Shown here: in pieces, positions 1 through 64,000 of the stretch | How positions within the stretch are numbered: the first letter of the stretch is position 1 | Layout of the letters: the number at the start of each line of letters is the position of its first letter | DNA from: an uncultured Anaerolineales bacterium | GTDB lineage: Bacteria > Chloroflexota > Anaerolineae > Anaerolineales > UBA11858 | Length of the DNA stretch: 64,000 nt | NCBI GenBank assembly: GCA_964603385.1 | Contig: CAZRUS010000001.1 | Span: 12,187-76,186, forward strand | Reading direction: 5' to 3' | Made by a program: the position numbers and the translations under genes | Notes under the pieces: model-generated | The model's database searches: none | What the model saw: only the letters and a program-made list of their open reading frames with translations | What the model was told of the DNA's origin: nothing

Positions 1-1
1 C

Positions 2-637
2 CGGACGCTCTCCGGTACAGTGGCTGAGGAACTGCAGGGAGATGAGCATGATGCCATTCAGGAGGCGACCCTGGATACCGGAGAGCGGTTGGAGATCGAC
101 CTGGTGATTATGGGTGTGGGGATCGAATTAAACACGGCAGTGGCCGCCGATGCCGGACTGGAGTTAGCTGAGGGCGGAGCCGTACTTGTCAATGATTATC
201 TGCAGACCAGCCATCCGGATATTTTCGCCGCCGGGGATATCGTTTCCTGGCCTGATCCGGTGAGAAACCAGCGTCTGCAGATTGAACATTGGGATGTGGC
301 GCGGGCCCAGGGGAAAAGGGCAGGACGCAACATGGCCGGCGAAAAGGAAGCCTATACCCGGCTGCCTTACTTTTTCTCCGATATGTTTGACCTCAGTTTT
401 GAAGTCTGGGGGGTGCTGGACAGCTGGGATCAGACAGTGCAAAGAGGAGAGATCAAGGAGGGAAGCTTCGCGTTTTATTACTTCGACCAGGGACAGCTGG
501 TCGGTGTCCTGTCTGTAGGCAGACCGAAGGAAGAACGGGAAGCCATGAAATCCCTGCCTGGAAAAGGTATCACCCACGCTGAATCAGCCAGCAAGCTGGC
601 GGATGAAAGCTACGCCCTGGATCAGCTCCTTTCCTGA
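2..637 (+). CDS. FAD/NAD(P)-dependent pyridine-nucleotide-disulfide oxidoreductase, C-terminal part (5' end outside window)
   Basis: The frame is open from the window edge; the GTG at 20 is only the first in-window start. It has an AAGDI FAD-binding motif and a ferredoxin/rubredoxin-reductase-type C-terminal region (IEHWDVARAQGKRAG...). Confidence 0.75.
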   Translation, partial: RTLSGTVAEELQGDEHDAIQEATLDTGERLEIDLVIMGVGIELNTAVAADAGLELAEGGAVLVNDYLQTSHPDIFAAGDIVSWPDPVRNQRLQIEHWDVARAQGKRAGRNMAGEKEAYTRLPYFFSDMFDLSFEVWGVLDSWDQTVQRGEIKEGSFAFYYFDQGQLVGVLSVGRPKEEREAMKSLPGKGITHAESASKLADESYALDQLLS

Positions 638-666
638 GCAACCATCTCCTGGAATGTTTCCTGAAT

Positions 667-693
667 AGCCGTCCTGAAAGGGGCGGCTTTTCT
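667..693 (+). terminator. rho-independent terminator candidate
   Basis: Hairpin AGCCGTCC-tgaaag-GGGCGGCT (one G-U pair) followed by TTTCT, about 30 nt past the stop at 637. Confidence 0.5.
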
Positions 694-715
694 ATTATGA
701 TTATTTACAGCAGCA

Positions 716-1243
716 ATGAAGCCAGGTTTCAGAAAGATGATATTTGACCTCAGGAAAGAACAGGAATCCTTCCCCATACCAGCTCAATCCGGAGTATATC
801 TGCTGCTGCTCAATGTGTCGAGAGAAGCTCGCATCGAGGTAGGGCGCTTAGGCCGGCTGCGCCTGCAGCGGGGATATTATTTTTATCTCGGCAGCGCCCA
901 CGGTTCGGGAGGGCTCAGGGCTAGAATCCGGCGCCATGTGGAGGGATCCGAAAAATGTTTTTGGCATATTGATTATCTGCGGCCGGCCGCTGACCCTGTT
1001 CAAGTCTGGTTCAGCTGCGCGGGACCCGCCGGGGAGCACACGGCGGCAGCGCAGCTGGGTGAGGTCCCCGAGCTGGGAATTCCTCTCCCGGGTTTTGGCA
1101 GCTCAGACTGCAGCTGTCGGAGCCACCTTTTCTATGCGGGGGAGCGCTCCGCGGTCAGGAAAGCCTGGGGGGTCTTGAATCAGCACTTCCCCCAAGGACA
1201 GAAATGGCAGCGGGTGGAGATAAAAGGTGTGGAAAATCAATAA
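716..1243 (+). CDS. DUF123 / GIY-YIG-like (Uri superfamily) domain protein
   Basis: GVYLLLL...GYYFYLGSAHGSGGLRARIRRH...CFWHIDYL resembles the DUF123 signature as I recall it. Confidence 0.6.
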   Translation: MKPGFRKMIFDLRKEQESFPIPAQSGVYLLLLNVSREARIEVGRLGRLRLQRGYYFYLGSAHGSGGLRARIRRHVEGSEKCFWHIDYLRPAADPVQVWFSCAGPAGEHTAAAQLGEVPELGIPLPGFGSSDCSCRSHLFYAGERSAVRKAWGVLNQHFPQGQKWQRVEIKGVENQ

Positions 1244-1315
1244 CTCTGGCTCCTCAACAGTGTTAAAATCCATGAAGGCCGCACTCCTCTAGACGGAAAA
1301 CAAAGGACGGGATTC

Positions 1316-2662
1316 ATGGCAGCTTCCTTGACCAGGGGAAAGAAGATCATCTATGGGTCTGGTGATATCGGCTTCAGCCTGACCACGACCATCATCGGGG
1401 TGTATTTTCTGTTCTTCATGATCGAGGTGGTCGGCCTGCGGCCGGCTTTGGCAGGGATTCCCATTGCAGTGGGAAAATTTTGGGATTTTATTAATGATCC
1501 CATTTTTGGCTACCTCTCCGACCGGACGAGGACCCGCTGGGGACGGCGCCGTCCGTTTTTGCTTTTTGGTGCCCTGCCGCTGGCATTCACCTTTACCATG
1601 CTCTGGTACCGACCCGCTTTGACCACCCCAGCGGCTCTGGTGGCTTATTATTCACTGGCCTACTTGTTATTTGAAGCTTCCGCAACGCTGCTGTATATGC
1701 CCTACTTTGCCCTTACACCGGAGCTGACCGCGGATTACGATGAGCGCACCTCGCTGACCTCTTACCGGATGTTTTTCTCCATCCTGGGCTCTTTACTGGC
1801 GTTTACGGTTCCGCTGATGATCATCGGTGAGTTTTCTCCAGAAAACTCATCGCGGGTGCTGTTGATGGGGGGGATCTTTGGTCTGGCTTCGGCCCTGCCC
1901 ATGTACCTGGTCTTCTTTGGAACCCGGGAGCGGGAAGACTTTATTGAGGCTGAGAGGCCCCGGCTGTGGGAATCTTTGAAGGCGGTCTGGAGGAATGTTC
2001 CTTTTCGCTACAGTCTGGGAATTTTTCTGGCCACCTGGATTTCGGTGGATATTCTGCAGTCCAGCCTGCTGTTCTATATCAAGTATGTCATCGAAAGAGA
2101 AGCCCAGAATGATTTGATCATGGCCTCCATCTTTGTGGTGGCTATGTTTGCCCTCCCGATCTGGGATTGGGTTTCCCGCCGCTGGAGCAAGCGGCAGGCC
2201 TACATGTACGGGATTGCCTTCTGGGCTGTGGTCCAGATGCTTTTGATCATGGTCTCCCCCGAAACGGCCCTTCCCGTGATCCTCTTCCTGTGCACGCTGG
2301 CCGGGATTGGGGTGGCGGCAGCCCATGTACTGCCCTGGGCGATCATCCCCGATACCATCGAGTGGGACGAATATCACACCGGGGAGCGCCATGAAGGCAT
2401 GTTCTACAGCATGACCACCCTGACCCGGAAGGTGGCCTCAGCTTTTGCCATTCCCCTGATCGGCCCCCTGCTGGAGCTGACCGGCTATCAGGCAAACACC
2501 GCCCAGCAGAGCGCCAGCGCGCTGACCGGGATCCGTTTGATCATTGGACCCATCCCGGCTGTGCTGCTTACTGTCGGCATCCTGATTGCTTATAAATATC
2601 CTTTGAGCCGGCAGGAATTTTTGGGCATCGTCGAAAAGTTAAAACTGCGCCGGGCCAGCTGA
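1316..2662 (+). CDS. MFS transporter, glycoside-pentoside-hexuronide (GPH):cation symporter family
   Basis: Polytopic hydrophobic protein of 448 aa. The N-terminal YGSGDIGF and the DRTRTRWGRRRPFLL loop are typical of MelB/GPH transporters. Confidence 0.8.
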   Translation: MAASLTRGKKIIYGSGDIGFSLTTTIIGVYFLFFMIEVVGLRPALAGIPIAVGKFWDFINDPIFGYLSDRTRTRWGRRRPFLLFGALPLAFTFTMLWYRPALTTPAALVAYYSLAYLLFEASATLLYMPYFALTPELTADYDERTSLTSYRMFFSILGSLLAFTVPLMIIGEFSPENSSRVLLMGGIFGLASALPMYLVFFGTREREDFIEAERPRLWESLKAVWRNVPFRYSLGIFLATWISVDILQSSLLFYIKYVIEREAQNDLIMASIFVVAMFALPIWDWVSRRWSKRQAYMYGIAFWAVVQMLLIMVSPETALPVILFLCTLAGIGVAAAHVLPWAIIPDTIEWDEYHTGERHEGMFYSMTTLTRKVASAFAIPLIGPLLELTGYQANTAQQSASALTGIRLIIGPIPAVLLTVGILIAYKYPLSRQEFLGIVEKLKLRRAS

Positions 2663-2668
2663 TCGGGA

Positions 2669-3874
2669 GTGAGGCTTAATCGGAACAGCGCTGAGATGAG
2701 TGATCTGGTCATCAAGAAGGTCGAGAATCCGCTGCAGCGGCGGCAGTTTCTAATATTTCCCTGGAAAATCTACCAGAATGACCCCTGCTGGGTCCCCCCG
2801 CTAATTCCGGAAAGGACGAAGGTTATCAATCCTTCCCCGGGGGTTTTTTTTGAACGTGGGGAAGCGGACTTCTTTATTGCCTACCGGGGAGGAAAACCGG
2901 TGGGTACAATCTGTGCGGGAGAAGATCCGCCCAGCAATCAAAAAAGGGGGACGCGACATTGTCTGTTTGGATTTCTGGAAGTAGTGGATGATTTCCAGGT
3001 GTTCCAGGCCCTGATCCGCCGGGTGGAAACCTGGGGAGGAAATCGCGGGCTGACCGCGCTTTACGGGCCCTGGAATCTTGATTACGAGGACAGCTATGGT
3101 GTGTTGGTGGAGGGCTGGGATCGTCCTCCGGCATTAATGTGCGGGCATACCCCTCCCTATTACCGCGAATTTATAGAGCGGGCAGGATTTTTGCCCGGCC
3201 GGCCGGAGAATATCGCCTTGGAAATCAGCCTGGAAGAGTCAGATCAGTTTGCCCGTTTACAACGGCTGGCAGACCGCCTGCAAACGCAGGGGAGGATAAC
3301 GATCAGAAGCGCAGATTTTCAGAATTGGGACTCGGAAATCGATCGGCTGCATGGACTGCTCAACCACGCACTGGCTCATCTGGAAGACAGCATTGGCTGG
3401 CGGCGGGACAATCTGGAATCGATGCTGGCGCCCTTCCGCAGGATCGCTGACCCGGAGATGGTCCTTTTTGCTGAGGTTGGGGGAGAGACGGTGGGCTTCC
3501 TCCCGGGTGTCCCCAACCTTAATGAAACCCTGATCCATGCCAATGGTCTGCGTTTTCCCTGGGATTATCTCCGCCTTCTGTGGGCAGTGAAACGGCATCC
3601 TGCCCGGGGAATGACAGTAAAGAGTGTGCTGGTCCTCCCCGCGTATTGGAACACCGGCGTGGCGGTGATGCTGTTTGCAGAACTACTGCAGCGGGCAAGA
3701 CAACGGGGGTATCGATGGGCGGATTTGTCAATCACCAGCGCGGATAATCCTACCTCCGTGCTTACTGCTGAAAAGCTGGGTGCAAAGATTTATAAACGCT
3801 GGCAGGTGTATACCAGGAAAATACCCCAGGAGCGGATTTGTCTCTCGGGAGATGAGAGGGATTTTGGCCTCTGA
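2669..3874 (+). CDS. GNAT-fold N-acetyltransferase-like protein (about 400 aa family)
   Basis: Long ORF with the coding bias of its neighbours. The C-terminal LVLPAYWNTGVAVMLFAELLQRARQRGY looks like a GNAT acyl-CoA-binding core. The start is ambiguous: GTG 2669 or ATG 2696. Confidence 0.5.
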   Translation: MRLNRNSAEMSDLVIKKVENPLQRRQFLIFPWKIYQNDPCWVPPLIPERTKVINPSPGVFFERGEADFFIAYRGGKPVGTICAGEDPPSNQKRGTRHCLFGFLEVVDDFQVFQALIRRVETWGGNRGLTALYGPWNLDYEDSYGVLVEGWDRPPALMCGHTPPYYREFIERAGFLPGRPENIALEISLEESDQFARLQRLADRLQTQGRITIRSADFQNWDSEIDRLHGLLNHALAHLEDSIGWRRDNLESMLAPFRRIADPEMVLFAEVGGETVGFLPGVPNLNETLIHANGLRFPWDYLRLLWAVKRHPARGMTVKSVLVLPAYWNTGVAVMLFAELLQRARQRGYRWADLSITSADNPTSVLTAEKLGAKIYKRWQVYTRKIPQERICLSGDERDFGL

Positions 3875-3901
3875 CTGTGATCTACCAGCTGAAAGGATAT
3901 C

Positions 3902-3930
3902 TTGCCAGATTGCGGGGAACGCACTATAAT
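3902..3930 (+). promoter_or_regulatory. sigma70-type promoter for tRNA-Pro
   Basis: TTGCCA (3902-3907), 17-nt spacer, TATAAT (3925-3930), 10 nt before the mature tRNA 5' end. Confidence 0.55.
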
Positions 3931-3940
3931 GACGGTTGCT

Positions 3941-4018
3941 CGGGGCGTGGCGCAGTCCGGCTAGCGCGTTGCAATGGGGTTGCAAAGGCCGTCGGTTCGA
4001 ATCCGACCGCCCCGACCA
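3941..4018 (+). tRNA. tRNA-Pro (anticodon GGG), CCA encoded
   Basis: Hand-folded cloverleaf. Acceptor CGGGGCG/CGCCCCG, D stem GCGC/GCGC, anticodon stem TTGCA/TGCAA with loop A-T-GGG-G-T, T arm GTCGG-TTCGAAT-CCGAC, then A-CCA. Confidence 0.9.
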
Positions 4019-4028
4019 TAAAAAAAAA

Positions 4029-4052
4029 CCGCCTGAAGTCCAGGCGGTTTTT
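4029..4052. terminator. bidirectional rho-independent terminator
   Basis: CCGCCTG-aagtc-CAGGCGG hairpin flanked by A8 (4021-4028) and T5 (4048-4052). It lies between the tRNA-Pro 3' end and the stop of the convergent gene at 4075. Confidence 0.65.
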
Positions 4053-4074
4053 GCATTTTCAGACGGCGGGCCTG

Positions 4075-4824
4075 CTAACAGAACCCCATGAACGCTTTGG
4101 CCTGCTGGTAGATGGCATAGTCCTTCTGGTTGGCTTCCTGGAAGCGTTCAAAAAACTCTTTATCAATGCCCAGGTTTTTGTACCGGGAGCGGTTGAGCTG
4201 GGGGCCGCTGCCTGGCTTGCCGGTAAAATTCGTCCAATCTTCATTTTTCAGCTGGGCGATAAACCCGGGCAGGCAGTCGAATACACCCACCAGGTCGTAA
4301 TCTCCCAGCCGCTGGTTCCCCAGACAACGGGATTGGAAATTCGTATTTTTATCCAGGAAAGCAAAACTTTCAAAATCCATCTTTTTATCCCAGGGAATTT
4401 CAAACCGCCAATTGACGTCCCCTTTATGAGCTTTCCATTCCTCATAAATTGCCATGGTTCTCTCCAGGGGATCCCGGAGGATGATGCTGGTGAAAGGGTT
4501 TTCTATCGTTCCCCGAAACAGGCTGGGGGTGAAGTAGCCGTGGACTGCTTTGGTGTCATCCGGAAGGTGTTTCCGGGTATACCAGGTTTGACCGGGGAGC
4601 CCCTCGCCGGGATCGGCCGCCCCGCTTCTGAGCAGCTTCTTTCCTTTTTTCAGCAGGGATTGAAGCGGATTGAGGGGAATTTCACTCAAACGGATAAATA
4701 TCTTCTCAGGAAGCTGATAGACCAGCACACATTCTGCCCCATAGAGTTTCGCAAGATCTGCCAGATAGGAAGAATTGGTAGTTCCTTCGATGGCAACGCT
4801 GACATGAATTCTTTGACTCAACAT
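4075..4824 (-). CDS. sulfotransferase-family protein (putative)
   Basis: 249 aa. ILRDPLER resembles the sulfotransferase 3'-PB RDPxxR element, and the N-terminal IEGTTNSS sits where the PKxGTT 5'-PSB loop lies. The gene is visibly AT-richer than its neighbours. Confidence 0.5.
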   Translation of the reverse strand: MLSQRIHVSVAIEGTTNSSYLADLAKLYGAECVLVYQLPEKIFIRLSEIPLNPLQSLLKKGKKLLRSGAADPGEGLPGQTWYTRKHLPDDTKAVHGYFTPSLFRGTIENPFTSIILRDPLERTMAIYEEWKAHKGDVNWRFEIPWDKKMDFESFAFLDKNTNFQSRCLGNQRLGDYDLVGVFDCLPGFIAQLKNEDWTNFTGKPGSGPQLNRSRYKNLGIDKEFFERFQEANQKDYAIYQQAKAFMGFC

Positions 4825-4971
4825 AATTGTTCAATGTCTCCTAAAATACGACCGCAATTAATTCTATAGTGTAGCACAAGTCGTTTTTTTTTTCAGAAGG
4901 GCATGGAATGTGGGCTTGCTGGTGGCTATACGGTACAATTCAAGCAATTAAGCGCGCTGCGAAGGAGGGCC

Positions 4972-6783
4972 ATGAGCTACAGACCTATTGAAGATTACGG
5001 TGTGATTGGCGATCTCAACACGGTGGGGCTGATCAGCAGGGAGGGATCGATAGATTTTATGTGCTTTCCTGATTTCGACTCCCCGACCATTTTTGCCCGC
5101 CTGCTCGATGATCAACAAGGGGGCTTTTTTTGCATCCGCCCCGCCGACTTAAATGGGAAACAAAAACAGCTTTACATCTCCGATACCAACGTGCTGCTGA
5201 CCCGCTTTCTGCAGCATGAGGGGGTGGCAGAACTTTCTGACTATATGCCCATTGAAGAAATCCGGTTGATCCCCAATCTGGTCCGCCGGATCAAGGCCGT
5301 CCGAGGCACCATCAGAGCCCGGATGATCTGTGCGCCCAGATTTAATTATGCCTCAGCTGAGCACAGCATCGAACTTGTTGATCAGGGGGTGATATTCACC
5401 TCCCAGGGAGAGGATGGCCTGGTGCTGAGACTGCGCAGTGAGGTGCCGCTGAAGGTGGAGGCTGGGGAGGTCTCAGCCGACTTTACTCTGCAGCAAGGCG
5501 AAAGTGCAGCCTTCATCCTTGAGCAGGTCCGCCCGGGGGAAAAATCCCCTTGCGAGCAGGCTGCTTATGTCTCGGATACATTTAAAGACACAGTCAATTT
5601 CTGGCACAGTTGGATTGCAAATTCCAACTACACCGGGCGCTGGCGGGAGATGGTGAATCGATCCGCGCTGACTTTAAAACTGATCACCTCCCAGGTGCAC
5701 GGCTCCCTGGTGGCAGCACCCACCTTTGGTCTGCCCGAAGTGGTGGGTGGGGAACGCAACTGGGATTACCGGTATACCTGGATCCGGGATTCCGCTTTTG
5801 TGGTTTCCGCTTTGATGAAGCTGGGCTTTGATGCCGAAGCCAGAGCCTTTACAAACTGGATTAAGAAACGCACAACCCAAATGAATTCTGATAACTCCCT
5901 GCAGGTTGTCTATGCCCTCAGCGGGGAGAAAGATCTTTCTGAGCGCACGCTGCCTCATCTGGAAGGGTACCGGGGATCGCAGCCTGTCCGGGTGGGGAAC
6001 GGTGCTTTTGATCAGCTGCAGCTGGATATCTATGGTGAGCTGATGGATGCCCTTTATATCATGGACAGATACAGCAGCGAACTCTCTCATGATCTGTGGA
6101 TGAATTTGATCCGGATTGTCGATTATGTCACAGCGCACTGGAAGCAGCCGGATGAAGGCATCTGGGAGATCCGGGGGGAAAAGAAGCACTTTCTGTTTTC
6201 GCGGGTGATGTGCTGGGTGGCCATCGATCGGGGCATCCGGATTGCAGAAAATCGCTCCTTCCCGGCGCCGCTGGACCGCTGGAGGGCGGTGCGGGATGAG
6301 ATTTACCACGATGTTTATGATAACTTCTGGAATGAGGACAAGAACGCTTTCACCCAGATCAAGGGAGGAAAAACGCTGGATGCCTCCAGTCTGCTGATGC
6401 CGCTGGTGGGATTTATCTCTCCCAATGATCCCCGCTGGCTTTCTCACCTGGAAACCGTGGAGGAAGAGCTGGTCTATGATTCCCTGGTCTACCGCTACAG
6501 CCCGGAAGGCGATGCGCCCGACGGTCTCCCCGGGATCGAAGGGACCTTCAGCATCTGCACCTTCTGGTATGTGGAAAATCTGGCCCGGATCGGGGAGCTG
6601 CGCAAGGCCAGGTTGTTTTTTGAAAAGATGCTCGGGTATGCCAATCACCTGGGATTGTATGCGGAAGAATTGAGCCCGCAGGCGGAGCATCTGGGAAATT
6701 TTCCCCAGGCGTTCACACATCTGGCTTTGATCACGGCGGCATTTGAACTGGACCGCCGGCTGGAAGAAGCCGGGATCAACTGA
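4972..6783 (+). CDS. glycoside hydrolase family 15 (glucoamylase/trehalase-like)
   Basis: MSYRPIEDYGVIGDLNTVGLISREGSIDFMCFPDFDSPTIFARLLD is a classic bacterial GH15 N-terminus, and WIRDSAF belongs to the (alpha/alpha)6 catalytic region. Start moved to ATG 4972 behind RBS GAAGGAGG (4961-4968). Confidence 0.85.
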   Translation: MSYRPIEDYGVIGDLNTVGLISREGSIDFMCFPDFDSPTIFARLLDDQQGGFFCIRPADLNGKQKQLYISDTNVLLTRFLQHEGVAELSDYMPIEEIRLIPNLVRRIKAVRGTIRARMICAPRFNYASAEHSIELVDQGVIFTSQGEDGLVLRLRSEVPLKVEAGEVSADFTLQQGESAAFILEQVRPGEKSPCEQAAYVSDTFKDTVNFWHSWIANSNYTGRWREMVNRSALTLKLITSQVHGSLVAAPTFGLPEVVGGERNWDYRYTWIRDSAFVVSALMKLGFDAEARAFTNWIKKRTTQMNSDNSLQVVYALSGEKDLSERTLPHLEGYRGSQPVRVGNGAFDQLQLDIYGELMDALYIMDRYSSELSHDLWMNLIRIVDYVTAHWKQPDEGIWEIRGEKKHFLFSRVMCWVAIDRGIRIAENRSFPAPLDRWRAVRDEIYHDVYDNFWNEDKNAFTQIKGGKTLDASSLLMPLVGFISPNDPRWLSHLETVEEELVYDSLVYRYSPEGDAPDGLPGIEGTFSICTFWYVENLARIGELRKARLFFEKMLGYANHLGLYAEELSPQAEHLGNFPQAFTHLALITAAFELDRRLEEAGIN

Positions 6784-6787
6784 CCGG

Positions 6788-7774
6788 TCAGGCCTCCACT
6801 TCGGGGTTGACCAGATGGGGCAGCGGCTCACCTTTCAGACCGGCCAGCACGTTGCGGACGGCGATCTGAGCCATTTGTCTTCGGGTGTTCCAGGTGGCGG
6901 AACCAATATGGGGGGTGATCAGACAGTTTTCCAGCTGATAAAGGATGTGATCAGGCGGCAGCGGTTCCGGGTCGGTGACGTCCAGACCAGCGGCCCGGAT
7001 CCATCCCTGCTGCAAGGCCTCCACCAGGGCGTCCGTGTCGACCACTGCGCCCCGGGCGGCATTGATCAAGATGGCGGTTTCTTTCATACGCTGCAGGGCC
7101 TGCTGATTGATGATTTTTTTGGTTTCCCCGGTCAGGGGGATGTGAAGGCACAGGAAATCGCTCTCTGCCAGCAGGTCTTCCAGTGCGACCTGCTGGGCGC
7201 CAAGCGCTTCCTCAAGTTCCGGTTTGGGGCTGCGGTTGGTAAACAGAATGCGGCTATTAAAGGCGGCCGCACGACGGGCGACAGCCGAACCGATTTTGCC
7301 CAATCCCAGGATGCCGACCGTCCCGCCAGCAAGATCTGCTCCCAGCCACCCGGCAGGATCCCAGGTGGTCCACAATCCCGCTCTGGCGTCGGCGTTTGCC
7401 CGGGGGAGCTGACGGGCAACCGCCAGCAGCAAAGCCATGGTCAGGTCGGCTGTCCCTTCCGTCAGCACACCGGGGGTGTTGCCCACCCGGATCCCCCGCC
7501 GGGTGCAGGCAGAAATATCAATATTATCCACTCCCACCGCCATATTGCTGATCACCTTCAAGGAGGAAGCCCGCCCCAGGAGCTGTTCGGTAATGGGGTC
7601 ATCCAGCAGGCTGATCATCCCCTCCGCTTCCGGAAGCCTCTCCTGCAGCCCGGAACTCAAACCGCGCATTTCTTCCGGTCCGACAATCACCCGGCAGGAT
7701 TGATGGAGATCATGGATCCATTCCTGGGGGATAGGGTGGGTGACAATCACCAGCGGTTTCTGCTCAGCGTTCAT
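6788..7774 (-). CDS. D-isomer-specific 2-hydroxyacid dehydrogenase (glyoxylate/hydroxypyruvate reductase-like)
   Basis: GILGLGKIGSAVARR NAD fold, the AARGAVVD and PHIGSAT catalytic region, 328 aa. Confidence 0.85.
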   Translation of the reverse strand: MNAEQKPLVIVTHPIPQEWIHDLHQSCRVIVGPEEMRGLSSGLQERLPEAEGMISLLDDPITEQLLGRASSLKVISNMAVGVDNIDISACTRRGIRVGNTPGVLTEGTADLTMALLLAVARQLPRANADARAGLWTTWDPAGWLGADLAGGTVGILGLGKIGSAVARRAAAFNSRILFTNRSPKPELEEALGAQQVALEDLLAESDFLCLHIPLTGETKKIINQQALQRMKETAILINAARGAVVDTDALVEALQQGWIRAAGLDVTDPEPLPPDHILYQLENCLITPHIGSATWNTRRQMAQIAVRNVLAGLKGEPLPHLVNPEVEA

Positions 7775-7784
7775 CGCTCACCTC

Positions 7785-9170
7785 TCAAACTGTGAAAAGG
7801 AAGTAGAGATCATTGACGTTGGTATGGGTGGGCCCAATTTTAATCAGATCTTCCAGCTGCTCGAAGAAAAGGTAGGAATTGTGCTCCTGGAGATATTTTT
7901 GGGGATCGAGATTCTGGGTCGCGGAACGCGCCAAGGTTGCTCCGGTGGCAGCAGCGCCGGCGGCATCTGTTGGTCCATCCTCACCATCGCTGGCCAGGGT
8001 GATCAGCAGGGCATCTTTCAGGCCGGCGATCGTTTCCACCGCTGCCAGAGCAACCTCAGTATTCCTGCCGCCCTGGCCGCTTTCCAATTCTCCAGCAATC
8101 GCTACTGTTGGTTCTCCTCCCCCAATCAAGCAGGCCGGTCGGGAAAAAGGCTGATTGTTCCGGGCCATCGCCACCAGCAGTTCCCCCAGCTGTTGGCCCG
8201 TTTCTGCAGCCTGACCAAGAAAGGGTTCGGGCATTCGCCGGCAGAAAAATCCCTCTTTTCTGGCCTGCTGAAGGCCGGCTTCTACCGCCAGGCGGTTGTC
8301 CCCGAGAATGCGGTTGTGAACCTGGCCAAAAAGGGGATCTCCAGGCTTGGGGGTTTCGGTGCCGTCCTCTTTGGATCCAGCGTGGAGATGGTCCAGCACA
8401 GACGGCGGAACCTGGCTGCTCAACTGATATTTTTCCAGGATGGTGAGGGCATCCTGGCTGCGGGTTGGGTCCGGCATGGTGGGCCCGGAGGCAATGATAT
8501 CAACACGCTGCTGTAACACGTCAGAGAGGATCAAAGCATATACCGGCGCCGGGGCGGCGGTTTCAGCCAGCCGGCCGCCCTTGACAAGGGAGAGGTGTTT
8601 GCGAATGGTGTTGATTTCCACAATATCCGCTCCTGAGGCAATCAGCAGCTGGTTGGTCTGTTTCAGCTCGTCCAGCGAAATGCTCTCGACAGGAAGCGAG
8701 AGCAGAGCGGATGCTCCTCCGGAGAGCAGCAGCAGGACCAGATCGTCGCCGGTCAGATCCTGCAGGGTGCTGTGGATCTGGCGGGCAGCCTGCAGGCCGT
8801 TTTCATTTGGATGGGGATGACCGCCGGAAAATACCTGGAAGCGCTCCAGCGGTTTTTCCCAGCGCGCTAGCGAGGTCTGTTTGGTAAGCAGCAGCCCCAG
8901 GTCCAGACGCTGCCCCAAAACTTCTTCTGCAGCTGCGGCCATGGGCAGGGCTGCTTTGCCAACTGCCAGGACGATCAGACGGCCATCCCGGGGCAGTTCG
9001 ACTTTGTGGTCCCCAATCAACAGCAGGGAGCCTCGGCGGGAGAGATTCCAGCGGACGAGTGTTCCAGGATGAACAGCGTTCAGGGAAGCAGCCAGCACCC
9101 GGCAGATGCCCTTTCCGCCGGTCTGGTGGTACAGCGAGCGGGTGAGAAACGCCTCTGCTGAAAAGTTCAT
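7785..9170 (-). CDS. glycerate 2-kinase / hydroxypyruvate reductase-like (DUF4147 + MOFRL family)
   Basis: LLLSGGASALL and CLIGGGEPTV motifs and a C-terminal MOFRL-like region (GEDGPTDAAGA). Confidence 0.8.
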   Translation of the reverse strand: MNFSAEAFLTRSLYHQTGGKGICRVLAASLNAVHPGTLVRWNLSRRGSLLLIGDHKVELPRDGRLIVLAVGKAALPMAAAAEEVLGQRLDLGLLLTKQTSLARWEKPLERFQVFSGGHPHPNENGLQAARQIHSTLQDLTGDDLVLLLLSGGASALLSLPVESISLDELKQTNQLLIASGADIVEINTIRKHLSLVKGGRLAETAAPAPVYALILSDVLQQRVDIIASGPTMPDPTRSQDALTILEKYQLSSQVPPSVLDHLHAGSKEDGTETPKPGDPLFGQVHNRILGDNRLAVEAGLQQARKEGFFCRRMPEPFLGQAAETGQQLGELLVAMARNNQPFSRPACLIGGGEPTVAIAGELESGQGGRNTEVALAAVETIAGLKDALLITLASDGEDGPTDAAGAAATGATLARSATQNLDPQKYLQEHNSYLFFEQLEDLIKIGPTHTNVNDLYFLFTV

Positions 9171-9844
9171 AACAGGCCCGCCGGTTCGATACAGCGGGGG
9201 GAGTTATTGCCCGGGGAGTTGACATAGGGGGAGACCGGGTAGGCTTTCATCTCTTGGGCGGGATAGGGCTGGAGCAGTGCCTGCAGAGCCTGAGTATCTC
9301 CCTCTCCCGGCTGCAGCCAGCGCTGATGACTTTCTCTGGGCAGGATGACCGGCATGCGGTTATGGATGGGCCTCACCAGGGGGTTAGGTTCGGTGGTAAT
9401 GATGCAGGCCGAGCGCAGTGGGTCCCCGTGCGGGGAAATCCACTCATCCCACAGCCCGGCAAATCCGAACGGCTCCCGATCTTTCAAGGAAATAAAATAG
9501 GGTATTTTCGATGTACCAGGGTTCTTTTTCCATTCATAAAACCCATCCGCCAGGATCAGACAGCGCCTGCGGCGGAAGCTGGACCGAAAGGAAGGTTTCT
9601 CAGCCACAGTTTCAGCCCGGGCGTTGATCAAATTGTACCCGCCAAATTTTGCGTCTTTGGACCAGGAAGGGATCAAGCCCCAGCGGAAAAACGTCAGGGT
9701 TGGGTTTTTCTCATTGGGTACAACCGGAATCGGCTGGGAGGGGGCGATGTTATAGCTGGGAGGCAGATCCCCGGGAATATCAAAATCCGGAAAGGCCAGC
9801 CGGAGCTCATCGGGGGAAACGGTTAGGGTAAATCGTCCGCACAT
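9167..9844 (-). CDS. SOS-response-associated peptidase (SRAP/YedK family)
   Basis: N-terminal MCGRF (catalytic Cys2), ...NARAET..., ...ADGFYEW..., 225 aa. It overlaps the next gene by 4 nt. Confidence 0.85.
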   Translation of the reverse strand: MCGRFTLTVSPDELRLAFPDFDIPGDLPPSYNIAPSQPIPVVPNEKNPTLTFFRWGLIPSWSKDAKFGGYNLINARAETVAEKPSFRSSFRRRRCLILADGFYEWKKNPGTSKIPYFISLKDREPFGFAGLWDEWISPHGDPLRSACIITTEPNPLVRPIHNRMPVILPRESHQRWLQPGEGDTQALQALLQPYPAQEMKAYPVSPYVNSPGNNSPRCIEPAGLL

Positions 9845-9916
9845 CGGAACCCTCCGCAGGTGGGGAGTAGTGAATATGTCTGGTTATTATTGTAGCTGAT
9901 CTGATGAGATGAGGAT

Positions 9917-9943
9917 AAAAAAAACCCCTTGACCTGAGGGGGG
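9917..9943 (-). terminator. rho-independent terminator candidate at the end of the pfa-like operon
   Basis: On the minus strand: CCCCT-caggtca-AGGGG followed by T8. It lies about 110 nt downstream of the PPTase stop. The stem is short (5 bp). Confidence 0.45.
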
Positions 9944-9962
9944 CAGGCCAAGGAGCACGGTG

Positions 9963-9991
9963 ATTATCACATATCGGCCGACAGTTGTCAA
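9963..9991 (-). promoter_or_regulatory. promoter-like TTGACA-17-GATAAT (function uncertain)
   Basis: Minus-strand TTGACA (9991-9986) and GATAAT (9968-9963). It lies upstream of the hairpin-T8 at 9917-9943, so the two calls conflict (see findings). Confidence 0.35.
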
Positions 9992-10052
9992 GGGGAAGGG
10001 ATTTGACGGCGTTTCTGGAACAAAAAAGGCTGATTTTAGGGGAATTTGATGT

Positions 10053-10787
10053 CTATCGGATAGAAATATCAGCTTCGAGGGCTGTTATTTCAAATTCTTG
10101 TTGAATTTTTGGCTTTCTCGCAGGGTGAAAATCAATCACCTGGATGCGGTCAACCGGCTGGCTGACTGCCAGGGCCGCCTGATATCCGGCAGCGCTATCC
10201 AGATCAATCAGCTGGAGTCCGGGAAGGGCTGCTGCCATCAACAAGGGATCCCCCCCGGCTTCCTTGAAGATGGTGTTGTGGGCTTTATAGAGGGCTTCTT
10301 TCTGCGCCCAGCTGCGGAAAAATGCTTCCTCCTGTTGCTGTGGATTCAATCTCCGGAAATCTGTTTTTTCCTGGCTGCTGTACCAGCGCCGCTGCATTGC
10401 CTGGTAATCAGCAAGAGGATAATGTTCCTGGATATCGATCCCGACCTGTAGATTCCGGGCAAGAGCACATAGGAAATACTCGCCGGAGTGAGAGAGATTG
10501 AACACAAGGCTTTCCGCTGGAATAAATGGCTTTCCGGTTGGATTCCTTCGAATTTGGATCTCCCCCGGATCTTTGTGGAGCAGACTCCCCAGAATACGGC
10601 GCAGCAGGAACCGGGAGAGCAAAGCTGCCTGACGTGCCCTCTCACTGAGCAGCCGGAGGGCACGATCCTGCTCGGCCTGGCTGAGCAGACTGATCATGGA
10701 GGGGCTCACTGGAAGCCAAGGCTGAAAACTTGTTCGCCAGATGTGGATTTCGTTCTCCCGTGGACCGGGTATTTCAGAGGACGTCAT
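10053..10787 (-). CDS. pfaE: 4'-phosphopantetheinyl transferase, Sfp/PfaE type
   Basis: GKPFI...FNLSHSG... and W.QKEALYKA motifs, 244 aa. Its ATG overlaps the pfaD stop (ATGA). Confidence 0.8.
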   Translation of the reverse strand: MTSSEIPGPRENEIHIWRTSFQPWLPVSPSMISLLSQAEQDRALRLLSERARQAALLSRFLLRRILGSLLHKDPGEIQIRRNPTGKPFIPAESLVFNLSHSGEYFLCALARNLQVGIDIQEHYPLADYQAMQRRWYSSQEKTDFRRLNPQQQEEAFFRSWAQKEALYKAHNTIFKEAGGDPLLMAAALPGLQLIDLDSAAGYQAALAVSQPVDRIQVIDFHPARKPKIQQEFEITALEADISIR

Positions 10788-12400
10788 CAGTTAATCAGCC
10801 GGTTCCAGGCCGTGGGAACACGGATGCCCTGCAGCCGCAGGTCTGTCAGCCGATATAAATAAGCGGCTCCCTGGAGCAGGGCATCGGCAACAGAGACCAC
10901 ACTTCTGTTTTCCGGGTTTTCAAGCCAGGTACCGCGGACCCAGTCGTTGAAAGCGCCCATTGAGGGACCACACCAGATTTGATAATCATAAGCCCGCTGT
11001 GGATCCCCCTGGATTCCCCAGTGAGTGGCTAATCCGAGATACCAACGGAAGATCAAGGCCATCTGGCGCTTGGGATGATCCTCCGCTTTCTGCAGCTGTT
11101 CGGGATCACGTTGGCTGAAAAATTGGACGCATTCCTGCCAGATCTCGTCCAGGCTGCGCTGGAAATATTTTTCCTCCAGCTCTGTTCGTATCCCAGGAGC
11201 CAGCTCTGTGATGCTTTCATGCTGCCGGTAGATCTCGTAAAGCTTCTGCGCCCGCAGGGGAAACATGGACCCTCGTTTGAGAACCTGAACATTGACTCCC
11301 ATTTCGAACATATCGGCAGCGGGCGCCATCATGACATCCGTTGCAGCTGCTTCTGCCAGGAGAGTTTTCACCCGCCGGGAGGTGGCTGCCTCCAGACAGC
11401 TTTGATTCACGGATCCGGTGACGATGTAATCAGCGCCCATTGCAAATGCTGCCAGGGCAGAAGCTGGGGTTCCGATTCCCCCCGCCGCGCCTATCCTGAT
11501 TGACACGGGATAGGTGCGCTTCTCCTGGATCTCATCTCTCAAGGCCATCAGGGACGGCAGCAGGCTGGTCAGCGGCCGGTTATCGGTATGACCGCCAGAG
11601 TCGGCTTCCACAGTGATATCATCAGCTATGGGAAAACTTGCTGCCAGTTCAGCTTGCTGGGAAGTGATCCTGCCTTGTGCGACCAGAGGACGGAGGATTT
11701 TGTCGGGGGCGGGTTCAAGGAACTGCAGAGCGACTTCCCGGCGGGAGAGTTTTGCAATGATTTTATGGTGGGACCGAATTCTTCCCTGAGAATCCCGCCG
11801 CAGTCCAGAGGCACGGTACTGGACCAGGGTGGGGGTCATTTTCAAAAAGGCAGAGGCTTCGATGGTGTTGATGTCTTCCTGGAGATATAAATCTACAAGG
11901 GCCTGCTCCAGGGCTGCTTGGTGTGGGCTGTGAATGAGATTAAATGCAAAGGGTTTTTCCCCCAGTTCGGATTTGATCCGGGAGATGGCCTTTTGCAGGT
12001 GCGGGGGGGAAACACCTCCTGCACCATAGGATGCCAGATATCCGGCCTTTCCCATCGCGATCACCAATTCCTCACCGGAGATTCCGTTGGCCATCGCTCC
12101 AGCCATATAAGGACTGCTCAGGCCGTGATCCCGCAAAAAGCCTGCATCTCCGAAATCAGCAGGCCTCTGGGGGCGTAAATAAGCCGCCAGCGGCCTGCCC
12201 CCGGCAGATGCTGATGTGGGATAAACTTCACCCTGGTTGACAGCAGAGAGTGTGCCTTCTCCATGGAGGAAATACACCGGGGCTGTGAGATCCTCAAGCA
12301 GCTCCTTGATACCTGGGGGGTCACTGCGGATGGCACTTTCAGGGCCTATCCAGCTGCCCTTCCCTGTTCTGTGAGGGTCTTGGTTCTGAATTGTCCTCAT
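10787..12400 (-). CDS. pfaD: PfaD-family enoyl reductase (trans-acting, NMO/2-nitropropane-dioxygenase fold)
   Basis: 537 aa. AGAMANGI..., AGYLASYGAGG, ...EADSGGHTDNRP..., GAAGGIGTP are typical of PfaD/FabK-like ER proteins of PUFA synthases. Confidence 0.9.
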   Translation of the reverse strand: MRTIQNQDPHRTGKGSWIGPESAIRSDPPGIKELLEDLTAPVYFLHGEGTLSAVNQGEVYPTSASAGGRPLAAYLRPQRPADFGDAGFLRDHGLSSPYMAGAMANGISGEELVIAMGKAGYLASYGAGGVSPPHLQKAISRIKSELGEKPFAFNLIHSPHQAALEQALVDLYLQEDINTIEASAFLKMTPTLVQYRASGLRRDSQGRIRSHHKIIAKLSRREVALQFLEPAPDKILRPLVAQGRITSQQAELAASFPIADDITVEADSGGHTDNRPLTSLLPSLMALRDEIQEKRTYPVSIRIGAAGGIGTPASALAAFAMGADYIVTGSVNQSCLEAATSRRVKTLLAEAAATDVMMAPAADMFEMGVNVQVLKRGSMFPLRAQKLYEIYRQHESITELAPGIRTELEEKYFQRSLDEIWQECVQFFSQRDPEQLQKAEDHPKRQMALIFRWYLGLATHWGIQGDPQRAYDYQIWCGPSMGAFNDWVRGTWLENPENRSVVSVADALLQGAAYLYRLTDLRLQGIRVPTAWNRLIN

Positions 12401-12416
12401 GATGGTGATCCTTTTT

Positions 12417-15400
12417 TCAGCTGTTCTCCCCGATCAAAGCCAGGTTGGAAATCTGGTAAATTCGCAGATCTTCCCGGAGCAAATTCCCATCTCCGGTAAT
12501 CTCCAAACGGCTGCCGGTCTGGTTGACCTCTTTTAGGTGGATCTCAAGTTGAATGCTCTCAACTTCCCGGGTAATCTGTCCCCGGTATTTCCAGCGGATG
12601 ACCTCTTCCGGTTTGAGCCGCCAGTGCACTGGAGATGATTGACCCAGCTGATCAGCTGCAGCCTGAATTGTTTGAGACATCAGCTCCACACCCAGTGAGC
12701 CGGGCATGACCGGATCCTGATGGAAATGGGCTCTGAAAAACCAGGCTTGAGGGTCGATTTTTTCTGCCAGGTAGAGGGATCCAGCCTGATACTCTCCGCC
12801 GGCCGGCGCAAACCAGTAGCGTGTTACCGGAGGCAGGCAGGCCTCTCCTGGTGATAATTCCGGTTTGTCATCAGGAGAAAACCAGCGGCCGGTATCGGGG
12901 TGATTTCGAAAAAAAGTGCTGAATTGACGCCCGCCGTCGATTCCCTTCTGGCGGGATAGCATCCCAGACGGAAAATAGCCAAAGGAGGCTTTCCCGCGGA
13001 AGAACATCCTGCCGCTGGAGGAGAGCTCAAAGTTGTAATGCTGGATGATGGTGCTCTGCAGGGTGCTGGAGGTGGTCAGCTCTACCCGGGTGGAGATCGT
13101 CGAGCCCGGCGGAGGCGGATCAGCGGTTAACTCTGCCTGCCCATCCAGATTCCGGAAGTAATAATCAACCTTTGGGCCGCTGAGGATGGAACCCATGTAT
13201 GCTGAAAGAAAGCCGCAGGGTTGAAGAGCGATCTCCAGCAGGGCAACATAAGGAAGGCTGGAGCGGTTGGGTAGATACCAGGCTTTTTGGGGCAGGTCGT
13301 ATTCAGCCCGCAGGCTTGCTCCCGGCTGCACACGATTGGCTGCGGCATTCAGCTCCACCACTCGGTCAAGAAACTGCATCTTCCCATTGGGGAGCAGGGG
13401 AATCCGCTGCCCGGCAAAGGGGGTGTAGGAGCGCCCAAAACAGGCAGAGGGGTCCCCCAAAGTAAAGGCAGCGATCTGATCGTGGGTGAATAATACTCTC
13501 TTCGAGGGGGACCGGGAGCTATTCTGCAGGGAGGGGGAGGAAACCAGCTCAAGTGCTCGGGACAGGTTCCCGGTCAGGGTTTTCATGCTGGAAAAATAAC
13601 TGCGCTGAGCATTTGCCAATCTGGAGGATTGTCTGGCAAGCACTTCGAAGGGATCTGCAGCGATTTGTTCGCTGTGCGGGTCTGCCTTTGTGGAGGGCTG
13701 CTCAGGAAGCGCTCCCGGAGCGGCCTCCTTGGTTGTGGGCCGCTTCCGGGTCAGTCTCTGGCCAAGTCGTTTCCACTGGGAGACGTCTGATTTCCACCCT
13801 GGTAGCTGCTCCGCAATTAATGGGTCCAGCTGAAGGGGGACCCGGTGGCTGATCAACTGAGCGAGCACGTTCAGGATGCCATCCAGATCCGGTTGATATT
13901 TTTTATTAATGGCACAGACTGCGTGGGGACGATCCTTGAGGATGGCCTCTATCCAGCGAGTGCAGGTTTTTTGGGGGCCAACTTCAATGAACAAGCGGGT
14001 TCCATCCCGGTAAACCTGTTCTACCAAGCGGGGAAAATCAACCCGTCGGCAGATCATGCCTGCCAGTGAGCGGCCGATTTCTTTGGAGTCCGGGGAAAGA
14101 GGTTGATATTCTGCTGCTGAATAAAAATTAATTGCTTCCCCAGGGAAGACGGATTCTGTCAGGAGTTCAACAAACGCAGGGTATTCCCCGGCCATTGCAG
14201 GGTTGTGAATGGATGCCTGAAAGGGCATGGGCAGAGAGCGGCATCCCAGCGCTTTGATCACCCGCTGGCAGGCATTTTGTTCACCGGCAATGACCACCTC
14301 ATCCGGTGTGTTGATGATGGTCAGGAATGCCTTGGGCTCTTTTTCCAGGACGTCAAGGCATTCTTGGGGAGAAGCTTTGAGTATGTAGGAATCCCAGAAG
14401 CCAGCCTCAAATTCTTCAGGGGCCCAATAGTCTCTGACTGCGGTCATCGAACCGAACAGGCGCTCTTTAAAGAGGGCGGATCGCCGCCATTTGAGACTGC
14501 TCTGTTCTCCGTTTCGCCAGATTCCATTGGCCCAGAGCATGCTGATTTCACCCAGGCTGTACCCGAAGGCTGCCCGGGGTTGAAGGGAAAAAACTTCTTT
14601 CAGGATTAAAGTGTGGAGTACAGCCAGACTGGTCCCGGATTCAATTAGATCAATTGGCTGCTTGAAAAAGTGTTCTTGTCGTTCCTCCAGGTCCTTTTTT
14701 GAGAGAGGAGCTAAACTGCGGGGGTAGATCAGGGTCTCCGCCAGCGATTGGCGGATATTTCCGGTCGTTTTTTTAACCATTTCGTGCAGCCCAGGAAAGA
14801 TCTGGAATAACTCTCTGCCCATGCCTGGGTAGCTGTTAAAAGCCCCCGGATAAATCAATGCTGTTCCCTGATCTCCCAGCGGCTGGGGGACAAAACAACT
14901 GCCCGCAGGCGTGGTCAGCTGTTTTCCGGACTTGATGCATCGCTCCAAACCCTTCTGGAGAAGCCTAATTTCTTTCCTGCTCTTTTCCCGGTTCTCTGCC
15001 AGGATGCAGCCCCTCAGCCGGGGGTGTTCTTTTTCAGCCAGGAGCAAGCGCCGGGCAGCCAAGACTTTCAGCGGCTTTCCCTCTTCAATCCCACGTTGCA
15101 ATGCCTGGAGGGATACCTGAATTTCACGCAGCGATTGACCGGAAAACGGCAGAAGTGTCTTGCTTTCCGGAACCATCCCGGTCCGTATCCTGGGAAGGGA
15201 CTTGCGGTGGATGGCTTCCTCCAGCAGGATATCCTGCAGTCCTGCACCAGTAGAGAACAGCACCAGCGACCGGCGGGGAGTTTTTCCATGATCCAGCCAG
15301 GGTCGGGGAGATTCTGGAGCGTAAAAAGGACCGGCAGCAGGAACCCCCTCCAGCCGGGCGCGGAGCGTTTTCGGGAATCCGGGAATGGTCCGTCGGTGCA

Positions 15401-16064
15401 GGGTCAGCACAGCCTGGATAAAACCAGCCATACCGCTGTCAACCTCGATCGAGGTGGATACCCCTCCCAGGGCACAAATTCGATGGGAGGGATCAACCGG
15501 CCAGAGATCGGCCAGCTTTTCCCAGAGGTTTTTGTTGAGGTCTGCGGGATCAGCTGGCATCTGGAGATATTCGGGCGGATATTCTCCCCACTTTGTTGAG
15601 ATGCTTTCCAGGCTGCCATCAGTTTGCGGGTGGATTCCGTCCAGGACCAGACGGGCATAACTCTGCTGGGGGCTGCCAGGCGAGGAGATCACAAAGGCGC
15701 CGACGCCGATTGAATCTGATGCCAGGATCAGCACCTGATGGTGGGGATTTTTGTGCAGAAATACAGCTGCGGTGCTCAGAGCCCCAGGAATGGAAACATC
15801 CCCCGCCTGTTGTTCGAGGATGATGATGTCCTGGTTTTCTGAAAGAAAACGATCGTTCGAATCCCTGGGTTGGATCAGCAGAATCAAAGCGCAGCGATCC
15901 CGGCTGCTGATCCCCGCATCCTCCAGAGCGCTCTCAGCAACCCTGGAAAGCTCCGGAGGTGAGGAAGAGAGCAGGGATTTACCCTGGAAAAGGGCGGTTT
16001 CCAAGGAAGTTAAGGAAGGATGGCTGCCGTACGCTGCAGCCAATCCAGTGATGATCCCATTCAT
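12417..16064 (-). CDS. multidomain PKS/FAS protein: degenerate KS-like (no active-site Cys) + acyltransferase + FabA-type dehydratase region
   Basis: The N-terminus aligns by eye with the KS C-terminal half (RPWL...PRRSLVLFSTGAG) but has no DxACSS. The AT has GYSLGEISMLWANG. The C-terminus has FFRAHFHQDPVMPGSLG (FabA/PfaC DH active site), preceded by a pseudo-DH hot-dog. Confidence 0.85.
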   Translation of the reverse strand: MNGIITGLAAAYGSHPSLTSLETALFQGKSLLSSSPPELSRVAESALEDAGISSRDRCALILLIQPRDSNDRFLSENQDIIILEQQAGDVSIPGALSTAAVFLHKNPHHQVLILASDSIGVGAFVISSPGSPQQSYARLVLDGIHPQTDGSLESISTKWGEYPPEYLQMPADPADLNKNLWEKLADLWPVDPSHRICALGGVSTSIEVDSGMAGFIQAVLTLHRRTIPGFPKTLRARLEGVPAAGPFYAPESPRPWLDHGKTPRRSLVLFSTGAGLQDILLEEAIHRKSLPRIRTGMVPESKTLLPFSGQSLREIQVSLQALQRGIEEGKPLKVLAARRLLLAEKEHPRLRGCILAENREKSRKEIRLLQKGLERCIKSGKQLTTPAGSCFVPQPLGDQGTALIYPGAFNSYPGMGRELFQIFPGLHEMVKKTTGNIRQSLAETLIYPRSLAPLSKKDLEERQEHFFKQPIDLIESGTSLAVLHTLILKEVFSLQPRAAFGYSLGEISMLWANGIWRNGEQSSLKWRRSALFKERLFGSMTAVRDYWAPEEFEAGFWDSYILKASPQECLDVLEKEPKAFLTIINTPDEVVIAGEQNACQRVIKALGCRSLPMPFQASIHNPAMAGEYPAFVELLTESVFPGEAINFYSAAEYQPLSPDSKEIGRSLAGMICRRVDFPRLVEQVYRDGTRLFIEVGPQKTCTRWIEAILKDRPHAVCAINKKYQPDLDGILNVLAQLISHRVPLQLDPLIAEQLPGWKSDVSQWKRLGQRLTRKRPTTKEAAPGALPEQPSTKADPHSEQIAADPFEVLARQSSRLANAQRSYFSSMKTLTGNLSRALELVSSPSLQNSSRSPSKRVLFTHDQIAAFTLGDPSACFGRSYTPFAGQRIPLLPNGKMQFLDRVVELNAAANRVQPGASLRAEYDLPQKAWYLPNRSSLPYVALLEIALQPCGFLSAYMGSILSGPKVDYYFRNLDGQAELTADPPPPGSTISTRVELTTSSTLQSTIIQHYNFELSSSGRMFFRGKASFGYFPSGMLSRQKGIDGGRQFSTFFRNHPDTGRWFSPDDKPELSPGEACLPPVTRYWFAPAGGEYQAGSLYLAEKIDPQAWFFRAHFHQDPVMPGSLGVELMSQTIQAAADQLGQSSPVHWRLKPEEVIRWKYRGQITREVESIQLEIHLKEVNQTGSRLEITGDGNLLREDLRIYQISNLALIGENS

Positions 16065-17806
16065 ACTGCTGCAGACTCCAGTTGGTTTTGACGGAAAAGG
16101 GGCTGCAAACGTTGGCTGAGGGTGATTTCAGCGCCAGCAACCCGGCTGAAAATCCGACCCTGCCTGTCATGGCTGGTGACATCCGCGACCAGGGTATGGC
16201 TGCTGGAAGACCGAACAGTCATGGTGACATAACTGGTTTGTCCAAATTCCAATGGTCGATACTGGGTACCGCCGGCAATCTTCAAGGGCAGACCGACGCT
16301 GCCCTGATACAGGTGAGCCCAGATTAGAAGACTCTGCAGATGGACATCTGCCCAGAAAGGATTGAATGAACGAACAGGAAATTGACCCATCTGCTTTCTT
16401 GTCAACCTGGGAAGATGACAGCGAGTGGTCAGCCCGGCGGGAGAGTGGTTGAGTACTTCTTCCACCCCCTGGAAGCTGGCCCCGTGGAAAAGCGTCTGAT
16501 CTCCGTACAGGCGATCGCCCGGGATGGCTTCACGCTGCTGAAAATCAGCCGCAACAGGCGCTGGAGCCTCTAGTGATGAGCGGCGAAGGGTGATTTCAGC
16601 CTGATAATGCTGCTGTTGTTTTCCGTCCTTGGTTTGACTGCTGATCCGGGCTTCGAGAACCAGTGCCTGTTTTCCCCGTTTGGGGAGGTTTATGTCAAGT
16701 TGATATTCTGCAGATAGATCGTCATTAAAAACAATACCTTTGAAGACGCGGTAATCACTCACTGCAGAAAATTTGTATCCAGGAAAGAGATCTTCACAGC
16801 TGTTAATCATCCAGGCGACGGCACAGACAGTTGGGAGGACTGCCTGCCCACCAATGACATGATCCACCAGGAAAGGATTCTCAACCAGGGAAAGCTGCCG
16901 GTAGATCCGGAAGCTGTCCGGTGGATTTTCCAGCCCATGATCTGAAACAGGCAGCGGACTCCCCACCACCCACTGCGGTTGGTGAGGAACATTTCCAGAC
17001 AGCAGGTGGATCAGGGTTTCAGGTCCTTCTTGCTTGGAGATCAGGCCAACATTTTTTCTTTTCAGGATTCGCCTCAGCTGAGGGCTGACCATCCCGCCGT
17101 CCCAGGGGCCCCAGTTGATAGAGAGCACCTGGATGTCTGGCTGAGTGCGCTGAAGGTAATGGGCAAATTTATTGAGCACTTCATTGCTCAGGCTGTAATC
17201 CGCCTGGCCGGGGTTGCCATAGTAGGCCGCTACTGAGGAAAACAGCACCAGGTGCTGTAGATTAATCCGGGGAATGATTTCCAGCAGGTTCATTAATCCA
17301 TCTACTTTAACCCCGTAAACCAGTTCAAAATCCTTTTCCTGTTTATCCTGGAGATGTTTATCGGCCAATGCTCCGGCGCCGTGGATTATGCCTGTGATTT
17401 GATCAGCGATCGGGGAGAGCACTTCGCGCAGGTTGTCCAGATTCCGGATGTCTGCCTGAAGATAGATTGCCTGACCGCCTGCGAGCTGGATCTTTTCCAG
17501 CGTCCGCTGGATTTCCCGGCTGGATAACACCGCTCCGACCAGATGATCCAGTTCTTTCGGGGTAAGTTTGCCATGCTGAGAGTGATTAGCCTTGAGCGCA
17601 TTCTGCTTGAGCTCAGTCTCTTCCCATACACCTTCAGCCCAGGAGGGTTCCTCATCTAGAAGGGCTGAGCGGCCGAAGAGAGTCAGCCGGCAATGGAAGA
17701 CTGATGCCAGGGCGACTGCACAATCAGCAGTGATGCCTTTCCCTCCTCCACTGATCAGAAAATTGCTCTCGGAATCTGGCGTGGGGTTCGTAGAAGCCTT
17801 TGACAT
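16061..17806 (-). CDS. ketoreductase + PKS-type dehydratase (PfaA C-terminal equivalent)
   Basis: ISGGGKGITADCA Rossmann motif, YGNPGQADYSLSNE KR catalytic region, then LVDHVIGGQAVLP (HxxxGxxxxP PS-DH motif). It overlaps the next ORF by 4 nt (ATGA). Confidence 0.85.
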   Translation of the reverse strand: MSKASTNPTPDSESNFLISGGGKGITADCAVALASVFHCRLTLFGRSALLDEEPSWAEGVWEETELKQNALKANHSQHGKLTPKELDHLVGAVLSSREIQRTLEKIQLAGGQAIYLQADIRNLDNLREVLSPIADQITGIIHGAGALADKHLQDKQEKDFELVYGVKVDGLMNLLEIIPRINLQHLVLFSSVAAYYGNPGQADYSLSNEVLNKFAHYLQRTQPDIQVLSINWGPWDGGMVSPQLRRILKRKNVGLISKQEGPETLIHLLSGNVPHQPQWVVGSPLPVSDHGLENPPDSFRIYRQLSLVENPFLVDHVIGGQAVLPTVCAVAWMINSCEDLFPGYKFSAVSDYRVFKGIVFNDDLSAEYQLDINLPKRGKQALVLEARISSQTKDGKQQQHYQAEITLRRSSLEAPAPVAADFQQREAIPGDRLYGDQTLFHGASFQGVEEVLNHSPAGLTTRCHLPRLTRKQMGQFPVRSFNPFWADVHLQSLLIWAHLYQGSVGLPLKIAGGTQYRPLEFGQTSYVTMTVRSSSSHTLVADVTSHDRQGRIFSRVAGAEITLSQRLQPLFRQNQLESAAV

Positions 17807-17809
17807 GTT

Positions 17810-18502
17810 TTATCCCTTACCCAGAGTCAGGGTCACTCGGGACTGCCTGCTGAGTCCAACTTCCAGAAGATCATGGCGGGGATCATGCAGCTCCCGGATG
17901 ACAAAGGCCGCTTTCTCTTCCGCCTTCATGGAGGGGTCGAGATCAATGTATCTGCAAAAAACGTCCGGTACTTCCCGATAAAATGTTTTTACCAGACCGC
18001 TCAAACCGCCGCCTTCCTGGAAAGAACCTGCTGCTGAGGTACCCAGCCTTCCATCTAACTGGGTGATTGTCAGAAAAAATTTTCTACCTGGAGGCTGATT
18101 TTCCGTTTCTTTGAAATGCTGTGCCAGAAATTTTGCCAGGAAAAAGGTCATTTTTACTATGCCGCGGTCTCTCGCCTGGGAAAAAGCCAGCGGGTGTAAG
18201 TGAATAATTCCGGCAAAATCTCCCACCCTTTCAGCTTCCCTGGACAGCTGCTGCTGCATATCATCTGGATCCTCACTGTCGATCCTCAACCGGGAGAGGT
18301 CTGTCGGAAGCTCACGGGGATCTTCACTCAGGTACGGTGTTTGCACCAGCTGCAGCGGCCAGCCAACGTTTTGCAAAGCCTCAGCAAACTGAAGCGTGAA
18401 TTTGCTGCCGTCGTCGGTTACCAGCAGAGGATGAACAGGGTTGATCTCCAGCTCCAGACGATCAGGCCGGGGAAGATCCCTCAACTGTACCGGATTTGCC
18501 AT
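17810..18502 (-). CDS. probable KR structural (pseudo-KR) subdomain / linker protein of the split PfaA module
   Basis: 230 aa with no catalytic motif. By position it corresponds to the region between the ACPs and the KR in PfaA. It is in the same frame as the KR-DH ORF, separated only by TAA-AAC-ATG. Confidence 0.5.
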   Translation of the reverse strand: MANPVQLRDLPRPDRLELEINPVHPLLVTDDGSKFTLQFAEALQNVGWPLQLVQTPYLSEDPRELPTDLSRLRIDSEDPDDMQQQLSREAERVGDFAGIIHLHPLAFSQARDRGIVKMTFFLAKFLAQHFKETENQPPGRKFFLTITQLDGRLGTSAAGSFQEGGGLSGLVKTFYREVPDVFCRYIDLDPSMKAEEKAAFVIRELHDPRHDLLEVGLSRQSRVTLTLGKG

Positions 18503-19860
18503 CAGCTTTGAGGCTTTTTTTTTTCTTCTACCGGCTGCAGATGGGATCGTTCCCTCATAAGCGTGATGATCTCATCTAATGTGCGCATTTCTCCCAGGAG
18601 GTCTCCATCCACCGGAGGAAGGTCCGGGAAATGATCTTCTACCGCGCCGAGAATCTCCACCCGCTTGATGGAGTCGATTCCCAGGTCGGCTTCCATATCC
18701 ATTGATGTTTCCAGCATTTCCACAGGGTAGCCGGTTTTTTCGGCCACCGTTTCCAGCAGAAAGGCAGCGAGGTCCAAATTATCTGTCAAAGGCTCTTCCG
18801 CCTGTGGATCAACCTCCTCCGGCCCTGGAATTGGATCCGGCATCGGGGTTTCCGCCGGGGGTGTTTCCAGGTCCACTGGAGGGTCGGTCTCCAGCAGATT
18901 CTCCGCTGTTTTCAGGTAAACAATGATGTCTTCCAGGGTGCGGGATTCAGCCAGAATTTCTGTATCTGCAGGAGGAAGCTCCGGGTAGCGGTCTTCCAGC
19001 GCTCCCAGGATTTCGACTCTCTTGATGGAGTCAATACCCAGATCTGCTTCCATATCCATGGTCAGATCAAGCATTTCAGCCGGGTAGCCGGTTTTCTCAG
19101 CGACAATCTCCAGCAGGGAGCTGTTGATCTCTTCGAGATGGAAAGCTGATTGAAGAACGGGCGATGAAGTCATGAGCTGGGAACTGCGGACGGAAGACTG
19201 GATTTCCGGTCGGGGGGACTGCCCTGGTTGAAGAGGTTGCTCATCCACCTGATCAGCAGCGGAGGATGGGAGCGGAGATTCCAGAGCGGATGAAGGGGGG
19301 GGAAAGGAATCGGAGCCGGAAGACAGCTTGCTACCATCTAGCTGCTGGTACTGCTCTGTCAGCAAGGTCACGAAAGCGTGGGAATATTCCGCCTGATAGT
19401 GCAGGAACTGCTGATGAACCTCCAGTTCTTTTTCTTGCAGGCGATGAAAACCAGCCAGACTGTCCTGAATGACTTCCAGGGAATGGGCGCTGGCCGCGCC
19501 GCTGCCGTTTTCCAGCACCACTGCCTGCTGATCCAGAAGACCCTGGAAGATGCCCTGAAATTCTCTCAGCTGGGTCAGGTACTGCTGGTGGATATCCACT
19601 GTTCTCCGCTGATGATCAACGGCATGCTGGACACCCTGCTGAATGATTTCCAGCTGGGCACTGGGCTGCCTATCCGGCTTGCTGGGGAGAACGCTGGGCG
19701 GTAATGAGGACATCCTGGATCCATTTCCAGAGGATGTTTGCAGATATTTTGCCGGACTGGTCTGGATTTTGCGGCCGTCAGCCAGCGCTTCCTGAAATGC
19801 TCGCTTGCGTTCCGCAGGGGTGTAATTGCTGCCGTTGAGGGGAATCTGTAATTTAGCCAT
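18502..19860 (-). CDS. tandem acyl carrier protein (2 x ACP) with an N-terminal Q/H-rich domain of about 235 aa and unknown function
   Basis: Two copies of EADLGIDSIKRVEILGA (PUFA-synthase-type phosphopantetheine site) separated by a Pro/Glu-rich linker. The stop overlaps the next ATG (ATGA). Confidence 0.85.
   Translation of the reverse strand: MAKLQIPLNGSNYTPAERKRAFQEALADGRKIQTSPAKYLQTSSGNGSRMSSLPPSVLPSKPDRQPSAQLEIIQQGVQHAVDHQRRTVDIHQQYLTQLREFQGIFQGLLDQQAVVLENGSGAASAHSLEVIQDSLAGFHRLQEKELEVHQQFLHYQAEYSHAFVTLLTEQYQQLDGSKLSSGSDSFPPPSSALESPLPSSAADQVDEQPLQPGQSPRPEIQSSVRSSQLMTSSPVLQSAFHLEEINSSLLEIVAEKTGYPAEMLDLTMDMEADLGIDSIKRVEILGALEDRYPELPPADTEILAESRTLEDIIVYLKTAENLLETDPPVDLETPPAETPMPDPIPGPEEVDPQAEEPLTDNLDLAAFLLETVAEKTGYPVEMLETSMDMEADLGIDSIKRVEILGAVEDHFPDLPPVDGDLLGEMRTLDEIITLMRERSHLQPVEEKKKPQS
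18556..19125 (-). repeat. internal tandem duplication encoding ACP1 (about 18913-19125) and ACP2 (about 18556-18768)
   Basis: The two segments of about 210 nt align by eye at the DNA level (e.g. cttgatggagtc[g/a]at[t/a]ccca...gcttccatatccat...gggtagccggtttt). Confidence 0.7.
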
Positions 19861-19871
19861 AGCTGTACCCT

Positions 19872-22676
19872 TTATTTTGCATTCATGTAGATCTCAGGAG
19901 CGGGAGCAGTGGTTTTTGAGTAAGGATCAAAGCCGTTCAGTGGCAGACCGATCACCCGCAGTTTGGCGACTGCCTGCCGCAGCTGAAGGTCCGAGGACTT
20001 CTCCCTGCTGGGATTCAGAGAGACGGCATCATGGGGACGATCTGCCAGGATGTCCCTGACCAGGTTGCCCAGTACCTGTCGCGGTCCCACCTCCACAAAT
20101 ACCCGCACCCCGGATTGATAAAGCGCTTCTATCTGGGATTTGAAGATCACCGGATGGAGGATGTGTTGGGAGAGGATTTCCCTGACTGCAGTTTTATTTT
20201 CTGGGTAGGGCTTTCCCGTTGTGTTCGAAAATACCGGAATCGTTGCTGGATGAAAGTCTTCTTTGGCAACTGCAGCTGAGAAGGGTTGGGAGGCGTGTTC
20301 TACCAGCGGTGTGTGAAAGGCTGCAGAAACCGGCAGCCGGGTGAATTTAATTCCTTGACTGCTGAAATGATCCTCAGCCCGGGTGATGGAATCACTGGGG
20401 CCGGCCAGCACCATCTGGTCAGGCGAGTTCTCGTTGGCAATCACCAGATCAGGAAAACTGGATATTTCAGCTGCAATTAATGAATAGGGTGCTTTCACTG
20501 CAGCCATGGCGCCGGCATCAAAATCTGGGTTTTCCGGGGGACGCATGGCCTCTCCGCGGGCCTTGACAAGCCGGAGGAAAGCGGAATCATCCAGGACACC
20601 GGACGCCCAGAGAGCGGTTAATTCACCAAAGCTGTGACCAGCGGTAAAATCCGGCTGAAATCCTGCCTGCAGGAGGAGCTGATAAAGGCCGCAGCTGATC
20701 ACACCAATCGCAGCCTGGGCGTAATCGGTTTCCCGGAGAGATTTTTTCTGATTCAGCAGGGAGGTTTGAGTATAGGCCGGGGCAGGATATAAAACTTCTG
20801 AAAGAGGTTTCTGACCTGCCTCGGCAAACAGCAGATCCATGGCCTCGATCACTTCTCGCAGCGGGGGGAAATTGATTACTGCTTCCTGGAGCATTTGCAA
20901 GTACTGGGATCCCTGCCCGGGGAAGAGGGCGGCAATTTTTGCCTGGTTATCCAGACTCTGGGAACGGTAGGTAATTCCTCTGGGGTGATCCCACCCCGGG
21001 GAATCAGGATCTTTGTCCAGCAGCTCTGCCGCCGTTTCCAGATATGCTGCCGTTTCGGCTGCACTCCGGGCCACAAAGCCCACTCTGGGTTGATCAGCAG
21101 GCGGATTCCCCTGACGGCTCTTGTTGCACAACCTCTGGAAGGCACCTTCAGATCGGTCGTTTTTGAGCCCAGGGATCAGCTGCTGAATCTGCTCCCGCAT
21201 TGCTTTGGAGGTGGGAGCCGAGAGCAGGATGGTTTCTGCTGTCGGAGCCAGCCTGCTTCCAGGTCCTTGCGGATGGGGATTTTCTTCCAGGACAAGGTGA
21301 AAGTTGGTCCCTCCGAAACCGAAAGCACTGACCGCTGCCCTGCGGGGCTGCTGGTCAGTCCTGGAAAACCAGGGCCGGGCCTGATTATTGATATAGAAAA
21401 GGCTATCCTCGAGTTGCAAATCTTCCGCTGGCTGGGAAACGTTGATGGTGGGCGGCAGCACTTTTTGATCCAGCGCCAGAGCTGCTTTGATCATCCCGGC
21501 TGCGCCCGCGGCTGCCTTGGTGTGTCCGATCTGGGATTTGACCGAGCCAATTGCAATTGTTTGTCCTTTTCCGTTGGGAGGTCCAAAAACTGCGTTTAAT
21601 CCTGTGATTTCTGCTGGGTCCCCGGCTTTTGTACCCGTTCCGTGGGCTTCGATCAGACCGATGCTTCTGGGATCGATATCGGCATCCCGGTAAGCTCGCT
21701 GGACAGCCAGCGATTGTCCGGCGGGCCTGGGAGCATAAATGCTTTTGAATTTGCCATCGCTCGAGCTGCCAATCCCGCGGATAACTGCATAGATATGATC
21801 GCCATCCCGTTTGGCATCCTCCAGGCGCTTCAGGATCACCATGCCGAGTCCCTCCCCTATCAGCATGCCGTCCGATGATTGATCAAAAGGGCGGATTTCC
21901 TGGGAGGGGGAAAAGGCAGGTGTTTTGCTGAAACATAAGTACGTGAATGGGGAGTTGTCGGTGTCCACCCCGCCGGTGATCATCAGATCCGCCCGGCCTT
22001 CCAGCAGTTCCGACAGGGCCATTTTTACCGCCGCCAGACTGCTGGCACACGCAGCATCGACTACTGCGTTGATTCCACCCAGATCCAACCGGTTGGCGAT
22101 CCGACCGGCGATCACGTTCCCCAGCAGACCAGGAAAGGAGTTTTCATTCCAGGGGGCATAGGCAAGTTTGATCTTTTCGATAATCATCTCCGTGTCTTCT
22201 GTGGAAAGACCGCTGCTAATCAGCACCCTTCTCCAGATTGGATACTGCAGGCGTGCGCTGAGATCAGAGATCAGCTTTTGTCCTCCGGCAACACCAAGCA
22301 CCACACCAGTCCGGGAGCGGTCAAATTCCCGTTCCGCTCCATACCCGGCATCCTCCATGGCGTCACGGGCAACAACCAGACCCAGCAGCTGCGAGGAATC
22401 GGTCACCTCAAGCAGATTGGGCGGCAAACCGAACTCCAGCGGATCAAAATCAATATCCGGGATAAATCCCCCTCGTTTGCAGTAGGTTTTATCCTCTGCT
22501 TGAGGATCGGGATGGTAATAATCATTCACCCTCCAGCGGTCCTCTGGGACATCGGTGATGCAGTCAATCTTGTTAATTATGTTTTCCCAGTATGACCGTA
22601 GATCAGGAGATCGGGCAAAAACCGCAGCCTGACCAATTACCGCAACAGGAGTTTTTTGTAAAGAACCGGGGTTCAT
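19872..22676 (-). CDS. pfaA: beta-ketoacyl synthase + malonyl-CoA:ACP acyltransferase (PfaA N-terminal equivalent)
   Basis: KS motifs VDAACASSLAAV, EAHGTGT and GSVKSQIGHTKAAAG. The AT has GHSFGELTALWASG. 934 aa. Confidence 0.9.
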   Translation of the reverse strand: MNPGSLQKTPVAVIGQAAVFARSPDLRSYWENIINKIDCITDVPEDRWRVNDYYHPDPQAEDKTYCKRGGFIPDIDFDPLEFGLPPNLLEVTDSSQLLGLVVARDAMEDAGYGAEREFDRSRTGVVLGVAGGQKLISDLSARLQYPIWRRVLISSGLSTEDTEMIIEKIKLAYAPWNENSFPGLLGNVIAGRIANRLDLGGINAVVDAACASSLAAVKMALSELLEGRADLMITGGVDTDNSPFTYLCFSKTPAFSPSQEIRPFDQSSDGMLIGEGLGMVILKRLEDAKRDGDHIYAVIRGIGSSSDGKFKSIYAPRPAGQSLAVQRAYRDADIDPRSIGLIEAHGTGTKAGDPAEITGLNAVFGPPNGKGQTIAIGSVKSQIGHTKAAAGAAGMIKAALALDQKVLPPTINVSQPAEDLQLEDSLFYINNQARPWFSRTDQQPRRAAVSAFGFGGTNFHLVLEENPHPQGPGSRLAPTAETILLSAPTSKAMREQIQQLIPGLKNDRSEGAFQRLCNKSRQGNPPADQPRVGFVARSAAETAAYLETAAELLDKDPDSPGWDHPRGITYRSQSLDNQAKIAALFPGQGSQYLQMLQEAVINFPPLREVIEAMDLLFAEAGQKPLSEVLYPAPAYTQTSLLNQKKSLRETDYAQAAIGVISCGLYQLLLQAGFQPDFTAGHSFGELTALWASGVLDDSAFLRLVKARGEAMRPPENPDFDAGAMAAVKAPYSLIAAEISSFPDLVIANENSPDQMVLAGPSDSITRAEDHFSSQGIKFTRLPVSAAFHTPLVEHASQPFSAAVAKEDFHPATIPVFSNTTGKPYPENKTAVREILSQHILHPVIFKSQIEALYQSGVRVFVEVGPRQVLGNLVRDILADRPHDAVSLNPSREKSSDLQLRQAVAKLRVIGLPLNGFDPYSKTTAPAPEIYMNAK

Positions 22677-22723
22677 GATGGATTTACTCCGTCAATATCA
22701 GGGACAAATTAACTGGGGTGGAC

Positions 22724-23296
22724 TCAGCGGATTGATCTGGGTTTGAATTTTCCAGATCCGGACAGAAATACTGCGGCGGCGGTCAGTTTCAAAAGGTCCC
22801 CAATCAAGAAAGGGTAGAGGCCCAGATGCAGGATTCTTTCAATGCCGACAAATTCAGTCAGCCAGGCCAGACCGCTGAGATAAATCACAGCGCTCCCGAT
22901 CAGAAGAGCCAGCACCGCCTTGAGAAAGGATTGATCCCAGCCATAATCAATCAGGTAACCAACTGTAAACGCTGCGGCTGCAAATCCCAACAAATAGCCC
23001 CCTGTCGGTCCAAGAAGGACCGCCAGGCCAGCTTTTCCCCCGGCGAAGACCGGCAAACCAGCCGCACCTTGAAAGAGGTACAAACTGACTGCGGCCAGTC
23101 CGCGGTGCTTTCCCAGCAAGGCTGCCGAGAGCAGCACAGCCAGGGTTTGTAACGTGACCGGGACCGGGCTGAAGGGCAGGATCAGGGACACCTGGGCGCT
23201 GAGGGCAATCAGCAGCGAAGCGGTAAATACTAATCCCACGTTGTAGGCCCAGGCTGGCAGGGTTTTGGCTGGTTGAAAGATATCAGCGTAGCTCAT
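22724..23296 (-). CDS. bioY: biotin transporter BioY
   Basis: 190-aa polytopic protein with BioY-like content (LQTLAVLLSAALLG...GGYLLGF). Its ATG overlaps the BCCP stop (ATGA). Confidence 0.8.
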   Translation of the reverse strand: MSYADIFQPAKTLPAWAYNVGLVFTASLLIALSAQVSLILPFSPVPVTLQTLAVLLSAALLGKHRGLAAVSLYLFQGAAGLPVFAGGKAGLAVLLGPTGGYLLGFAAAAFTVGYLIDYGWDQSFLKAVLALLIGSAVIYLSGLAWLTEFVGIERILHLGLYPFLIGDLLKLTAAAVFLSGSGKFKPRSIR

Positions 23297-23811
23297 CAGC
23301 TACCTCCTTCTTCGTGTGATCCGGGATCGGGGTGGACTGTGATCAGGGGTTTGCCTTTCTCCACTTCAGCACCAACCTGCGTGTGAACATTTTTGATCGT
23401 TCCAGAGACAGCGGTGCGCACTTTCATCTGCATCTTCATGGCTTCCTGGATTAAAACTGGCTCCCCTTTGAGCACATGATCTCCTGGCTTGACGAGTACC
23501 TCGACAATCAGGCCGGGCATGGGGGAGATGATCTCTCCGGTATTCTCGGCTTTTTTGCGCTTGCTGCTTTGAAGTCCCAGATCTACTTCGGCGCAAAGAT
23601 GCTTGCCGTTAATCTGCACCTGATAACTGCTGGCAGAGACCGGTTCCAGGTAAGTTTCCACGTTACGGTTGGGGTGCCTGAGCAGATGGAGACCGTTGCC
23701 GTTAAGCGATTCCAGATTAATCTGATAACGATCGCCGTTAATTTTCAGCTGACTCTGGCCCACGGATACCTGGTAGATGTGCTCTCCCACATAAACTCGA
23801 TAATTGACCAT
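23296..23811 (-). CDS. biotin carboxyl carrier (BT-like + biotinyl domain) subunit of an acyl-CoA carboxylase
   Basis: The C-terminal SPMPG...VLIQEAMKMQMKV carries the EAMKM biotinylation motif. Confidence 0.8.
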   Translation of the reverse strand: MVNYRVYVGEHIYQVSVGQSQLKINGDRYQINLESLNGNGLHLLRHPNRNVETYLEPVSASSYQVQINGKHLCAEVDLGLQSSKRKKAENTGEIISPMPGLIVEVLVKPGDHVLKGEPVLIQEAMKMQMKVRTAVSGTIKNVHTQVGAEVEKGKPLITVHPDPGSHEEGGS

Positions 23812-23844
23812 GTTCTCCTCGCTGCTGATAAAGTTTGCTTCCTT

Positions 23845-25329
23845 TCAGCCCGAAATCTGCTCCCGCCAGGCCTGTTCACGCCAGGGGCTGAGGGTGGAGG
23901 GGGTATTCTGGCCGACTGGAAGGCGTCGGCGGTGAAGGTGGAGCGCTGCAGCCATGGCGGCATCCCGGGCGATGCGCTCTTCCAGCGGGCTTTGAGATTG
24001 AAATCCATCCAGCAGCGCCGTGTGGATCTCGCCGGTCTGGTATGGATGAGACTTCAGGATCCGCAAAGTAAAATCCAGATTGGTTTGCAAACCGCCGGTT
24101 TGCAGCTCCATCAGAGCCCGCTGCAGCCGGGAAATCGCCTGCTGACGACCCCTTCCCCAGGCGATTACCTTGGCGATCAGGGAATCGTAATTGACAGCGA
24201 TTTCCATCCCCTGATAAAGAGCGCTGTCCACCCGGATACCGGGTCCCCCTGGTTCTTTCAAGTAAGAAATTGTTCCACTGGTAGGGAGGAAATTTTCCTC
24301 TGGATTTTCGGAAAGAATTCGGGCTTCTATGGCTGCGCCGCTGCTGTTGATATCCGCTTGCTGGAGGGAGAGGGATCCGGTCAAAGCCAGCTGAATCTGC
24401 TCACGTATGAGATCGATCCCGGTGATCATTTCGGTGACCGGATGCTCCACCTGGATGCGGGGATTGACTTCTATGAAATAAAACTGCCGCTGGGCATCCC
24501 GCAAAAATTCCACCGTTCCCAGGCTGCGGTATTTCAGCTGGCGGCCGAGGTTGACTGCTGCCCTGACCAGGCATTGCCTTTCTTCAGAGTGCAGGTCCGG
24601 AGCCGGAGCCTCTTCAATTAATTTTTGATGCCGGCGTTGTATGGAGCATTCCCGCTCACCGAGAACCAGGACTTTTCCTTTGCCATCCCCTAAGATCTGA
24701 ATCTCAATATGTCGGGCGAGCTGAACAAGCGGTTCCAGATAGATAGTTTCATCACCGAATGCCCCTTTCGCCTCAGCTCGAGCGAGCTCGATTTCTCCTT
24801 CCAGTTCTTCCTCACATCGGGCCAGGCGGATACCTTTCCCCCCGCCACCCGCAGCAGCTTTGACCAGCAGCGGAAAGGTAAGTTCATCCGGAAGCTGATC
24901 GATTGAGAATTTATCCTGAAGCGGTTGGTCCGGGCCAGGCAGCACCGGAAGTCCGGCATCCCGGGCAGCCCTGCGGGCAGAAATTTTGTCACCGAGAACC
25001 TGCATGGTCTCGGACCGGGGACCAATAAAGATCATCCCGGCCCCCTCAACGGCCTGACAGAAGAGGGGGTTTTCTGAGAGAAAACCGTATCCGGGGTGGA
25101 CTGCTGTAGCGCGGGTCTTTCTGGCCGCCTGGAGGACAGCTTCAATATTCAGATAGCTCTGGGCAGCGCTGGTGGGGCCGATCAGCACAGCCTCATCGGC
25201 ATAGCGGGTATGCAAGGCACTGCGATCAGCCTCGGAGTAGACAGCGACGGTGGCCAGGCCCATCTCCCGGCAGGTACGGATGATGCGAACGGCAATTTCT
25301 CCACGATTGGCAATCAGCACTTTTTCCAT
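23845..25329 (-). CDS. accC: biotin carboxylase subunit
   Basis: MEKVLIANRGEIAVRIIRTCREMG..., ATP-grasp GGGGKGIR, and EVNPRIQVEHPVTE. Confidence 0.9.
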   Translation of the reverse strand: MEKVLIANRGEIAVRIIRTCREMGLATVAVYSEADRSALHTRYADEAVLIGPTSAAQSYLNIEAVLQAARKTRATAVHPGYGFLSENPLFCQAVEGAGMIFIGPRSETMQVLGDKISARRAARDAGLPVLPGPDQPLQDKFSIDQLPDELTFPLLVKAAAGGGGKGIRLARCEEELEGEIELARAEAKGAFGDETIYLEPLVQLARHIEIQILGDGKGKVLVLGERECSIQRRHQKLIEEAPAPDLHSEERQCLVRAAVNLGRQLKYRSLGTVEFLRDAQRQFYFIEVNPRIQVEHPVTEMITGIDLIREQIQLALTGSLSLQQADINSSGAAIEARILSENPEENFLPTSGTISYLKEPGGPGIRVDSALYQGMEIAVNYDSLIAKVIAWGRGRQQAISRLQRALMELQTGGLQTNLDFTLRILKSHPYQTGEIHTALLDGFQSQSPLEERIARDAAMAAALHLHRRRLPVGQNTPSTLSPWREQAWREQISG

Positions 25330-25336
25330 AGGTTTT

Positions 25337-26881
25337 TTAGAGGGGGATGTTTCCGTGTTTTCGCTTGGGGGTTTGCTGACGTTTTTCCTGCAGCATTTCC
25401 AGTCCCAGGATCAGCTGCTGCCGGGATTCTTCTGGCTTGATGAGATCATCCAAGTAGCCCTCAGCGGCTGCCAGCAAGGGAGAAGCCATCTCATCGCGGT
25501 AATCCGCAGCCAGCTTGTCCTGCATCTGATCCGGGTCCTGTGCTTCTTGAAGCTGGCGTCGGTGGAGGATTTTCACTGCACCTTCCGGCCCCATGACGGC
25601 GATTTCACTGCGCAGCCAGGCAAGGTTAAAATCACCGGAAAGATGCTTCGAGCCCATCACAATATAGGCTCCTCCATAGGCTTTACGGAGGATCAAAGTA
25701 ATCTTGGGAACCGTGGCTTCCGCGTAGGCAAAAATCATCTTCGCCCCGTGGCGGATGATGCCATTATGCTCCTGCTCGACACCGGGCAGGAAGCCCGGGG
25801 TATCCACCAGAGTGAGGATGGGAATGTGGAAGGCATCGCAGAAGCGGATGAAGCGGGCAGCTTTATCCGAGGCGTTGATATCAATCACCCCGGCAAGGTG
25901 GTCCGGTTGATTGGCGACCAGGCCTACCGACTGTCCCCCCAGCCGGGCAAAGCCGACCACCATGTTTTTCGCATAGCCATTGTGGATCTCTAAAAACTCT
26001 CCCCGATCCACAAGTTCTTGGATGACCAGGTGGATGTCATAGGGTTCCCAGGAGGAATGGGGAACCAGATCGGCCAGCTGCGGACATCTTCCCGGGAGAT
26101 CATCAGCGGGCAGCCGGGGAGCAGGGGAAAGGTTGTTGGATGGAAGGAAGGAAAGCAGGTTTCGAACCTGATTGAAGATCTCCTCCTCACTGGCTGCCTT
26201 GAAATGGGCCACACCGCTCTGTGTGGCCTGCGCTTCAGCGCCGCCCAGGGATTCCAGATCAATTTCCTCGTGGGTCACCTCCCGGATCACATCAGGACCG
26301 GTGATGAACATTTGGGCCGTGTCTTCCACCATAAAAACAAAATCTGTAATGGCCGGAGAATAAACCGCCCCGCCCGCACAGGGACCGAGGATAATGGACA
26401 GCTGGGGAACCACACCCGAAGCCTGGACATTCTGATAGAAAATATCCCCATAAGCCGCCAGCGACTTGACACCTTCCTGAATGCGGGCTCCGCCGGAGTC
26501 ATTTAATCCGATAATTGGAGCACCATTCTGGATGGCCAGCTCCATGATCCGGGATATTTTTCGTCCCTGGATCGACCCCACTGATCCACCCATAACTGTG
26601 AAATCCTGAGCAAAGAGGTACACCGGTCTGCCGTTAATTTCAGCCTGTCCGGTGGCTACGCCACCCCCGGGATTGTTTTTTCTGCTGTCAGCAGAGGAGT
26701 TGTGAACGACGCCTGCAAAGAGGCCAATTTCCTGAAAGCTGCCGGGATCAACCAGGGCAGCAATCCGCTCTCTGGCGGTCAGTTTTCCCTTATTGTGCTG
26801 CCGGGTGATCCGGGATGCCCCCCCTCCCTGCTGGGCGGATTTCCTCAACTCATCCAAACCTGCGTCATGCAGAGAACTCAT
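25337..26881 (-). CDS. acyl-CoA carboxylase carboxyltransferase (PccB/AccD5-type beta subunit)
   Basis: 514 aa. GKLTARERI..L.D.GSF.E, AQDFTVMGGSVG, and the typical C-terminal half (FCDAFHIPILTLVDTPGF). Acyl-CoA specificity cannot be read from the sequence. Confidence 0.9.
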   Translation of the reverse strand: MSSLHDAGLDELRKSAQQGGGASRITRQHNKGKLTARERIAALVDPGSFQEIGLFAGVVHNSSADSRKNNPGGGVATGQAEINGRPVYLFAQDFTVMGGSVGSIQGRKISRIMELAIQNGAPIIGLNDSGGARIQEGVKSLAAYGDIFYQNVQASGVVPQLSIILGPCAGGAVYSPAITDFVFMVEDTAQMFITGPDVIREVTHEEIDLESLGGAEAQATQSGVAHFKAASEEEIFNQVRNLLSFLPSNNLSPAPRLPADDLPGRCPQLADLVPHSSWEPYDIHLVIQELVDRGEFLEIHNGYAKNMVVGFARLGGQSVGLVANQPDHLAGVIDINASDKAARFIRFCDAFHIPILTLVDTPGFLPGVEQEHNGIIRHGAKMIFAYAEATVPKITLILRKAYGGAYIVMGSKHLSGDFNLAWLRSEIAVMGPEGAVKILHRRQLQEAQDPDQMQDKLAADYRDEMASPLLAAAEGYLDDLIKPEESRQQLILGLEMLQEKRQQTPKRKHGNIPL

Positions 26882-27100
26882 CTAGACTCCTGGAAGTTTC
26901 TGGATTTTCACCGGGTAATCGGCTGGTATAACACAGGGGACCGGGATTTGTTACGTTTTCTTAACCTTGTGTTAACATGCTCAGGTGGCTTCTATGTGGG
27001 GATGAAACAGCGTAGAATAGAAAGAGTTACGGTTTTTCCCGGAGTTAGGGATCATTTTTTTTTGAGAGTGGAAAAATTTTTACAGTTTGGGAAGGTGAGC

Positions 27101-27862
27101 ATGAGGAATAATCGCTGGTTCCGGATCTTTTTTAGTGTCATGCTGGCTGTAATCATGGTTGGGGCAGCAGGCTTTCTGATCTGGGCTTTGAATCCCCCGG
27201 CGATAGAGCCGGAAGCCCAAACCGCCCTTGAGTCTCTGGACACCAGCCGGCTGGAACGGGGGAAGGGGCTGGTCTTTTCTCCGCCCGAAGGGATCTCCAG
27301 GGTCGGTTTGATCCTCTACCCCGGCGGGCGGGTCCAGCCCGAAGCCTACGCCCCCTTGGCAGAGGCTATCGCGGACCGTGGGTATCTGACAATCATCCCC
27401 CGGATGAGGCTAAACCTGGCCGTGCTAGAAATTCAGGCGGCTGATGAGGTTCTGGCTGCCTATCCGGAAGTGGATCGCTGGGTGATCGGCGGTCATTCCC
27501 TGGGCGGCGCCATGGCGGCTGAATATGCCGCGGATCAACCGGAGAATGTTCAGGGGTTGGTTCTCTATGCCGCCTATCCTGCCGATAGCACGGATTTATC
27601 GGAACGCGATCTGGAGGTGCTTTCCATCTATGGCACCCGGGATGGGCTGGCTTCGATGGAGGAGGTACTCGCCTCGGCGGATCGTCTGCCTGAGGACACG
27701 GTCTGGGTGGAGATTAAAGGGGGGAATCATGCCGGGTTTGGCTGGTACGGACCTCAACGGGGGGATTTCCCGGCCACCATCCCAAAAGGGGAACAGCAAC
27801 TTCAGATTTTGGAGGCAACAGCGGATTTTTTATCGCACCTGGGAGGGCAAAATGGGCACTAA
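27101..27862 (+). CDS. membrane-anchored alpha/beta hydrolase
   Basis: N-terminal TM helix and GGHSLGGAMAAEYA nucleophile elbow. Start trimmed to ATG 27101, because the longer track ORF overlaps the carboxyltransferase gene. Confidence 0.65.
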   Translation: MRNNRWFRIFFSVMLAVIMVGAAGFLIWALNPPAIEPEAQTALESLDTSRLERGKGLVFSPPEGISRVGLILYPGGRVQPEAYAPLAEAIADRGYLTIIPRMRLNLAVLEIQAADEVLAAYPEVDRWVIGGHSLGGAMAAEYAADQPENVQGLVLYAAYPADSTDLSERDLEVLSIYGTRDGLASMEEVLASADRLPEDTVWVEIKGGNHAGFGWYGPQRGDFPATIPKGEQQLQILEATADFLSHLGGQNGH

Positions 27863-28319
27863 AGTAGACATCAATACGCCAGCGCCAGATTTCAATCTGA
27901 AGGATTGGCAGGGCAGGGAAATCAAGCTGTCAGATTTCCGGGGGGAGAAGGTCGTCCTGCTGGTCTTCAACCGGGGTTTTGGTTGACCGTTCTGCCAGGC
28001 CCATATGGCGCAGTTGCGCCGTGATTATCAGAAATTCCAGCAGGCAGATGTGGAGATCCTGGTTGTTGGGCCGGAGGGGGAAAAGGCTTTCCGGCGGTAC
28101 TGGCAGAAACATGAGCTGCCCTTTATCGGACTGCCTGATCCAGAGCATAGTGTGCTGAAGCGCTACGGACAGGAGGTTAACCTTTTCAAGCTGGGCCGGA
28201 TGCCGGCCATGATGGTTGTGGACTGCCAGGGATTGGCCCGCTTTGTGCATTACGGGCATTCCATGCAGGACATCCCTGACAATGAGCAGGTTCTTTCCCT
28301 GATCAAGGAGATCCGCTGA
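27852..28319 (+). CDS. peroxiredoxin/redoxin-like (AhpC/TSA-Bcp type) protein with in-frame TGA 27984-27986: candidate selenoprotein (U-P-F-C)
   Basis: Track ORFs 27525..27986 and 28005..28319 share one frame. Read-through gives a 155-aa thioredoxin-fold protein: PAPDFNLKDWQGREIKLSDFRGEKVVLLVFNRGFG-U-PFCQAHMAQL. RBS GGGAGGG precedes ATG 27852. Confidence 0.7.
28007..28020 (+). promoter_or_regulatory. candidate bacterial SECIS hairpin for the redoxin gene
   Basis: GGCGC-AGUU-GCGCC, extendable by U-G/A-U/U-G pairs. It starts 20 nt after the TGA and has G and U in the apical loop. Confidence 0.35.
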
Positions 28320-28392
28320 TTGACGCCCGCTGTCCAGCCGGTATAGTGGCCTGGAAAGAAGCCTGGCGGGGGACAGACCGGGGTGCTGCCCC

Positions 28393-29454
28393 TCAGCGGA
28401 GAAGGTCCTGGGAGATCAAGCGGTCCAGCTTGCCCATCGGGTAGTCCTGCAATGCCTGGAGGGGAACCCATTCTGCAGCTGTATGATAGGTCAGCTGCAA
28501 ATCCCTGGAGTGCAGGGTGCAGGAAAATGCATGCAGGGTGACTTTATAATGCGTATAGGCATGATGGTAGACGCCAATTTTTTCCTCAACGGAGATCTTA
28601 ATCTGAAATTCTTCCCAGATTTCCCGGATGAGTGCATCTGGAAGGCTCTCATCAGGCTCCTGTTTCCCCCCTGGAAATTCCCACATCCCTCCCAGCAGTT
28701 CTTCTGGAGGGCGTTTGGCCAGCAGCACTCGATGGTTCTGTAGGAAGACCGCTGCGGTAACCTGGAGGTGGGGCAGAGGGTCTTTCTTCTCACGAACCGG
28801 CCTGTCCTCCTGAGTTCCTGCCCTCTTTGCCAGGCAGGCGGACGCCAGCGGGCAGATGGGGCAGCTGGGCGATGCTGGCGTACAGATCAGGGCCCCGAGC
28901 TCCATCAGCGCCTGATTGTAGCTCCCCGCTTTTCCCGGGGGCAGATTTTCTTCCACCAGATTCCAGAGGACTCTTTCCGTTTCCGCTGTGCCTGATGGAG
29001 AGCTGATGTCAAAATAACGGCTGAGCACACGACGGATGTTGCCATCCAGCGCTGCGGCATCTTTTCCGAAGGCGATCGATGACAGGGCGGCGGCTGTATA
29101 GCGGCCAATGCCGGGCAAGTTTCGCAGCGCGGCAGGATCCTCCGGCAGCATCCCACTGTACTCCTCCCGCACCATCCGGGCTGCCCGGTGCAAATTGCGG
29201 GCCCGGCTGTAATAGCCCAGGCCCTCCCAGAGGCCCAGCACTTGATCCTCCTCGGCATCTGCCACATCCTCCAGGGTGGGGAAGCGTTCCATCCAGCGCT
29301 GAAAGTAGGGGATGACTGTCTCTACCCGGGTTTGCTGGAGCATGATCTCAGAAACCCAGATGGCATATGGATCTGAGGATCTCCGCCAGGGGAGGTCCCG
29401 GGCATTCTCCCGGTACCATTTCAACAAGGCGTTGGTGTCGATGGGCTTCATCAT
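28393..29454 (-). CDS. mutY: A/G-specific adenine DNA glycosylase MutY (with C-terminal NUDIX-like domain)
   Basis: LLKWYRENARDLPWRR..DPY.IWVSEIMLQQTRV, a C-x6-C-x2-C-x5-C Fe-S cluster loop, and GGMWEFPGGK in the NUDIX-like domain. Start trimmed to ATG 29454. Confidence 0.85.
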   Translation of the reverse strand: MMKPIDTNALLKWYRENARDLPWRRSSDPYAIWVSEIMLQQTRVETVIPYFQRWMERFPTLEDVADAEEDQVLGLWEGLGYYSRARNLHRAARMVREEYSGMLPEDPAALRNLPGIGRYTAAALSSIAFGKDAAALDGNIRRVLSRYFDISSPSGTAETERVLWNLVEENLPPGKAGSYNQALMELGALICTPASPSCPICPLASACLAKRAGTQEDRPVREKKDPLPHLQVTAAVFLQNHRVLLAKRPPEELLGGMWEFPGGKQEPDESLPDALIREIWEEFQIKISVEEKIGVYHHAYTHYKVTLHAFSCTLHSRDLQLTYHTAAEWVPLQALQDYPMGKLDRLISQDLLR

Positions 29455-29715
29455 TGAGGACCAGTTAGAATTCAAGTAGAGGGCAGCAAATTTGTCCCAG
29501 TGTACCACAGGCGGGCGAGGCAGGCGCAAGCCCCGGAGGCTGCAGGTGAAAATTCCTGATTGCGCCGGCGGGAGCTCTCCTGTATACTTTGTAATACGGC
29601 AGGATGTCAACACGGCAATGTTCATCCACTGGCTGCCCCTCCAAGGCGCCTGCTGCCACAGCCCAGGCTGAACCACAGTCAATCCCCCCGACGGGAAGGA
29701 TTTGGCAGGATTCTG

Positions 29716-30888
29716 ATGAAAAAGACACAACCATTGTTAATGGCAAGATTCCTTTTCCTGGTGGTGATGGCAGCGCTTCTGCTCACCGCCTGCCAGCAGG
29801 AGGAAGCCGGCACACCTTTGCCCGAGAATGTGGTCAAAGCGGGTGTGGCTGCCACCCTGACCAAACAGGCCTTTGCCAGCAGTGTGGATGCTGTTCGGCT
29901 GACAGAGACAGCGGCCAATCTGCCGACCAGCACACCGGATTTTACCGAAACTCCAACCGCAGCCCCAACCTTTACCCCTTCCCCGGAACCGGCTCATTAC
30001 ATCATTCCCGGGGCCCCCAGCATCCGGAACACATTTGTCACCGATCTGATCACAGTCGATCTCGCCAAGGACAAAACAGCTGTCGGGGATAACTATTCCT
30101 GGAGCAGGATGGAGCGTCCCTACACGCCAGAGACGATGGAATACCGCGGGGATCTGGATATCATGCGGGTCGATTTTCAAGTAGCGGAGCCCTGGGTCTA
30201 TCTGACGTTTATCCTGGTGGAGGATCTGCCTCTGGAAGGGGAGTCCCGATATGCGGTGGAGCTGGATACCGATCACGACGGGCGGGGAGACGTTTTGGTG
30301 ACTGTACCCGTCCCGGCCAGCGCGGAATGGACCACGGACGGAGTCCAGGTATTTGAGGACAGGGATGAGGATATCGGAGGGTTGTTCCCTCTCTATGAAG
30401 ATACCTCCGATCCGGATCAGAACGGGTATGAGACCCGGGTGTTCCCAGAGGGGACCAGCGAAGATCCTGATCTGGCCTGGGTGCGTCGCGATCCGGAGGA
30501 GGACAGCCAGCTGCAAATGGCATTCAAGAAAGAGCTCATCGGTCAGAGCGGTCTGTTGTGGAGCGCCTGGACCAACGGGGGATTAATGGACCCATCTTTA
30601 TATGATTTCAATGACCACTATCCATTTGAGGAGGCAGGCAGTCCCAACAAAGGGAACTACCGCTACCCGGTCAAAGCGGTCGCCCTGGTGGACAGCACCT
30701 GCCGCTCCTGGTATGGGTATATCCCGACGGGAACGGAGCCCGGGTTGTGCTACACCAACCAGCAGCCCCAAAAGGATCAGCCCGGCCTGGGGTACTGCGT
30801 GGCCACCTACTCGCCGCAGGGCTGTCAGTCTTCCTGTTTGGTGGAGTGCCCGGAAGGGGAGCTCTGCGTTCCCTGCCGGCGGAAATGA
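29716..30888 (+). CDS. secreted lipoprotein, unknown family, paralog 1 of 3 (acidic DxDxDGxGD core, 8-Cys C-terminal module)
   Basis: Signal peptide with lipobox LLLTA-C, a Pro/Thr linker, and the conserved core EYRGDLDI...YAVELDTDHDGRGD...DPDLAWVRR...VDSTCRSWYGY..G.EPGLC. Confidence 0.7.
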   Translation: MKKTQPLLMARFLFLVVMAALLLTACQQEEAGTPLPENVVKAGVAATLTKQAFASSVDAVRLTETAANLPTSTPDFTETPTAAPTFTPSPEPAHYIIPGAPSIRNTFVTDLITVDLAKDKTAVGDNYSWSRMERPYTPETMEYRGDLDIMRVDFQVAEPWVYLTFILVEDLPLEGESRYAVELDTDHDGRGDVLVTVPVPASAEWTTDGVQVFEDRDEDIGGLFPLYEDTSDPDQNGYETRVFPEGTSEDPDLAWVRRDPEEDSQLQMAFKKELIGQSGLLWSAWTNGGLMDPSLYDFNDHYPFEEAGSPNKGNYRYPVKAVALVDSTCRSWYGYIPTGTEPGLCYTNQQPQKDQPGLGYCVATYSPQGCQSSCLVECPEGELCVPCRRK

Positions 30889-30972
30889 AAGCTGAAGATT
30901 GCCCGGAATAGACATTTCACCTTTAACGTAGAACATGGATTCCATTTTCCATTCTCGTGAGGAGAGAAACAG

Positions 30973-32130
30973 ATGAACAAGCGCTGCTCCCTGCTGATGA
31001 TCTTGGTCCACCTTTCCCTGCTGGCAGCATCCTGCGGACCGGCTGACACTCAGGAATCGCAGGATTTGGGGGAAGTTATTGCCGCTGGTGTGGCCTCCAC
31101 CCTCACCCAGGAGGCGCTGGAGCAGGCTCTGGGTCAGAGCCAGGAGGATCAGGTAACTGAGGAACCTACCGCTGTGCCGCCCACCCAGACCCCGGAGCCG
31201 GAAATTGTTCATACCATGCTTCCGGACGCCCCGTTCGAAAAGATCAATACCTACCTGACCGACTTCAATTCCATCGATTTTGCCTTTGAGGGCTAATCCT
31301 ACGGGGATCAATTCATCATCAACCGCTTTGAGCGGCCCTTTACCGCTGAGATGGTGGAATACCGGGGATACCTGGATATTATCCGTTCCAACATGCGGGT
31401 AAACCCGCCCTGGATTTATGTGGATATTCTTTTCGCCGAGTCTCTACCCGAAAACAGCCAGGCCCGCTACGGGTTGGAGCTGGACCTGGACGAGGACGGC
31501 CGGGGAGATGTGATTGTTCTGGCCAGGCAGCCGGTCAGTTCGGAATGGACGGTGGAAGGCGTAGCTGTATATCAGGACACGGACGGCGATGTCGGCGGAG
31601 CACAGCCGCTGCTCTCTGATCCGGTGGATGAGTCCCTGACCGGGTATGAAGAGGTCATCTTTGAGGAAGGACGCGGGGAAGATCCTGATCTCGCCTGGGT
31701 GCGGCTGCATCCCGAGGAGGAGAACATCCTCCAGATGGCGGTTAAGACGGATCTGACCGGATCCGCCGGTTTTTTGTGGAGTGTGTGGGCCGACGAGGGG
31801 CTGGACGATCCGGCGATGTTTGACTACAATGACCGCTTCACCTTCTCCATGGCCGGCAGCCCCTTCCCGGATCATCAATTTCATCCCATCAAAGAGATTT
31901 ACCTGGTGGACAGCACCTGCCGCTCCTGGTATGGGTATGAGCCGGCAGGGGACGAACCCGGCCTCTGCCAGGTATACATCAAAGAAGGACCCGATAAGGG
32001 ATGGAAGTTATGCTACCAGGTGTCAGACACCTTTTTTGTATGCAGTGATATTTGTCAAAAGAGGTGCCCAGCGGATCTTCCTGATCGATATTTCTGTGAG
32101 CCCTGTACTATCCCCAAATCACAGGAATAA
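30973..32130 (+). pseudogene. paralog 2 of the lipoprotein family, interrupted by in-frame TAA (31294-31296)
   Basis: Track ORFs 30973..31296 and 31351..32130 are in the same frame. FEG-TAA-SYGDQFIINRFERPF aligns with EEGYTYGDVYYLNRFERPF of paralog 3, so the stop sits at a Tyr codon position. Lipobox LLAAS-C, RBS GAGGAG. Confidence 0.6.
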
Positions 32131-32283
32131 CTTCCAGAGCCTGCCTTTCCCGGCGGGCTCTTTTCATCCCTGGGATTGTGAAATCAATCAGTTGATTACA
32201 GCAGTCAATCAAGGACTTTATTGACGTTTTCTGATTTCTTGATTAAACTTCATCCTGGTATGTCATCCATTGAGGAGAAGGGT

Positions 32284-33486
32284 ATGAAGCGTTTGACGGC
32301 GGCTCAGCTGCTGCTGGTACTCAGCCTGCTGCTATCGGCCTGCGGAGGATCGCGCCCGTCGGGTGGAGGCAGCATTGAGGAGGCCGTGCAGGCCGGTGTG
32401 GCAGCCACCCTGACCAAGGAAGCCTGGCTGGAGGGAGTGGAAGCTGCCCGCCAGACTTCGATTGCCGGGGAAGCCGACCAGGCTCAGGGCACCTCGGCCC
32501 CTGAGCTGGCGTCTCCATCAGCCACGGGAACTCCCCAGCCAGCTGGGGATACCAGCACCCCCGAGGGGCCCGATGCAGCCCAGGCGGTGGAGCACAGGAT
32601 GACCCCGGGCGCGCAGATGGAGCGGATTAACACCTTTGTAACCGATTTCAATTCCATCGATTATGGGGAGGAAGGCTACACCTATGGGGATGTATACTAC
32701 CTCAACCGCTTTGAACGTCCCTTCACAGCTCAGTCCATGGAGTATCGGGGATACCTGGATATCACGCTGGTCAACTGGAAGGTAAATTCTCCCTGGATCT
32801 TTGGCATAGTTTTCCTTGCCGAGGAGCTGCCGGAAAGCGGCAGTGTTCGCTACGCCCTGGAGATTGATCTGGATGAGAATGGTCGGGGGGATTATCTGAT
32901 CCTGGGGGATCTGCCCACCAGTCAGGAATGGAGTACAAACGGCGTTCGGGTGCTGACTGACCAGGATCAAGATGTCGGGGGGGATACCCCCCTGTTTGCC
33001 AATAATCCAGACCCGGAGCTCAATGGATATGAAACGGTGATATTTGACCGCGGGTCCGGCGCTGACCCCGATCTGGCCTGGGTACGCAGGAATCCAGCGG
33101 ACCCCCGCAGTGTGGAGATCGCGTTTAAAGAGAGTCTGCTCGGCCCCGGCGGTTATATGTGGAGCGCCTGGGCTGATGAGGGGATCCAGAATCCGGGCTG
33201 GTTTGATTATAATGACCGCATTCCCTTCACCAACGCGGGCAGTCCCAACCCGGATCATCCCTACTATCCCATCAAGGAAATTGAGCTGGTGGACAGCACC
33301 TGCCGCTCCTGGTACGGCTTTCAACCTACCGGAAATGAGCCCGGACTCTGCGCAGCATCCACCGGAACAGAAAAAATTGAAGGATTTTGCCCTCGCTACG
33401 AATCCGGGGTTCAGCCGGACTGCAGCCAGGTCTGTCTGACCTACTGTCCATCCGATGCGGATTTCTGTATTCCCTGCCGCCGGTAG
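32284..33486 (+). CDS. secreted lipoprotein, unknown family, paralog 3 of 3
   Basis: Lipobox LLLSA-C and RBS GAGGAG 6 nt before ATG 32284. It has the same conserved core and 8-Cys C-terminus as paralogs 1 and 2. Confidence 0.7.
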   Translation: MKRLTAAQLLLVLSLLLSACGGSRPSGGGSIEEAVQAGVAATLTKEAWLEGVEAARQTSIAGEADQAQGTSAPELASPSATGTPQPAGDTSTPEGPDAAQAVEHRMTPGAQMERINTFVTDFNSIDYGEEGYTYGDVYYLNRFERPFTAQSMEYRGYLDITLVNWKVNSPWIFGIVFLAEELPESGSVRYALEIDLDENGRGDYLILGDLPTSQEWSTNGVRVLTDQDQDVGGDTPLFANNPDPELNGYETVIFDRGSGADPDLAWVRRNPADPRSVEIAFKESLLGPGGYMWSAWADEGIQNPGWFDYNDRIPFTNAGSPNPDHPYYPIKEIELVDSTCRSWYGFQPTGNEPGLCAASTGTEKIEGFCPRYESGVQPDCSQVCLTYCPSDADFCIPCRR

Positions 33487-33509
33487 GTCAGAGAAGTTTT
33501 TTTTCCTGC

Positions 33510-33547
33510 AACGGCTGTGGCACCCAGCGCACAGCCGTTTTCTTTTG
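33510..33547 (+). terminator. rho-independent terminator after the lipoprotein genes
   Basis: AACGGCTGTG-gcacccagcg-CACAGCCGTT (10-bp perfect stem) followed by TTCTTTT. Confidence 0.7.
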
Positions 33548-33573
33548 ACAGGCAAGGGCATCCATGCTACACT
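33545..33573 (+). promoter_or_regulatory. sigma70-type promoter of the ABC transporter operon
   Basis: TTGACA (33545-33550), 17-nt spacer, TACACT (33568-33573), about 40 nt before ATG 33615. Confidence 0.55.
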
Positions 33574-33614
33574 GGCGGCGGTGAAAGACCGGTTTACTGG
33601 AATGGCAAGGACCG

Positions 33615-34571
33615 ATGAAAACTTCTTCTCTCTCCTGGATGTTGGGAATCCTGATAATGACAATTGTGATGCTGACCGGTTGTGAAACGGCAGCTGAGGA
33701 GCAGGTCACCATCCGTCTGGCGCTGCTGCCAATTGTAGACAGCCTGCCAGTGCATGCCGCTCTTCAGGAAGGCTATTTTGAGGCCTACGATCTCCAGGTG
33801 GAGGTTATCCCGGTTGCCTCAGCACCGGAGCGGGATCAGCTGGTGGCGGCCGGCAGAGCGGAGGGTATGATAAATGAGCTGGTCTCCACCATGTTTTTCA
33901 ACCGTCAGGAAGAACGGGTGCAAATCATCCGTACCGCCCGGGCAGCAACGGAAAAGCAGGCCGTCTTCCGTATTCTGGCAGCTCCGGACGCCGGTGTGAA
34001 AACCCCTGAAGATTTGAAAGGTGTCGATATCGGCATCTCGGAGGGGACCGTAATAGAATACCTTACCGACCGGCTGCTGACTGCAGAAGGCCTCTCCGAG
34101 GAGGAGATCAAAAAGGTGGCTGTGCCCCGCATTCCCGATCGGCTCTCCCTGCTGGCATCCGGGGAGCTTACGGCAGCGGTTCTCCCTGATCCCTTGGCAT
34201 CGCTGGCTATTCAGGAGGGGGCCGTGGTGGTGCTGGACGATTCCAGCCACCCGGAGTTTGGACTCAGCGTGTATACATTTCGGGTTGAATTCCTGCAGGC
34301 CCACCCTCAGGCTGTCCGCGGGTTTCTGCTGGCGCTGGAAAAAGCTGTCGGGGAGATTAACAACCAGCCAGAAAAATACAGTGGGCTGTTGATGGAAAAA
34401 GAATTGGTCCCGACACAGCTGCTGGAAAATTATCAAGTGCCGGATTTTCCACTGGCTGCGGTGCCGGATCGATCCCAGTGGGCAGATGCCCTGGCCTGGG
34501 CGCTGGACAGGGAACTTCTGGAGAGTGAGCTGGAGTACCAAAAATCGGTCAACGGAAATTATCTTCCCTGA
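33615..34571 (+). CDS. ABC transporter substrate-binding lipoprotein, NMT1/THI5 (sulfonate/nitrate/taurine, SsuA/TauA-like) family
   Basis: Lipobox MLTG-C, periplasmic-binding-protein size, and genomic coupling to SsuB/SsuC-like genes. Confidence 0.7.
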   Translation: MKTSSLSWMLGILIMTIVMLTGCETAAEEQVTIRLALLPIVDSLPVHAALQEGYFEAYDLQVEVIPVASAPERDQLVAAGRAEGMINELVSTMFFNRQEERVQIIRTARAATEKQAVFRILAAPDAGVKTPEDLKGVDIGISEGTVIEYLTDRLLTAEGLSEEEIKKVAVPRIPDRLSLLASGELTAAVLPDPLASLAIQEGAVVVLDDSSHPEFGLSVYTFRVEFLQAHPQAVRGFLLALEKAVGEINNQPEKYSGLLMEKELVPTQLLENYQVPDFPLAAVPDRSQWADALAWALDRELLESELEYQKSVNGNYLP

Positions 34572-34576
34572 GAACC

Positions 34577-35398
34577 ATGGCCGGGATCGCCAACGGATGT
34601 GATCGTTCACTCATGAGTACATCTGCTAAGCTGCAGTTTCGGAACGTATCCTTCTCTTACAGCGATGAGCAGGAGCTTTTCTCTGCATTTAATTGGCAGG
34701 TTTTCAGCGGTCAGAGCTGGGCCGTGCTGGGTCCGTCTGGCTGCGGAAAAACCACCCTGCTGACGCTGGCGGCCGGGTTGGAGTTTCCCCGGCAGGGGGG
34801 AATTAGGGTCGCTGGCCGTCCCCTGGAGCGTCCCCGTCCCGGTACCGGGCTGATCCTGCAGGATTACGGCCTTTTACCGTGGGCAACAGTCCAGGAGAAT
34901 GCCGGCCTGGGCCTGCGAATCCGCAGATTTTACGGCCCGGACGGAACGCATGCCCCGCTGCAAGAAGTCCCTCAGGGGGATATCTCCCACTGGTTGGAGC
35001 GGTTGGGCATTGCCGCGCTGGCCGATCAATATCCGGCTCAGATCTCGGGGGGGGAACGCCAGCGAACCGCCATCGCCCGCACGCTGGCCTTAAATCCTGA
35101 TCTGCTGCTGATGGATGAACCTTTTGCCTCTCTGGATGCGCCGACCCGGCGCAGCCTTCAGGAGCTGGTTTTGGAGCTGAAAGCAGAACATGAGCTCACC
35201 CTGGTCACCGTCACCCATACCCTGGAAGAAGCAGCCGTGCTGGGGGAAAAGATTCTCCTGCTCGGCCATCCTCCCCACAGGGAGTTGACCGTAATTGATA
35301 ACCCCCAGGGGGGGAAGCCGGGATTCAGGGGAAGCAGCGCTTACTACCGTTTCTGTGCCCGGATCAGCGAGGAGATGGATCGGGAGGTGAAGGGGTGA
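34577..35398 (+). CDS. ABC transporter ATP-binding protein (SsuB/TauB-like)
   Basis: Walker A GPSGCGKTTLL, signature ISGGERQRTAIAR, Walker B LLLMDEPF. An alternative start is at ATG 34613. Confidence 0.85.
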   Translation: MAGIANGCDRSLMSTSAKLQFRNVSFSYSDEQELFSAFNWQVFSGQSWAVLGPSGCGKTTLLTLAAGLEFPRQGGIRVAGRPLERPRPGTGLILQDYGLLPWATVQENAGLGLRIRRFYGPDGTHAPLQEVPQGDISHWLERLGIAALADQYPAQISGGERQRTAIARTLALNPDLLLMDEPFASLDAPTRRSLQELVLELKAEHELTLVTVTHTLEEAAVLGEKILLLGHPPHRELTVIDNPQGGKPGFRGSSAYYRFCARISEEMDREVKG

Positions 35399-36141
35399 AA
35401 ATGCGCCCACGTGATGTCCTGCTGGCCTTGATCGGGGTATTCTTATTCTGGGAGGTCCTGGCGCTGGGTTTCAATCAAGCGATCTTTCCACCTGCTCACC
35501 AGGTTCTGGTGGTCTTTACCCAGGAGATCGGCAGCGACCTGGGAGGGCATTTTCTGGCCAGCCTCTACCGGGTGGTGGCCAGTACGATCCTGGCCCTGCT
35601 GCTGGCGGTGCCGGTAGGTCTGGCTCTGGGGCAGTCACCGCGCTGGAACAATTTCTTTTCCCCGGTGATTTATCTGCTCTATCCTTTCCCCAAGGTGGTG
35701 CTGGTGCCCATCCTGATCATCCTGTTTGGCATCGGGGACCTGCCCAAGATATTGATCATTCTGATCATTCTTTTCTTTCAGATCCTGGTGTTGGTGCGGG
35801 ATCAAGCAGCAGGACTGCAGACAGAGCTGATCCAGAGTGTGCGCAGCCTGGGGGCAGGGAGGCGGGCGCTGTTCCGGTATGTTTATCTGCCAGCCAGTCT
35901 GCCGGCGGTGCTCACTGCTTTACGGCAGTCAGTGGGCACTGCGGTGGCTGTCCTTTATGTGGCCGAACTGTTTGCCACCCGCTGGGGGCTGGGATATTAC
36001 ATCTATCTGCAAGGTAGCACGCTGTTTGATTATCCGGCCATGTATGCCGGGATCCTGGCCATGAGTCTGCTGGGCTTCGGGTTGTATTTCAGTGTAGAGT
36101 GGCTGGAAGACAGACTCTGTCCCTGGCTACATGCAGATTGA
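35395..36141 (+). CDS. ABC transporter permease (SsuC/TauC-like, BPD_transp_1)
   Basis: Six-TM protein with an EAA-like loop (SVRSLGAGRRALFRYVYLPASLP). Its GTG start overlaps the upstream stop (GTGA). Confidence 0.8.
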   Translation: MKMRPRDVLLALIGVFLFWEVLALGFNQAIFPPAHQVLVVFTQEIGSDLGGHFLASLYRVVASTILALLLAVPVGLALGQSPRWNNFFSPVIYLLYPFPKVVLVPILIILFGIGDLPKILIILIILFFQILVLVRDQAAGLQTELIQSVRSLGAGRRALFRYVYLPASLPAVLTALRQSVGTAVAVLYVAELFATRWGLGYYIYLQGSTLFDYPAMYAGILAMSLLGFGLYFSVEWLEDRLCPWLHAD

Positions 36142-36533
36142 GGCCGGATCAAGCAACAATAAAGCACCCACTCCCTGCGGCACCTCGTTTGATGCTGAGG
36201 GGCGGGGTCAGGAATGAACCGACAATCATGGGAGTTAGCTCACCCGCCTGGAAACTGTATCTCACCACCATGACGCGGTCATCTCTTGATATGATTTCTA
36301 CCCAAATACCGCGGATGGATAAATTCCGTTAAATCCCAGGCTCATGCTTCATAACCAGGCGATAAAAATTAACTCCTCCTGCTGAATGCGGGATGGACCG
36401 CAGGTCCACATAGAAATATCGGGTCTGTGATCATCACCCGGTTGAACGGATCAGGCCAAAACGATCTCTTCCCCCCGAGTTTTCTCTCAGCTTAACCAGG
36501 AAAGGCAGCCTTTTCCCCGATGTATGGATAGAT

Positions 36534-37091
36534 TCATTCATCAAACGCTTGCCACTGCTTGATGACATCATCATAGTGCAGTTGATCGTGATACACCCCT
36601 ATCTGAAGGGTTAGAATGAGATTGATAAAACCAAACAGGGGATCAAAAAGATAAACATGGCCCAGCAAAGATTCATCTTTTCCTTCATAGAACGCCCGTA
36701 CATCCTGATGAACACGTCGTGTTTCATCAAGTAATGTTGATAAAGAAACTGGATTTTTTTCTGAGTATTTAGGTGTCCATAAAAAGCCTACCCTGTGTGG
36801 AAAGCTTTGCTGGCGATAGGGATCTTCCATTTCTTTCTTATATGGCGTGTTTTTCAATAGATTTCCCAGCCATCGAAACCTGCGCCAGGCAAATTTGACC
36901 AGGGGGAACATGCTTCGAATGAGCAGAATATTATGGTGAAGGATCTCTCCGATACTCCATTCTCCAGGAGTGGGTTGCTGCCAAAGCTGTTCCTGGCTGA
37001 TACCATCCAGATTGGCAATCATCATTTCCCGTTGAGATTCCATCAGTTCCAGGTATTTATTTACAACGTGATCTTCCGTTTCTTTCGACAC
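36534..37091 (-). CDS. DinB-family (DinB_2) four-helix-bundle protein
   Basis: ...QQPTPGEWSIGEILHH... and a C-terminal ...YHDQLH... His triad pattern. The gene is AT-richer than its surroundings. Confidence 0.6.
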   Translation of the reverse strand: MSKETEDHVVNKYLELMESQREMMIANLDGISQEQLWQQPTPGEWSIGEILHHNILLIRSMFPLVKFAWRRFRWLGNLLKNTPYKKEMEDPYRQQSFPHRVGFLWTPKYSEKNPVSLSTLLDETRRVHQDVRAFYEGKDESLLGHVYLFDPLFGFINLILTLQIGVYHDQLHYDDVIKQWQAFDE

Positions 37092-37326
37092 AGCCCCATC
37101 CTTTTCTGGTGAGTATTTTGGGATCTCTCCTACGGGGATTAATCAGGGTTTAGATCATGAAATTGCGCATCAAGGTCTGATGGGATCTGGTTCCGGGATC
37201 AAGCAATCCAGAAAGCCCCGACTTATTCCTGGATAATTATTTGAAAATTCCCCTTTTCCATGGTCTATTTAAAACACAACGAACACTCCTTTGAGTGCCC
37301 GTTATCCCCTTATAGGTCTCGATAAG

Positions 37327-37398
37327 TGGCGAGGGTCGGGATTGAACCGACGGCCAAGGGCTTATGAGTCCCCTGCTCTACCACTGAGCTACCTCGCC
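37327..37398 (-). tRNA. tRNA with CAU anticodon (elongator Met-type; Ile2/lysidine type not excluded), CCA not encoded
   Basis: Reverse complement folds as GGCGAGG-TA-GCTC-AGTGGTA-GAGC-A-GGGGA-CTCATAA-GCCCT-TGGCC-GTCGG-TTCAATC-CCGAC-CCTCGCC-A. The G1-C72 pair argues against an initiator tRNA. Confidence 0.85.
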
Positions 37399-37410
37399 AG
37401 GACGGAAAAT

Positions 37411-37439
37411 AGTGTACTATGGGGCAGGATATTTGTCAA
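37411..37439 (-). promoter_or_regulatory. sigma70-type promoter for tRNA-CAU
   Basis: Minus-strand TTGACA (37439-37434), 17-nt spacer, TACACT (37416-37411), 12 nt before the tRNA 5' end. Confidence 0.55.
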
Positions 37440-37711
37440 TTCTCAGGGCTATTTTGGGGAGGGGAAAGAGAAAAAAAGCAGGATTGGGTTGAAACCCGGT
37501 AGCGCGGGGTAAATGGCTTCAGGGAGGAGGATAAAGTATTTAACCAGTTAAACAGGGACATCAGGTCCCTCTTGACGACGGCTGCTGGGGGAGTGACGTT
37601 AAAGCCCGGGCTGACCTGGGTCACCGGCGCAGTTCGTATGGGTCGCATTTGGGGACTGCGGGACCAGGGCTCTTTGTCCAGCATCTGCCGGAGGAAAAAA
37701 GCTCACCCAAT

Positions 37712-37738
37712 AAAAAAAACCCCGATCCACGATCGGGG
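37712..37738 (-). terminator. rho-independent terminator after tRNA-His
   Basis: Minus strand: CCCCGATC-gtg-GATCGGGG followed by T8. Confidence 0.7.
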
Positions 37739-37748
37739 TCTTTTCCTG

Positions 37749-37822
37749 GGCGAGCGACGGGACTTGAACCCGCGACGACTGCATCCACAGTGCAGCGCTC
37801 TACCAACTGAGCTACGCTCGCC
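37749..37822 (-). tRNA. tRNA-His (anticodon GUG) with encoded G-1
   Basis: G(-1)-GCGAGCG-TA-GCTC-AGTTGGTA-GAGC-G-CTGCA-CTGTGGA-TGCAG-TCGTC-GCGGG-TTCAAGT-CCCGT-CGCTCGC-C73. The G-1:C73 pair is the bacterial tRNA-His hallmark. Confidence 0.9.
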
Positions 37823-37840
37823 GTACAGTGAAAAATTATA

Positions 37841-39130
37841 TCACGGGGCAGGGGCCTGATCAAGTAATTTCGAAATGAACCCAGCAGCCTGGTCCCGGGG
37901 GACAGCAGTCTGATCCCTTTCCTGGAGATCTTTGACGGCTACAGTCCCGGCAGCGATTTCCTCCGGTCCCAGGATGACCGCAATCCGGCTGCCAATCCGG
38001 TCAGCATGGCGGAACTGCTTACCCAGTTTATCCACCTCGGGGTAGCAAAAAACATCCAGTCCAGCCTTTCTAAGCTCCGCGGCGATCCGAAAACTGTCCA
38101 GCAGCGTGTCTTCGTCAAATACGGTGACAATCACCTCTGCCGGTGTGCGGTCCCGCTGTTCCGGAAGCAGGCCCAGCTCCTCCAGCACCACCGCGACGAC
38201 CATATCCCCCATGGCGAATCCCACGCCGGGCAGGGGATCCCCGCCCACATCCGCCAGCAGGTCGTCATAGCGCCCCCCGCCGGCAATTGACCGGGAGACG
38301 TCTGCAGTCACCGCCTGGGCTTCAAAGACGTTTCCTGTGTAATAATCCAGTCCGCGGATAATCTGGGGCGCGTATTCCACGTAAGCCGAGACACCCAGGG
38401 CATCCACCGCTGCAAAGAAGCGCACCAGCTCCTGCGATTTTTCCCACAGACCGCTGTGGTTAATCAGAGCCTGGAGGCCCTGAAACTGCTGGATGGAAAT
38501 CCCCTTATCGAGGGCATAAGCCTGCCAGTCGTCTGGCGCCAATTTTTCCCGGCGGTCAATAATCTTGAAAACCGCATCCCGCTGTTCCTGAGGGATGTCC
38601 AGGGCGCTGAGCTCGCTTTCCATCAGCCGCCGATTGTTGACCAGCACCTTGACCTGTGAGGGGGAAAGCCCTACCTGCTGAAAGAAATCAGCCATCAGAG
38701 CGGCCATTTCCGCATCAGCCTCCGGGCTGTCCACACCAATCAGATCCGCGTTCCACTGGAAGAATTCCCTTCCCCGGCCTTTCTGAGGGCTTTCATAGCG
38801 CCAGAAGGGGCCGAAAGACCACCAGCGCAGCGGGTAGTAAAGCTGCTGCTGGCGCTGAGCGATCATCCGCACCAGGGAGGGGGTTAACTCCGGCCGCAGA
38901 GCGATCAGGTTTCCGCTTTTGTCCGGAAAAACAAAGGACTGCTCTTTGACCAATTCGTCACCGGATTTCGCTGCGTACAGGTCAATGGTCTCCAGGAAAG
39001 GACCATCATATTCTTGATACCCGTAGGCTTCTGACACCTGCCGGATGGTCTCGTGCAACCAGGTGATGACGGCTTTTTCCTGCGGGTAAAAATCGCGCGT
39101 CCCTTTGACGGGTTGGATGATATCTTTCAT
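37841..39130 (-). CDS. hisS: histidine--tRNA ligase
   Basis: MKDIIQPVKGTRDFYP..., the class II motifs (...FRYE.PQKGR.REF.Q...) and ...GGGRYD.L..., 429 aa. Confidence 0.9.
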   Translation of the reverse strand: MKDIIQPVKGTRDFYPQEKAVITWLHETIRQVSEAYGYQEYDGPFLETIDLYAAKSGDELVKEQSFVFPDKSGNLIALRPELTPSLVRMIAQRQQQLYYPLRWWSFGPFWRYESPQKGRGREFFQWNADLIGVDSPEADAEMAALMADFFQQVGLSPSQVKVLVNNRRLMESELSALDIPQEQRDAVFKIIDRREKLAPDDWQAYALDKGISIQQFQGLQALINHSGLWEKSQELVRFFAAVDALGVSAYVEYAPQIIRGLDYYTGNVFEAQAVTADVSRSIAGGGRYDDLLADVGGDPLPGVGFAMGDMVVAVVLEELGLLPEQRDRTPAEVIVTVFDEDTLLDSFRIAAELRKAGLDVFCYPEVDKLGKQFRHADRIGSRIAVILGPEEIAAGTVAVKDLQERDQTAVPRDQAAGFISKLLDQAPAP

Positions 39131-39513
39131 GAATTTGGTCCCTTCTTTCCTGCATCAGTATTCCAGGCCGGGCAGTGTGGACAGTCCTCGCCCATGGGGT
39201 AATCGACGCCCTCTTCATGGGGACAGGAAAGCACCCATTCGCTGGTGATCACCCGCTCCACATTGTGCTCCTTTAAAAAGGTGGCGATTTCGCGGGCGGC
39301 GGTGGTGTCCTCGGCGATGTTCTCCCCCCTCCAGTGGCGGACCAGCGGTTGATCTTCCTGGTTGGGAAGCACTGCAACGGAAATCCGGGTAGCCTGCTCA
39401 GGGTCCGGGCCGTGATAGGTGATGGTGGCCAGCGGATAGGTGTCGTTCTCGGCGACCAGCTTACGGAATCTTTGCTGACGTTTATCTGCCAGTGATCTGG
39501 GGGAGGGGCTCAT
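39127..39513 (-). CDS. hypothetical protein (128 aa) with C-terminal CPHEEG...CPHCP cluster
   Basis: ORF with host-like codon bias, translationally coupled to hisS (4-nt overlap). I recognise no family. Confidence 0.45.
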   Translation of the reverse strand: MSPSPRSLADKRQQRFRKLVAENDTYPLATITYHGPDPEQATRISVAVLPNQEDQPLVRHWRGENIAEDTTAAREIATFLKEHNVERVITSEWVLSCPHEEGVDYPMGEDCPHCPAWNTDAGKKGPNS

Positions 39514-39550
39514 GGCTATCTCATCTGTCTCGGCATCTAATCTGGCAAGG

Positions 39551-39580
39551 ATTGTAGCATTGATATCGGAGGAGCGTCAA
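39551..39580 (-). promoter_or_regulatory. sigma70-type promoter of the ORF128-hisS-tRNA-His unit
   Basis: Minus-strand TTGACG (39580-39575), 18-nt spacer, TACAAT (39556-39551), about 35 nt before ATG 39513. Confidence 0.5.
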
Positions 39581-39690
39581 TCCTCACCACGGGTCGGGGG
39601 GAGCGGGCAGGTGGCATGCTACTTGCAAGCTGTACACTGCCGGAGAGATGCTCCGGGTCAAACAGACCTGCCAGCCATGATGAGGCGCTT

Positions 39691-40455
39691 ATGAAAAGAA
39701 ACCATGCATTTTCCGTGATTGTGCTGTTCAGCCTGCTGCTCTCAGCCTGCTCCGCTGTTCCCACCCTTCCCCCGCTGGAATCTACACTTACCATCAGGAC
39801 GCCGCGGTTTACTCTGATCCCCAAGGAAGAGGAGACACCGATTCCGACCTCCACGGTCGAGCCCACCGAGAGGCCCAGCGCATATCCAACGGCTACCAGC
39901 ACGAGGATCCCGCCCAGCAGGACACCGACCAGCTCGCCCACACAGCCGGCCACGGAAACACCCCTTCCGACCGCCACGCTGAAACCCACCCGGACCCCGA
40001 CGGAGGCAGCCACTTCGACTCCCTTGCCGACGGCGACCTTCACCAGCACACCAACTGCCACCCAGGTGCCTTATCAGGTGCAGGTCAAAAATCCTCTCTA
40101 CCTGGCCAATTTTGTTCATGAAGAGGAGGGATGCAGCTGGATGGGAGTCGCAGGACAGGTGTTTAATGATCAGGGAGCCGTGGTAAAAAATGTCATCATC
40201 CGGGCTGGCGGGAAGCTCAATGGGGCACCGCTATTAGAGGATATGACCATGCCTTTGACCAATCCGGAGACGGATCTGGCTTATGGTCCCGGCGGCTATG
40301 AGCTGCTGCTTGCCCAGGAAACAGCAGCTTCGGAAAACCAGGTCTGGGTGCAGCTCTTCAACCTTGACGGGGAGCCGCTGTCGGAGCGAGTTTTCCTGAC
40401 CACCTATGATGATTGTCAGAGAAATCTGCTGCTATTAAATTTCATTCAGCGCTGA
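39691..40455 (+). CDS. lipoprotein with long Pro/Thr-rich linker, unknown function
   Basis: Lipobox LLLSA-C. About 100 aa of PT-rich low-complexity sequence (TPTSSPTQPATETPLPTATLKPTRTPTEAATSTPLPTATFTSTPTAT), then a globular C-terminal domain of about 130 aa. Start trimmed to ATG 39691. Confidence 0.6.
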   Translation: MKRNHAFSVIVLFSLLLSACSAVPTLPPLESTLTIRTPRFTLIPKEEETPIPTSTVEPTERPSAYPTATSTRIPPSRTPTSSPTQPATETPLPTATLKPTRTPTEAATSTPLPTATFTSTPTATQVPYQVQVKNPLYLANFVHEEEGCSWMGVAGQVFNDQGAVVKNVIIRAGGKLNGAPLLEDMTMPLTNPETDLAYGPGGYELLLAQETAASENQVWVQLFNLDGEPLSERVFLTTYDDCQRNLLLLNFIQR

Positions 40456-40481
40456 TTCTCTTCCTGCTTCTCCTCTCTCCT

Positions 40482-40516
40482 GGGGCTGAATTCTATTTTA
40501 TTCAGCCCCATTTTTT
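40482..40516 (+). terminator. rho-independent terminator
   Basis: GGGGCTGAAT-tctatttt-ATTCAGCCCC (10-bp perfect stem) followed by ATTTTTT. Confidence 0.75.
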
Positions 40517-40753
40517 GTTGCACCCGCGGGCAGGGCAGACACAGCAAGTGCAGAAAGAATATTTCTTCATCCCGGCCGGGCGGCGTGCGGGCATTTCCTG
40601 CCGTTGAGGAGAGGAAGTTCGGGATTCAGGCGCCGGATGAGGAAGAATGTCAGGCACAAAGGGATGAGTTCTCTCACTTCCTGCAGGGGAAAAGATGGTA
40701 AGATAAGGGATGCCTTAACAATCAGCCCGAAAAGAATTCAGGAATACCATAAG

Positions 40754-41410
40754 ATGATGGAGACGAAGACCGAGATCAGCGAAAACATACAGATGTACCT
40801 GGTGAATATCTTTCGGCTCAGGGAGGGGGATAAGCCGGTGCCGGTGCCGGCCCTGGTGGAGGAAATGGGGATCACCTCCGCCTCTGTCAATGAGATGTGC
40901 CGAAAGCTGGAAAAAGCTGGATTTATTGATTATATTCCCTATTCCGGCGTGGAGCTGACCTCCATGGGGCTGGAACAAGCCCGTTCGGTTCTCCGCAAGC
41001 ATCGTCTCTGGGAAGTATTCCTGGTCGGCAAACTGGGCTATGAACACGAAGAAGCTCATCAGACAGCCTGCCAGCTGGAACATGCCACGCCGGATAAACT
41101 GGCTGATCTGCTGGAGGAGTATTTAGAAAGGCCGCCTGTCAATCCTGCCGGGGAGCCAATCCCGGGCAGCTGGCGGGAGGACGGGGGTCCCCTGGTCCGG
41201 ACGCTGTTAACGCTGAATCCAGGGATGACGGCCAGGATTTCCCATATCAGCGGACAAGGACCAGAACAGGCGTTTTTGGAGAAAAACGGACTGCGTTCTG
41301 GAGCGGACATCACCCTGCTTGCCGGCGATGAGGGCAGTTATCTGGTGCTGGTTGGGGAGAAGAGGATCACGCTGGCCAAGGATGTGGCAGGATTGGTTTA
41401 TATCCGCTGA
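40754..41410 (+). CDS. DtxR/MntR-family metal-dependent transcriptional regulator with C-terminal FeoA/SH3-like domain
   Basis: MYLVNIFRL..., a winged-helix region (LVEEMGITSASVNEMCRKLEKAGFIDY), LRKHRLWEVFL, and HQTACQLEH metal-site residues. Start trimmed to ATG 40754. Confidence 0.8.
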   Translation: MMETKTEISENIQMYLVNIFRLREGDKPVPVPALVEEMGITSASVNEMCRKLEKAGFIDYIPYSGVELTSMGLEQARSVLRKHRLWEVFLVGKLGYEHEEAHQTACQLEHATPDKLADLLEEYLERPPVNPAGEPIPGSWREDGGPLVRTLLTLNPGMTARISHISGQGPEQAFLEKNGLRSGADITLLAGDEGSYLVLVGEKRITLAKDVAGLVYIR

Positions 41411-41449
41411 GGAGCTCAGCGGTAAAAGCCTGTTAAGGAACGGAGGATA

Positions 41450-41677
41450 ATGAGATTAATTGACGCTGCAGACAACACCGTAGTAGAAATAACCGGTTTT
41501 ATTGGCGGGAAGGGGATTGCTGATAAGCTCCGGCAGCTGAGCTTGATGCCGGGGGATGAGGTGAAAATCACCCAGCGGGCCCCGTTTCGGGGGCCGGTGA
41601 TGGTCGAAGCACATGGCCGTTCGGTAGCGCTGGGTCGGGGGGTTGCCTCCCGGATTGAGGTGATCCCATGCGAATAG
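41450..41677 (+). CDS. feoA: ferrous iron transport protein FeoA
   Basis: 75-aa SH3-like protein (..KLRQLSLMPGDEVKI...) directly upstream of feoB and overlapping it. Confidence 0.8.
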   Translation: MRLIDAADNTVVEITGFIGGKGIADKLRQLSLMPGDEVKITQRAPFRGPVMVEAHGRSVALGRGVASRIEVIPCE

Positions 41678-43599
41678 CCCTGATTGGACAGCCCAACTGC
41701 GGAAAAAGCACCCTGTTCAATCAGGTTGCCGGCTACAAGGCCGATACCGGAAATTTTCCCGGGACTACTGTCACCTATACGGAGAGTAACGTCCGGGTGC
41801 TGGGAGAAAAACTGGAGCTGGTGGATTTACCCGGGACGTATTCCCTGACCACGTCCAATCTGGCGGAGCAGGAAGTGATTAAGTATCTTTCCTCCCATCA
41901 GGTGGACGCCATTCTCAATCTGGTGGATGCCTCTCATCTGATGCAGGGCCTGGAGCTCACACTGGAGCTGATGGAGCTGGGAAAGCCTTTGATAGTTGGG
42001 ATGAATATGATGGACGAGGCAGCCCGCCTGGGATACACAATTGACGGGCCGCAGCTGCAGCAGATTTTAGGGGTGCCGGTGATTCCGCTGGTGGCCAGCA
42101 AAGGCCGGGGGGTGAAAGCGCTGTTCACCACCGTGCTTCGTGTAGCCAGATCCGGGGAGGGGGCCCAGCGGCTGCCCTATAAGGATTCCCGCCTGGAAGC
42201 GCTGATCTCCGAGCTCAGTCAGCAAACAGCAGAGCTGGAGATGGAATGGGACCCCGAGGCCTCCGCCATCTGGCTGCTGGAGGGAGGAGGGGCCCTGCTG
42301 AACGGCGCAGCTCAAGCTGCCGGGGGCATCAGCCAGCTGGTCACAGAAAAGCGCCAGATGATCAGAGAGAGGTACGGTAAGGATCCTATCTGGGTGTTTT
42401 CCGCTGAGCGACATACCCGGGCCCAGCAAATCAGCCGTCAGGTCCTGGAAAGGGGGGAGGAACGCGTTACCTGGCAAACCAGGGCGGATGATCTATTGCT
42501 CCATCCTGTATGGGGCTATCTGATTCTGATCGGCATTCTATGGGGCTTTTTCCAGATGGTTTATCTGGTGGGAACAACACTGGAAGGACCTCTGCTGGCT
42601 CTTTTTGATCGCCTGATCAACAGTATGGCCGGGTTCACGGGGGAGGGAACCCTGCTGACCGGGATCATCACCGGCGGACTGCAGGGTATTGCCGGGGGAG
42701 CAGCCATCGTCCTCCCTTATCTGGTGCCCTTCTTGCTGGGTATGGGTTTTCTGGAGGACATCGGATATTTACCCCGACTGGCCTTTATGATGGATTCCCT
42801 GATGCAGCGCATGGGACTTCATGGAAAAGCCATTGTGCCCTTTATTCTTGGGTATGGCTGTAATGTCCCTGCTGTGATGGCCACCCGGACGCTGGAGGAC
42901 CGTCAGGATCGTTTTCTGGCAGCGACTTTGGCCATCATGGTGCCCTGCGCAGCCCGTGTGGCGGTGATTTTCGGCTTAATTGCCTATTATCTGGGCTCGG
43001 GAGCGGCCCTGGCCATCTACATTTTTAATATCCTCATCATTGCTGTCACTGGAAAGCTGCTCTCCCGCAGAATCCTCAAAGAGAGCCCGGGCATGATTCT
43101 GGAGGTCCCGCCGTACCGGGTACCTACCCTGAAGACCATGCTGCAGAAGACCTGGTTCAGAGCCAGGGAGTTTGTCATTGAAGCCTGGCCGATTCTGATT
43201 GTGGGCAGTGTATTTTTAGAGCTGGCTCAGCGCTATCAGTTTGCCGACCTGCTTAACTGGCTGGCCCAGCCGGTTACCTGGCTGCTGGGGCTGCCTGATG
43301 CGGTCGGATTTCCGCTGATTTTTGGCATCCTCCGGAAGGAGCTCTCCCTGATTATGCTCCGCCAGGCGCTGCAGGTCAGCGATATATCCCAGGCCTTGAA
43401 TCCGGTTCAGATGGTCAGTTATACGGTATTTGTGGTCTTCTACATCCCCTGTCTGGCCACTCTGGTCGCCCTGCGTCGAGAGCTGAACAATCGCGATATG
43501 ATCTTTATCGCGGTGCTCAGTGTCATCATAGCGCTGCTGGCAGCACTGCTGGCCCGGGGAGCCCTTTTGGGAGGGGATCTGGTCTTTCGATATCTTTAA
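41668..43599 (+). CDS. feoB: ferrous iron transporter FeoB
   Basis: N-terminal G-domain (GQPNCGKSTLFN, DLPGTYSL) followed by a polytopic membrane domain, 643 aa. Confidence 0.9.
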   Translation: MRIALIGQPNCGKSTLFNQVAGYKADTGNFPGTTVTYTESNVRVLGEKLELVDLPGTYSLTTSNLAEQEVIKYLSSHQVDAILNLVDASHLMQGLELTLELMELGKPLIVGMNMMDEAARLGYTIDGPQLQQILGVPVIPLVASKGRGVKALFTTVLRVARSGEGAQRLPYKDSRLEALISELSQQTAELEMEWDPEASAIWLLEGGGALLNGAAQAAGGISQLVTEKRQMIRERYGKDPIWVFSAERHTRAQQISRQVLERGEERVTWQTRADDLLLHPVWGYLILIGILWGFFQMVYLVGTTLEGPLLALFDRLINSMAGFTGEGTLLTGIITGGLQGIAGGAAIVLPYLVPFLLGMGFLEDIGYLPRLAFMMDSLMQRMGLHGKAIVPFILGYGCNVPAVMATRTLEDRQDRFLAATLAIMVPCAARVAVIFGLIAYYLGSGAALAIYIFNILIIAVTGKLLSRRILKESPGMILEVPPYRVPTLKTMLQKTWFRAREFVIEAWPILIVGSVFLELAQRYQFADLLNWLAQPVTWLLGLPDAVGFPLIFGILRKELSLIMLRQALQVSDISQALNPVQMVSYTVFVVFYIPCLATLVALRRELNNRDMIFIAVLSVIIALLAALLARGALLGGDLVFRYL

Positions 43600-43640
43600 A
43601 AAAAACAAGCCGGTGGGCGTCTTGCCACCGGCTTGTTTTC
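43597..43640. terminator. bidirectional rho-independent terminator between feoB and the convergent DUF1015 gene
   Basis: A8, then CAAGCCGGTGG-gcgtcttg-CCACCGGCTTG (11-bp stem), then TTTTCT. Confidence 0.7.
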
Positions 43641-43659
43641 TGTGACCTGGTCGTCGGAG

Positions 43660-44985
43660 TTAGATTTCCTCCTCCGGGCCGATCGGCAGCATGACAAACC
43701 CTGTGATCACCTTGGGATAAAAATCAGTGGATTTTTGAGGCATTTTTTCCCCGGCCTTGGTGCAGGCCTTTACCTGTTCAATCCGGGTGGCGTTGAGGAT
43801 GAACAGGAAGGAGGTCTCTGTTTCGCTGACCTCATCATATCCCATATCCGGTTCCCGGAGATATTTGATGTTCTCCAGGTGATCGATTTTCTCCTCGCTG
43901 ATCTCCATAATTTCTTCCAGGAGAAGCTTATGCAGGATGCTCACGTCCAGCTCGCGCCAGGCCTCAACCCGATCCGGTGCCAGTTTTTCCATCACCTGGG
44001 AATCTTCCAGAGTCAGGAAATAGAACCCTTCCTGATGGACTAGTCCTATCCGGCCGACCTCTCCCAGTTCCTCTGCCATGCATTTTTCCAGTGCCTGCCG
44101 GTCTGCGACCTCTTCCACCTGGAAATATTTTCCGGCCTTTTCAAGAACAGTGTCGATGGGAAGCTGTTCGTAGTCGAAGATCAGCCGGTGGGTGGGCAGA
44201 ATGGTCAATCCCGGATTGCTCATGCTGACCATGGCGACCATCCGGTAGTTGAATCCAGCGTTATCCGGTGCCTGAGGATATTTTTCCTGCATCTCCGCCT
44301 GGTAATTGAGCGCTGTCTCGTAGCGGTGGTGGCCGTCGGCAATAATCAAATTGCGTTTGGCGGCCATCTCCTTGCTGACTGCATTGATCACCTCGGGATC
44401 GGTCACCACCCAGACCCGATGAAGAACGTCCTTCTCATGCAGTTCTTTGGCTTCAATGTCCGGCGGCCGCTGAATGGCCTCAGTGAAGATGGCATCGACC
44501 TTGTTTTCAGGATCCGGATAGAGCATAAAGATATTCCCGAAGTAGGTTTCGGTCGCCCTGGTGAGATTCAGGCGGTCCACCTTTGGACCGGCATGGGTTT
44601 TCTCATGGGGCAGGACAATCCCCTCTTCAAATTTTGCCAGTTCAAAGGCATTTATAAAGGCTTTCCGGGTGACCTTGCTGCCGTCTGGCAGGGGGAAGAT
44701 TTGATGATAGACATAATAGGCAGGCTGGTCTTCCCTGTGGAGGATGCCCTCCTCCAACCAGCGGTGCAAATACTCCCTGGCCCGGGTGTATACATTACTG
44801 GTTTCCTGGTCATCAGCATGTTCTTTCCCCTTAATGATCCGGGTGATGTTGTAATCACTCAGATCGTAGTATTGATCCTGCAGTCCATAGCGCACGCGAT
44901 CATACGGCTGGCTGATGACATTGTCAATGCTGTCAATCTTATCCTGGTTGTAGCGAATACCTCGGAATGGTTTTGTGTTGGCCAT
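43660..44985 (-). CDS. DUF1015 domain-containing protein
   Basis: N-terminal KPFRGIRYN and ADGHHRYETAL motifs characteristic of DUF1015, 441 aa. Confidence 0.8.
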   Translation of the reverse strand: MANTKPFRGIRYNQDKIDSIDNVISQPYDRVRYGLQDQYYDLSDYNITRIIKGKEHADDQETSNVYTRAREYLHRWLEEGILHREDQPAYYVYHQIFPLPDGSKVTRKAFINAFELAKFEEGIVLPHEKTHAGPKVDRLNLTRATETYFGNIFMLYPDPENKVDAIFTEAIQRPPDIEAKELHEKDVLHRVWVVTDPEVINAVSKEMAAKRNLIIADGHHRYETALNYQAEMQEKYPQAPDNAGFNYRMVAMVSMSNPGLTILPTHRLIFDYEQLPIDTVLEKAGKYFQVEEVADRQALEKCMAEELGEVGRIGLVHQEGFYFLTLEDSQVMEKLAPDRVEAWRELDVSILHKLLLEEIMEISEEKIDHLENIKYLREPDMGYDEVSETETSFLFILNATRIEQVKACTKAGEKMPQKSTDFYPKVITGFVMLPIGPEEEI

Positions 44986-44995
44986 GCTTTCTTCC

Positions 44996-45895
44996 CTATC
45001 CTTTCAGTGCGCCGATAACTTTTTCAGCTGCCACCAGCCCAACGCGTTCTTTGGCTTCTCTAGTCCCAGCCCCGACATGGGGGGAGCCGATCACTGCATC
45101 GAGGGTGAACAGCTGGGTTCCTTGGGGAGGTTCCTGTTCATAGACATCCAGCGCTGCGCCGGCGACCTTGCCCTCCTGAATGGCCTGGTAAAGGGCGTCC
45201 TCATCAATGGTGCCTCCCCGTCCGCAGTTGACGATGCGGACTCCGGTTTTCATTTTCGAGAAGGCTTCAGCGTCCAGGATGTGGTGGGTTTCCTCATTGT
45301 GGGGGACATGCAGGCTGATGTAATCTGCCCGGGAGAGCAGTTGCTCGAAGCTGACCAGTTCGCCCTGGGGGAGTTCGTCCAGGTAGGGGTCAAAGGCGAT
45401 CACGGTCATTCCCAGGGCCAGCGCCCGGTCAGCCACTGCTGATCCGATGCGACCGGAGCCGATCAATCCCAGGGTTTTCCCGGCGATCTCTCCGCCAACA
45501 AAGGCTTTTTTCTGCCATTTCCCCTCGCGCATGGAGGCGGTCATCTGGGGGATGCGGCGGGCCAGCGCCAGCAGGTAGCCGGTGGTCAATTCAGCGACTG
45601 ATTGGGTGGAGGCGGTGGGGGTATTGAGCACCTGGACGCCCTTCTTTTGCGCATAGTCAACAGCGATATTGTCCAATCCTACCCCGGCACGGACGATGGC
45701 TTTCAGAGTAACTCCGGCATCAATGACTTCTTCGGTCACCTTCGTCCGACTGCGGACCACCATGCAGGGAAAATCTGGAATGATCTCCAGAAGTTCTTCA
45801 GCCGTAATATCTGGTTTGTTGATAACTTCAATGCCTGCATCTTCAATTAATTGCAGGGCTTTGGGATCAGTGGGATCACATATCAGAACTTTCAT
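44996..45895 (-). CDS. serA: D-3-phosphoglycerate dehydrogenase-like 2-hydroxyacid dehydrogenase (short form, no ACT domain)
   Basis: GLIGSGRIGSAVADR NAD fold, NCGRGGTIDE, and the catalytic region ending ...GSPHVGAGT. 299 aa. Confidence 0.75.
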   Translation of the reverse strand: MKVLICDPTDPKALQLIEDAGIEVINKPDITAEELLEIIPDFPCMVVRSRTKVTEEVIDAGVTLKAIVRAGVGLDNIAVDYAQKKGVQVLNTPTASTQSVAELTTGYLLALARRIPQMTASMREGKWQKKAFVGGEIAGKTLGLIGSGRIGSAVADRALALGMTVIAFDPYLDELPQGELVSFEQLLSRADYISLHVPHNEETHHILDAEAFSKMKTGVRIVNCGRGGTIDEDALYQAIQEGKVAGAALDVYEQEPPQGTQLFTLDAVIGSPHVGAGTREAKERVGLVAAEKVIGALKG

Positions 45896-45955
45896 TACTT
45901 CCTCTCAGAGTTGAAAAAAGGAAACAGGCATTGCCCGGGCAATGCCTGTTCGGGT

Positions 45956-47023
45956 TTACAGGTCGAGAATCTCGTCAATTTGGGCGGTAAGCCACTCCAC
46001 ATCAGAGAGCTGCAGATCTCCCATATGAGCAATTCGGAAGCAGGTTCCCTTCAACGTTCCATAGCCGTTGGAGATCATCGCGCCCCGTTTGGCCAATTGG
46101 GCATTGAGGTCAACCACATCAATCCCATGGGTATTGTGCACATTGGTGACCGTGTTGGAGAGATATCTTTCATCCCCATAAAGGGCAAACTGTTCCCGGG
46201 CCCAGCCGCGAACGTGCTCAGCCATCTTGATATGGCGCTGGAAGCGGTTTTCCAGCCCTTCCTCGGCGATCCGGTTCAGCTGCACATTCAGCGCGTTGAT
46301 GATGCTGATCGCCGGCGTGGCCGGAGTCTGGTGTTTAACAGCTTTCTTTTCAAAGACCTGGAAGTTGAAGTAATACCCTTTGTCTTCCACTTCTGCAGAG
46401 CGGTCAAAGGCGGCATCGCTTACTGTGACAACACAGAGCCCGGGCGGGAGGGCAAAGGCTTTCTGGGTTCCGGCCAGGACGACATCCAGTCCCCAATCAT
46501 CCACTCTGATCTCCGCACCGGCCATGGAGCTGACGGCGTCCACCATGATCAGCACATCAGGGTACTTTTCCTTGACCATGGGTCCAATTTCCTCGATCGG
46601 GTTCATCACACCGGTCGAAGTTTCATTGTGAGTCAGGCAGACAGTGTCAAACCCGCCCTTAGATAGATACTCATCCACCATTTCGGGGGTGATGGCTTGG
46701 CCCATCTCCACTTCAATGACCTCTCTTTCCTTGCCATTCATTTCGGCAATTTGCGCCCAGCGCTTGGAAAAGGCGCCGCAGTTGGTCATTAAGGCTTTTT
46801 CCTTAACCACATTGCGGATCGACCCCTCCATCATGCCGGTGGAAGAGGAGGTGGAGAGGTAAATCCGGTTTTCTGTGAAGAGCATTTTTTTGAGTTTTTG
46901 GACCACTTCGCCGTGCAGATCGGAATAAAGGGAATCGCGGTGCCCGATCATGGGCATGGCCATGGCATCCAGCACCTCGTCATCTACATGAGTGGGTCCG
47001 GGGATAAACAACTTTTTGTACAC
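45956..47023 (-). CDS. class V aminotransferase (serine-glyoxylate / archaeal-type phosphoserine aminotransferase family)
   Basis: KKLFIPGPTHV... N-terminus, a ...DAVSS.. segment and ...GTQKAFALPPG... (PLP Lys region). GTG start behind RBS AAGGAGG. Confidence 0.8.
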   Translation of the reverse strand: MYKKLFIPGPTHVDDEVLDAMAMPMIGHRDSLYSDLHGEVVQKLKKMLFTENRIYLSTSSSTGMMEGSIRNVVKEKALMTNCGAFSKRWAQIAEMNGKEREVIEVEMGQAITPEMVDEYLSKGGFDTVCLTHNETSTGVMNPIEEIGPMVKEKYPDVLIMVDAVSSMAGAEIRVDDWGLDVVLAGTQKAFALPPGLCVVTVSDAAFDRSAEVEDKGYYFNFQVFEKKAVKHQTPATPAISIINALNVQLNRIAEEGLENRFQRHIKMAEHVRGWAREQFALYGDERYLSNTVTNVHNTHGIDVVDLNAQLAKRGAMISNGYGTLKGTCFRIAHMGDLQLSDVEWLTAQIDEILDL

Positions 47024-47108
47024 TAGGGCCTCCTTGGAGGAATGACATATGCTTGATGTTCAACCGTTCCTGGAGGTATAAGCCTTTCTAAAAAGCAACC
47101 TCCTCAGA

Positions 47109-47137
47109 TAGTATAAATTATCACAAAAAGGGTGTCA
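47109..47137 (-). promoter_or_regulatory. sigma70-type promoter of the aminotransferase-serA-DUF1015 operon
   Basis: Minus-strand TTGACA (47137-47132), 17-nt spacer, TATACT (47114-47109), about 80 nt before the start codon. Confidence 0.55.
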
Positions 47138-47240
47138 ATCAAGGGGAAAATTAAAACCCAGAAGGAGAGGGGAAGGGTGACCTTCTTCCTCACTCCGCAG
47201 TGATTTCTGTCTGACTGCTGCCGGTGTCCCGAGGTCAGGA

Positions 47241-47786
47241 TTAGCAGGCAAAGGGCTTCAAACAGGCATCGCAGATGATTTTTGCTTCGGCCAGAATGGA
47301 TTGTCTGATCTTGATGAAGCGGGGGGGCGAGCAGCCGCAGCGGGCGACGATACAGGGGTCGTTTTCTTCATCCTGCATTAATCTCTCCACCAGCATCAGG
47401 CCTTGAATCAATCCGATGTTGCTGGAAATGGCTTTACGCAGGCGCTGGATTGGCACCAACCAGCGAATATAAGTGTCTACCGTGAGCATCCATTGATGGC
47501 AGCCAAGCTCACAGTCCAGCACAGAGACCAGTCCGAATTCTGAGGCCGGTTGGGTGTAATGGGGCGAGAATCTGTCCACCAGAGAGATCACATCCAGGAG
47601 CATATTGGTGACCACGGTTTCCGCGGCTTCTTCCGGCGTGCTCAGATCGACATTCTGAAATAAATTCTCCCAGGCAGGGGTGTCGGCCTGGACGTCATAG
47701 GCTGAACAGACTTCTTCCCAGGCACGCTCAATCACTTCGCTTAGGTAGGCTTCAGATTGATGAGCATCTGACGGTTGTCTGTTCAT
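47241..47786 (-). CDS. hypothetical Cys-rich protein (181 aa), last gene of the hdr/met string
   Basis: ORF 58 nt downstream of hdrCB on the same strand. Cys clusters LDCELGCH, DPCIVARCGC and IICDACLKPFAC. I recognise no family. Confidence 0.45.
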   Translation of the reverse strand: MNRQPSDAHQSEAYLSEVIERAWEEVCSAYDVQADTPAWENLFQNVDLSTPEEAAETVVTNMLLDVISLVDRFSPHYTQPASEFGLVSVLDCELGCHQWMLTVDTYIRWLVPIQRLRKAISSNIGLIQGLMLVERLMQDEENDPCIVARCGCSPPRFIKIRQSILAEAKIICDACLKPFAC

Positions 47787-47844
47787 TGGACACTCCCCAT
47801 TTCTTAGCGCAATGGATCAGAGGGCATCCCGTTTTGCAGGGATC

Positions 47845-49278
47845 TCAAGAGCTGTCCCACAAGTTCTTTTCTCGCAGCATTGGCCGGGGATCAACCACGT
47901 TTTTATGCAAGACAGCGGCCTTGGCGGGCAGTCCCAGGGCCAGAGCAATCAGCTGTGTGAAATAGAGGATGGGCAGCGAACGGCTGACATCCATCTGGAA
48001 CTGACGGGCATCCAGGTTCATATGGCAGAGTGGACAGGCAACAACCACAGCATCTGCCCCCACATCCAGCGCCTGTTGGACAAGCGTGCCGCTCAGATCA
48101 ACCACAATATCCGGCCTGGTCAATGAATGGCCGGCACCGCAGCAGGTGGTTTTATAGGACCAGTCCACCACCTGGGCACCCAGCGAATCCATCAAGACAT
48201 CCATGTCCGTGGGGTTTTCTGGATGAGCAGCGCCGGTGATCTCTGGGGGCCTGGTGAGCAGACAGCCGTAGTAGCAGACCAGCTTGAGGTCCTGAAGTGG
48301 TTTCTTGACCTGCTCCTGGAGCTTCTCCGGACCGATATGATGGTAGATGGCTTCGATCATTGTGGTTACAGCTATCCGATCTTGATAGTGATAGCCCAGC
48401 TGCTCATCCATCTGCTGCCTTTTTTCCGGGTGATGCCGCATTTCATACACCGCGGCTTGGTGGCGGTTGTAGCAGGCCGCGCAGGGCATGGTCACTTCCC
48501 GGTAGCCTTTTCTCTCCAACAGGGCCAGGTTTTCCATGGGCAGGTGCAGGGCAGCCTGGGGATCAGCCCGGTGGGCTGCTGAGCTGCCGCAGCAAACCCA
48601 GCCTTTGGGTTCCTCCAGAGGAAAGTCCAGCGCTTCACAGACAGCCAGCGTGGAGTGGTTGTACTCTGAGGCAGTGGTCTCCAGGGAGCAGCCCGGATAA
48701 TAGGCTACGGTTTCGGCGGCGTCCTCCACCGGTTGAATTTTCCGTTTACTGGGCATGCGGGCCGGATGCGGAAACAGTCCCACTTTCCCTTTCTGGAAGA
48801 ATTTCCAGTACAGCTCAAGATCCTCCAGGGCAGCCATGGGCTTGTGGAGGATCATTTCTGCCATCAGTCCCGGTTCATAGGAGCGGCCCCAGATGTTGAC
48901 CTCCCGCATGAAGGCTTTGTTGAAGTTGTCCGTTTCCGGAACACGTGGCTTGATGCCTCTTTCCAACGCTTCCCGGGTGAGGAATTCCATGATGGCGGTG
49001 ATGTCCAATCCCTGCGGACAGCGGGAGGTGCAGGTCAGGCAGCTGGCACACAGCCAGGGGGTTTTGGATTTCAGAGCAATTTCTTCCTGACCGAGCTGCA
49101 CAGCGCGCATGATCTGGTTGGGCTGCCAATCAAAAAAATCAGCTACCGGACAGCCGCTGGTGCATTTGACACACTGATAGCACAGGTAGACATTCTGTCC
49201 AAGGGCTTCCTGGATCCTTGTGGCCAGCCCAGGTTGGATGGTGATGGTTTCCGGTATCTGCCGGCTGTTCTCTGTCAT
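47845..49278 (-). CDS. fused heterodisulfide reductase HdrC-HdrB-like protein
   Basis: The N-terminus has two ferredoxin-like motifs (CYQCVKCTSGCP, CASCLTCTSRCP). The C-terminus has two CCG domains (VCCGSSAAH, TCCGAGHS). Start trimmed to ATG 49278, removing the overlap with metF. Confidence 0.8.
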   Translation of the reverse strand: MTENSRQIPETITIQPGLATRIQEALGQNVYLCYQCVKCTSGCPVADFFDWQPNQIMRAVQLGQEEIALKSKTPWLCASCLTCTSRCPQGLDITAIMEFLTREALERGIKPRVPETDNFNKAFMREVNIWGRSYEPGLMAEMILHKPMAALEDLELYWKFFQKGKVGLFPHPARMPSKRKIQPVEDAAETVAYYPGCSLETTASEYNHSTLAVCEALDFPLEEPKGWVCCGSSAAHRADPQAALHLPMENLALLERKGYREVTMPCAACYNRHQAAVYEMRHHPEKRQQMDEQLGYHYQDRIAVTTMIEAIYHHIGPEKLQEQVKKPLQDLKLVCYYGCLLTRPPEITGAAHPENPTDMDVLMDSLGAQVVDWSYKTTCCGAGHSLTRPDIVVDLSGTLVQQALDVGADAVVVACPLCHMNLDARQFQMDVSRSLPILYFTQLIALALGLPAKAAVLHKNVVDPRPMLREKNLWDSS

Positions 49279-49307
49279 TTCGAGTTCCTCTTTGCTGGAA
49301 ATGGTGG

Positions 49308-50327
49308 TTAGTGGGCTTTCTCTTTCACCCTGGGTCGGGGGAGCAGGCCGGCACCTTCCACGATGGGTTGGACTGCTTCCTCCCATTCAATGGCCATGAT
49401 ATGCACTCCGGCCACCCCTTCAATCTCCCGGATTTCCCGGATCAGGTCGATGCAGATCTGGATGCCTTCCTGCTGCCAGGCCTGGGAGCGGGCTTTCTTT
49501 TCCTCCGGGGTGAGGTCTGAGGACTTCTTCCCAGCCCATTCGCTGCCGGCTTCCGTCATCCGCTGAATGATCTCATCCGGCACCAGAATCCCTGGAACGT
49601 TATTTTTCATATATCGGGCCATCCCCGGGCTCTTAATGGGGCCGACGCCGGCCAGGAGGAAAGTCTTTTCATGGATCCCCAATTCCCGGACTTTCTTCAT
49701 GTATTTTTTAAACTCCGGGATGTCGTAAACAAGCTGGGTTTGGATGAAGTTTGCCCCGGCGTGGACTTTTTTTGCCAAACGGAGCGGACGGAAGTCGATC
49801 GGATCCGCAAAAGGCGCTGCCGCAGCCCCAACGAAGAATTTCGACGCGGGGCCGGTAAAGGCATCCCCGGATTGGAAGACAGCTTTATCGCGCATCTGGG
49901 CCACCATTTCCACCATCTGGAGGGAATCCAGATCAAATACGTTCTTCGCCGTGGGATGATTTCCAAACCGTTGATGATCCCCGGTCAGGCACAGCAGGTT
50001 GCGCATCCCCAGGGCGTAGGCGCCGAGTAAGTCACTCTGAATGGCCAAGCGATTTCGGTCCCGGCAGGTCATCTGGATCACGGGTTCCAGTCCTTCCTCC
50101 ACCAGGAGGGCTCCGGCACCGATGCTGGACATTCTGACAATGGCTGTCTGGTTGTCAGTGATATTTACTGCATCCACAAATCCAGCCAGCAGAGCAGCTT
50201 TTTCCCGGATCACTTCCAGGTCGGCGCTCTGGGGGGGACCTAACTCCCCGGTGACAGCGAATTCTCCAGCTTTGAGCACCTGCTCCAGACGGGATCCGAC
50301 CAGATATCCGTTATCGTTGTTGCTCAT
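49308..50327 (-). CDS. metF: 5,10-methylenetetrahydrofolate reductase MetF
   Basis: ...AVNITDNQTAIVRMSS...MTCRDRNR...LCLTGDH... pattern of acetogen/anaerobe-type MetF, 339 aa. Confidence 0.9.
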   Translation of the reverse strand: MSNNDNGYLVGSRLEQVLKAGEFAVTGELGPPQSADLEVIREKAALLAGFVDAVNITDNQTAIVRMSSIGAGALLVEEGLEPVIQMTCRDRNRLAIQSDLLGAYALGMRNLLCLTGDHQRFGNHPTAKNVFDLDSLQMVEMVAQMRDKAVFQSGDAFTGPASKFFVGAAAAPFADPIDFRPLRLAKKVHAGANFIQTQLVYDIPEFKKYMKKVRELGIHEKTFLLAGVGPIKSPGMARYMKNNVPGILVPDEIIQRMTEAGSEWAGKKSSDLTPEEKKARSQAWQQEGIQICIDLIREIREIEGVAGVHIMAIEWEEAVQPIVEGAGLLPRPRVKEKAH

Positions 50328-50344
50328 TGTCTGCTTCTCCTCTG

Positions 50345-51028
50345 TTATTCCTGTTCAGATACCAGTCTCAAATCGTCGCGGATGATCTTCCGGGGACCCC
50401 CGTCCCGGGAGGTTTGCCAGTTCTTGGGCTGCTGGATTTCTAACAGCACCTCTGTTTTCCCCAGCGCGCTTAACCGGTCGTAAATCAGCTGCCAGGCGCA
50501 GGGGACATCCGGATCGATCTCGCAGTGTCCCTCCTCCGAGCCGCCGCAGGGGCCGTTGAGCAGGGACTTGGAGCAGCGGGCGATGGGACAGATCCCTCCT
50601 GTCAGCCCCAGGATGCAGTCTCCACAGGCCGCACAGCGCTCCTCCCAGACACCCTGCTCGGCGGGGATCCCCAGGAAGGTGGTGTTCAGTCCCGGCACCA
50701 CCCATTTCTCTGGATAACGCTCGGCAATGGCCTGCACACCAATGCCGCAGCCCAGGGAGAGGATGACCTCTGCTGAGGAAATCTCCTCCTTGATCTCATC
50801 CAGATATTCCCATTCGCATTGGCGCTGCACTGTGGCATCCGCGACTTCCCGGGGATGGCCGTTTAGTTTGGAGTTCATCCGGAGAGAAGCGGACAATATC
50901 TGGGCTTCCCGATCTCCTCCGGCAAAGCACACGGTCACACAGGTGCCGCAGCCTACCACCAGCACCTGTTCCGCATCCCCCAGTAAGGTCTGGATTTCAT
51001 TGAGCGGTTTTTGTTCGGCAATGATCAT
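50345..51028 (-). CDS. metV: MetV (methylene-THF reductase C-terminal-domain / zinc-ribbon Fe-S protein)
   Basis: GCGTCVTVC, CAACGDC, CPIARCSKSLLNGPCGG motif. It lies directly upstream of metF, as in acetogen metVF clusters. Confidence 0.8.
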   Translation of the reverse strand: MIIAEQKPLNEIQTLLGDAEQVLVVGCGTCVTVCFAGGDREAQILSASLRMNSKLNGHPREVADATVQRQCEWEYLDEIKEEISSAEVILSLGCGIGVQAIAERYPEKWVVPGLNTTFLGIPAEQGVWEERCAACGDCILGLTGGICPIARCSKSLLNGPCGGSEEGHCEIDPDVPCAWQLIYDRLSALGKTEVLLEIQQPKNWQTSRDGGPRKIIRDDLRLVSEQE

Positions 51029-51082
51029 GGCTGTCTCCTCATCGTTCCGGAATGTCCGGAGAGAATGGACCTTCCCCAGCTG

Positions 51083-51505
51083 TCATGGAGAGGTTCGCAG
51101 TGGATTGGGTCCCAGGTTCTTGATTTCTTTACTGATCTCCTCCGCTTTGGTGACAAATTCACCGGCCATAGCAGCGGAGACGTTGATCATCTGTGCGCGT
51201 GCTGGTTCAATCCCGATCTCCCCAAGAATCTCCTGCAGTCTGTTCACTCTTCTTTTTGCGTTGGTATTACCTTCCAGGTAATGGCAATCTCCGGGCAGTC
51301 AACCGGCGACCATCACCCCATCTGCTCCCTCTTCGAATGCGTGCAGGGCCAGCAGGATGTCCAGCTTGCCTGTGCAGGGGATTTCCACGATTTTGATGGT
51401 GGTGGGATACTGCAGTCTCAAGCCGCCAGCCAGGTCCGCTGCAGCATAGGCACAGTGCGTGCAGCAGTAGGACAGAATCTGTATCTTGCTGCAGTTTTCT
51501 TTCAC
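51083..51505 (-). CDS. mvhD: MvhD/FlpD-like [2Fe-2S] electron-transfer protein with in-frame TGA (51301-51299): candidate selenoprotein
   Basis: The track ORF ends ...EEGADGVMVAG-TGA. The same frame continues LPGDCHYLEGNTNAKRRV... to TGA 51085-51083, giving a 140-aa MvhD-sized protein. The TGA replaces the Cys of the GC.xGDCHY motif. The GTG start overlaps the hdrA stop (GTGA). Confidence 0.75.
51266..51282 (-). promoter_or_regulatory. candidate bacterial SECIS hairpin for mvhD
   Basis: Minus strand AUUACC-UGGAA-GGUAAU, starting 16 nt after the UGA, with G-rich apical loop. Confidence 0.35.
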
Positions 51506-54500
51506 GACGCTGTCTCCTTGCAGGGGTCTAAATAGTCAGGGACCGAGTTTTTCCACTCCTGTTGATCTGTTAATTGGGCAATTTCCTGAGCAAGCTCCGG
51601 GTGGAGCAGGGCGTGCGCTTTGGCTTGCAGCTGGAGGTCAGTGAAATGCATCAGCTCAATGGCCTTGGCCGGGCACTCCGCAGCGCAGGAGCCGCAGCCC
51701 TGGCAGACCGCGGGCTCAATATAGGCCGCGCCCTGGAGGCGGCCGATTCCAGCTGCCTCCGCCTGCATGACCGGAACTTCAAAGGGACAGATCCGCAGGC
51801 AGGTAAGACAGCCGGTGCATTTCTGCTGATCGACCTGCGCTACCCGACCGCCAGCCTTGAGGTGATCCTGACTGAGCACGATAGCTGCCCGGGAAGCCGC
51901 TGCCTGCGCCTGGATCATGCTTTCATCAAGCAGTTTTGGATAATGGGCCATCCCGGCCATGAATACGCCTTCCGTGGCAAAATCCACCGGCCGCAGCTTG
52001 ACATGGGCTTCCATGAAATACCCTTCTGCCCCCAGAGAGACTTTGAATAGGTTGGCCAGCTCCTGGCTGTCTGAGGAGGGAATCATCGGTAGTGAAAGCA
52101 CCAGCAGGTCCGCCTCAAGCTCGAGATACGAGTTCAATTTACATTCCCGGACCCGTATGGTCAGGGGCTGGGAGGGGGAGAGTCCCTCCCCCCCCTCGAG
52201 CAATTGCGGAGGGTGATCATCGTCATATCTGACGAATAACACCCCTTCCCGCCTTGCTTTGGTATAGAGCTGCTCCTTTAGACCAAAGACCCGGATATCC
52301 TTGTACAGGATGGTCACCAGAGTCTCCGGATGTTGTTGTTTTGCGGCCAGGGCATTTTTGAGAGCGGTTGTACAGCAGATCCGGCTGCAGTAGCGCTCGG
52401 CCGGGCCTATGCACTGGATCATGACCACGGATTTGAGGTCGGTGCCAGCGGGGGAAGGTTTCCGATGGGTAAGGATGGCTTCCAGGTCCTGTTGGTTGAT
52501 CACCGCGGGATGGCTGCCGTAGCCGTATTCCGCGCCTTGATACATTTCAGCCCCTGTGGCCAGGATGGTCGCCCCATGAACAATCTCCTGGTGCTTCCCG
52601 CTGGCATCTGCCGCTGTGGTGGTGAAATTCCCTTTAAACCCGGTGGTGTCAACCACCCGGGTTCCCAGATGCACGTTGATATCGGGATGATTGTCAACAT
52701 CCCTGATCAGCCGTCCCAGCACGGTTTGGGGATCCCGGTCGGTTTGAGAAAGGTAGAGCTGTCTGAGCTGTCCTCCAAGCCGATTCTCTTTTTCAATCAA
52801 ATCCACCGGGAAGCCGCTTTCAGCCAGAGTGAGGGCTGCGGTCATTCCCGCCGCGCCGCCGCCCACCACCAGGGCGGTTTTGGTGACCGGGACATCGATG
52901 GTTTTCTGCGGCTGGAGGCGGGCTGCTTTGGCAGCTGACATTCTGACCAGTTCTTTGGCTTTCTGGGTGGCTTGATCCCAATCATGGGAGTGCACCCAGG
53001 AGCATTGATTACGGATATTAGCCATTTCAAACAGGTAAGGATTGAGACTGGCGTTCCGGATGCTGTCCTGGAATAAGGGTTGATGGGTAAGCGGTGTGCA
53101 GCTGGCCACCACCACCCGGTTGAGATCTTTTTCCAACACGGTATCCGTGATGTGTTTGATACTGTCCTGCGAGCAGGTGTAAAGATTGGACTCGGCATGA
53201 ACCACATTCGGCAGGGTGCCGGCGTATTCGGTCACTTCTGGGACATCGAGGTAGCCGCCGATATTTGAGCCGCAGTGACAGATGAACACACCCACTCGAG
53301 GTTTTTGAGCACTGACATCCTTCTCCGGGGGATATTCCCGCTGCTGGGTGAGTGAAAAGCGGGCCTGACCGAGGTGGGTGCCAATGCCACCCGCTGCGCC
53401 GCTCGCTTCCATAACCGATTCCGGAATATCTTTCGGCTCCCGGAATGGTCCTGCCGCATAGATCCCTGGACGGCTGGTTTCTACGGGATTGAAGCGTACG
53501 GTGTGGCAGAATCCATATTCATCCAGCTCAATTCCCAGCTGCCTGGCCAGGGCCTGGACGCTGTCTGCGATCTCCATACCCACGGAAAGCACCACCAGAT
53601 CAAATACTTCTTCAACGGGGGCGGAGGCCCGACCGTTTTCCGGGGGACAGCGGAGAATCAGATTTCCGGTGGAAGGATCTTGTTTTATCTCGGAGATCCG
53701 ACAGTGGTGATAGTGGACCCCGTAGTGATCGCTGGCTCGCTGAAAGTATTCCAGATACCCTTTGGAAAAGGCCCGGTTGTCCATGAAAAAGATCTCGATC
53801 TCGGTTTCCGGGTAGTGGTCCCGGGTGATCAGCGCTTCCTTGGTGGCATACATGCAGCACACAGAGGAGCAGTAATCATGCTGCTGGTCCCGGGAGCCGA
53901 TGCACTGCAGAAAGGCAATCCTCCGGGGGGTTTTCTGGTCGGAAGGGCGTTCAATATGACCCATGGTAGGCCCGGAGGCGGAAAGCAGCCGTTCATACTG
54001 CAGGGAGGTGATCACATTGGGATAGCGGCCGAACCCGAATTCCTCGGAGAGCTCTGCCTGATAAGTTTGATATCCGGGAGCTAGAATGATCCCGCCAACC
54101 GGGAGGGTTCTCTCGGTGGCGACCATGTCGTGATCGATGGCATCCCGGCCGCAGGCAAAAACACAGGACATGCATTCGGAGCATATGCCGCAGGCCAGAC
54201 AGCGGGCCGCCTCGGCACGAGCGCTTTCCTCGTCATACCCGGATTCCACTTCGGCGAAATTGTTGACCCGCTGGGAGACATCCAGCTCCGGCATAGGCAC
54301 CCGCGGTTGAGGGCTGATCTCCCCGCGAGCCTGACGTTCTTGAATTTCCTGCTCGGAGAGTTCAACCACCGGCAGGGGAGGTTTCCGGGGAGGCTCGAGG
54401 TGTTTCCCCTCCAGGTAGCGCTGCATGGAACGGGCAGCGGTGTGTCCGCTGGCAACGGATTCAATCACAAAAGCTGTTCCAGAAACGCTGTCGCCGGCGG

Positions 54501-56130
54501 CAAATACCCCCTCTCTGGTAGCAGCCAGAGTGTTGGGATTGATAGCAATGGTTTGTTGATCCGTGACCCCCACCCCGGCATCATCGGGGATAAAGGCCAG
54601 GCCGGCGCGCTGACCGACAGAGAAAATCACCGTATCGCAGGGAATTTCATGCTGGGACTCAGGTATTTTTTCAACATGCAATCCCCCACTTTCATTGAAG
54701 CTGAAGCGGGCAACTTTCTGCAGCTCCATTCCCCGCACCCGGCCGTTGCCGTCTCCCAGGATGCGTTCGAAGGATCGACCAGGATGAAGGATGACTCCTT
54801 CCTGCTCGGCGGCTTCGATCTCCCAGTCATGGGCCGGCATTTCTTCCCGGTTTTCCAGGCAGGCCAGATGGACTGTCTTCCCCAGCCGAACCGCCGTCCG
54901 GGCACAGTCAATGGCCACATTGCCGCCGCCCAGCACCAGCACGCGCTCTCCCAGCGGAAGACCCTGATCACTGGCCCGGTCGCTGTATTTCCCCAGCCGG
55001 ACATCCCGCAGGAAACGCGTGTTGATGATGACACCATCCAGCTGGGAACCGGGAATGGGCAGGCGAACCCCCTCGTGGGCACCCACGGCGATGAGCACCG
55101 CCTGGAACCCCTGCTCGAAGAGTTCATCGAGATCATCCACTCGATGATTGAGCCGCAGATCCACGCCGAGATCAATAATGTCCTGCACCTCACGTTCGAT
55201 GATCTCTGTGGGCAGGCGGTATTCCGGGACCCCCAGCCGGAGCATCCCGCCGGCAACCGGCATGGCTTCGAAGACGCTGACCGGATAGCCAGCAAGAATC
55301 AAATCCTGCGCAGCGGTCAGGCCGCAGGGTCCGGCGCCGATGATGGCGGCCTTTTGTTCAGGAAAATGAATTTCTGCCGGTTCAACAGGGTCTCTGGGGG
55401 TCTCGTAGACTTTGTCGGTCACAAACCGTTTCAAGGCCCGGATGTTGATGGGTTCATCAAATTTCCCGCGGTTGCAGGCATCTTCGCAACGGTGGTTGCA
55501 GATCCGACCGCAGATTCCCGGGAAGGGATTGTCCATCTTGATCACCCGCAGGGCGTCCTCCCAGCGGCCTTCTCGGATCAGGGCGATGTAGCCCTGGGCG
55601 CGCTGTCCGGCAGGACAGGCATCCCGGCAGGGAGCAATGCCAGCTTTTTGAATCGCAAAGGCATTGGGAACCGCTTGAGGATACTGTTTGTAGACCGCAT
55701 GGCGGGTAGAAAGGCCCTCGTTAAAAATGTCCGGGATGATCACCGGGCAGACCTCAACGCAGTCGTTGCAGGCAACGCAGGCATCGACGTTCACGTAGCG
55801 GGGCTGCTGCTGGACCCGGACGGAAAAGTTGCCCACCGAACCGGAGACATCCAGGACTTCAGCATTGGTGATCAATTCGATATTGGGATGCCGACCGGTT
55901 TCTACCAATTTGGGAGAGATTGTACACATGGCGCAATCATTGGTTGGAAAGGTCTTATCCAGCTGGGCCATTTTCCCCCCGATGGCGGATTGTTTTTCAA
56001 CCAGATAGACTTTGTAGCCCTGATCTGCCAGATCGAGGGAGGCCTGCATCCCGGCAATTCCCCCTCCCACAACCATAGCGGCGCCGATCACATCGTGTGG
56101 ATTCACTTCTTGATGCCTTGAAGTCGACAT
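51502..56130 (-). CDS. hdrA: giant HdrA-like flavoprotein with inserted NfnB/GltD-like NAD(P)H module and a second HdrA-like module (HdrL-type)
   Basis: GGGIAGMQASLDLA FAD fold. GltD-like region (AIIGAGPCGLTAA, VLVLGGGNVAIDCA, AAGD). HdrA cluster signature CIGSRD...YCSSVCCMYA. Second module VVGGGAAGMTAAL...CIGPAERYCSRICC. Several CxxCxxCxxxCP motifs. Start set at ATG 56130 behind RBS GAGGGAG (track GTG 56154). Confidence 0.85.
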   Translation of the reverse strand: MSTSRHQEVNPHDVIGAAMVVGGGIAGMQASLDLADQGYKVYLVEKQSAIGGKMAQLDKTFPTNDCAMCTISPKLVETGRHPNIELITNAEVLDVSGSVGNFSVRVQQQPRYVNVDACVACNDCVEVCPVIIPDIFNEGLSTRHAVYKQYPQAVPNAFAIQKAGIAPCRDACPAGQRAQGYIALIREGRWEDALRVIKMDNPFPGICGRICNHRCEDACNRGKFDEPINIRALKRFVTDKVYETPRDPVEPAEIHFPEQKAAIIGAGPCGLTAAQDLILAGYPVSVFEAMPVAGGMLRLGVPEYRLPTEIIEREVQDIIDLGVDLRLNHRVDDLDELFEQGFQAVLIAVGAHEGVRLPIPGSQLDGVIINTRFLRDVRLGKYSDRASDQGLPLGERVLVLGGGNVAIDCARTAVRLGKTVHLACLENREEMPAHDWEIEAAEQEGVILHPGRSFERILGDGNGRVRGMELQKVARFSFNESGGLHVEKIPESQHEIPCDTVIFSVGQRAGLAFIPDDAGVGVTDQQTIAINPNTLAATREGVFAAGDSVSGTAFVIESVASGHTAARSMQRYLEGKHLEPPRKPPLPVVELSEQEIQERQARGEISPQPRVPMPELDVSQRVNNFAEVESGYDEESARAEAARCLACGICSECMSCVFACGRDAIDHDMVATERTLPVGGIILAPGYQTYQAELSEEFGFGRYPNVITSLQYERLLSASGPTMGHIERPSDQKTPRRIAFLQCIGSRDQQHDYCSSVCCMYATKEALITRDHYPETEIEIFFMDNRAFSKGYLEYFQRASDHYGVHYHHCRISEIKQDPSTGNLILRCPPENGRASAPVEEVFDLVVLSVGMEIADSVQALARQLGIELDEYGFCHTVRFNPVETSRPGIYAAGPFREPKDIPESVMEASGAAGGIGTHLGQARFSLTQQREYPPEKDVSAQKPRVGVFICHCGSNIGGYLDVPEVTEYAGTLPNVVHAESNLYTCSQDSIKHITDTVLEKDLNRVVVASCTPLTHQPLFQDSIRNASLNPYLFEMANIRNQCSWVHSHDWDQATQKAKELVRMSAAKAARLQPQKTIDVPVTKTALVVGGGAAGMTAALTLAESGFPVDLIEKENRLGGQLRQLYLSQTDRDPQTVLGRLIRDVDNHPDINVHLGTRVVDTTGFKGNFTTTAADASGKHQEIVHGATILATGAEMYQGAEYGYGSHPAVINQQDLEAILTHRKPSPAGTDLKSVVMIQCIGPAERYCSRICCTTALKNALAAKQQHPETLVTILYKDIRVFGLKEQLYTKARREGVLFVRYDDDHPPQLLEGGEGLSPSQPLTIRVRECKLNSYLELEADLLVLSLPMIPSSDSQELANLFKVSLGAEGYFMEAHVKLRPVDFATEGVFMAGMAHYPKLLDESMIQAQAAASRAAIVLSQDHLKAGGRVAQVDQQKCTGCLTCLRICPFEVPVMQAEAAGIGRLQGAAYIEPAVCQGCGSCAAECPAKAIELMHFTDLQLQAKAHALLHPELAQEIAQLTDQQEWKNSVPDYLDPCKETAS

Positions 56131-56226
56131 TGTCGTTTCTCCCTCAAACACCAATAGAAATTACTGACTGCTGCAGGAAGGCGTCAACGATGCGCTGATA
56201 AATCCACCATTCAAAGCTGAAGAAAG

Positions 56227-56259
56227 AACCGCCCATCTGCCTGAACAGCATGGGCGGTT
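56227..56259 (-). terminator. terminator/attenuator-like hairpin inside the hdrA leader
   Basis: Minus strand AACCGCCCAT-(13-nt loop)-ATGGGCGGTT followed by CTTTCTTC. It lies about 100 nt upstream of the hdrA ATG. Confidence 0.35.
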
Positions 56260-56463
56260 TGAGTGCAGTGAAAGAGAAACCGGACCAGCCAGCAGGTGGT
56301 GTGGACGAATATTGTTTATTAATGACACAGCCGCCCAGGCTCAGGGACTGAGGGGCGGCAGCGTTGAAATATTCGTGGCCCTTTGAACCTGTGGGGGGAC
56401 CGCAGGTTCAGTATTTCATTTCTTCTTGAAGCACATTGTATTTGAACTGCGATGTTGACTGTA

Positions 56464-56492
56464 TTGTAGCAAGGTGGGATACCCTTGTCAAT
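56464..56492 (-). promoter_or_regulatory. near-consensus sigma70 promoter upstream of the hdrA-mvhD-metVF-hdrCB string
   Basis: Minus-strand TTGACA (56492-56487), 17-nt spacer, TACAAT (56469-56464). Confidence 0.6.
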
Positions 56493-56690
56493 CACCTGTC
56501 TAGACAAATAGCGGTTATCTATTTGGGCTGGGCAGGCTTCTGTCCATTTTTCAGGAAAAACGGAGAAAATTCCCCTGCCCGCTGAAAAGCAAAGCTGATT
56601 TTCTGGCGCTTGAAGGGTGGGTTCTCCCCCTGAAACAGCCTTCATGAGGAGGGGCGGGAAGCTTTGTGGGACTGTTAAGCTGTGAGCGAA

Positions 56691-57755
56691 TCAGCAAATT
56701 CTGGGAAGTAATTCGCCGGCCAGGGTGTCCACGATCCTGGTGGAGCCCAGTGCTGTTTTCAACAGCAGTCTTCCCCGGGGGGAGTCCTTCACCCGGCCGA
56801 TGACAGCCGCATTTTCCCCGTAGCGTGTCTGCTGCATGACGGCCAGCACCCGGTCGGCATCTTCCTCTGCCACCACGGCGAGGAGCTTGCCCTCATTGGC
56901 GATGTAAAGCGGATCGAAGCCCAGCATCTCGCAGGCTGCCGCGACTTCCGGTTTGACGGGCAGACGCCCTTCTTCCAGCAGGATGCCAACCTGAGATTGG
57001 CGGGCGATTTCGTTCAGGGCGGTTGCTACCCCGCCCCGGGTGGGATCACGCAGGACATGGATCTGGTCGCTGGCCTCCAGCATGGCTGCCACCAGGTGGT
57101 TAAGCGGAGCGACATCACTTTCCAGGGAGGTCTGGAATCCCAGCTCTCCCCGGGCTTCCAGCACGGCGATGCCGTGATCTCCCATGGTTCCGGAGAGGAT
57201 GACCACATCCCCCGGCTGCGCCTGCGCTCCGCCGATCTCTGCACCCCGTTTCAACCAGCCCACCCCGCTGGTGGAGATATACATGCCGTCCGCCTCGCCG
57301 TGGGCGACCACTTTGGTATCCCCGCTGATCACCTCCACTCCGGCTTCTTCCGCTGCTGCCTGCATGGACTGCACCACCTGCTTAAGCTGCTTCATCTGCA
57401 AGCCTTCTTCCAGGATAAAGCTGGCGGTAAGAAAGCGGGGTTTTGCTCCCACCATGGCCACGTCATTGACTGTGCCGCATACGGCCAGCCGGCCAATATC
57501 GCCGCCCGGAAAGAACAGGGGCGAGACCACATGAGCATCCGTGCTCACGGCCAGAGAACTGCCATCCGGCAGGGGGACCACGCCGGCGTCGTTGCCAGCC
57601 AGCAGTGCAGAATTGGCCAGCGGAGGGTGAAAGGTGCCTTGGATGAGATCCCCCATCATTTTCCCTCCGCTCCCATGTCCGAGAACGATTTTTTGGTCAT
57701 GCTGCCGGGGGAGTGGGCAGGCAGCGCCTTCCAGCGAGATTTCTTTTTCACTCAT
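56691..57755 (-). CDS. hypE: hydrogenase maturation protein HypE
   Basis: AIR-synthase-like fold (GHGSGG...) and the diagnostic C-terminal ...PRIC. Confidence 0.9.
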
Positions 57756-58864
57756 CGGAGAGCTTCTTCTTCCTGACGGAATTGATTCCGGTAGCGGTAA
57801 TAGGCCGCACAGGCCCCTTCATCAGACACCATGGTCGCGCCCAGCGGATGCTCCGGGGTGCATTCCCTTCCAAAGGCCTGGCACTCGTCGGGTTTCTTCA
57901 ACCCCTGCAGCACCAGTCCTGAGATGCAAATGGGGGATTCCTCAGTTTCGATCGTTGCCACATCGAAGCGTTTTTCGGCGTCGAAGGAGGCATACGCCGG
58001 ACGTAATCGCCAGCCGCTGCCGGGGATGGTGCCGATGCCGCGCCATTTTCGATCGCAAGTTTCAAAAACACGGTTGATCATCTTCTGGGCGGATTGGTTG
58101 CCTTGCTCGGTCACGGCCCGGGAGTAAGCGTTTTTCACAGCGGATTCCCCCGCTTCCAGGGAAGTCACCGTGTCCAGGATGCCGTGAGCGACATCCAGCG
58201 GTTCGAAGCCGGTGATGGTGATGGGAATCTGAAATTTCTCAGCAAGCGGAAGATATTCCCAGTAGCCCATCACGGCGCAAACATGCCCGGCCGCCAGAAA
58301 GCCCTGCACCCGGTTGTTAGGGGAGTTAAGGATGGCTTCTATAGCGGGGGGCACCCGCACGTGGGAGACCAGGATGCTGTAATTGTCCAGGCCCAGTTTC
58401 TCGGCCTGCAGCACACTCATCACATTGGCCGGTGCGGTAGTCTCAAAACCGATGGCAAAGAAAACCACCTGCTTGTCGGGGTTTTTCTGGGCGATGGAAA
58501 CCGCATCCAGGGGAGAATAAACCACCCGGACATCCCCACCGGCAGCGCGCACAGAGAATAAATCTGCCCGGCTTCCCGGCACCCGGAGCATATCTCCATA
58601 GCTGGTAAAAATCACCCCGGGGCGGGAGGCAATTGCCAGCGCTTTATCAATCAGCTCCAGCGGGGTGACGCAGACCGGGCATCCCGGTCCATGAACCAGC
58701 TCAATCTCCTCCGGCAGCAGCTGATCCAGACCGTTTTTGATGATGGAATGGGTCTGGCCGCCGCAGATCTCCATCAACGTCCACGGTCTGGTGACCAGGG
58801 AAGAGATTTTCTGGATGGTCGACCGCACCAGATCAGCATTGCGGTATTCTTCCAGATACTTCAT
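57752..58864 (-). CDS. hypD: hydrogenase maturation protein HypD
   Basis: MKYLEEYRN..., [14 protein letters not shown] and FETT motifs, 370 aa. Confidence 0.9.
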
Positions 58865-59118
58865 CTTGTCAGCTCTTCCCCTGCCTGCTCACCGGCTTCC
58901 ATGATCTCCCGGAGCAGATCCATGGTTTCCAGCGCTTCTTCCTCACTGAGCAGACTGATGGCAAAGCCGACATGGATGATGGCGTAATCGCCCACCTCTG
59001 CTTCCGGAACATGCTCGATGCAGGCCTCTCTGGTCACACCGCTGAAATCCACCTGGGCCATGGAGAGCCCTTCTTTTTGATAAATTTCGACAATCTTACC
59101 GGGTACACCTAGACACAT
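58861..59118 (-). CDS. hypC: hydrogenase maturation protein HypC
   Basis: Start set at [12 protein letters not shown], because the essential N-terminal Cys must follow Met. RBS GGAG is upstream. The track ORF begins 7 codons earlier. Confidence 0.85.
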
Positions 59119-59131
59119 AGTAAATTTCTCC

Positions 59132-61495
59132 TTAATCACCGATCAAATACTGACCGGCAGCTACCTGTCCTAAGGCAATGCCGCCGTCATTTGCGGGGAC
59201 CTGTTGATGAATGTATATCTGAAAACCGTCCTGCTCAAGCAGCCGGCTGGTTTGTTTCAGCAGGGTAATATTCTGCCACACTCCTCCGCTGAGGGCAACC
59301 CGCTCGAGGCCGTGATCCCGGCGGATCAGCCTGGCGGCATCCCGCACCACCGCTGCCAGCCCGTTATGGAAGCGGGCAGAAATGCGGGGGAGGGGGGTCC
59401 CCTGCTGGAGCTCGTCGACAATCTTTTCCAGCGCGGGGGAGGGGTCAATCTCCCCGCTGCGGGTAATCTGGAAGGGATAGCCCCCAGATTCATCCGGGTC
59501 TGCCAGGGCTTCCAATTCCACCGCCGCCTGCCCCTCATAGCTGGTCTGCTGCCGGATACCCAAGAGAGAAGAAACGGCATCAAACAGGCGGCCCACGGAG
59601 GAGGTCAGCGGTGAATTAATTCCGGATTTCAGCTGCTTACGGAGCACATCAATTGCCCGCACGCCGAGCGGATTCTTTCGGGCCGTGAGGGCATGTTTCA
59701 CGGATGGGTAGGCGGCATCCCAGCCGAGATCCAGGCTGTGCAGATAGGATAGAGCCATCCGCCAGGGTTCCTTTACTGCCAGGTCCCCCCCCGGAAGGGG
59801 GACATAGCGAAGATGAAAGGCCCTTTGAAAGCTGCGGTAATCCGCAATCAGGAATTCTCCTCCCCAGATCTGCCCGTCTGTTCCGTAGCCGGTGCCGTCA
59901 AAGGCCACCCCGATGACCGGTTCTCCAGCAGGATGGCGGTTATCCGCCAGGCAGGAGGTAATGTGGGCGTGATGGTGCTGGACCCCGAGAGACGGAATGC
60001 CGTCTGATTCACAGCGCTGCTGGGCATACCGTGTGGCCAGGTAATCCGGGTGCAGGTCATGCACCAGCAGTTCCGGCGCTGCCCGGAAGAGCTGTTCAAA
60101 ATGGAGGATGCTTTTTTCGTAAACGGAGAGGGTCTCGTAATTTTTTAGATCGCCGATGTGCTGGCTGAGAAAGGCGTAGCTGTCCTTGCTGATGCAGAAG
60201 GTATTTTTCTGTTCTGCGCCAGTGCCCAGAATGACTGGGCTCTCCCTTTGAAGGCGGACCGGATAGGGGGTATATCCCCGGGAGCGCCGCAGTGGATAGG
60301 GGTGGGAGAGGGTTTTTTGCTCCGGTGCAGGGATTCTGGTCACGGAGTCATCGCAGGGAACATGAATGTCCCGATCATGCAGCAGAGCAGCATCAATCAC
60401 ATCGGCAAGCTTTTCTTTCAAAGACTGGTTATTGATCAAAATGGGATGATCACTGTAATTCCCGCTGGTCATCACCAGCACCTGATAAGGGGCCTCCGGA
60501 AAACGGTCTTCCCGTGAGAAGAGCAGATAATGGAGCGGTGTGTAAGGCAGCATCACGCCCAGCGTATGCTGTCCAGGAGCCAGCACATCGGGCAGGAAGG
60601 ACTCCGCCCGTTTCTCCAGCAGGAGGATCGGCCGCCGGACGGAACTGAGCAGCTTTTCTTCCTCCTCGCTCAGCCGACAGTGCCTCCGGACTGTTTCCAC
60701 ATTCGGCATCATCACCGCCAGGGGTTTATGGGGACGAATTTTCCGGCTGCGGAGGCGTTCCACCGCAGCTTGATCAGCGGCATCACAGGCCAGATGGAAT
60801 CCACCCAGCCCTTTCACAGCCACAATTTTCCCCTGAGCCAGGAGGGACTGCACCTGATTAACTGCCTGGTCCCTGCTGGCAGCGCGTTGGAACTTGTTTG
60901 GTGTGCCCGGTGTTTTCATTTCCAGCCAGATCTGAGGACCGCATTCCGGACAGGCTACCGGCTGGGCATGAAAGCGGCGGTCCAGCGGATCCTGATATTC
61001 CCCGGCGCAGGGATCGCACATCGGGAAATCAGCCATGGTGGTTTCCGGCCGGTCGTAGGGGATGTCTTTGATGATTGTGAAGCGGGGGCCGCAGTTGGTG
61101 CAGTTGATGAAGGGGTATCGATAGCGGCGGTCCTCAGGGGTGAAGAGTTCCTGCAGACATTGATCGCAGATGCTGACATCAGGTGAGATCGGCTGAAAGC
61201 CTCCGGGAACACTTTGCGAATGGCGGATTTGAAAATCCTGGTATTTGCCGGGAGAGATTTTCTCCCGGCGTAAGGAGTCGATCTGAGCCAGGGGAGGCGC
61301 CTGCTTTTTCAGGTCGGATAAAAAAATCTCCAATGCATCCTGGCTTCCTTCCACTTCAATTTCCACTCCAGATGAAGTGTTTTTTACCCAGCCGGCAAGG
61401 CTGCAGCGGGAGGCAAGATTGTAAACAAAGGGACGGAATCCCACCCCTTGAACAATGCCTTGAATGCTGATTCGCATTGCAGCCTGTTCGGTCAT
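59132..61495 (-). CDS. hypF: carbamoyltransferase HypF
   Basis: Acylphosphatase domain (GIVQGVGFRPFVY), two zinc-finger CxxC pairs (CDQC...CTNCGPRF; CDPC...CPECGP), and YrdC-like and Kae1-like domains. Start proposed at ATG 61495, overlapping the hypB stop. Confidence 0.9.
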   Translation of the reverse strand: MTEQAAMRISIQGIVQGVGFRPFVYNLASRCSLAGWVKNTSSGVEIEVEGSQDALEIFLSDLKKQAPPLAQIDSLRREKISPGKYQDFQIRHSQSVPGGFQPISPDVSICDQCLQELFTPEDRRYRYPFINCTNCGPRFTIIKDIPYDRPETTMADFPMCDPCAGEYQDPLDRRFHAQPVACPECGPQIWLEMKTPGTPNKFQRAASRDQAVNQVQSLLAQGKIVAVKGLGGFHLACDAADQAAVERLRSRKIRPHKPLAVMMPNVETVRRHCRLSEEEEKLLSSVRRPILLLEKRAESFLPDVLAPGQHTLGVMLPYTPLHYLLFSREDRFPEAPYQVLVMTSGNYSDHPILINNQSLKEKLADVIDAALLHDRDIHVPCDDSVTRIPAPEQKTLSHPYPLRRSRGYTPYPVRLQRESPVILGTGAEQKNTFCISKDSYAFLSQHIGDLKNYETLSVYEKSILHFEQLFRAAPELLVHDLHPDYLATRYAQQRCESDGIPSLGVQHHHAHITSCLADNRHPAGEPVIGVAFDGTGYGTDGQIWGGEFLIADYRSFQRAFHLRYVPLPGGDLAVKEPWRMALSYLHSLDLGWDAAYPSVKHALTARKNPLGVRAIDVLRKQLKSGINSPLTSSVGRLFDAVSSLLGIRQQTSYEGQAAVELEALADPDESGGYPFQITRSGEIDPSPALEKIVDELQQGTPLPRISARFHNGLAAVVRDAARLIRRDHGLERVALSGGVWQNITLLKQTSRLLEQDGFQIYIHQQVPANDGGIALGQVAAGQYLIGD

Positions 61496-62160
61496 TAACG
61501 CGGCTCCTCCTGCTCCAGTCTTGCAGCCAGCCAATCCAGCCAGGCATCCAGCCCTTCTCCAGTCCGGCAGGAAAGCGGGAAACTGACCAGGCTCGGATTG
61601 AGGATCCGGACCCCTTTCTGAAAATAATCCATATCAAAGTCTACATGGGGAAGCAAATCGATTTTATTGATGATCAGGGCATCCACATCCTGATACATGG
61701 CAGGGTATTTATAGGGTTTGTCATCCCCTTCCGGGATTGAGGCGATGAGCACATTTTGATGGGTCCCCAGCTGAAAGGATGCCGGGCAGATCAGGTTGCC
61801 GACATTTTCAACCAGCAGCAGGTCGAATTTCTCCAGCTGCAGGGCTCGAAGGGCGTTGCGGAGCATATTGGCATCAATATGACACTGCCCGCCGGTGTTG
61901 ATCTGGACGGCCGTGGCTCCCGCTTTCGCTGCCCGGTCCGCATCAATGCTGGTGGCGACGTCGCCGTCGATGACGGCGATCTGAAAGCGATTGTGCAGGG
62001 ATTGCAGCGTGCGTTCGATCAGGGATGTTTTTCCTGCGCCTGGGGAAGCCATCAGGTTCAGACCCAGCACACCGGACTGGTCCAGCTGCTGGCGGTTCTC
62101 CAGCGCCAGCTGGTCATTGGCATCATGGATTTTTTCCACAACAGAGACTTTTTTTGTCAT
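61495..62160 (-). CDS. hypB: hydrogenase nickel-incorporation GTPase HypB
   Basis: GSPGAGKT-type P-loop (MASPGAGKTSLIE), ENVGNLICP, and NKIDLL. Start trimmed to ATG 62160, 1 nt after the hypA stop. Confidence 0.9.
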   Translation of the reverse strand: MTKKVSVVEKIHDANDQLALENRQQLDQSGVLGLNLMASPGAGKTSLIERTLQSLHNRFQIAVIDGDVATSIDADRAAKAGATAVQINTGGQCHIDANMLRNALRALQLEKFDLLLVENVGNLICPASFQLGTHQNVLIASIPEGDDKPYKYPAMYQDVDALIINKIDLLPHVDFDMDYFQKGVRILNPSLVSFPLSCRTGEGLDAWLDWLAARLEQEEPR

Positions 62161-62161
62161 T

Positions 62162-62515
62162 TCATTCCTCAGAGGTGATGTTAATGCTGTCGAGGTGGAA
62201 TTCCCTGCCCTGCAGGATGTCCACATTTCCGCTGCTGCAGTTAGGGCAGGGGGTGAGCTCGCCCTCCTCCAGCCGAAAGACATGCTGACAGTCCCGGCAG
62301 CGAAATTCTGCCGGGAGACGCTTAAAGTGCAGCTTTGACCCTTCACAAAGGGTGCCCTCTGTGATCAGGTCCCAGTAGAACTGAACGGATTCATCGACAA
62401 CGCTTGACAGCTCACCAATTACCAGGTAGAGATCGGTGATCTTCCGGGCATGGTTCTTTTCCGCGTGCTTGATGGCCAGATCAGCTATTTGCTGCGTAAT
62501 GGTAAGTTCATGCAT
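62162..62515 (-). CDS. hypA: hydrogenase nickel-insertion protein HypA
   Basis: MHE N-terminus and a CxxC...CxxC zinc site (CRDC...CPNC), 117 aa. Confidence 0.85.
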   Translation of the reverse strand: MHELTITQQIADLAIKHAEKNHARKITDLYLVIGELSSVVDESVQFYWDLITEGTLCEGSKLHFKRLPAEFRCRDCQHVFRLEEGELTPCPNCSSGNVDILQGREFHLDSINITSEE

Positions 62516-62534
62516 GGTCAGTTGCTGTTAATGG

Positions 62535-63584
62535 TCAGGGTCTCTGAAAGACCTGAGCCTGTTTGGCAGCGCGCGTTGCCAGGAGGAATAAAAGGGTCAT
62601 AATCACTGCAGAGCCCAGGCACCACAGGCAGCTGGCCCCGATAACAAAGGGTTCCAGAAAAGTCAGGTAGATGGAAAACAGCGTGCCGACCAGGGTGACC
62701 CCCCAGAGTGCAAAGCAGCTGGCTTTTTGCCAGCGCTGGGGACCGTAGGATTGCAGGGCCCAGGCGATTAGAACAGCCAGGTATCCCAGCACCCCAAGGA
62801 ATCCCATGGGGACGACCCCGAAGAGATACGCGTAAGGGCTCTGCTGCACAGTGTTGCATTTTCCTACCGGACCGCAGACAGCCTCTGTACTGGAAAATTC
62901 CACATAAGCCAGATAAGCTGCTACGCCGGTTCCAATCACAGCCAGCACTGGAATCAGCCAGCCGGATTGCCCGCTGGAACCAGGGTTGGCAGGTTTGCGG
63001 AGGTTAATCCCAACCCCGATGACAGCTGCCAGCATACCGATTAACACCAGCACGGAAAGGGAATTGGCTGCCAGGTCGGCTGTAAAACGCTCCCGAAGGG
63101 TAGTCCTGTGATTCAGCCCTCCACCAGGATCCGCTGCTGACTGCTCAGCGGCTGCTCTGGCTTCAGTCAGCCCGGGGAGATCCGGCCAATCGATCCCTCC
63201 CTGTTGAAGGCCTTCCTGAATGATCCCGGGAAATTTTTCCGGGATTTCCAATGAGCCCAACAGCAGCTGATCATCAACGACCATGGCGGGAACCCCCCGG
63301 TTCTCTGCCGGGACCTGAAATTGGTTCATGGCCGTATCAAAGAGCCGCCCCCCCTGCTCGGTGTAAGTGTCTACTCCAAAAATTTGCAGCTGGGTGCCGT
63401 ATTCCTCCACCAGGGGAGGGAGAACGTCGTTGATCACATCCAGGCAATGGGGACAGGAAGGGGAGTAAAACAACACCGCTCTGATGACCGGCTTATCTTC
63501 CTGGGCCTGAACCTGATTGCTCCCGGAGAAGAAACTGCTCAGGATTACCAGGGCGATCAGGAGGGTGTAAAAGGACTTTTTCAT
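62535..63584 (-). CDS. thioredoxin-like (DsbA-type CPHC) domain fused to vitamin K epoxide reductase (VKOR) membrane domain
   Basis: Signal/anchor, FYSPSCPHC, then TM domain with the loop CGPVGKC and CLWC motifs typical of bacterial VKOR. Start trimmed to ATG 63584 behind RBS GGAGG. Confidence 0.8.
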   Translation of the reverse strand: MKKSFYTLLIALVILSSFFSGSNQVQAQEDKPVIRAVLFYSPSCPHCLDVINDVLPPLVEEYGTQLQIFGVDTYTEQGGRLFDTAMNQFQVPAENRGVPAMVVDDQLLLGSLEIPEKFPGIIQEGLQQGGIDWPDLPGLTEARAAAEQSAADPGGGLNHRTTLRERFTADLAANSLSVLVLIGMLAAVIGVGINLRKPANPGSSGQSGWLIPVLAVIGTGVAAYLAYVEFSSTEAVCGPVGKCNTVQQSPYAYLFGVVPMGFLGVLGYLAVLIAWALQSYGPQRWQKASCFALWGVTLVGTLFSIYLTFLEPFVIGASCLWCLGSAVIMTLLFLLATRAAKQAQVFQRP

Positions 63585-63775
63585 GCCGCCTCCGCGATAG
63601 AACATGGATGCCAAACCCGTCGGGGGTCGGCTATCCCTGAATGTTTTTCCACCGCTCCATTATAGTACATTTAGTTTGTGAAGATAAGCACAAATTAATC
63701 TCCTGCTAAGGCCGGAAAGAGGGTGGGTTGAGACTGTTTGTCGATCCGGATGGTCATATCTGCCGGATTTAGCAG

Positions 63776-64000
63776 TCATCCACAGCGCCTTCCAGGATCG
63801 CTATGTGGGGACCGCTTAATGATCATCTCCCCAGCCAGGTAGTGCTGGGTCAGTGGGGGAGATGGTGCGGATGGCGAGGTCGGCTGCCCCTGCGGGGAAG
63901 CTGCATCAACCTGGAGATGGCTTTCGTTGGGGGGCTGACCGGGCAGGTCCTCCGCGGGAAGTTTCGTATAGGTATAGAGACCGCTGTGGATCAGGTACAG
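63776..64000 (-). CDS. possible 3' end of a gene whose 5' end lies beyond the window (unknown function)
   Basis: Minus-strand frame open from the window edge for 74 codons (...LYLIHSGLYTYTKLPAEDLPGQPPNE...) ending at TGA 63778-63776. It is Pro-rich with no recognisable motif and is not in the ORF track because it has no in-window start. Confidence 0.2.
   Translation of the reverse strand: MYLIHSGLYTYTKLPAEDLPGQPPNESHLQVDAASPQGQPTSPSAPSPPLTQHYLAGEMIIKRSPHSDPGRRCG

What the first reader, a model, noticed from the sequence alone, without database searches (positions are those of the whole stretch)
10053..22676. Atypical single-KS pfa-like (PUFA-synthase-type) secondary-lipid synthase operon with unknown product
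Seven back-to-back minus-strand ORFs carry every catalytic signature of an iterative PUFA-synthase-type FAS/PKS, but not in the canonical pfaABCDE layout. In order they are:
- KS-AT: DAACASSL, EAHGTGT, GHSFGE.
- 2xACP: LGIDSIKRVEILGA, twice.
- A 230-aa pseudo-KR-like ORF.
- KR-DH: GGGKGIT; HxxxGxxxxP.
- KS-like/AT/FabA-type DH: GYSLGE; AHFHQDPVMPG.
- PfaD enoyl reductase.
- Sfp-type PPTase.
There are five differences from characterised systems. (1) The PfaA module is split over four ORFs. (2) The only intact KS active site is in the first ORF; there is no PfaC-type KS-CLF didomain. (3) There are only two ACPs. (4) AT and FabA-type DH are fused behind a degenerate KS-like domain. (5) I see no thioesterase, reductase or acyltransferase release domain. 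Nearly all junctions are 1-4 nt overlaps (ATGA) or gaps of 16 nt or less, so this is one translationally coupled unit. The product (PUFA, hydrocarbon precursor, glycolipid alkyl chain or other) cannot be inferred.
Basis: partly seen in the sequence, partly recalled or inferred. Interest (0 to 1): 0.8.

Follow-up and report, generated by a model that had tools for sequence, protein, structure and literature searches.

The report
One-ketosynthase Pfa-type lipid synthase operon
This is a real, intact, stripped-down relative of the bacterial omega-3 fatty-acid synthase: it has lost its second ketosynthase, is transcribed together with the enzyme that makes its building block, is conserved in many uncultured Anaerolineales (Chloroflexota), and its product is still unknown.

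Summary
Seven tightly packed minus-strand genes (10053-22676) encode a Pfa-type iterative FAS/PKS:
- KS-MAT
- 2 ACPs
- an inactive pseudo-KR
- KR plus PKS-type DH
- a dead KS' pseudo-domain, a PfaB-type AT and one FabA-type DH
- PfaD
- an Sfp-type PPTase

There is one catalytic KS and no PfaC-type KS-CLF.

I add four things.
1. The unit probably starts upstream, at 26881. It also takes in an acyl-CoA carboxylase (CT, BC, BCCP) and BioY, and it ends at a strong terminator-like hairpin (9956-9924).
2. The layout is not a one-off. It recurs in about 30 loci from Anaerolineales MAGs and metagenomes. Sister Anaerolineae keep KS-CLF-AT-DH, so the second KS was lost.
3. The "degenerate KS-AT" is ordinary PfaB architecture, and PfaB is the chain-releasing acyltransferase. 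A release function is therefore present.
4. Published KS specificities say KS_C alone extends 2-cis intermediates. A methylene-interrupted PUFA is therefore unlikely, and a saturated or mono-cis-unsaturated chain made without oxygen is my best inference.

The closest described layout is the uncharacterised cyanobacterial "clade II / Type G" cluster. My verdict is a new variant of a known kind, of moderate interest.

The parts
26882..27100 (.). Divergent intergenic region upstream of the carboxyltransferase gene. This is the likely promoter region of the 11-gene unit.
   Evidence: 219 nt lie between the CT start (26881, minus strand) and the start of a divergent alpha/beta hydrolase (27101, plus strand). 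The consensus scan found no sigma-70-like site here, so the promoter assignment is an inference.
25337..26881 (-). Acyl-CoA carboxylase carboxyltransferase subunit (514 aa, PccB/AccD-type fused CT).
   Evidence: Pfam Carboxyl_trans, E 4.6e-185. TIGR01117 scores 724 bits, below its 998.8 cut-off, so this is family-level only. It is conserved upstream of the pfa genes in relatives at 63-72% identity.
23845..25329 (-). Biotin carboxylase subunit (494 aa).
   Evidence: Biotin_carb_N, CPSase_L_D2 and Biotin_carb_C. NF006367 acetyl-CoA carboxylase biotin carboxylase scores 601 bits (cut-off 597). The gap to CT is 7 nt.
23296..23811 (-). Biotin carboxyl carrier protein (171 aa).
   Evidence: Biotin_lipoyl, E 1.6e-19.
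22724..23296 (-). BioY biotin transporter component (190 aa).
   Evidence: Pfam BioY, E 3.1e-40. It overlaps BCCP by 1 nt and lies 47 nt upstream of O1, with no strong terminator between them.
19872..22676 (-). O1: PfaA N-terminal piece, KS_A-MAT (934 aa). KS is about residues 9-507 (nt 21156-22652). MAT is about residues 580-882 (nt 20031-20939).
   Evidence: TIGR02813 scores 1244 bits (cut-off 1010). Cys209/His345/His385 triad motifs, GHSFGE and AAFH (malonyl-type) are present.
18502..19860 (-). O2: a Gln-rich linker region followed by two tandem ACPs (Ser277 and Ser396).
   Evidence: PP-binding matches twice. TIGR02813 positions 1500-1703. LGIDSIKRVEILGA occurs twice.
17810..18502 (-). O3: pseudo-KR (structural SDR-fold subdomain of the PfaA KR), catalytically inert.
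   Evidence: TIGR02813 positions 1758-1977, E 5.5e-17. A family profile hits FabG/SDR structures at E 4e-7 to 1e-6. The Gly-rich NADPH motif is TDDGS and the catalytic Tyr/Lys positions read Phe/Gly. It is fused to the ACP gene in L001 and to KS-AT-ACP in L004.
16061..17806 (-). O4: catalytic KR (about residues 10-270) plus PKS-type DH (about residues 296-571).
   Evidence: KR E 8.7e-33; PS-DH and PKS_DH_N; TIGR02813 positions 1994-2581. GGGKGIT, YSLSN, HVIGGQAVLP and DVHLQ are present.
15180..16064 (-). O5 residues 1-295: KS' pseudo-domain, a shrunken non-catalytic ketosynthase fold and a remnant of the CLF of a KS-CLF-AT-DH ancestor.
   Evidence: No Pfam KS hit. No invariant Cys or His across 15-19 homologues. 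AF2 model: mean pLDDT 76.8. Foldseek best hits are PKS ketosynthases, E about 1e-14, TMq about 0.5. O5 residue 197 aligns to residue 806 of the 1873-aa L004 protein, i.e. the end of its CLF.
13815..15179 (-). O5 residues about 296-750: KS-AT linker and PfaB-type acyltransferase (Tyr502-Ser503 in GYSLGE). This is the probable chain off-loading domain.
   Evidence: TIGR02816 PfaB_fam scores 157.7 bits (cut-off 144.3). PDB 9ry8 (S. baltica PfaB) matches at E 1.8e-53 over residues 296-751. GYSLGE is invariant in 19 homologues. The Tyr-Ser signature and the long-chain acyl-transfer role come from PMC12895367.
12417..13814 (-). O5 residues about 751-1215: linker, pseudo hot-dog and one FabA-type dehydratase/isomerase (His1113, Glu1127).
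   Evidence: FabA PF07977, E 1.9e-27. It aligns to E. coli and P. aeruginosa FabA structures with HFHQDPVMPGSLGVE against HFxGDPVMPGCLGLD. Strongly conserved blocks span residues 867-975 and 1108-1125.
10787..12400 (-). O6: PfaD enoyl reductase.
   Evidence: TIGR02814 scores 652 bits (cut-off 449). PfaD_N, NMO and FabD_helical_ins are present.
10053..10787 (-). O7: Sfp-type PPTase with PUFA-type P1a (TGKP) and P1b (FNLSH) motifs.
   Evidence: AASDHPPT_N and ACPS; it is HetI-like. Motifs were read against the definitions in PMC3098273. An alternative start 30 codons downstream was used by the JGI caller.
9924..9956 (-). Terminator-like hairpin (13-bp stem followed by T8) closing the unit.
   Evidence: It is the top-ranked terminator-like site in 9000-28500. 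It lies in the 208-nt gap after O7.

Best explanation
**Shown.** The locus encodes a complete, intact, reduced Pfa-type iterative type I FAS/PKS.
- It has one catalytic ketosynthase (KS_A), one malonyl transferase, two ACPs, a KR with a separate pseudo-KR, a PKS-type DH, a PfaB-type acyltransferase behind a dead KS' pseudo-domain, a single FabA-type dehydratase/isomerase, a PfaD enoyl reductase and its own PPTase.
- It sits directly downstream of, and is probably co-transcribed with, a three-subunit acyl-CoA carboxylase and BioY.
- It derives from a KS-CLF-AT-DH ancestor by loss of the PfaC-type KS and decay of the CLF.
- It is maintained by selection in a clade of uncultured Anaerolineales.

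**Inferred mechanism.**
1. The carboxylase supplies malonyl-CoA, and the MAT loads it on the two ACPs.
2. KS_A performs every condensation.
3. KR, the PKS-type DH and PfaD give fully reduced cycles.
4. At one programmed chain length the FabA-type DH makes a 3-cis-enoyl intermediate, which KS_A extends (FabA/FabB-like logic).
5. The PfaB-type AT off-loads the finished long chain.

In characterised PUFA synthases only KS_C/KS_B extends 2-cis-enoyl intermediates, and that KS is absent here. The product is therefore most likely a saturated and/or mono-cis-unsaturated (at most non-methylene-interrupted) long-chain fatty acyl group made without oxygen, not EPA- or DHA-type PUFA. Whether it serves as bulk membrane fatty acid or as a specialised lipid is open.
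For: - **Domain content and intact catalytic motifs:**
- **No KS between O4 and O5:** the genes overlap by 4 nt. No other KS appeared in any ORF scanned across the window.
- **Conservation:**
  - The same gene order without KS_C is seen in L001, L002, L003, L014, L016 and L063.
  - About 21 metagenome loci with O4 identity of at least 46% show it too.
  - Source databases hold 28 protein clusters of 1157-1316 aa with this architecture.
  - Catalytic blocks are invariant at only 36-47% overall identity to the distant homologues (one near-identical sequence is 88%), which indicates purifying selection.
- **Derived loss:** sister Anaerolineae (L004, L006-8, L010, L012-13, L017) carry a 1873-aa KS-CLF-AT-DH protein that is colinear with O5 from residue 197 onward. 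The window clade is a single clade in an NJ tree of the AT region.
- **KS' pseudo-domain:**
- **PfaB identity and role:**
- **ACC-BioY directly upstream:** 5 of 5 genome-level members where the flank is visible, and 14 of about 16 metagenome members. It is absent from KS_C-containing relatives such as L004.
- **KS specificity rule:** KS_A takes C2/C4, 3-cis and 2,3-saturated substrates; KS_C/KS_B takes 2-cis exclusively; both are essential for DHA (PMC11962503).
- **Anaerobic host context:** hydrogenase maturation genes and Hdr/MetFV-like genes are in the window.
- **Not a recent transfer:** cluster GC is 0.546 against 0.558 for the window, and the flanking SRAP-glycerate kinase genes are syntenic in relatives.
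Against: - No product data exist for any member; all relatives are MAGs or metagenome contigs.
- The KS specificity rule comes from gammaproteobacterial and thraustochytrid enzymes that are about 50% identical or less. KS_A of this clade could have broadened its range.
- A trans-acting KS-CLF encoded elsewhere in the genome cannot be excluded from a 64-kb window.
- ACC linkage is frequent but not universal: L101 lacks it. It could also be a historical accident of insertion next to a housekeeping operon.
- Co-transcription is inferred from spacing only.
- Retention of a PfaB-type AT and a FabA-type DH is also what a PUFA-making system would show.
Confidence: 0.55

Rival explanations
1. It is still a true PUFA synthase making a methylene-interrupted polyene such as EPA, DHA or ARA. 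Either KS_A has taken over the 2-cis elongations, or a KS-CLF is encoded elsewhere and acts in trans.
For: - The O1 KS-AT is about 50% identical to Colwellia PfaA and clears the PfaA model cut-off.
- A FabA-type DH/isomerase, a PfaB-type AT with the Tyr-Ser signature, and PUFA-type PPTase motifs are all retained.
Against: - Both KSs are individually essential in the DHA synthase tested, and KS_A does not accept 2-cis substrates.
- There are only two ACPs and one DH, against 4-6 ACPs and two DHs in producers.
- The CLF remnant is decaying: there are almost no invariant residues in positions 1-250.
- No KS-CLF is present in the window.
Confidence: 0.12
2. It is a specialised 'secondary lipid' synthase, like Hgl or Ars. 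It would make a very long saturated or hydroxylated alkyl chain that is handed to tailoring enzymes encoded elsewhere (glycolipid, diol, hydrocarbon, wax) and coexists with an ordinary type II FAS.
For: - Pfa-like clusters with reduced domain sets are known to make C22-C32 alkyl chains (PMC13291983; PMC3098273).
- The PfaB-type AT prefers chains longer than C16.
- The closest described layout (cyanobacterial clade II) belongs to specialised metabolism.
Against: - No tailoring, reductase, type III PKS, glycosyltransferase or NRPS/PKS genes flank the cluster here or in relatives. The neighbours are housekeeping genes.
- The divergent alpha/beta hydrolase is not conserved next to the cluster.
- The conserved partner is a malonyl-CoA supply module, which fits high flux better than a minor metabolite.
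Confidence: 0.28
3. It is a decaying or non-functional remnant of a Pfa cluster, or an assembly artefact that dropped the KS-CLF.
For: - The CLF-derived N-terminus of O5 is poorly conserved.
- Some other KS_C-less loci (L025, L028) look fragmented and lack PfaD nearby.
Against: - All seven ORFs are intact with complete catalytic motifs and coupled junctions.
- The O4/O5 ATGA overlap leaves no room for a lost gene.
- The same layout recurs in about 30 independent assemblies at 32-69% identity, with invariant active sites.
- An identical O5 is present on an independent JGI contig.
Confidence: 0.03

Closest known systems
Canonical bacterial PUFA synthase PfaABCDE (Shewanella, Photobacterium, Moritella, Colwellia; Shulse & Allen Types A/B)
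   Same: - The enzyme families and their order match: a PfaA-type KS-MAT-ACP-KR-DH (colinear with TIGR02813), a PfaB-type KS'-AT with the GYSxG Tyr-Ser signature, a FabA-type DH, PfaD ER, and an Sfp-type PPTase with the FNxSH motif.
- The O1 KS-AT is about 50% identical to Colwellia PfaA.
   Different: - There is no PfaC KS-CLF.
- There is one FabA-type DH instead of two, and it is fused to PfaB.
- There are two ACPs instead of 4-6.
- PfaA is split into four genes.
- The cluster is in an operon with acyl-CoA carboxylase and BioY.
- The host is an anaerobic Chloroflexota lineage rather than a marine gammaproteobacterium.
Fused pfaBC clusters [KS-CLF-AT-DH(1-2)] with split pfaA (Shulse & Allen Types C/D/H/I; Anaerolineae, SAR324 and deltaproteobacterial loci such as L004 and L022)
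   Same: - These are the direct relatives. O5 is colinear with the CLF-end-AT-DH part of the 1873-aa L004 protein (34% identity).
- The pieces upstream of pfaBC have the same domain order, though differently fused (in L004 KS-AT-ACP-pseudoKR is a single gene, followed by KR-DH), and PfaD lies downstream in the same way.
   Different: - The catalytic KS (about 450 aa) and about 160 aa of the CLF are missing, and the remainder is non-catalytic.
- ACC-BioY linkage is seen in the window clade and not in these relatives.
Cyanobacterial 'clade II' Pfa-like clusters (Microcystis, Anabaena/Trichormus, Nostoc, Scytonema; Shulse & Allen Type G)
   Same: - pfaA is split, with an interposed Rossmann-fold protein of unknown function (compare O3).
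[quoted passage not shown]
- In Microcystis the KS of that protein is also absent, so it is a single-KS system.
- The product is unknown (PMC13291983).
- A Moorena homologue is hit by O5 at 35% identity.
   Different: - Those clusters are flanked by, and presumed to feed, a hybrid PKS-NRPS. Here there is none, and the conserved partner is ACC-BioY.
- The phylum differs.
- I did not test orthology with a tree that includes cyanobacterial sequences.
E. coli FabA-FabB anaerobic unsaturated fatty-acid route (type II FAS)
   Same: This is a functional analogy for the inferred chemistry. A FabA-type dehydratase/isomerase (O5 shares the HFxxDPVMPG active site) makes a 3-cis intermediate, which a KS then extends. 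That is the substrate class KS_A accepts.
   Different: - Here the activities are domains of a type I Pfa-derived megasynthase with its own ACPs and PPTase.
- The analogy is an inference and has not been demonstrated.
Heterocyst-glycolipid (Hgl, Type F) and Azotobacter phenolic-lipid (Ars, Type P) secondary-lipid synthases
   Same: They are Pfa-derived iterative synthases with reduced domain sets that make non-PUFA long alkyl chains (PMC3098273; PMC13291983).
   Different: Those clusters carry dedicated downstream or tailoring partners (type III PKSs, or Hgl-specific genes), and Hgl lacks the DH/I domains. Here the FabA-type DH is kept and no tailoring genes are linked.

Membership tests
Pfa-type PUFA synthase (canonical PfaABCDE) | PfaA-type KS-MAT-tandem ACP-KR-DH(PKS) module | tested here: met
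   O1-O4 are colinear with TIGR02813 (positions 4-930, 1500-1703, 1758-1977, 1994-2581). O1 alone scores 1244 bits against a cut-off of 1010. The module is split over four genes and has only 2 ACPs.
Pfa-type PUFA synthase (canonical PfaABCDE) | PfaB-type acyltransferase (KS' pseudo-domain plus AT with the Tyr-Ser GYSxG motif) | tested here: met
   TIGR02816 scores 157.7 bits against 144.3. PDB 9ry8 PfaB matches at E 1.8e-53. GYSLGE is invariant. The KS-fold N-terminus lacks catalytic residues.
Pfa-type PUFA synthase (canonical PfaABCDE) | PfaC-type second ketosynthase paired with a chain-length factor (KS-CLF) | tested here: not met
   There is no KS between O4 and O5 (4-nt overlap). The O5 N-terminus is a shrunken, non-catalytic CLF remnant. 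No other KS appeared in any ORF scanned across the window. A copy elsewhere in the genome is not excluded.
Pfa-type PUFA synthase (canonical PfaABCDE) | Two FabA-type dehydratase/isomerase domains | tested here: not met
   O5 has one FabA domain (residues 1087-1205) preceded by one pseudo hot-dog. Relatives with two DHs have matches about 1.4 kb longer.
Pfa-type PUFA synthase (canonical PfaABCDE) | PfaD enoyl reductase and a dedicated Sfp-type PPTase with PUFA-type motifs | tested here: met
   TIGR02814 scores 652 bits against 449. ACPS and AASDHPPT_N are present. P1a TGKP and P1b FNLSH are present; the P0 motif is only approximate (LRLLS).
Pfa-type PUFA synthase (canonical PfaABCDE) | Produces long-chain methylene-interrupted PUFA | not testable with these tools
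   No cultured member and no lipid data exist. The published KS specificities argue against it.
Secondary lipid synthases sensu Shulse & Allen 2011 (Types A-T) | A pfa-homologous FAS/PKS cluster with at least one KS, ACP and KR, and a proximal KS related to PfaA | tested here: met
   definition in PMC3098273.
Secondary lipid synthases sensu Shulse & Allen 2011 (Types A-T) | Domain order equal to one of the 20 described Types | tested here: not met
   No Type described in the text has KS-MAT / ACP2 / pseudo-KR / KR-DH / KS'-AT-DH1 / ER / PPTase. The nearest are D/H (split pfaA, fused KS-CLF-AT-DH2) and G. The only Chloroflexi entry (Type R, Roseiflexus) is a single KS-MAT-CLF-ACP-KR gene. Figure 1 of the paper could not be viewed, so this comparison rests on the text.
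Secondary lipid synthases sensu Shulse & Allen 2011 (Types A-T) | Coexists with a primary (type II) fatty-acid synthase | not testable with these tools
   Only 64 kb of the genome is available, and it holds no fab genes. The source contig (372 kb) could not be retrieved.
Cyanobacterial clade II / Type G Pfa-like clusters | Split pfaA with an interposed Rossmann-fold protein; fused pfaBC of AT plus 1-2 DH/I without a functional CLF | tested here: met
   O3 is an SDR-fold pseudo-KR. O5 is KS'-AT-DH. The description is in PMC13291983.
Cyanobacterial clade II / Type G Pfa-like clusters | Directly flanked by hybrid PKS-NRPS genes | tested here: not met
   The flanks are ACC-BioY upstream and SRAP, glycerate kinase and hydroxypyruvate reductase downstream. 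No PKS or NRPS is in the window.
Cyanobacterial clade II / Type G Pfa-like clusters | Common descent (the KS or AT groups with the cyanobacterial clade) | not tested
   No cyanobacterial loci were fetched. The only link is a 35% identity hit to a Moorena protein.

The most novel reading that the evidence does not exclude
In this Anaerolineales lineage the Pfa-derived, single-KS synthase, co-transcribed with the cell's acetyl-CoA carboxylase and a biotin transporter, is not a 'secondary' pathway. It would be the main fatty-acid synthase, or the only oxygen-independent route to unsaturated fatty acids. That would be a previously unrecognised kind of bacterial type I FAS that evolved by reduction of a PUFA synthase.
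Probability: 0.15. Interest if true: 0.8.

Novelty: new variant of a known kind. Interest (0 to 1): 0.5.

Why it matters
**For PUFA synthase programming.** PUFA synthases are unusual among iterative PKS/FAS because they need two ketosynthases, and how that pair programmes double-bond placement is an active question. This clade is a naturally occurring, conserved system that kept everything except the second KS and CLF. Its product would show directly what KS_A, a PKS-type DH, a FabA-type DH and PfaB can do on their own.

**For the host lineage.** The tight and recurrent linkage to an acyl-CoA carboxylase and BioY suggests a high-flux role. It raises the testable possibility that some abundant, uncultured anaerobic Chloroflexota make bulk or monounsaturated fatty acids with a Pfa-derived megasynthase.

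**For genome mining.** Rules that label any pfaA, pfaD or PfaB hit as 'PUFA' would mis-predict omega-3 production for these organisms.

Tried and rejected
- **Source contig.** An exact look-up of O5 and of its 100% identical database twin P0001 found no contig on record. Only a 28-kb JGI contig with the identical O5 could be fetched. The rest of the genome, including FAS II genes, a second ACC or a trans KS-CLF, could therefore not be examined.
- **Cluster names.** The cluster-member look-up gave no names or accessions.
- **Literature.** Searches for Anaerolineae or Chloroflexi together with pfa, PUFA synthase or FAS II found nothing on this cluster type. There were only passing mentions that Anaerolineales PfaA-KS sequences exist with unconfirmed products.
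- **Alpha/beta hydrolase as release enzyme.** I considered the divergent alpha/beta hydrolase (27101-27862) as a candidate thioesterase partner. I rejected it because it is not detectable next to the operon in any relative.
- **Multiple independent KS_C losses.** L015, L025 and L028 fall outside the main clade. However, L025 is fragmented and lacks PfaD nearby, so I do not rely on this.
- **Structure of O3.** I used a profile search against PDB sequences instead.
- **Promoters.** The sigma-70 scan gave no more sites than shuffled sequence (9 found against 9.2 expected), so I make no promoter claim.
- **One failed call.** One family scan failed on a bad coordinate and was repeated.

Full report

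Yes. Seven minus-strand ORFs occupy 10053-22676.

Their junctions are an 11-nt gap, a 1-nt overlap, a 3-nt gap, a 4-nt ATGA overlap, a 16-nt gap and a 1-nt overlap.

| ORF | Coordinates | Content | Key scores |
|---|---|---|---|
| O1 | 19872-22676 | KS + KS-C extension + malonyl-type AT | TIGR02813 PfaA 1244 bits (cut-off 1010) |
| O2 | 18502-19860 | two PP-binding domains | PfaA positions 1500-1703 |
| O3 | 17810-18502 | no Pfam hit | PfaA positions 1758-1977, E 5.5e-17 |
| O4 | 16061-17806 | KR + PS-DH | PfaA positions 1994-2581 |
| O5 | 12417-16064 | PfaB-family AT + FabA | TIGR02816 157.7 bits (cut-off 144.3) |
| O6 | 10787-12400 | PfaD | TIGR02814 652 bits (cut-off 449) |
| O7 | 10053-10787 | Sfp-type PPTase | AASDHPPT_N + ACPS |

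O1 to O4 are therefore four colinear pieces of one PfaA. All quoted motifs are present, together with the catalytic residues one expects:
- KS Cys209/His345/His385.
- GHSFGE and AAFH in the MAT.
- Two DSI serines in the ACPs.
- GGGKGIT and YSLSN in the KR.
- HVIGGQAVLP and DVHLQ in the PKS-type DH.
- GYSLGE in the second AT.
- HFHQDPVMPG...LGVE in the FabA-type DH.

I scanned the longest ORF at almost every position in the 64 kb with Pfam. None of the others contains a ketosynthase, thioesterase, reductase-release domain or fab gene.

**2. The unit is larger than reported.**

Four more minus-strand genes lie immediately upstream:
- a PccB/AccD-type carboxyltransferase (25337-26881);
- biotin carboxylase (23845-25329; NF006367 scores 601 bits against a cut-off of 597);
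- BCCP (23296-23811);
- BioY (22724-23296).

Their spacings are 7, 33 and -1 nt, with 47 nt before O1.

The best terminator-like hairpin in 9000-28500 (13-bp stem, T8) sits at 9956-9924, in the 208-nt gap after O7.

The likely transcription unit is therefore 26881 to about 9924, eleven genes in all. This is inferred from spacing, not shown. The promoter scan was uninformative: 9 sites were found against 9.2 expected.

**3. What are O3 and the N-terminus of O5?**

*O3.*
- A profile of 17 O3 homologues hits FabG/SDR structures at E 4e-7 to 1e-6 over most of its length.
- The Gly-rich NADPH motif reads TDDGS, and the catalytic Tyr/Lys positions read Phe/Gly.
- O3 is fused to the ACP gene in L001, and to KS-AT-ACP in L004.
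- It is therefore the non-catalytic pseudo-KR subdomain of the PfaA ketoreductase, expressed separately.

*O5 residues 296-751.*
- They match the crystal structure sequence of Shewanella baltica PfaB (9ry8) at E 1.8e-53.
- PfaB consists of a non-catalytic KS' pseudo-domain and an AT. The catalytic Ser of that AT is preceded by a strictly conserved Tyr.
- PfaB transfers or hydrolyses long (>C16) acyl chains and sets the final product (PMC12895367). The AT is labelled 'acyltransferase (thioesterase)' in PMC11962503.
- O5 has GYSLGE, invariant in 19 homologues.

*O5 residues 1-295.*
- They give no Pfam KS hit and have almost no invariant residues, and no invariant Cys or His.
- An AlphaFold2 model of residues 1-420 (pLDDT 76.8) finds PKS ketosynthases as its best structural matches (E about 1e-14, TMq about 0.5).
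- This region is therefore a shrunken, dead KS fold.

**4. Where did the second KS go?**

A scan of species-representative genomes with O5 returned Anaerolineales and Anaerolineae MAGs as the best relatives, at about 40% identity. tblastn mapping of all window proteins on the loci shows two layouts.

*Layout (i), the same as the window.* It appears in L001, L002, L003, L016, L014 and L063.
- No KS lies between KR-DH and the AT-DH protein.
- The flanking SRAP-glycerate kinase genes are often syntenic as well.

*Layout (ii), with the second KS retained.*
- Other Anaerolineae (L004, L006-8, L010, L012, L013, L017) carry a 1873-aa KS-CLF-AT-DH protein.
- SAR324, deltaproteobacterial, gammaproteobacterial and actinobacterial loci carry KS-CLF-AT-DH2 or a separate PfaB/PfaC.

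O5 aligns with the L004 protein from its residue 197 to L004 residue 806, which is the end of the CLF. About 450 aa of KS and about 160 aa of CLF have no counterpart in O5.

In an NJ tree of the AT region, the window groups with L001-3, L014, L016 and L063 as one clade nested among KS-CLF-bearing Anaerolineae. The single-KS state is therefore derived.

A metagenome scan anchored on O4 added about 21 loci (O4 identity at least 46%) in which the O5 homologue follows KR-DH directly. The protein database holds 28 clusters of 1157-1316 aa with this architecture, some already labelled 'PfaB family protein'.

The catalytic blocks are invariant while overall identity to the distant homologues is only 36-47%. 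An identical O5 sits on an independent JGI contig. This is a maintained variant, not decay or misassembly.

**5. The carboxylase link.**
- CT-BC-BCCP(-BioY) lies directly upstream of the KS-AT gene in all five genome-level members where that flank is visible (window, L001, L002, L003, L016).
- It does so in 14 metagenome loci as well (L081, 82, 84, 87, 88, 89, 91-94, 98, 100, 102, 103).
- L101 is a clear exception, with opposite-strand genes upstream. L085 looks rearranged.
- KS-CLF-bearing relatives do not show the link. For example, L004 has a response regulator upstream.
- Shulse & Allen noted one precedent of an ACC gene inside a pfa-like cluster, in Koribacter (Type R).

**6. How it most likely works.**

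*Shown.* The locus holds a full set of domains for iterative, fully reducing chain extension, plus one FabA-type dehydratase/isomerase and a PfaB-type off-loading AT. It holds one catalytic KS.

*Established elsewhere* (PMC11962503).
- In both bacterial and thraustochytrid PUFA synthases, KS_A accepts C2/C4 acyl-ACPs, 3-cis acyl-ACPs (C6, C12, C18) and 2,3-saturated acyl-ACPs.
- Only KS_C/KS_B accepts the 2-cis-enoyl intermediates (C8, C14, C20).
- Inactivating either KS abolishes DHA.
- The 2-cis elongation is what places double bonds three carbons apart.

*Inference.* Without KS_C, this synthase can run saturated cycles and can extend a 3-cis intermediate, as FabB does after FabA. It cannot build a methylene-interrupted polyene. 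The expected product is a saturated and/or mono-cis-unsaturated long acyl chain, made without oxygen and released by the PfaB-type AT.

Several observations fit a simpler, higher-flux fatty-acid role:
- the window also encodes hydrogenase maturation and Hdr/MetFV-type proteins, suggesting an anaerobic host;
- there are only two ACPs and one DH;
- the cluster is coupled to malonyl-CoA supply.

This is a prediction. The KS rule comes from enzymes at most about 50% identical to O1, and a trans KS-CLF elsewhere in the genome cannot be excluded.

**7. Comparison with what is known.**

*Shulse & Allen 2011.*
- None of their 20 Types matches this layout as described in the text.
- The nearest are D/H (split pfaA, fused KS-CLF-AT-DH2) and G.
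- The only Chloroflexi entry (Type R, Roseiflexus) is a single KS-MAT-CLF-ACP-KR gene.
- The PPTase carries the P1a (TGKP) and P1b (FNLSH) motifs. These place it with the PUFA-like Types A-L rather than M-T.

*Cyanobacterial 'clade II'.*
- This is the closest published description (Microcystis, Anabaena, Nostoc; PMC13291983).
- There, pfaA is split by a Rossmann-fold protein of unknown function, and pfaBC is reduced to AT plus one or two DH/I without a CLF. In Microcystis the KS is gone too.
- Those clusters are uncharacterised and flanked by PKS-NRPS genes, which are absent here.

*Membership.*
- The locus fails two defining features of a canonical PUFA synthase: the KS-CLF pair and two FabA-type DHs. 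I therefore do not file it as one.
- It is a Pfa-derived synthase of a layout not previously described for Chloroflexota and with no assigned product.

**8. Verdict.**

- a release function is present;
- the unit includes ACC-BioY;
- the layout is widespread in Anaerolineales and has a cyanobacterial parallel.

Novelty: a new variant of a known kind. Interest is moderate (0.5).

The most novel reading still open is that this is the lineage's main fatty-acid synthase, or its anaerobic route to unsaturated fatty acids. It would deserve much more interest. It could be tested first by a simple gene census of the complete MAGs, which I could not do because the source contig could not be retrieved.

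Noticed in passing
window 47845-56154 (minus strand): A run of four genes resembles the acetogen-type MetFV-Hdr methylene-THF reductase module: an HdrBC-like CCG/4Fe-4S protein (47845-49386), MetF-type MTHFR (49308-50327), a MetV-like DUF5981 protein (50345-51028), and a 1550-aa fusion of GltD/NfnB-like, HdrA-like FAD and ferredoxin domains (51502-56154). This points to an anaerobic, possibly Wood-Ljungdahl-linked host.
   Followed up: no
window 56691-62346 (minus strand) and 62535-63614: Hydrogenase maturation genes HypE, HypD, HypF and a HypB/CobW-type GTPase, followed by a VKOR-family protein.
   Followed up: no
window about 29700-33600: About 4 kb where every ORF of at least 150 aa, on either strand, lacks any Pfam hit (29560-30888+, 29737-30516-, 30598-31311-, 31351-32130+, 32221-33486+, 32518-33663-). 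I did not establish whether these are real genes, or which strand is coding.
   Followed up: partly
window 27101-27862 (plus strand): A membrane-anchored Abhydrolase_5 protein is transcribed divergently from the carboxylase-pfa unit. I tested it as a possible release partner, but it is not detectable beside the operon in any relative.
   Followed up: yes
window 6788-9844 (minus strand); L001, L002, L037, L081, L084, L093, L107: SRAP (SOS-response-associated peptidase), glycerate 2-kinase and a glyoxylate/hydroxypyruvate reductase follow the pfa cluster. SRAP, and where examined also the glycerate kinase, stays syntenic with the cluster in relatives at 65-72% (SRAP) identity. This argues for vertical inheritance of the whole region.
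   Followed up: partly
window 19170-19860 (O2 residues 1-230): The region before the two ACPs is Gln-rich with two HQQ[YF]L-containing repeats. It is conserved in relatives (tblastn covers residues 1-448) but matches no Pfam family. It may be a helical dimerisation or linker element of the split PfaA.
   Followed up: no
L114, L124, L126, L127 (metagenome loci): Further reduced or altered layouts exist. L114 has an AT-DH protein starting almost directly after KR-DH, with no KS' at all (Microcystis-like). L124, L126 and L127 have KS'-AT-DH-DH without a second KS. The Pfa-BC module seems to have been trimmed repeatedly.
   Followed up: no
window 40604-43599 (plus strand): A DtxR-family iron repressor fused to a FeoA domain, next to FeoB.
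   Followed up: no
window 3877-4869 (plus strand) versus tRNA-Pro 3941-4018: The 330-aa plus-strand ORF overlaps a tRNA-Pro gene and has no Pfam hit, so it is probably spurious. The JGI caller instead calls the opposite-strand 249-aa ORF (4075-4824), which also has no Pfam hit.
   Followed up: partly

What the first reader, a model, noticed from the sequence alone, without database searches (positions are those of the whole stretch)
27852..28319. Candidate selenoprotein: redoxin/peroxiredoxin-like gene with TGA at the first redox-Cys position (U-P-F-C)
The ORF track splits one gene into 27525..27986 and 28005..28319, which share a frame. Starting at ATG 27852 (RBS GGGAGGG) and reading through TGA 27984-27986 gives a 155-codon thioredoxin-fold protein: ...GEKVVLLVFNRGFG-[TGA]-PFCQAHMAQLRRDY.... 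In AhpC/TSA/redoxin proteins this position carries the CxxC/peroxidatic Cys ((W/F/G)-C-P-x-C), so the stop sits exactly at the catalytic residue. A GC hairpin GGCGC-AGUU-GCGCC (28007-28020) begins 20 nt downstream, with G/U in the loop. That is the approximate geometry of bacterial SECIS elements. The gene overlaps the preceding membrane-anchored alpha/beta hydrolase gene by 11 nt, suggesting a hydrolase/redoxin pair.
Basis: partly seen in the sequence, partly recalled or inferred. Interest (0 to 1): 0.7.

Follow-up and report, generated by a model that had tools for sequence, protein, structure and literature searches.

The report
Selenocysteine redoxin gene with conserved SECIS
The apparent stop codon inside this small redox-enzyme gene is almost certainly read as selenocysteine, which makes it a real but ordinary member of a known selenoprotein class that gene callers routinely cut in two.

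Summary
ATG 27852 to TGA 28319 is one 155-codon gene with an in-frame TGA at 27984-27986. Read through, it is an AhpC-TSA/Redoxin-fold protein with the motif FNRGFG-U-PFC.

- All 80 homologous loci recovered from different species carry TGA at the same column. Most are Anaerolineae; some are Syntrophia.
- True Cys forms (TGC/TGT) also exist.
- The hairpin 28006-28021 (loop AGUU) sits in a stretch that is invariant at the nucleotide level, including synonymous sites. It shows two compensatory changes and meets every published bacterial SECIS criterion.
- The hairpin decays in 3 of 6 Cys forms and in 0 of 81 Sec forms.

The window also holds a second selenoprotein gene, MvhD, on the minus strand at 51505-51083. 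Its TGA aligns with the Sec of a solved VhuD. This is indirect evidence that the organism decodes Sec. The genes selA, selB, selD and tRNA-Sec are not in the window and could not be checked.

Sec aligns with the first Cys of a ResA-type CxxC, which is the Thr column of peroxiredoxins; the peroxidatic-Cys column is Cys48. The hydrolase/redoxin pairing is weakly conserved.

The gene belongs to the known class of Prx-like UxxC selenoproteins, so it is a new member of a known kind.

The parts
27841..27847 (+). Shine-Dalgarno-like GGGAGGG, 4 nt upstream of the start codon
   Evidence: Read directly from the sequence.
27852..28319 (+). Complete selenoprotein gene: 155 codons plus a terminal TGA. It encodes a Prx-like (BCP-fold) redoxin with a U45-P-F-C48 redox centre.
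   Evidence: Translation. Pfam PF00578 E 2e-24 and PF08534 E 5e-18. The N-terminus aligns with full-length homologues. An AF2 model of the Cys orthologue P0007 has pLDDT 91 and TM 0.87-0.89 to BCP structures.
27984..27986 (+). In-frame UGA, read as selenocysteine (residue 45)
   Evidence: TGA occupies this column in 80 of 80 related loci. Cys forms carry TGC/TGT. The column aligns with the N-terminal Cys of the ResA CxxC and with the Thr of the Prx TxxC.
27993..27995 (+). TGC codon for Cys48, the resolving partner of Sec. This is the column of the peroxiredoxin peroxidatic Cys.
   Evidence: PDB alignments. The residue is invariant, and the codon is TGC in 80 of 81 sequences.
28004..28023 (+). 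Bacterial SECIS hairpin. The conserved 6-bp core is 28006-28011 with 28016-28021, and the apical loop AGUU is 28012-28015. In this window two more pairs extend it to 28004/28023.
   Evidence: RNAalifold consensus and pair counts, including GC63/GU16/UA1/AU1 at one pair. Energy -12 kcal/mol. Codons GCG, CAG and TTG are frozen in 79/79, 81/81 and 81/81 sequences, against 22%, 63% and 18.5% elsewhere in the same genes. The element meets all four bSECIS criteria of PMC13188914.
27101..27862 (+). Upstream alpha/beta hydrolase (Abhydrolase_5) with an N-terminal hydrophobic segment. It overlaps the redoxin start by 11 nt. This is context only; it is not a conserved partner.
   Evidence: Pfam PF12695 E 2e-57. 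Gene call in L081. Adjacency is conserved only in L001 and L008.
51083..51505 (-). Second selenoprotein gene in the window: MvhD/VhuD-type subunit with an in-frame TGA at 51301-51299 (GADGVMVAG-U-LPGDCHY). It is independent evidence that this organism decodes Sec.
   Evidence: Translation. Pfam FlpD E 4e-45. NCBIfam VhuD E 2e-43. The protein aligns over its full length with solved MvhD chains, and the VhuD chain 9sfi_K has X (Sec) at exactly this column. A hairpin AUUACCU-GGA-AGGUAAU lies downstream.

Best explanation
This is one intact gene for a cytoplasmic selenoprotein. It has a peroxiredoxin-like (BCP-fold) thioredoxin-superfamily scaffold and a selenol/thiol redox pair, Sec45-Pro-Phe-Cys48.

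During translation, the UGA at 27984-27986 is recoded to selenocysteine. The mRNA hairpin 20-25 nt downstream (core 28006-28021, loop AGUU) acts as a bacterial SECIS. It recruits SelB-GTP carrying Sec-tRNA(Sec) to the ribosome. The gene's own terminal UGA at 28317 has no such element and terminates translation.

The mechanism below is inferred from family chemistry and was not shown here. Sec45 occupies the nucleophilic N-terminal position of a CxxC-type site. It attacks an oxidised substrate (a disulfide, sulfenate or hydroperoxide) and then forms an intramolecular selenenylsulfide with Cys48. A thioredoxin-type reductant re-reduces that bond. The most likely physiological role is oxidative-stress defence or repair.

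Shown here:
- gene continuity and fold;
- the Sec/Cys pair;
- the conserved SECIS;
- a second Sec gene in the window.

Inferred:
- actual Sec insertion;
- the substrate;
- the reductant.
For: 1. All 80 homologous loci from different species genomes have TGA at the same column, in FNRGFx-U-P[FY]C. In the protein database, 46 of the top 120 clusters are truncated at the Met just after the TGA. A further 61 carry 'W' at that column. The one W cluster whose DNA was checked (P0003, loci L084 and L085) has TGA there, so it was translated with genetic code 4.
2. True Cys forms exist, with TGC/TGT.
3. The stretch CAYATGGCGCAGTTGCG is invariant in 81 sequences. Of 48 conserved-residue columns, only Cys+3, Ala+8 (GCG), Gln+9 (CAG) and Leu+10 (TTG) have frozen synonymous sites.
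4. In the consensus hairpin, 87.5% of cells are paired, against 53% or less when the partners are slid. Two sequences carry compensatory changes: L007 has U-A and L032 has A-U.
5. The element meets the bSECIS model: 4-nt loop, G at loop position 2 followed by U, 6-8 bp stem, 25 nt from UGA to the loop, -12 kcal/mol.
6. The core hairpin is broken in 3 of 6 Cys forms and in 0 of 81 Sec forms (Fisher p 1.9e-4).
7. Sec aligns with the nucleophilic Cys of ResA, and Cys48 aligns with the Prx peroxidatic Cys.
8. A second Sec-type gene, MvhD, lies in the same window. Its TGA aligns with the Sec of a solved VhuD.
9. The same TGA appears in an independent assembly.
10. Sec use in Chloroflexota is documented (PMC1794560; PMC13582414).
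Against: - No selA, selB, selD or tRNA-Sec was found in the 64-kb window. A motif scan of 1.3 Mb of related loci found none, and ARAGORN found no tRNA-Sec in the 60 loci it was run on. The decoding machinery of this genome is therefore unverified.
- The three innermost stem pairs never vary, so they give no covariation evidence. Part of the HMAQLR conservation is also a protein constraint, because Cys forms mostly keep the peptide.
- Single-sequence folding of the wider region is not significant (z -0.6).
- No experimental evidence (75Se labelling or MS) exists for this family, as far as the searched literature shows.
Confidence: 0.93

Rival explanations
1. Pseudogene or sequencing/assembly error. 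A TGC/TGT Cys codon was mutated or misread to TGA, and the gene is dead or the stop is artefactual.
For: A single-base change would produce TGA. Rare TTA (L091) and CGA (L092) variants at this column show that single-base variants occur in metagenome contigs.
Against: TGA occupies the same column in 80 of 80 species-level genomes and in many metagenome contigs. The same sequence is present in an independent assembly. Both halves are under strong protein-level conservation. The nucleotide-level freeze lies exactly downstream of the TGA.
Confidence: 0.02
2. UGA is reassigned genome-wide (genetic code 4 or 25) and encodes Trp or Gly here. This matches the 'W' seen in many database translations.
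For: In the top 120 database clusters, 61 show W at this column.
Against: The W cluster whose DNA was checked (P0003, loci L084 and L085) carries TGA and does not translate to its database entry under code 11, so it was called with code 4. The redoxin gene, the MvhD gene and the HdrA-like gene all terminate at TGA in this window. Homologues have Cys at this column, not Trp or Gly. A localised RNA hairpin would be unnecessary under a reassigned code.
Confidence: 0.01
3. The UGA really terminates translation. The locus makes a 44-residue peptide and, separately, a 104-residue protein started at ATG 28005, as gene callers annotate it.
For: Gene callers predict exactly these two ORFs. An ATG lies 18 nt after the TGA.
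Against: The split would cut a single thioredoxin-fold domain between beta-strand 3 and the active-site helix, removing the redox motif from the C-terminal part. The ATG at 28005 is the invariant Met of HMAQLR inside the hairpin, and no ribosome-binding site precedes it. Cys forms are single ORFs.
Confidence: 0.03
4. A functional rival within the selenoprotein reading. The enzyme is a true peroxidase that reduces hydroperoxides directly at the selenol, as GPx or Sec-peroxiredoxins do. It is not a general thiol:disulfide oxidoreductase.
For: The overall fold is closest to BCP/AhpE peroxiredoxins (TM 0.85-0.89), ahead of ResA (0.72-0.77). Selenols react fast with peroxides (established chemistry). 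In 50 of 80 related loci the gene sits among photolyase, CarH-like MerR/B12, DUF1295, SDR and DegV genes, which suggests a photo-oxidative-stress setting.
Against: The Prx catalytic Thr and Arg are absent. U45 occupies the Thr column and the invariant Pro118 occupies the Arg column, as the cis-Pro does in ResA/TlpA-type proteins. The motif is UxxC, not the TxxU of known Sec-peroxiredoxins (PMC13188914).
Confidence: 0.3

Closest known systems
Prx-like thiol:disulfide oxidoreductase selenoproteins, also called 'Prx-like 1' (pfam00578, UxxC). They were predicted by Kryukov & Gladyshev 2004 and are listed in PMC13188914, PMC1794560 and PMC2398784.
   Same: Pfam PF00578 domain. UxxC motif with Sec at the first position. 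In-frame UGA with a downstream bSECIS. Cys homologues exist. Found in Syntrophus-type Deltaproteobacteria, which also carry this family.
   Different: Orthology to the reference sequence (WP_010940744.1, Geobacter) could not be tested. This clade is centred on Anaerolineae and is almost entirely in the Sec form. Its SECIS is identical across phyla.
NCBIfam NF040769, SelL-related redox protein
   Same: It is the best-scoring curated model for the window protein and for all 68 family members tested. The match covers the N-terminal ~100 residues, including the redox motif.
   Different: The scores are 73-82 bits against a cutoff of 120, and only positions 2-99 of the 173-position model are matched. 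The window protein is therefore a sister group, not a member.
BCP/PrxQ and AhpE peroxiredoxins (for example 3hjp, 3drn, 2ywn, 1xvw)
   Same: Same overall fold (TM 0.85-0.89). Cys48 sits at the peroxidatic-Cys column.
   Different: The Prx Thr is replaced by Sec, the Prx Arg by the invariant Pro118, and the Prx Pro by the invariant Arg41 (by position, from the alignment). The redox motif is of the CxxC type.
ResA/TlpA-type thiol-disulfide oxidoreductases (for example 1st9, 3c71)
   Same: The CxxC aligns column for column with U-P-F-C (WCPHC against GUPFC). The position of the conserved Pro fits a cis-Pro loop.
   Different: ResA and TlpA are membrane-anchored extracytoplasmic proteins. This protein starts directly with the soluble domain and has no N-terminal hydrophobic segment. 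Structural similarity is lower than to BCP.

Membership tests
Bacterial selenoprotein gene (generic criteria) | In-frame UGA aligned with Cys in homologues (Sec/Cys pair) | tested here: met
   TGA occupies the same column in 80 of 80 loci. TGC/TGT is found in L082, L083 and L086-L090.
Bacterial selenoprotein gene (generic criteria) | bSECIS: 3-9 nt apical loop, 4-16 bp stem, G in the first two loop positions, 16-37 nt from UGA to the loop, MFE <= -7.5 kcal/mol (PMC13188914) | tested here: met
   Loop AGUU, 6-8 bp stem, 25 nt spacing, -12 kcal/mol. The element is conserved, with compensatory changes.
Bacterial selenoprotein gene (generic criteria) | Genome encodes selA, selB, selD and tRNA-Sec | not testable with these tools
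   None is in the 64-kb window. A motif scan of 1.3 Mb of related loci found none, and ARAGORN found no tRNA-Sec in 60 of those loci. Indirect support comes from a second Sec-type gene, MvhD, in the window.
Bacterial selenoprotein gene (generic criteria) | Selenium physically incorporated (75Se labelling or MS) | not testable with these tools
   Requires an experiment.
Prx-like thiol:disulfide oxidoreductase / Prx-like 1 selenoproteins | pfam00578 (AhpC-TSA) domain | tested here: met
   PF00578, 86.2 bits, E 2e-24.
Prx-like thiol:disulfide oxidoreductase / Prx-like 1 selenoproteins | UxxC redox motif | tested here: met
   U45-P-F-C48. The motif is invariant in the family.
Prx-like thiol:disulfide oxidoreductase / Prx-like 1 selenoproteins | Orthology to the reference members (for example WP_010940744.1) | not tested
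   The reference sequence could not be retrieved with these tools.
NCBIfam NF040769, SelL-related redox protein | Score at or above the curated cutoff (120 bits) | tested here: not met
   78.9 bits for the window protein. All 68 members tested are below the cutoff, with a best E of 2e-23.
Canonical peroxiredoxin (BCP/PrxQ) | Catalytic PxxxTxxC motif plus the conserved Arg | tested here: not met
   The Thr column holds Sec45 and the Arg column holds Pro118. Only the Cys (C48) is kept (alignments to 2ywn and 5enu). By position, the Pro column holds Arg41.
Canonical peroxiredoxin (BCP/PrxQ) | Prx fold | tested here: met
   The AF2 model of the Cys orthologue has pLDDT 91 and TM 0.87-0.89 to Bcp1, Bcp4 and AhpE.
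ResA/TlpA thiol-disulfide oxidoreductases | CxxC aligned with the family's active site | tested here: met
   WCPHC of ResA aligns with G-U-PFC.
ResA/TlpA thiol-disulfide oxidoreductases | N-terminal membrane anchor or export signal | tested here: not met
   The N-terminus MGTKVDINTPAPDF is hydrophilic and aligns with the start of the soluble domain. This was judged by inspection; no signal-peptide predictor was run.
MvhD/VhuD selenoprotein (second gene, 51505-51083, minus strand) | FlpD domain with UGA at the Cys/Sec ligand column | tested here: met
   PF02662 E 4e-45. The TGA aligns with Cys of 7bkb_F and 5odc_D and with X (Sec) of 9sfi_K.

The most novel reading that the evidence does not exclude
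The Anaerolineae/Syntrophia clade to which this gene belongs may be a distinct selenoprotein subfamily that no curated model covers. No NCBIfam model reaches its cutoff, and database entries are truncated or carry a spurious Trp. The clade is almost obligately Sec-containing, and its SECIS is identical in sequence across several phyla. In most genomes the gene sits in a CarH-like (MerR/B12), photolyase, DUF1295, SDR and DegV cluster. That setting would imply a selenium-dependent arm of a light- or photo-oxidative-stress response in largely non-phototrophic Chloroflexota.
Probability: 0.3. Interest if true: 0.45.

Novelty: new member of a known kind. Interest (0 to 1): 0.3.

Why it matters
For annotation: this gene and hundreds of orthologues are filed in databases in three wrong ways. 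Some are 103-113-residue fragments, some are 'hypothetical proteins', and some are full-length proteins with a false Trp. At least 453 species genomes hit in the scan encode a relative, and all 80 loci examined carry the TGA. Recognising the Sec codon restores the active site.

For biology: the gene adds a well-supported selenoprotein to Anaerolineae. Together with the MvhD gene, it shows that the source organism very probably has the Sec-decoding trait. The extremely conserved SECIS, with 3 of 6 Cys-form derivatives already decaying, is a clean natural example of an RNA signal constraining synonymous sites.

It does not change what is known about selenoproteins. UxxC Prx-like selenoproteins have been catalogued since 2004-2008.

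Tried and rejected
- The Rfam gathering scan of the window found only three tRNAs and no SECIS-type family.
- ARAGORN found no tRNA-Sec in the window or in 60 related loci.
- The AIRS-domain protein at 56694-57755 (minus strand) was suspected to be SelD. It is HypE (TIGR02124, 444 bits), flanked by HypD and HypF.
- Motif scans for SelA (SGDKLLGGPQ-like), SelD (GUGCK-like) and SelB (GHVDHGKT) in 1.3 Mb of loci plus the window found nothing.
- Pfam scans of most large ORFs in the window found no sel genes.
- I tried to name the source record through the carboxyltransferase protein. No exact match is on record. The best relative is an uncultured Anaerolineales MAG (L001), with 70% identity for the redoxin and conserved synteny.
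- The hydrolase-redoxin operon idea was rejected as a general rule.
- The long-range pairing in the 86-nt MFE structure (UCUGCC with GGCAGA) was rejected. It is absent from the RNAalifold consensus structure.
- The second and third large protein searches and the metagenome scan were deliberately not used. The question was settled without them.
Full report
**Observation.**
- ORFs 27525..27986 and 28005..28319 are in one frame.
- From ATG 27852, which is preceded by GGGAGGG at 27841-47, the frame runs to TGA 28317-19 with a single in-frame TGA at 27984-86.
- The 155-residue read-through is MGTKVDINTPAPDF...FNRGFG-[TGA]-PFCQAHMAQLRRDY....
- The upstream alpha/beta hydrolase (Abhydrolase_5, E 2e-57) ends at 27862. 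This gives the stated 11-nt overlap.
- With Cys substituted for the stop, Pfam gives AhpC-TSA (E 2e-24) and Redoxin (E 5e-18) across the whole length. The TGA therefore interrupts a single domain.

**Is the TGA real and conserved?**
A search of about 5.8 billion proteins found 5,663 relatives. The top 120 fall into telling classes.
- 46 clusters are 103-113 residues long and start at the Met of MAQLR, just after the TGA. These are truncated gene calls, often on long contigs.
- 61 clusters are full-length with 'W' at the TGA column, all on short contigs.
- About 9 have Cys, 2 have Arg and 1 has Leu.

The DNA of a W form (P0003, loci L084 and L085) has TGA at that column and does not translate to the database entry under code 11. 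The W there is an artefact of code-4 gene calling.

A scan of one genome per species (GTDB) found at least 453 species with a relative. In the best 80 loci, the codon at this column is TGA in 80 of 80. Most of these are Anaerolineae or other Chloroflexota, including the cultured Longilinea arvoryzae KOME-1 and Leptolinea sp. HRD-7. Others are Syntrophaceae/Smithella and scattered MAGs of other phyla.

An independent Logan assembly (SRR7048227) carries the identical gene with the same TGA. True Cys forms carry TGC or TGT. This is the classical Sec/Cys-pair signature.

**The RNA element.**
I aligned 75 nt around the TGA from 81 sequences (A2). The stretch CAYATGGCGCAGTTGCG is invariant, while the flanks vary freely.

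RNAalifold predicts a 6-bp stem with the loop AGUU. In window coordinates the stem is 28006-28011 with 28016-28021 and the loop is 28012-28015.
- One pair shows GC 63, GU 16, UA 1 and AU 1. In L007, Ala became Ser (TCG) and the partner Arg codon became CGA. In L032, Ala became Thr (ACG) and the partner is CGT. These are two compensatory double changes.
- With the stem extended by two pairs, 87.5% of cells pair, against 53% or less when the partners are slid.

A codon-level test gave the clearest result. Among 48 columns with a conserved amino acid, third positions are saturated everywhere, with the top codon at 0.3-0.8. There are four exceptions.

| Column | Codon | Frequency | Elsewhere in the same genes |
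|---|---|---|---|
| Cys +3 | TGC | 80/81 | not computed |
| Ala +8 | GCG | 79/79 | 22% |
| Gln +9 | CAG | 81/81 | 63% |
| Leu +10 | TTG | 81/81 | 18.5% |

The window hairpin folds at -12 kcal/mol, and 1 of 200 shuffles does as well. Folding of the wider region alone is unremarkable.

The published bacterial SECIS model requires a 3-9 nt loop, a 4-16 bp stem, a G in the first two loop positions, 16-37 nt from UGA to the loop, and an MFE of -7.5 kcal/mol or lower (PMC13188914). All four criteria are met: loop AGUU, 6-8 bp stem, 25 nt spacing, -12 kcal/mol.

As a control, I examined the DNA of six Cys forms. Three keep the hairpin and three break it: TTA in L087, CGA in L088 and AGT...CTC in L090. 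That is 3 of 6 broken, against 0 of 81 Sec forms (Fisher p 1.9e-4). The nucleotide constraint is therefore tied to the presence of UGA.

**Does this organism decode Sec?**
No selA, selB, selD or tRNA-Sec lies in the window. A motif scan of 1.3 Mb of related loci found none, and ARAGORN found no tRNA-Sec in the 60 loci it was run on. The rest of the genome is out of reach.

A systematic scan for TGA-interrupted frames did find a second case, on the minus strand at 51505-51083.
- The gene is of the MvhD/FlpD type (PF02662, E 4e-45). Its TGA at 51301-51299 lies in GADGVMVAG-[TGA]-LPGDCHY.
- It aligns end to end with solved MvhD/VhuD chains. The column is Cys in 7bkb_F and 5odc_D, and X (Sec) in the VhuD chain 9sfi_K.
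- MvhD/VhuD is an experimentally verified selenoprotein family (PMC13188914).
- A hairpin with a G-rich loop follows the TGA.

So two independent genes in one window have UGA at known Sec/Cys redox columns, and both genes terminate at a second UGA. This argues strongly for SECIS-dependent Sec decoding and against a reassigned code. Sec use in Chloroflexota is also on record (PMC1794560; PMC13582414).

**What kind of enzyme is it?**
PDB sequence alignments place residues as follows.
- Sec45 sits on the N-terminal Cys of the ResA CxxC (WCPHC). The same column is the Thr of the peroxiredoxin TxxC motif (TQVC in 2ywn, TPGC in 5enu).
- Cys48 sits on the peroxidatic Cys.
- The invariant Pro118 sits on the catalytic Arg of Prx, where ResA/TlpA-type proteins have their cis-Pro. 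That last point is established knowledge of the thioredoxin-fold suprafamily, recalled rather than tested here.

An AF2 model of the Cys orthologue P0007 (pLDDT 91) is closest to BCP/AhpE peroxiredoxins (TM 0.85-0.89). ResA scores lower, at 0.72-0.77.

The protein therefore has a Prx scaffold with a thioredoxin-type U-x-x-C centre and lacks the Prx Thr and Arg. It has no N-terminal hydrophobic segment, so it is probably cytoplasmic.

The likely cycle is inferred, not shown. The selenolate attacks an oxidised substrate, a Sec45-Cys48 selenenylsulfide forms, and a thioredoxin-type reductant reduces it.

**Context.**
The hydrolase/redoxin pairing is not general. A homologue of this hydrolase lies within 10 kb in 9 of 80 loci and is directly adjacent only in L001 and L008. 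A different alpha/beta hydrolase lies upstream in another 10-14 loci.

In 50 of 80 loci the redoxin instead sits among a recurring gene set:

| Neighbour | Loci |
|---|---|
| DUF4345 | 35 |
| DUF1295 | 31 |
| DegV | 30 |
| MerR/B12-binding (CarH-like) | 27 |
| DNA photolyase | 25 |
| DUF1475 | 24 |
| MFS transporter | 20 |
| DUF3159 | 19 |
| SDR | 17 |

Photolyase and the CarH-like regulator co-occur in 21 loci. This hints at a light- or oxidative-stress role. None of these genes is in the present window. Here the gene lies between an acyl-CoA carboxylase/hydrolase block and a convergent mutY.

**Comparison with what is known.**
UxxC selenoproteins with a pfam00578 domain are long catalogued as 'Prx-like thiol:disulfide oxidoreductase' or 'Prx-like 1'. 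They are reported in Syntrophus, Geobacter, Desulfotalea and marine metagenomes (PMC13188914, PMC1794560, PMC2398784).

The best curated model is NCBIfam NF040769 (SelL-related redox protein). It scores only 73-82 bits against a cutoff of 120 for the window protein and all 68 relatives tested. This clade is therefore a sister group without a dedicated curated model. That plausibly explains why public records truncate it.

**Verdict.**
- The finding is correct and the selenoprotein reading is very likely true (about 0.93).
- It is a new member of a known kind, with modest scientific surprise.
- Its main value lies in correcting annotation and in flagging the source organism as a Sec user.

Noticed in passing
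window 47848-56154 (minus strand): A gene cluster of the acetogen-type methylene-THF reductase complex. It comprises a 1,550-aa HdrA-like/GltD-like fusion (51505-56154), the Sec-type MvhD (51505-51083, TGA at 51301-51299), MetV-like DUF5981 (50348-51028), MetF/MTHFR (49311-50327) and a CCG/4Fe-4S HdrCB-like protein (47848-49386). The MvhD start GTG overlaps the HdrA stop (GTGA).
   Followed up: partly
protein database hits P0001-P0075; loci L084 and L085: About half of the top database entries for this family carry Trp at the Sec column. The cluster whose DNA was checked (P0003) has TGA there, so it was translated with genetic code 4. All the W entries come from short metagenome contigs. This looks like a systematic artefact that disguises selenoprotein genes as full-length 'normal' proteins.
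   Followed up: yes
L001-L080, about +/-5 kb around the redoxin gene: In 50 of 80 related genomes the Sec-redoxin is embedded in a recurring set of genes: DUF4345, DUF1295, DegV, a MerR/B12-binding (CarH-like) regulator, DNA photolyase, DUF1475, SDR, DUF3159 and an MFS transporter. Photolyase and the CarH-like regulator co-occur in 21 loci. This suggests a light- or photo-oxidative-stress gene cluster. None of these genes is in the present window.
   Followed up: partly
L091 (ERZ23486368 contig) and L092 (JGI 3300057056 contig): Rare alleles have TTA (Leu) or CGA (Arg) in place of the Sec TGA, with the SECIS hairpin fully intact. They are either recent inactivating mutations or sequencing/assembly errors. 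Each differs from TGA by a single base.
   Followed up: partly
window 27987-27995 and alignment A2 columns 10-19: Between the UGA and the hairpin, the base after UGA is always C (Pro CCN), and the Cys48 codon is TGC in 80 of 81 sequences. This is an extra nucleotide-level constraint outside the predicted stem, and no explanation was tested.
   Followed up: no
P0067, P0069, P0071, P0073-P0075 (database proteins): A second subfamily, FLRGFM-W(=TGA?)-PYCRAQLARLR, has a different peptide downstream of the presumed Sec. It therefore presumably has a different SECIS sequence. Its DNA was not examined.
   Followed up: no
window 10787-22676 (minus strand): A Pfa-type polyunsaturated-fatty-acid/polyketide synthase cluster. 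The genes are KS-AT (19875-22676), a tandem PP-binding protein (18505-19860), KR-DH (16064-17806), a FabA-like protein (12420-16064) and a PfaD-like enoyl reductase (10790-12400).
   Followed up: partly
window 56694-61534 (minus strand): [NiFe]-hydrogenase maturation genes hypE, hypD and hypF lie directly upstream of the HdrA/MvhD cluster. HypE was first suspected to be SelD because of its AIRS domains, but it is clearly HypE (444 bits).
   Followed up: yes
window 40604-43596 (plus strand): An iron-uptake pair: a DtxR-type repressor fused to a FeoA domain (40604-41407), followed by FeoB (41668-43596).
   Followed up: no

Follow-up and report, generated by a model that had tools for sequence, protein, structure and literature searches.

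An mvhD gene with a probable selenocysteine codon in a MetVF-type operon of an uncultured Anaerolineales bacterium

Organization of the mvhD locus

The stretch of DNA analyzed here (64 kb; referred to below as the window) carries on its minus strand a gene cluster in the order hypF, hypD, hypE, hdrL-like, mvhD, metV, metF, and a gene for a fused HdrC/HdrB-like protein. The features around mvhD are as follows.

51502..56130, minus strand: HdrA-like fusion protein ("HdrL" type, 1542 aa); Pfam
51514..51519, minus strand: Shine-Dalgarno sequence AAGGAG, 8 nt 5' of the mvhD GTG; read from the sequence
51083..51505, minus strand: mvhD (FlpD/MvhD family), a single, putatively recoded ORF of 140 aa; sequence and frame, PF02662, alignments
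51299..51301, minus strand: in-frame UGA, very probably read as selenocysteine (Sec; residue 69); Cys/Sec column, conservation
51266..51282, minus strand: SECIS-type hairpin inside the coding sequence, codons H-Y-L-E-G-N; RNAalifold, wobble invariance, covariation
50345..51028, minus strand: metV (DUF5981, methylene-THF reductase C-terminal-like); Pfam PF12225, E 4.7e-38
49308..50327, minus strand: metF (methylenetetrahydrofolate reductase); Pfam PF02219, E 1.2e-37
47845..49386, minus strand: fused HdrC/HdrB-like protein, Fer4 plus two CCG domains; Pfam CCG, Fer4_17, Fer4_8

According to Pfam, the HdrL-like protein combines a GltD/NfnB-like part (Fer4_20 plus Pyr_redox_2) with an HdrA-type FAD module and ferredoxin domains. 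Its sequence starts with MSTSRHQ, and the gene had the same length in an independent assembly (Logan SRR7048227, locus L001). A second in-frame stop ahead of this gene (56161-56163) was rejected as a candidate, as the normal ATG start follows it. At the other end of the operon, the HdrC/HdrB-like ORF overlaps metF, and the gene therefore probably begins further downstream than 49386; the homologs in orthologous loci are 471 to 476 aa long. The gene order was the same in orthologous loci that contain a Cys-type mvhD. Given the co-location of hdrA-like, mvhD, metV, metF, and hdrB/C genes, mvhD can be assigned from the sequence to a MetVF-type methylene-tetrahydrofolate reductase operon.

The hdrL-mvhD-metVF operon is immediately preceded by a hydrogenase maturation cluster (56691-63614, minus strand). 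Within it, hypE, hypD, and hypF were confirmed, while hypC, hypB, and hypA were recognized from their counterparts in L001; a VKOR-family gene was also present. No hydrogenase structural genes were found between this cluster and the operon, and the 560-nt gap (56131-56690) contained a sole ORF (56319-56645), which matched no family.

The mvhD frame continues past an in-frame UGA

The gene mvhD starts with a GTG codon (51505-51503, minus strand) that shares the letters GTGA with the TGA stop of the upstream gene, an overlap that suggests translational coupling. After 68 sense codons, which finish in ...EEGADGVMVAG, the frame meets a TGA at 51301-51299 (the putative Sec codon), and it then runs on for 71 codons (LPGDCHYLEGNTNAKRRVNRLQ...GPNPLRTSP) up to a second, terminal TGA at 51085-51083. 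The first-pass annotation of this DNA had reported a 68-aa ORF ending at the first TGA with the frame open for 71 more codons, and both its coordinates and its peptide were right. It had also held that reading through the codon restores a full-length MvhD/FlpD protein of about 140 aa. In agreement with this, the 140-aa product, with Cys put in for the TGA, matched Pfam PF02662 over the whole model (1-123 of 123; E 3.9e-45), scoring 153.3 bits against a curated cutoff of 22.3.

The conserved Cys set of the family was recovered by alignment (C15, C18, C44, C69, and C74 in the numbering of the window protein), and the adjacency to an HdrA-type gene that characterizes the family was also found, the hdrL-like gene overlapping the start of mvhD. 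The best NCBIfam match, VhuD (NF045873), reached 147.8 bits, below the cutoff of 215; the window protein is thus a homolog of VhuD but not a VhuD ortholog.

A sequencing error at 51299-51301 had been named at the outset as an observation that would undo the proposal. The independent assembly L001, in which gene callers annotate mvhD as a 68-aa ORF only, showed the identical TGA and flanks, and therefore no error peculiar to the window is involved.

The UGA codon is aligned with Cys and with Sec

The first-pass annotation placed the TGA at a Cys of the GC.xGDCHY motif and called for an alignment to Cys- and Sec-containing MvhD orthologs. In the alignments made here, the TGA column was invariably Cys in the Cys-type homologs (17 of 17), while Sec occupied it in the VhuD protein of Methanococcus maripaludis (PDB 9sfi_K). 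The deposited sequence of the latter has X (Sec) at two sites, the second of which (VAGXKPNEC) falls exactly on the TGA column; the other (CYQX) is equivalent to Cys18 of the window protein. The gene therefore has, as expected of a selenoprotein gene, a UGA within its frame that corresponds to Cys or Sec in homologs. The best database homologs of the window protein were 57 to 72% identical to it, those with named sources coming from Chloroflexi or Anaerolineae, and the MvhD/VhuD chains in the PDB were matched with E values from 1.5e-38 to 3.9e-30.

Only five Cys positions are common to the window protein and VhuD. If four of these five ligate the [2Fe-2S] cluster, at least one Sec position of VhuD would have to be a ligand; a description of the residues that ligate the MvhD cluster was sought in the literature and not found.

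TGA-type mvhD genes are widespread in Chloroflexota

To follow the spread of this gene type, one genome per species (GTDB; 596 Gb) was scanned with the pattern GCNGGNTGANTNNNNGGNRAYTGYCAYTWY, that is, A-G-TGA-x-x-G-[DN]-C-H-[YF], for which chance alone would give about 4 matches in a search space of that size. At least 119 loci matched, and at least 117 of them were mvhD genes with TGA at the Sec codon; two matches, in Polaromonas and Pseudomonas putida, were due to chance and were not MvhD. The hosts were almost all metagenome-assembled genomes of Chloroflexota, Anaerolineae, Anaerolineales, or Promineifilaceae. Among the matches listed, an hdrL-like gene adjoined mvhD in 110 of the 117 Sec-type loci, and metV and/or metF lay inside the 8-kb locus in 84 of the 117. 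The encoded proteins showed a median pairwise identity of 61%, the window protein being at most 69% identical to any other Sec-type protein of the set.

In all of the at least 117 genes the frame stayed open past the TGA, with about 70 conserved codons following. Amino acids after the UGA were conserved while synonymous sites varied. Thus, Gly+3 was encoded by all four codons (GGC, GGT, GGA, and GGG), Cys+5 by TGC in 67 genes and TGT in 52, Ala+14 by four codons, and Arg+17 by six. Conservation of the amino acids together with free synonymous variation indicates that the region past the UGA is translated in the mvhD frame, so that the in-frame coding conservation 3' of the UGA expected of a selenoprotein gene was found in at least 117 genomes.

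A conserved hairpin follows the UGA

Positions 51282-51276 pair with 51272-51266 in a stem of 7 bp closed by a GGA loop (51275-51273). Counting the U of the UGA as 0, the RNAalifold consensus of 119 sequences placed this stem at +19..+25 with +29..+35, again with the GGA triloop. The hairpin begins 16 nt past the UGA and its loop 22 to 23 nt past it. The element thus coincides with the hairpin AUUACC-UGGAA-GGUAAU of the first-pass annotation, for which a start at 16 nt and a loop at 22 nt had been given, and it provides the stem-loop directly 3' of the UGA, with a G in the apical loop, that a bacterial selenoprotein gene should have.

The 18 nt from +18 to +35 (CAU UAC CUG GAA GGU AAU; window 51283-51266) showed almost no synonymous change among the 119 distinct Sec-type sequences, while nearby wobble sites varied freely. 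As a distant Cys-type control, a metagenome scan with TGY in place of TGA was used, which gave 109 usable MvhD genes, mostly from other lineages. The codons compared as follows.

His: CAU in 119 of 119 Sec-type genes; CAU in 61 and CAC in 48 distant Cys-type genes
Tyr: UAC in 118 of 119 Sec-type genes
Leu position: C-N-G in 119 of 119 Sec-type genes (CUG in 112)
Glu position: GAA in 89 of 119 Sec-type genes
Gly (+10): GGU in 118 of 119 Sec-type and 16 of 109 distant Cys-type genes
Asn: AAU in 119 of 119 Sec-type and 52 of 109 distant Cys-type genes
Full 6-bp core stem: 119 of 119 Sec-type and 3 of 109 distant Cys-type genes

Since the search pattern left Y at the wobble sites of His and Tyr and omitted +24 to +35 entirely, this invariance is not an ascertainment artefact. 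The minimum free energy structure of the individual Sec-type sequences included the hairpin in 113 cases out of 119, and all six pairs of the core stem could form in every one of the 119 genes. Pair 22-32 was A-U in 118 sequences and U-A in the remaining one (L024, with UUC and GGA). The closing pair 25-29 was U-A in 92, U.G in 11, G-C in 3 (Arg CGG with Asp GAC), A-U in 3 (Gln CAG with Asp GAU), and mismatched in 10. Both pairs covary in the Sec-type set.

The folding energy of the hairpin is weak (-5.3 kcal/mol), and that of the 75 nt past the UGA was ordinary compared with shuffled sequences (z = +0.39); because of this, the significance of the hairpin is drawn only from the comparison across genomes. 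Rfam detected no SECIS family anywhere in the window at the gathering threshold, and when 51000-51600 was searched at E <= 10 it returned noise only, the hairpin matching no family. No conserved lower stem extending the hairpin was found by RNAalifold in the 119 sequences. The SECIS covariance search suggested by the first-pass annotation was therefore fruitless as regards known families. Its proposal of the hairpin as a SECIS gained from the retention of the element in all 119 Sec-type genes and from the two covarying pairs. Bacterial SECIS elements are described as hairpins at a comparable distance from the UGA with a small, G-rich loop, and in position and loop the mvhD hairpin appears to fit them. 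Like the SECIS of the Escherichia coli fdhF type, it is a coding-region hairpin just 3' of the UGA with a G in a small apical loop. It differs from bacterial SECIS elements in its short stem (7 bp), its GGA triloop, and its lack of an Rfam match, and it is best regarded as a candidate SelB site.

Close Cys-type orthologs retain the hairpin

Because the distant control was phylogenetically broad, 10 true Cys-type orthologs from the same operon type were added. The full hairpin was, unexpectedly, kept in nine of them (L243 to L249, L251, and L252). The seven with the peptide HYLEGN all had exactly CAT TAC YTG GAR GGT AAT, while the two with Phe carried a compensatory partner, TTC with GGG (U.G) or TTT with GGA (U-A). 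In the tenth ortholog (L242; HYLQGN, encoded by CAC...GGC AAC) the hairpin was lost. With the codon frequencies of the distant set, the full stem would be expected in about 2 to 5% of saturated sequences. Conservation of the hairpin is therefore not strictly tied to the UGA.

At the protein level, Phe replaced Tyr, thereby breaking pair 22-32, in about one-third of the Cys-type proteins among the best 120 database hits, compared with 1 of 119 Sec-type genes. HYL[ED]GN was kept in almost all Cys-type proteins that shared 76% identity or more with a Sec-type relative, and those at 74% or less mostly had HF... or HYQ... variants. The Sec and Cys states were interspersed in a neighbor-joining tree of 230 sequences, with at least 30 changes; for so short a protein the tree may be poorly resolved, in which case this figure is an overestimate. 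The Cys-type protein P0030 and the Sec-type protein L096 shared 96% identity.

The simplest reading of these data would be that many recent switches, from Sec to Cys or from Cys to Sec, have left remnant SECIS elements behind, as described for hairpins past Cys codons in FdhA and HesB-like genes (PMC1794560). It is also conceivable, although rather unlikely, that within this Chloroflexota clade of mvhD the hairpin is maintained whether the allele encodes Sec or Cys, either as a standby SECIS or for a second, Sec-independent role. If a standby SECIS were involved, lineages could toggle between TGA and TGY by one base as the selenium supply changes; a second role might be, for example, to make the ribosome pause while it translates the cluster-binding motif. 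Of the features of this system, the retention of the hairpin in genes with a Cys codon is the one that might open up something new.

Selenocysteine decoding and a second candidate selenoprotein

Neither the 64-kb window nor some 1.7 Mb of related loci fetched for comparison contained selA, selB, selD, or a tRNA-Sec gene. ARAGORN, run on the window and on 250 fetched loci, detected no tRNA-Sec, and NCBIfam and Pfam identified no Sec machinery among 27 ORFs of the window. An AIRS-family gene (56691-57755) was rejected as selD since it is hypE, and a class V aminotransferase encoded in the window was rejected as a selenocysteine lyase, being of another type. A second gene interrupted by TGA, which the first-pass annotation had noted as having a hairpin of similar spacing, proved to be real:

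27853-28319, plus strand: AhpC/TSA-Redoxin candidate selenoprotein, 155 aa, with GFG-U-PFC (UxxC); PF00578

Its TGA (27984-27986) stands at the position of the redox Cys, and the PF00578 match (E 2.1e-24) spans it, the gene being at present split into two ORFs (27525-27986 and 28005-28319). The hairpin has 8 bp and an AGUU loop, with the stem starting 18 nt and the loop 25 nt past the UGA. Two further candidates for read-through of TGA on the minus strand (47817-47819 and 27930-27932) were rejected because their translations were not protein-like.

The Sec-decoding trait and tRNA-Sec have been reported in Chloroflexi (PMC1794560, PMC5389517), and marine Anaerolineae have been described with Sec-containing formate dehydrogenases and a MetVF-type operon in which hdrB and hdrC are fused (PMC5736913). 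From this literature and the redoxin TGA we infer that the organism decodes Sec.

Interpretation of the UGA codon

Based on the UGA itself, the conservation of the frame across it, the homology to a verified Sec position, and the strong selection acting on the hairpin, codon 69 of mvhD is very probably decoded as Sec, with the hairpin as a bacterial SECIS. According to this model, mvhD would be one gene encoding a [2Fe-2S] electron-transfer subunit of about 140 aa that belongs to an HdrA-type flavin-based electron-bifurcating complex, predicted to be of the HdrL-MvhD-MetV-MetF-HdrBC (methylene-tetrahydrofolate reductase) type. With the ribosome stalled on the UGA, the hairpin would bring in SelB.GTP.Sec-tRNA(Sec), Sec would be inserted at codon 69 in place of termination, and it would stand in for one of the five conserved Cys residues of the MvhD cluster-binding core.

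A pseudogene, or an assembly or sequencing error, would leave a nonsense-broken mvhD with a 68-aa fragment at most, in line with the 68-aa ORF annotated in L001 and with the failure to find Sec machinery in the window. However, the TGA is shared by the independent assembly and at least 117 species-level genomes with the downstream frame intact, the relatives showing neither frameshifts nor a neutral pattern of substitution in that half, and decay would not leave some 70 downstream codons under purifying selection. This explanation is in effect refuted and is the least probable of those considered. Hardly more credible is a split gene, in which an internal start would serve the second half and the two separate products would combine to form MvhD. 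An in-frame GTG 18 codons past the TGA (ORF 51083-51247), the sole one there in the window, could serve as such a start, but the Val+18 codon was GTG in only 29 of 119 relatives, being GTA, GTC, GTT, or ATC elsewhere, and a restart at this point would lose the conserved Cys74-His-Tyr motif. Furthermore, no conserved start codon was found in the 119 relatives between the UGA and the stretch LPGDCHYLEGN...RRV, whose amino acids are strongly conserved although its synonymous sites vary. Translation in frame with no conserved restart thus argues for excluding both explanations.

Reading of the UGA without Sec, either by a near-cognate tRNA (Trp or Cys) or through lineage-wide reassignment, with the hairpin aiding read-through or serving another purpose, might be suggested by the persistence of the hairpin in Cys-type orthologs, which need no SECIS, and by the Trp or Gly that some database entries show at this codon. 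Among the best 120 database proteins, the TGA column was occupied by W in 12, G in 1, and V in 1, and all 14 had the HYL[ED]GN peptide (the W and G entries are P0029, P0043, P0053, P0064, P0070, P0079, P0085, P0086, P0088, P0102, P0105, P0114, and P0117). However, the DNA behind one W entry (P0043; locus L250) has TGA as the codon, which implies that genetic code 4 or 25 was applied to Chloroflexota contigs in these gene calls; the W and G residues at the Sec column are gene-caller artefacts of TGA codons. TGA was, moreover, the commonest true stop in the window, ending 24 of 40 long ORFs, mvhD included, and thus UGA has not been reassigned and any recoding is local. In addition, the aligned residue is Cys, neither Trp nor Gly, and Sec occupies this position in the verified archaeal homolog. 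We therefore give this alternative only a slight chance, if a little more than the other two.

Relation to known systems

The preferred reading, Sec at codon 69, places the gene in a known family. FrhD/MvhD/VhuD (PF02662) is listed among the experimentally verified selenoprotein families (PMC13188914) and was the third-largest bacterial one in 2006, a family in which Sec has changed to Cys and Cys to Sec (PMC1794560). The statement of the first-pass annotation that Sec-type MvhD/VhuD proteins occur in methanogens and sulfate reducers is well documented (PMC13188914, PMC1794560, PMC2702500), and a 2026 review confines them to these two groups (PMC13188914). The Chloroflexota and MetVF context is absent from the reviews PMC13188914 and PMC9312934, and the reports on MetVF-type systems PMC5736913 and PMC6085437 make no mention of Sec in MvhD.

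The window protein resembles M. maripaludis VhuD in its PF02662 domain (residues 10-137 aligned at E 6.8e-34), in having its putative Sec in the same column, and in its likeness to a [2Fe-2S] connector that docks onto HdrA (PMC13518236, PMC13188914). VhuD differs in having a second Sec (CYQU) where the window protein has Cys18, and in its partners, which are the Vhu hydrogenase or Fdh, instead of MetVF. In archaeal selenoprotein genes the SECIS lies in the 3' untranslated region. There are also bacterial parallels: Desulfobacterium autotrophicum has four Sec-type mvhD genes adjoining hdrA or hdrL (PMC2702500), and these genes (mvhD1/2/3/5) and the FrhD of Syntrophobacter fumaroxidans are, like the window mvhD, found beside HdrA/HdrL-type genes (PMC2702500, PMC1794560). 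The likeness to these deltaproteobacterial proteins is drawn from their published descriptions, and the window gene differs in its phylum and in having MetVF as the partner module. The gene set and order, including the hdrB-hdrC fusion, are those of the MetVF-type systems reported from Chloroflexi (PMC5736913, PMC6085437); unlike in these, HdrA in the window is a fusion of about 1540 aa with a GltD/NfnB-like NAD(P)H module.

By comparison of sequences, a putatively recoded mvhD with the identical hairpin is present and unannotated in more than 100 Chloroflexota species, for which public data give the gene as a 68-aa fragment or mistranslate it with Trp or Gly. A key subunit of the methylene-THF reductase module of the Wood-Ljungdahl pathway would consequently be misannotated in those species. 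The range of Sec-containing MvhD would be extended to Anaerolineae, and selenium would be tied to a MetVF-type electron-bifurcating complex. The invariant 18-nt element, for its part, may be used as a simple and specific marker for Sec-type mvhD and represents a compact natural candidate SECIS.

Other features of the window

A run of large ORFs on the minus strand (10787-22676) encodes products of 537, 1215, 581, 230, 452, and 934 aa. The 452-aa product matched the ACP-repeat region of PfaA, from a polyketide-type polyunsaturated fatty acid synthase, with E 2e-70, although below the cutoff, and the run possibly represents a cluster of the PUFA or polyketide synthase type. A tRNA-Pro gene (GGG; 3941-4018, plus strand) lies within a mechanically called ORF (3877-4869), and therefore this ORF either starts further downstream or is spurious.
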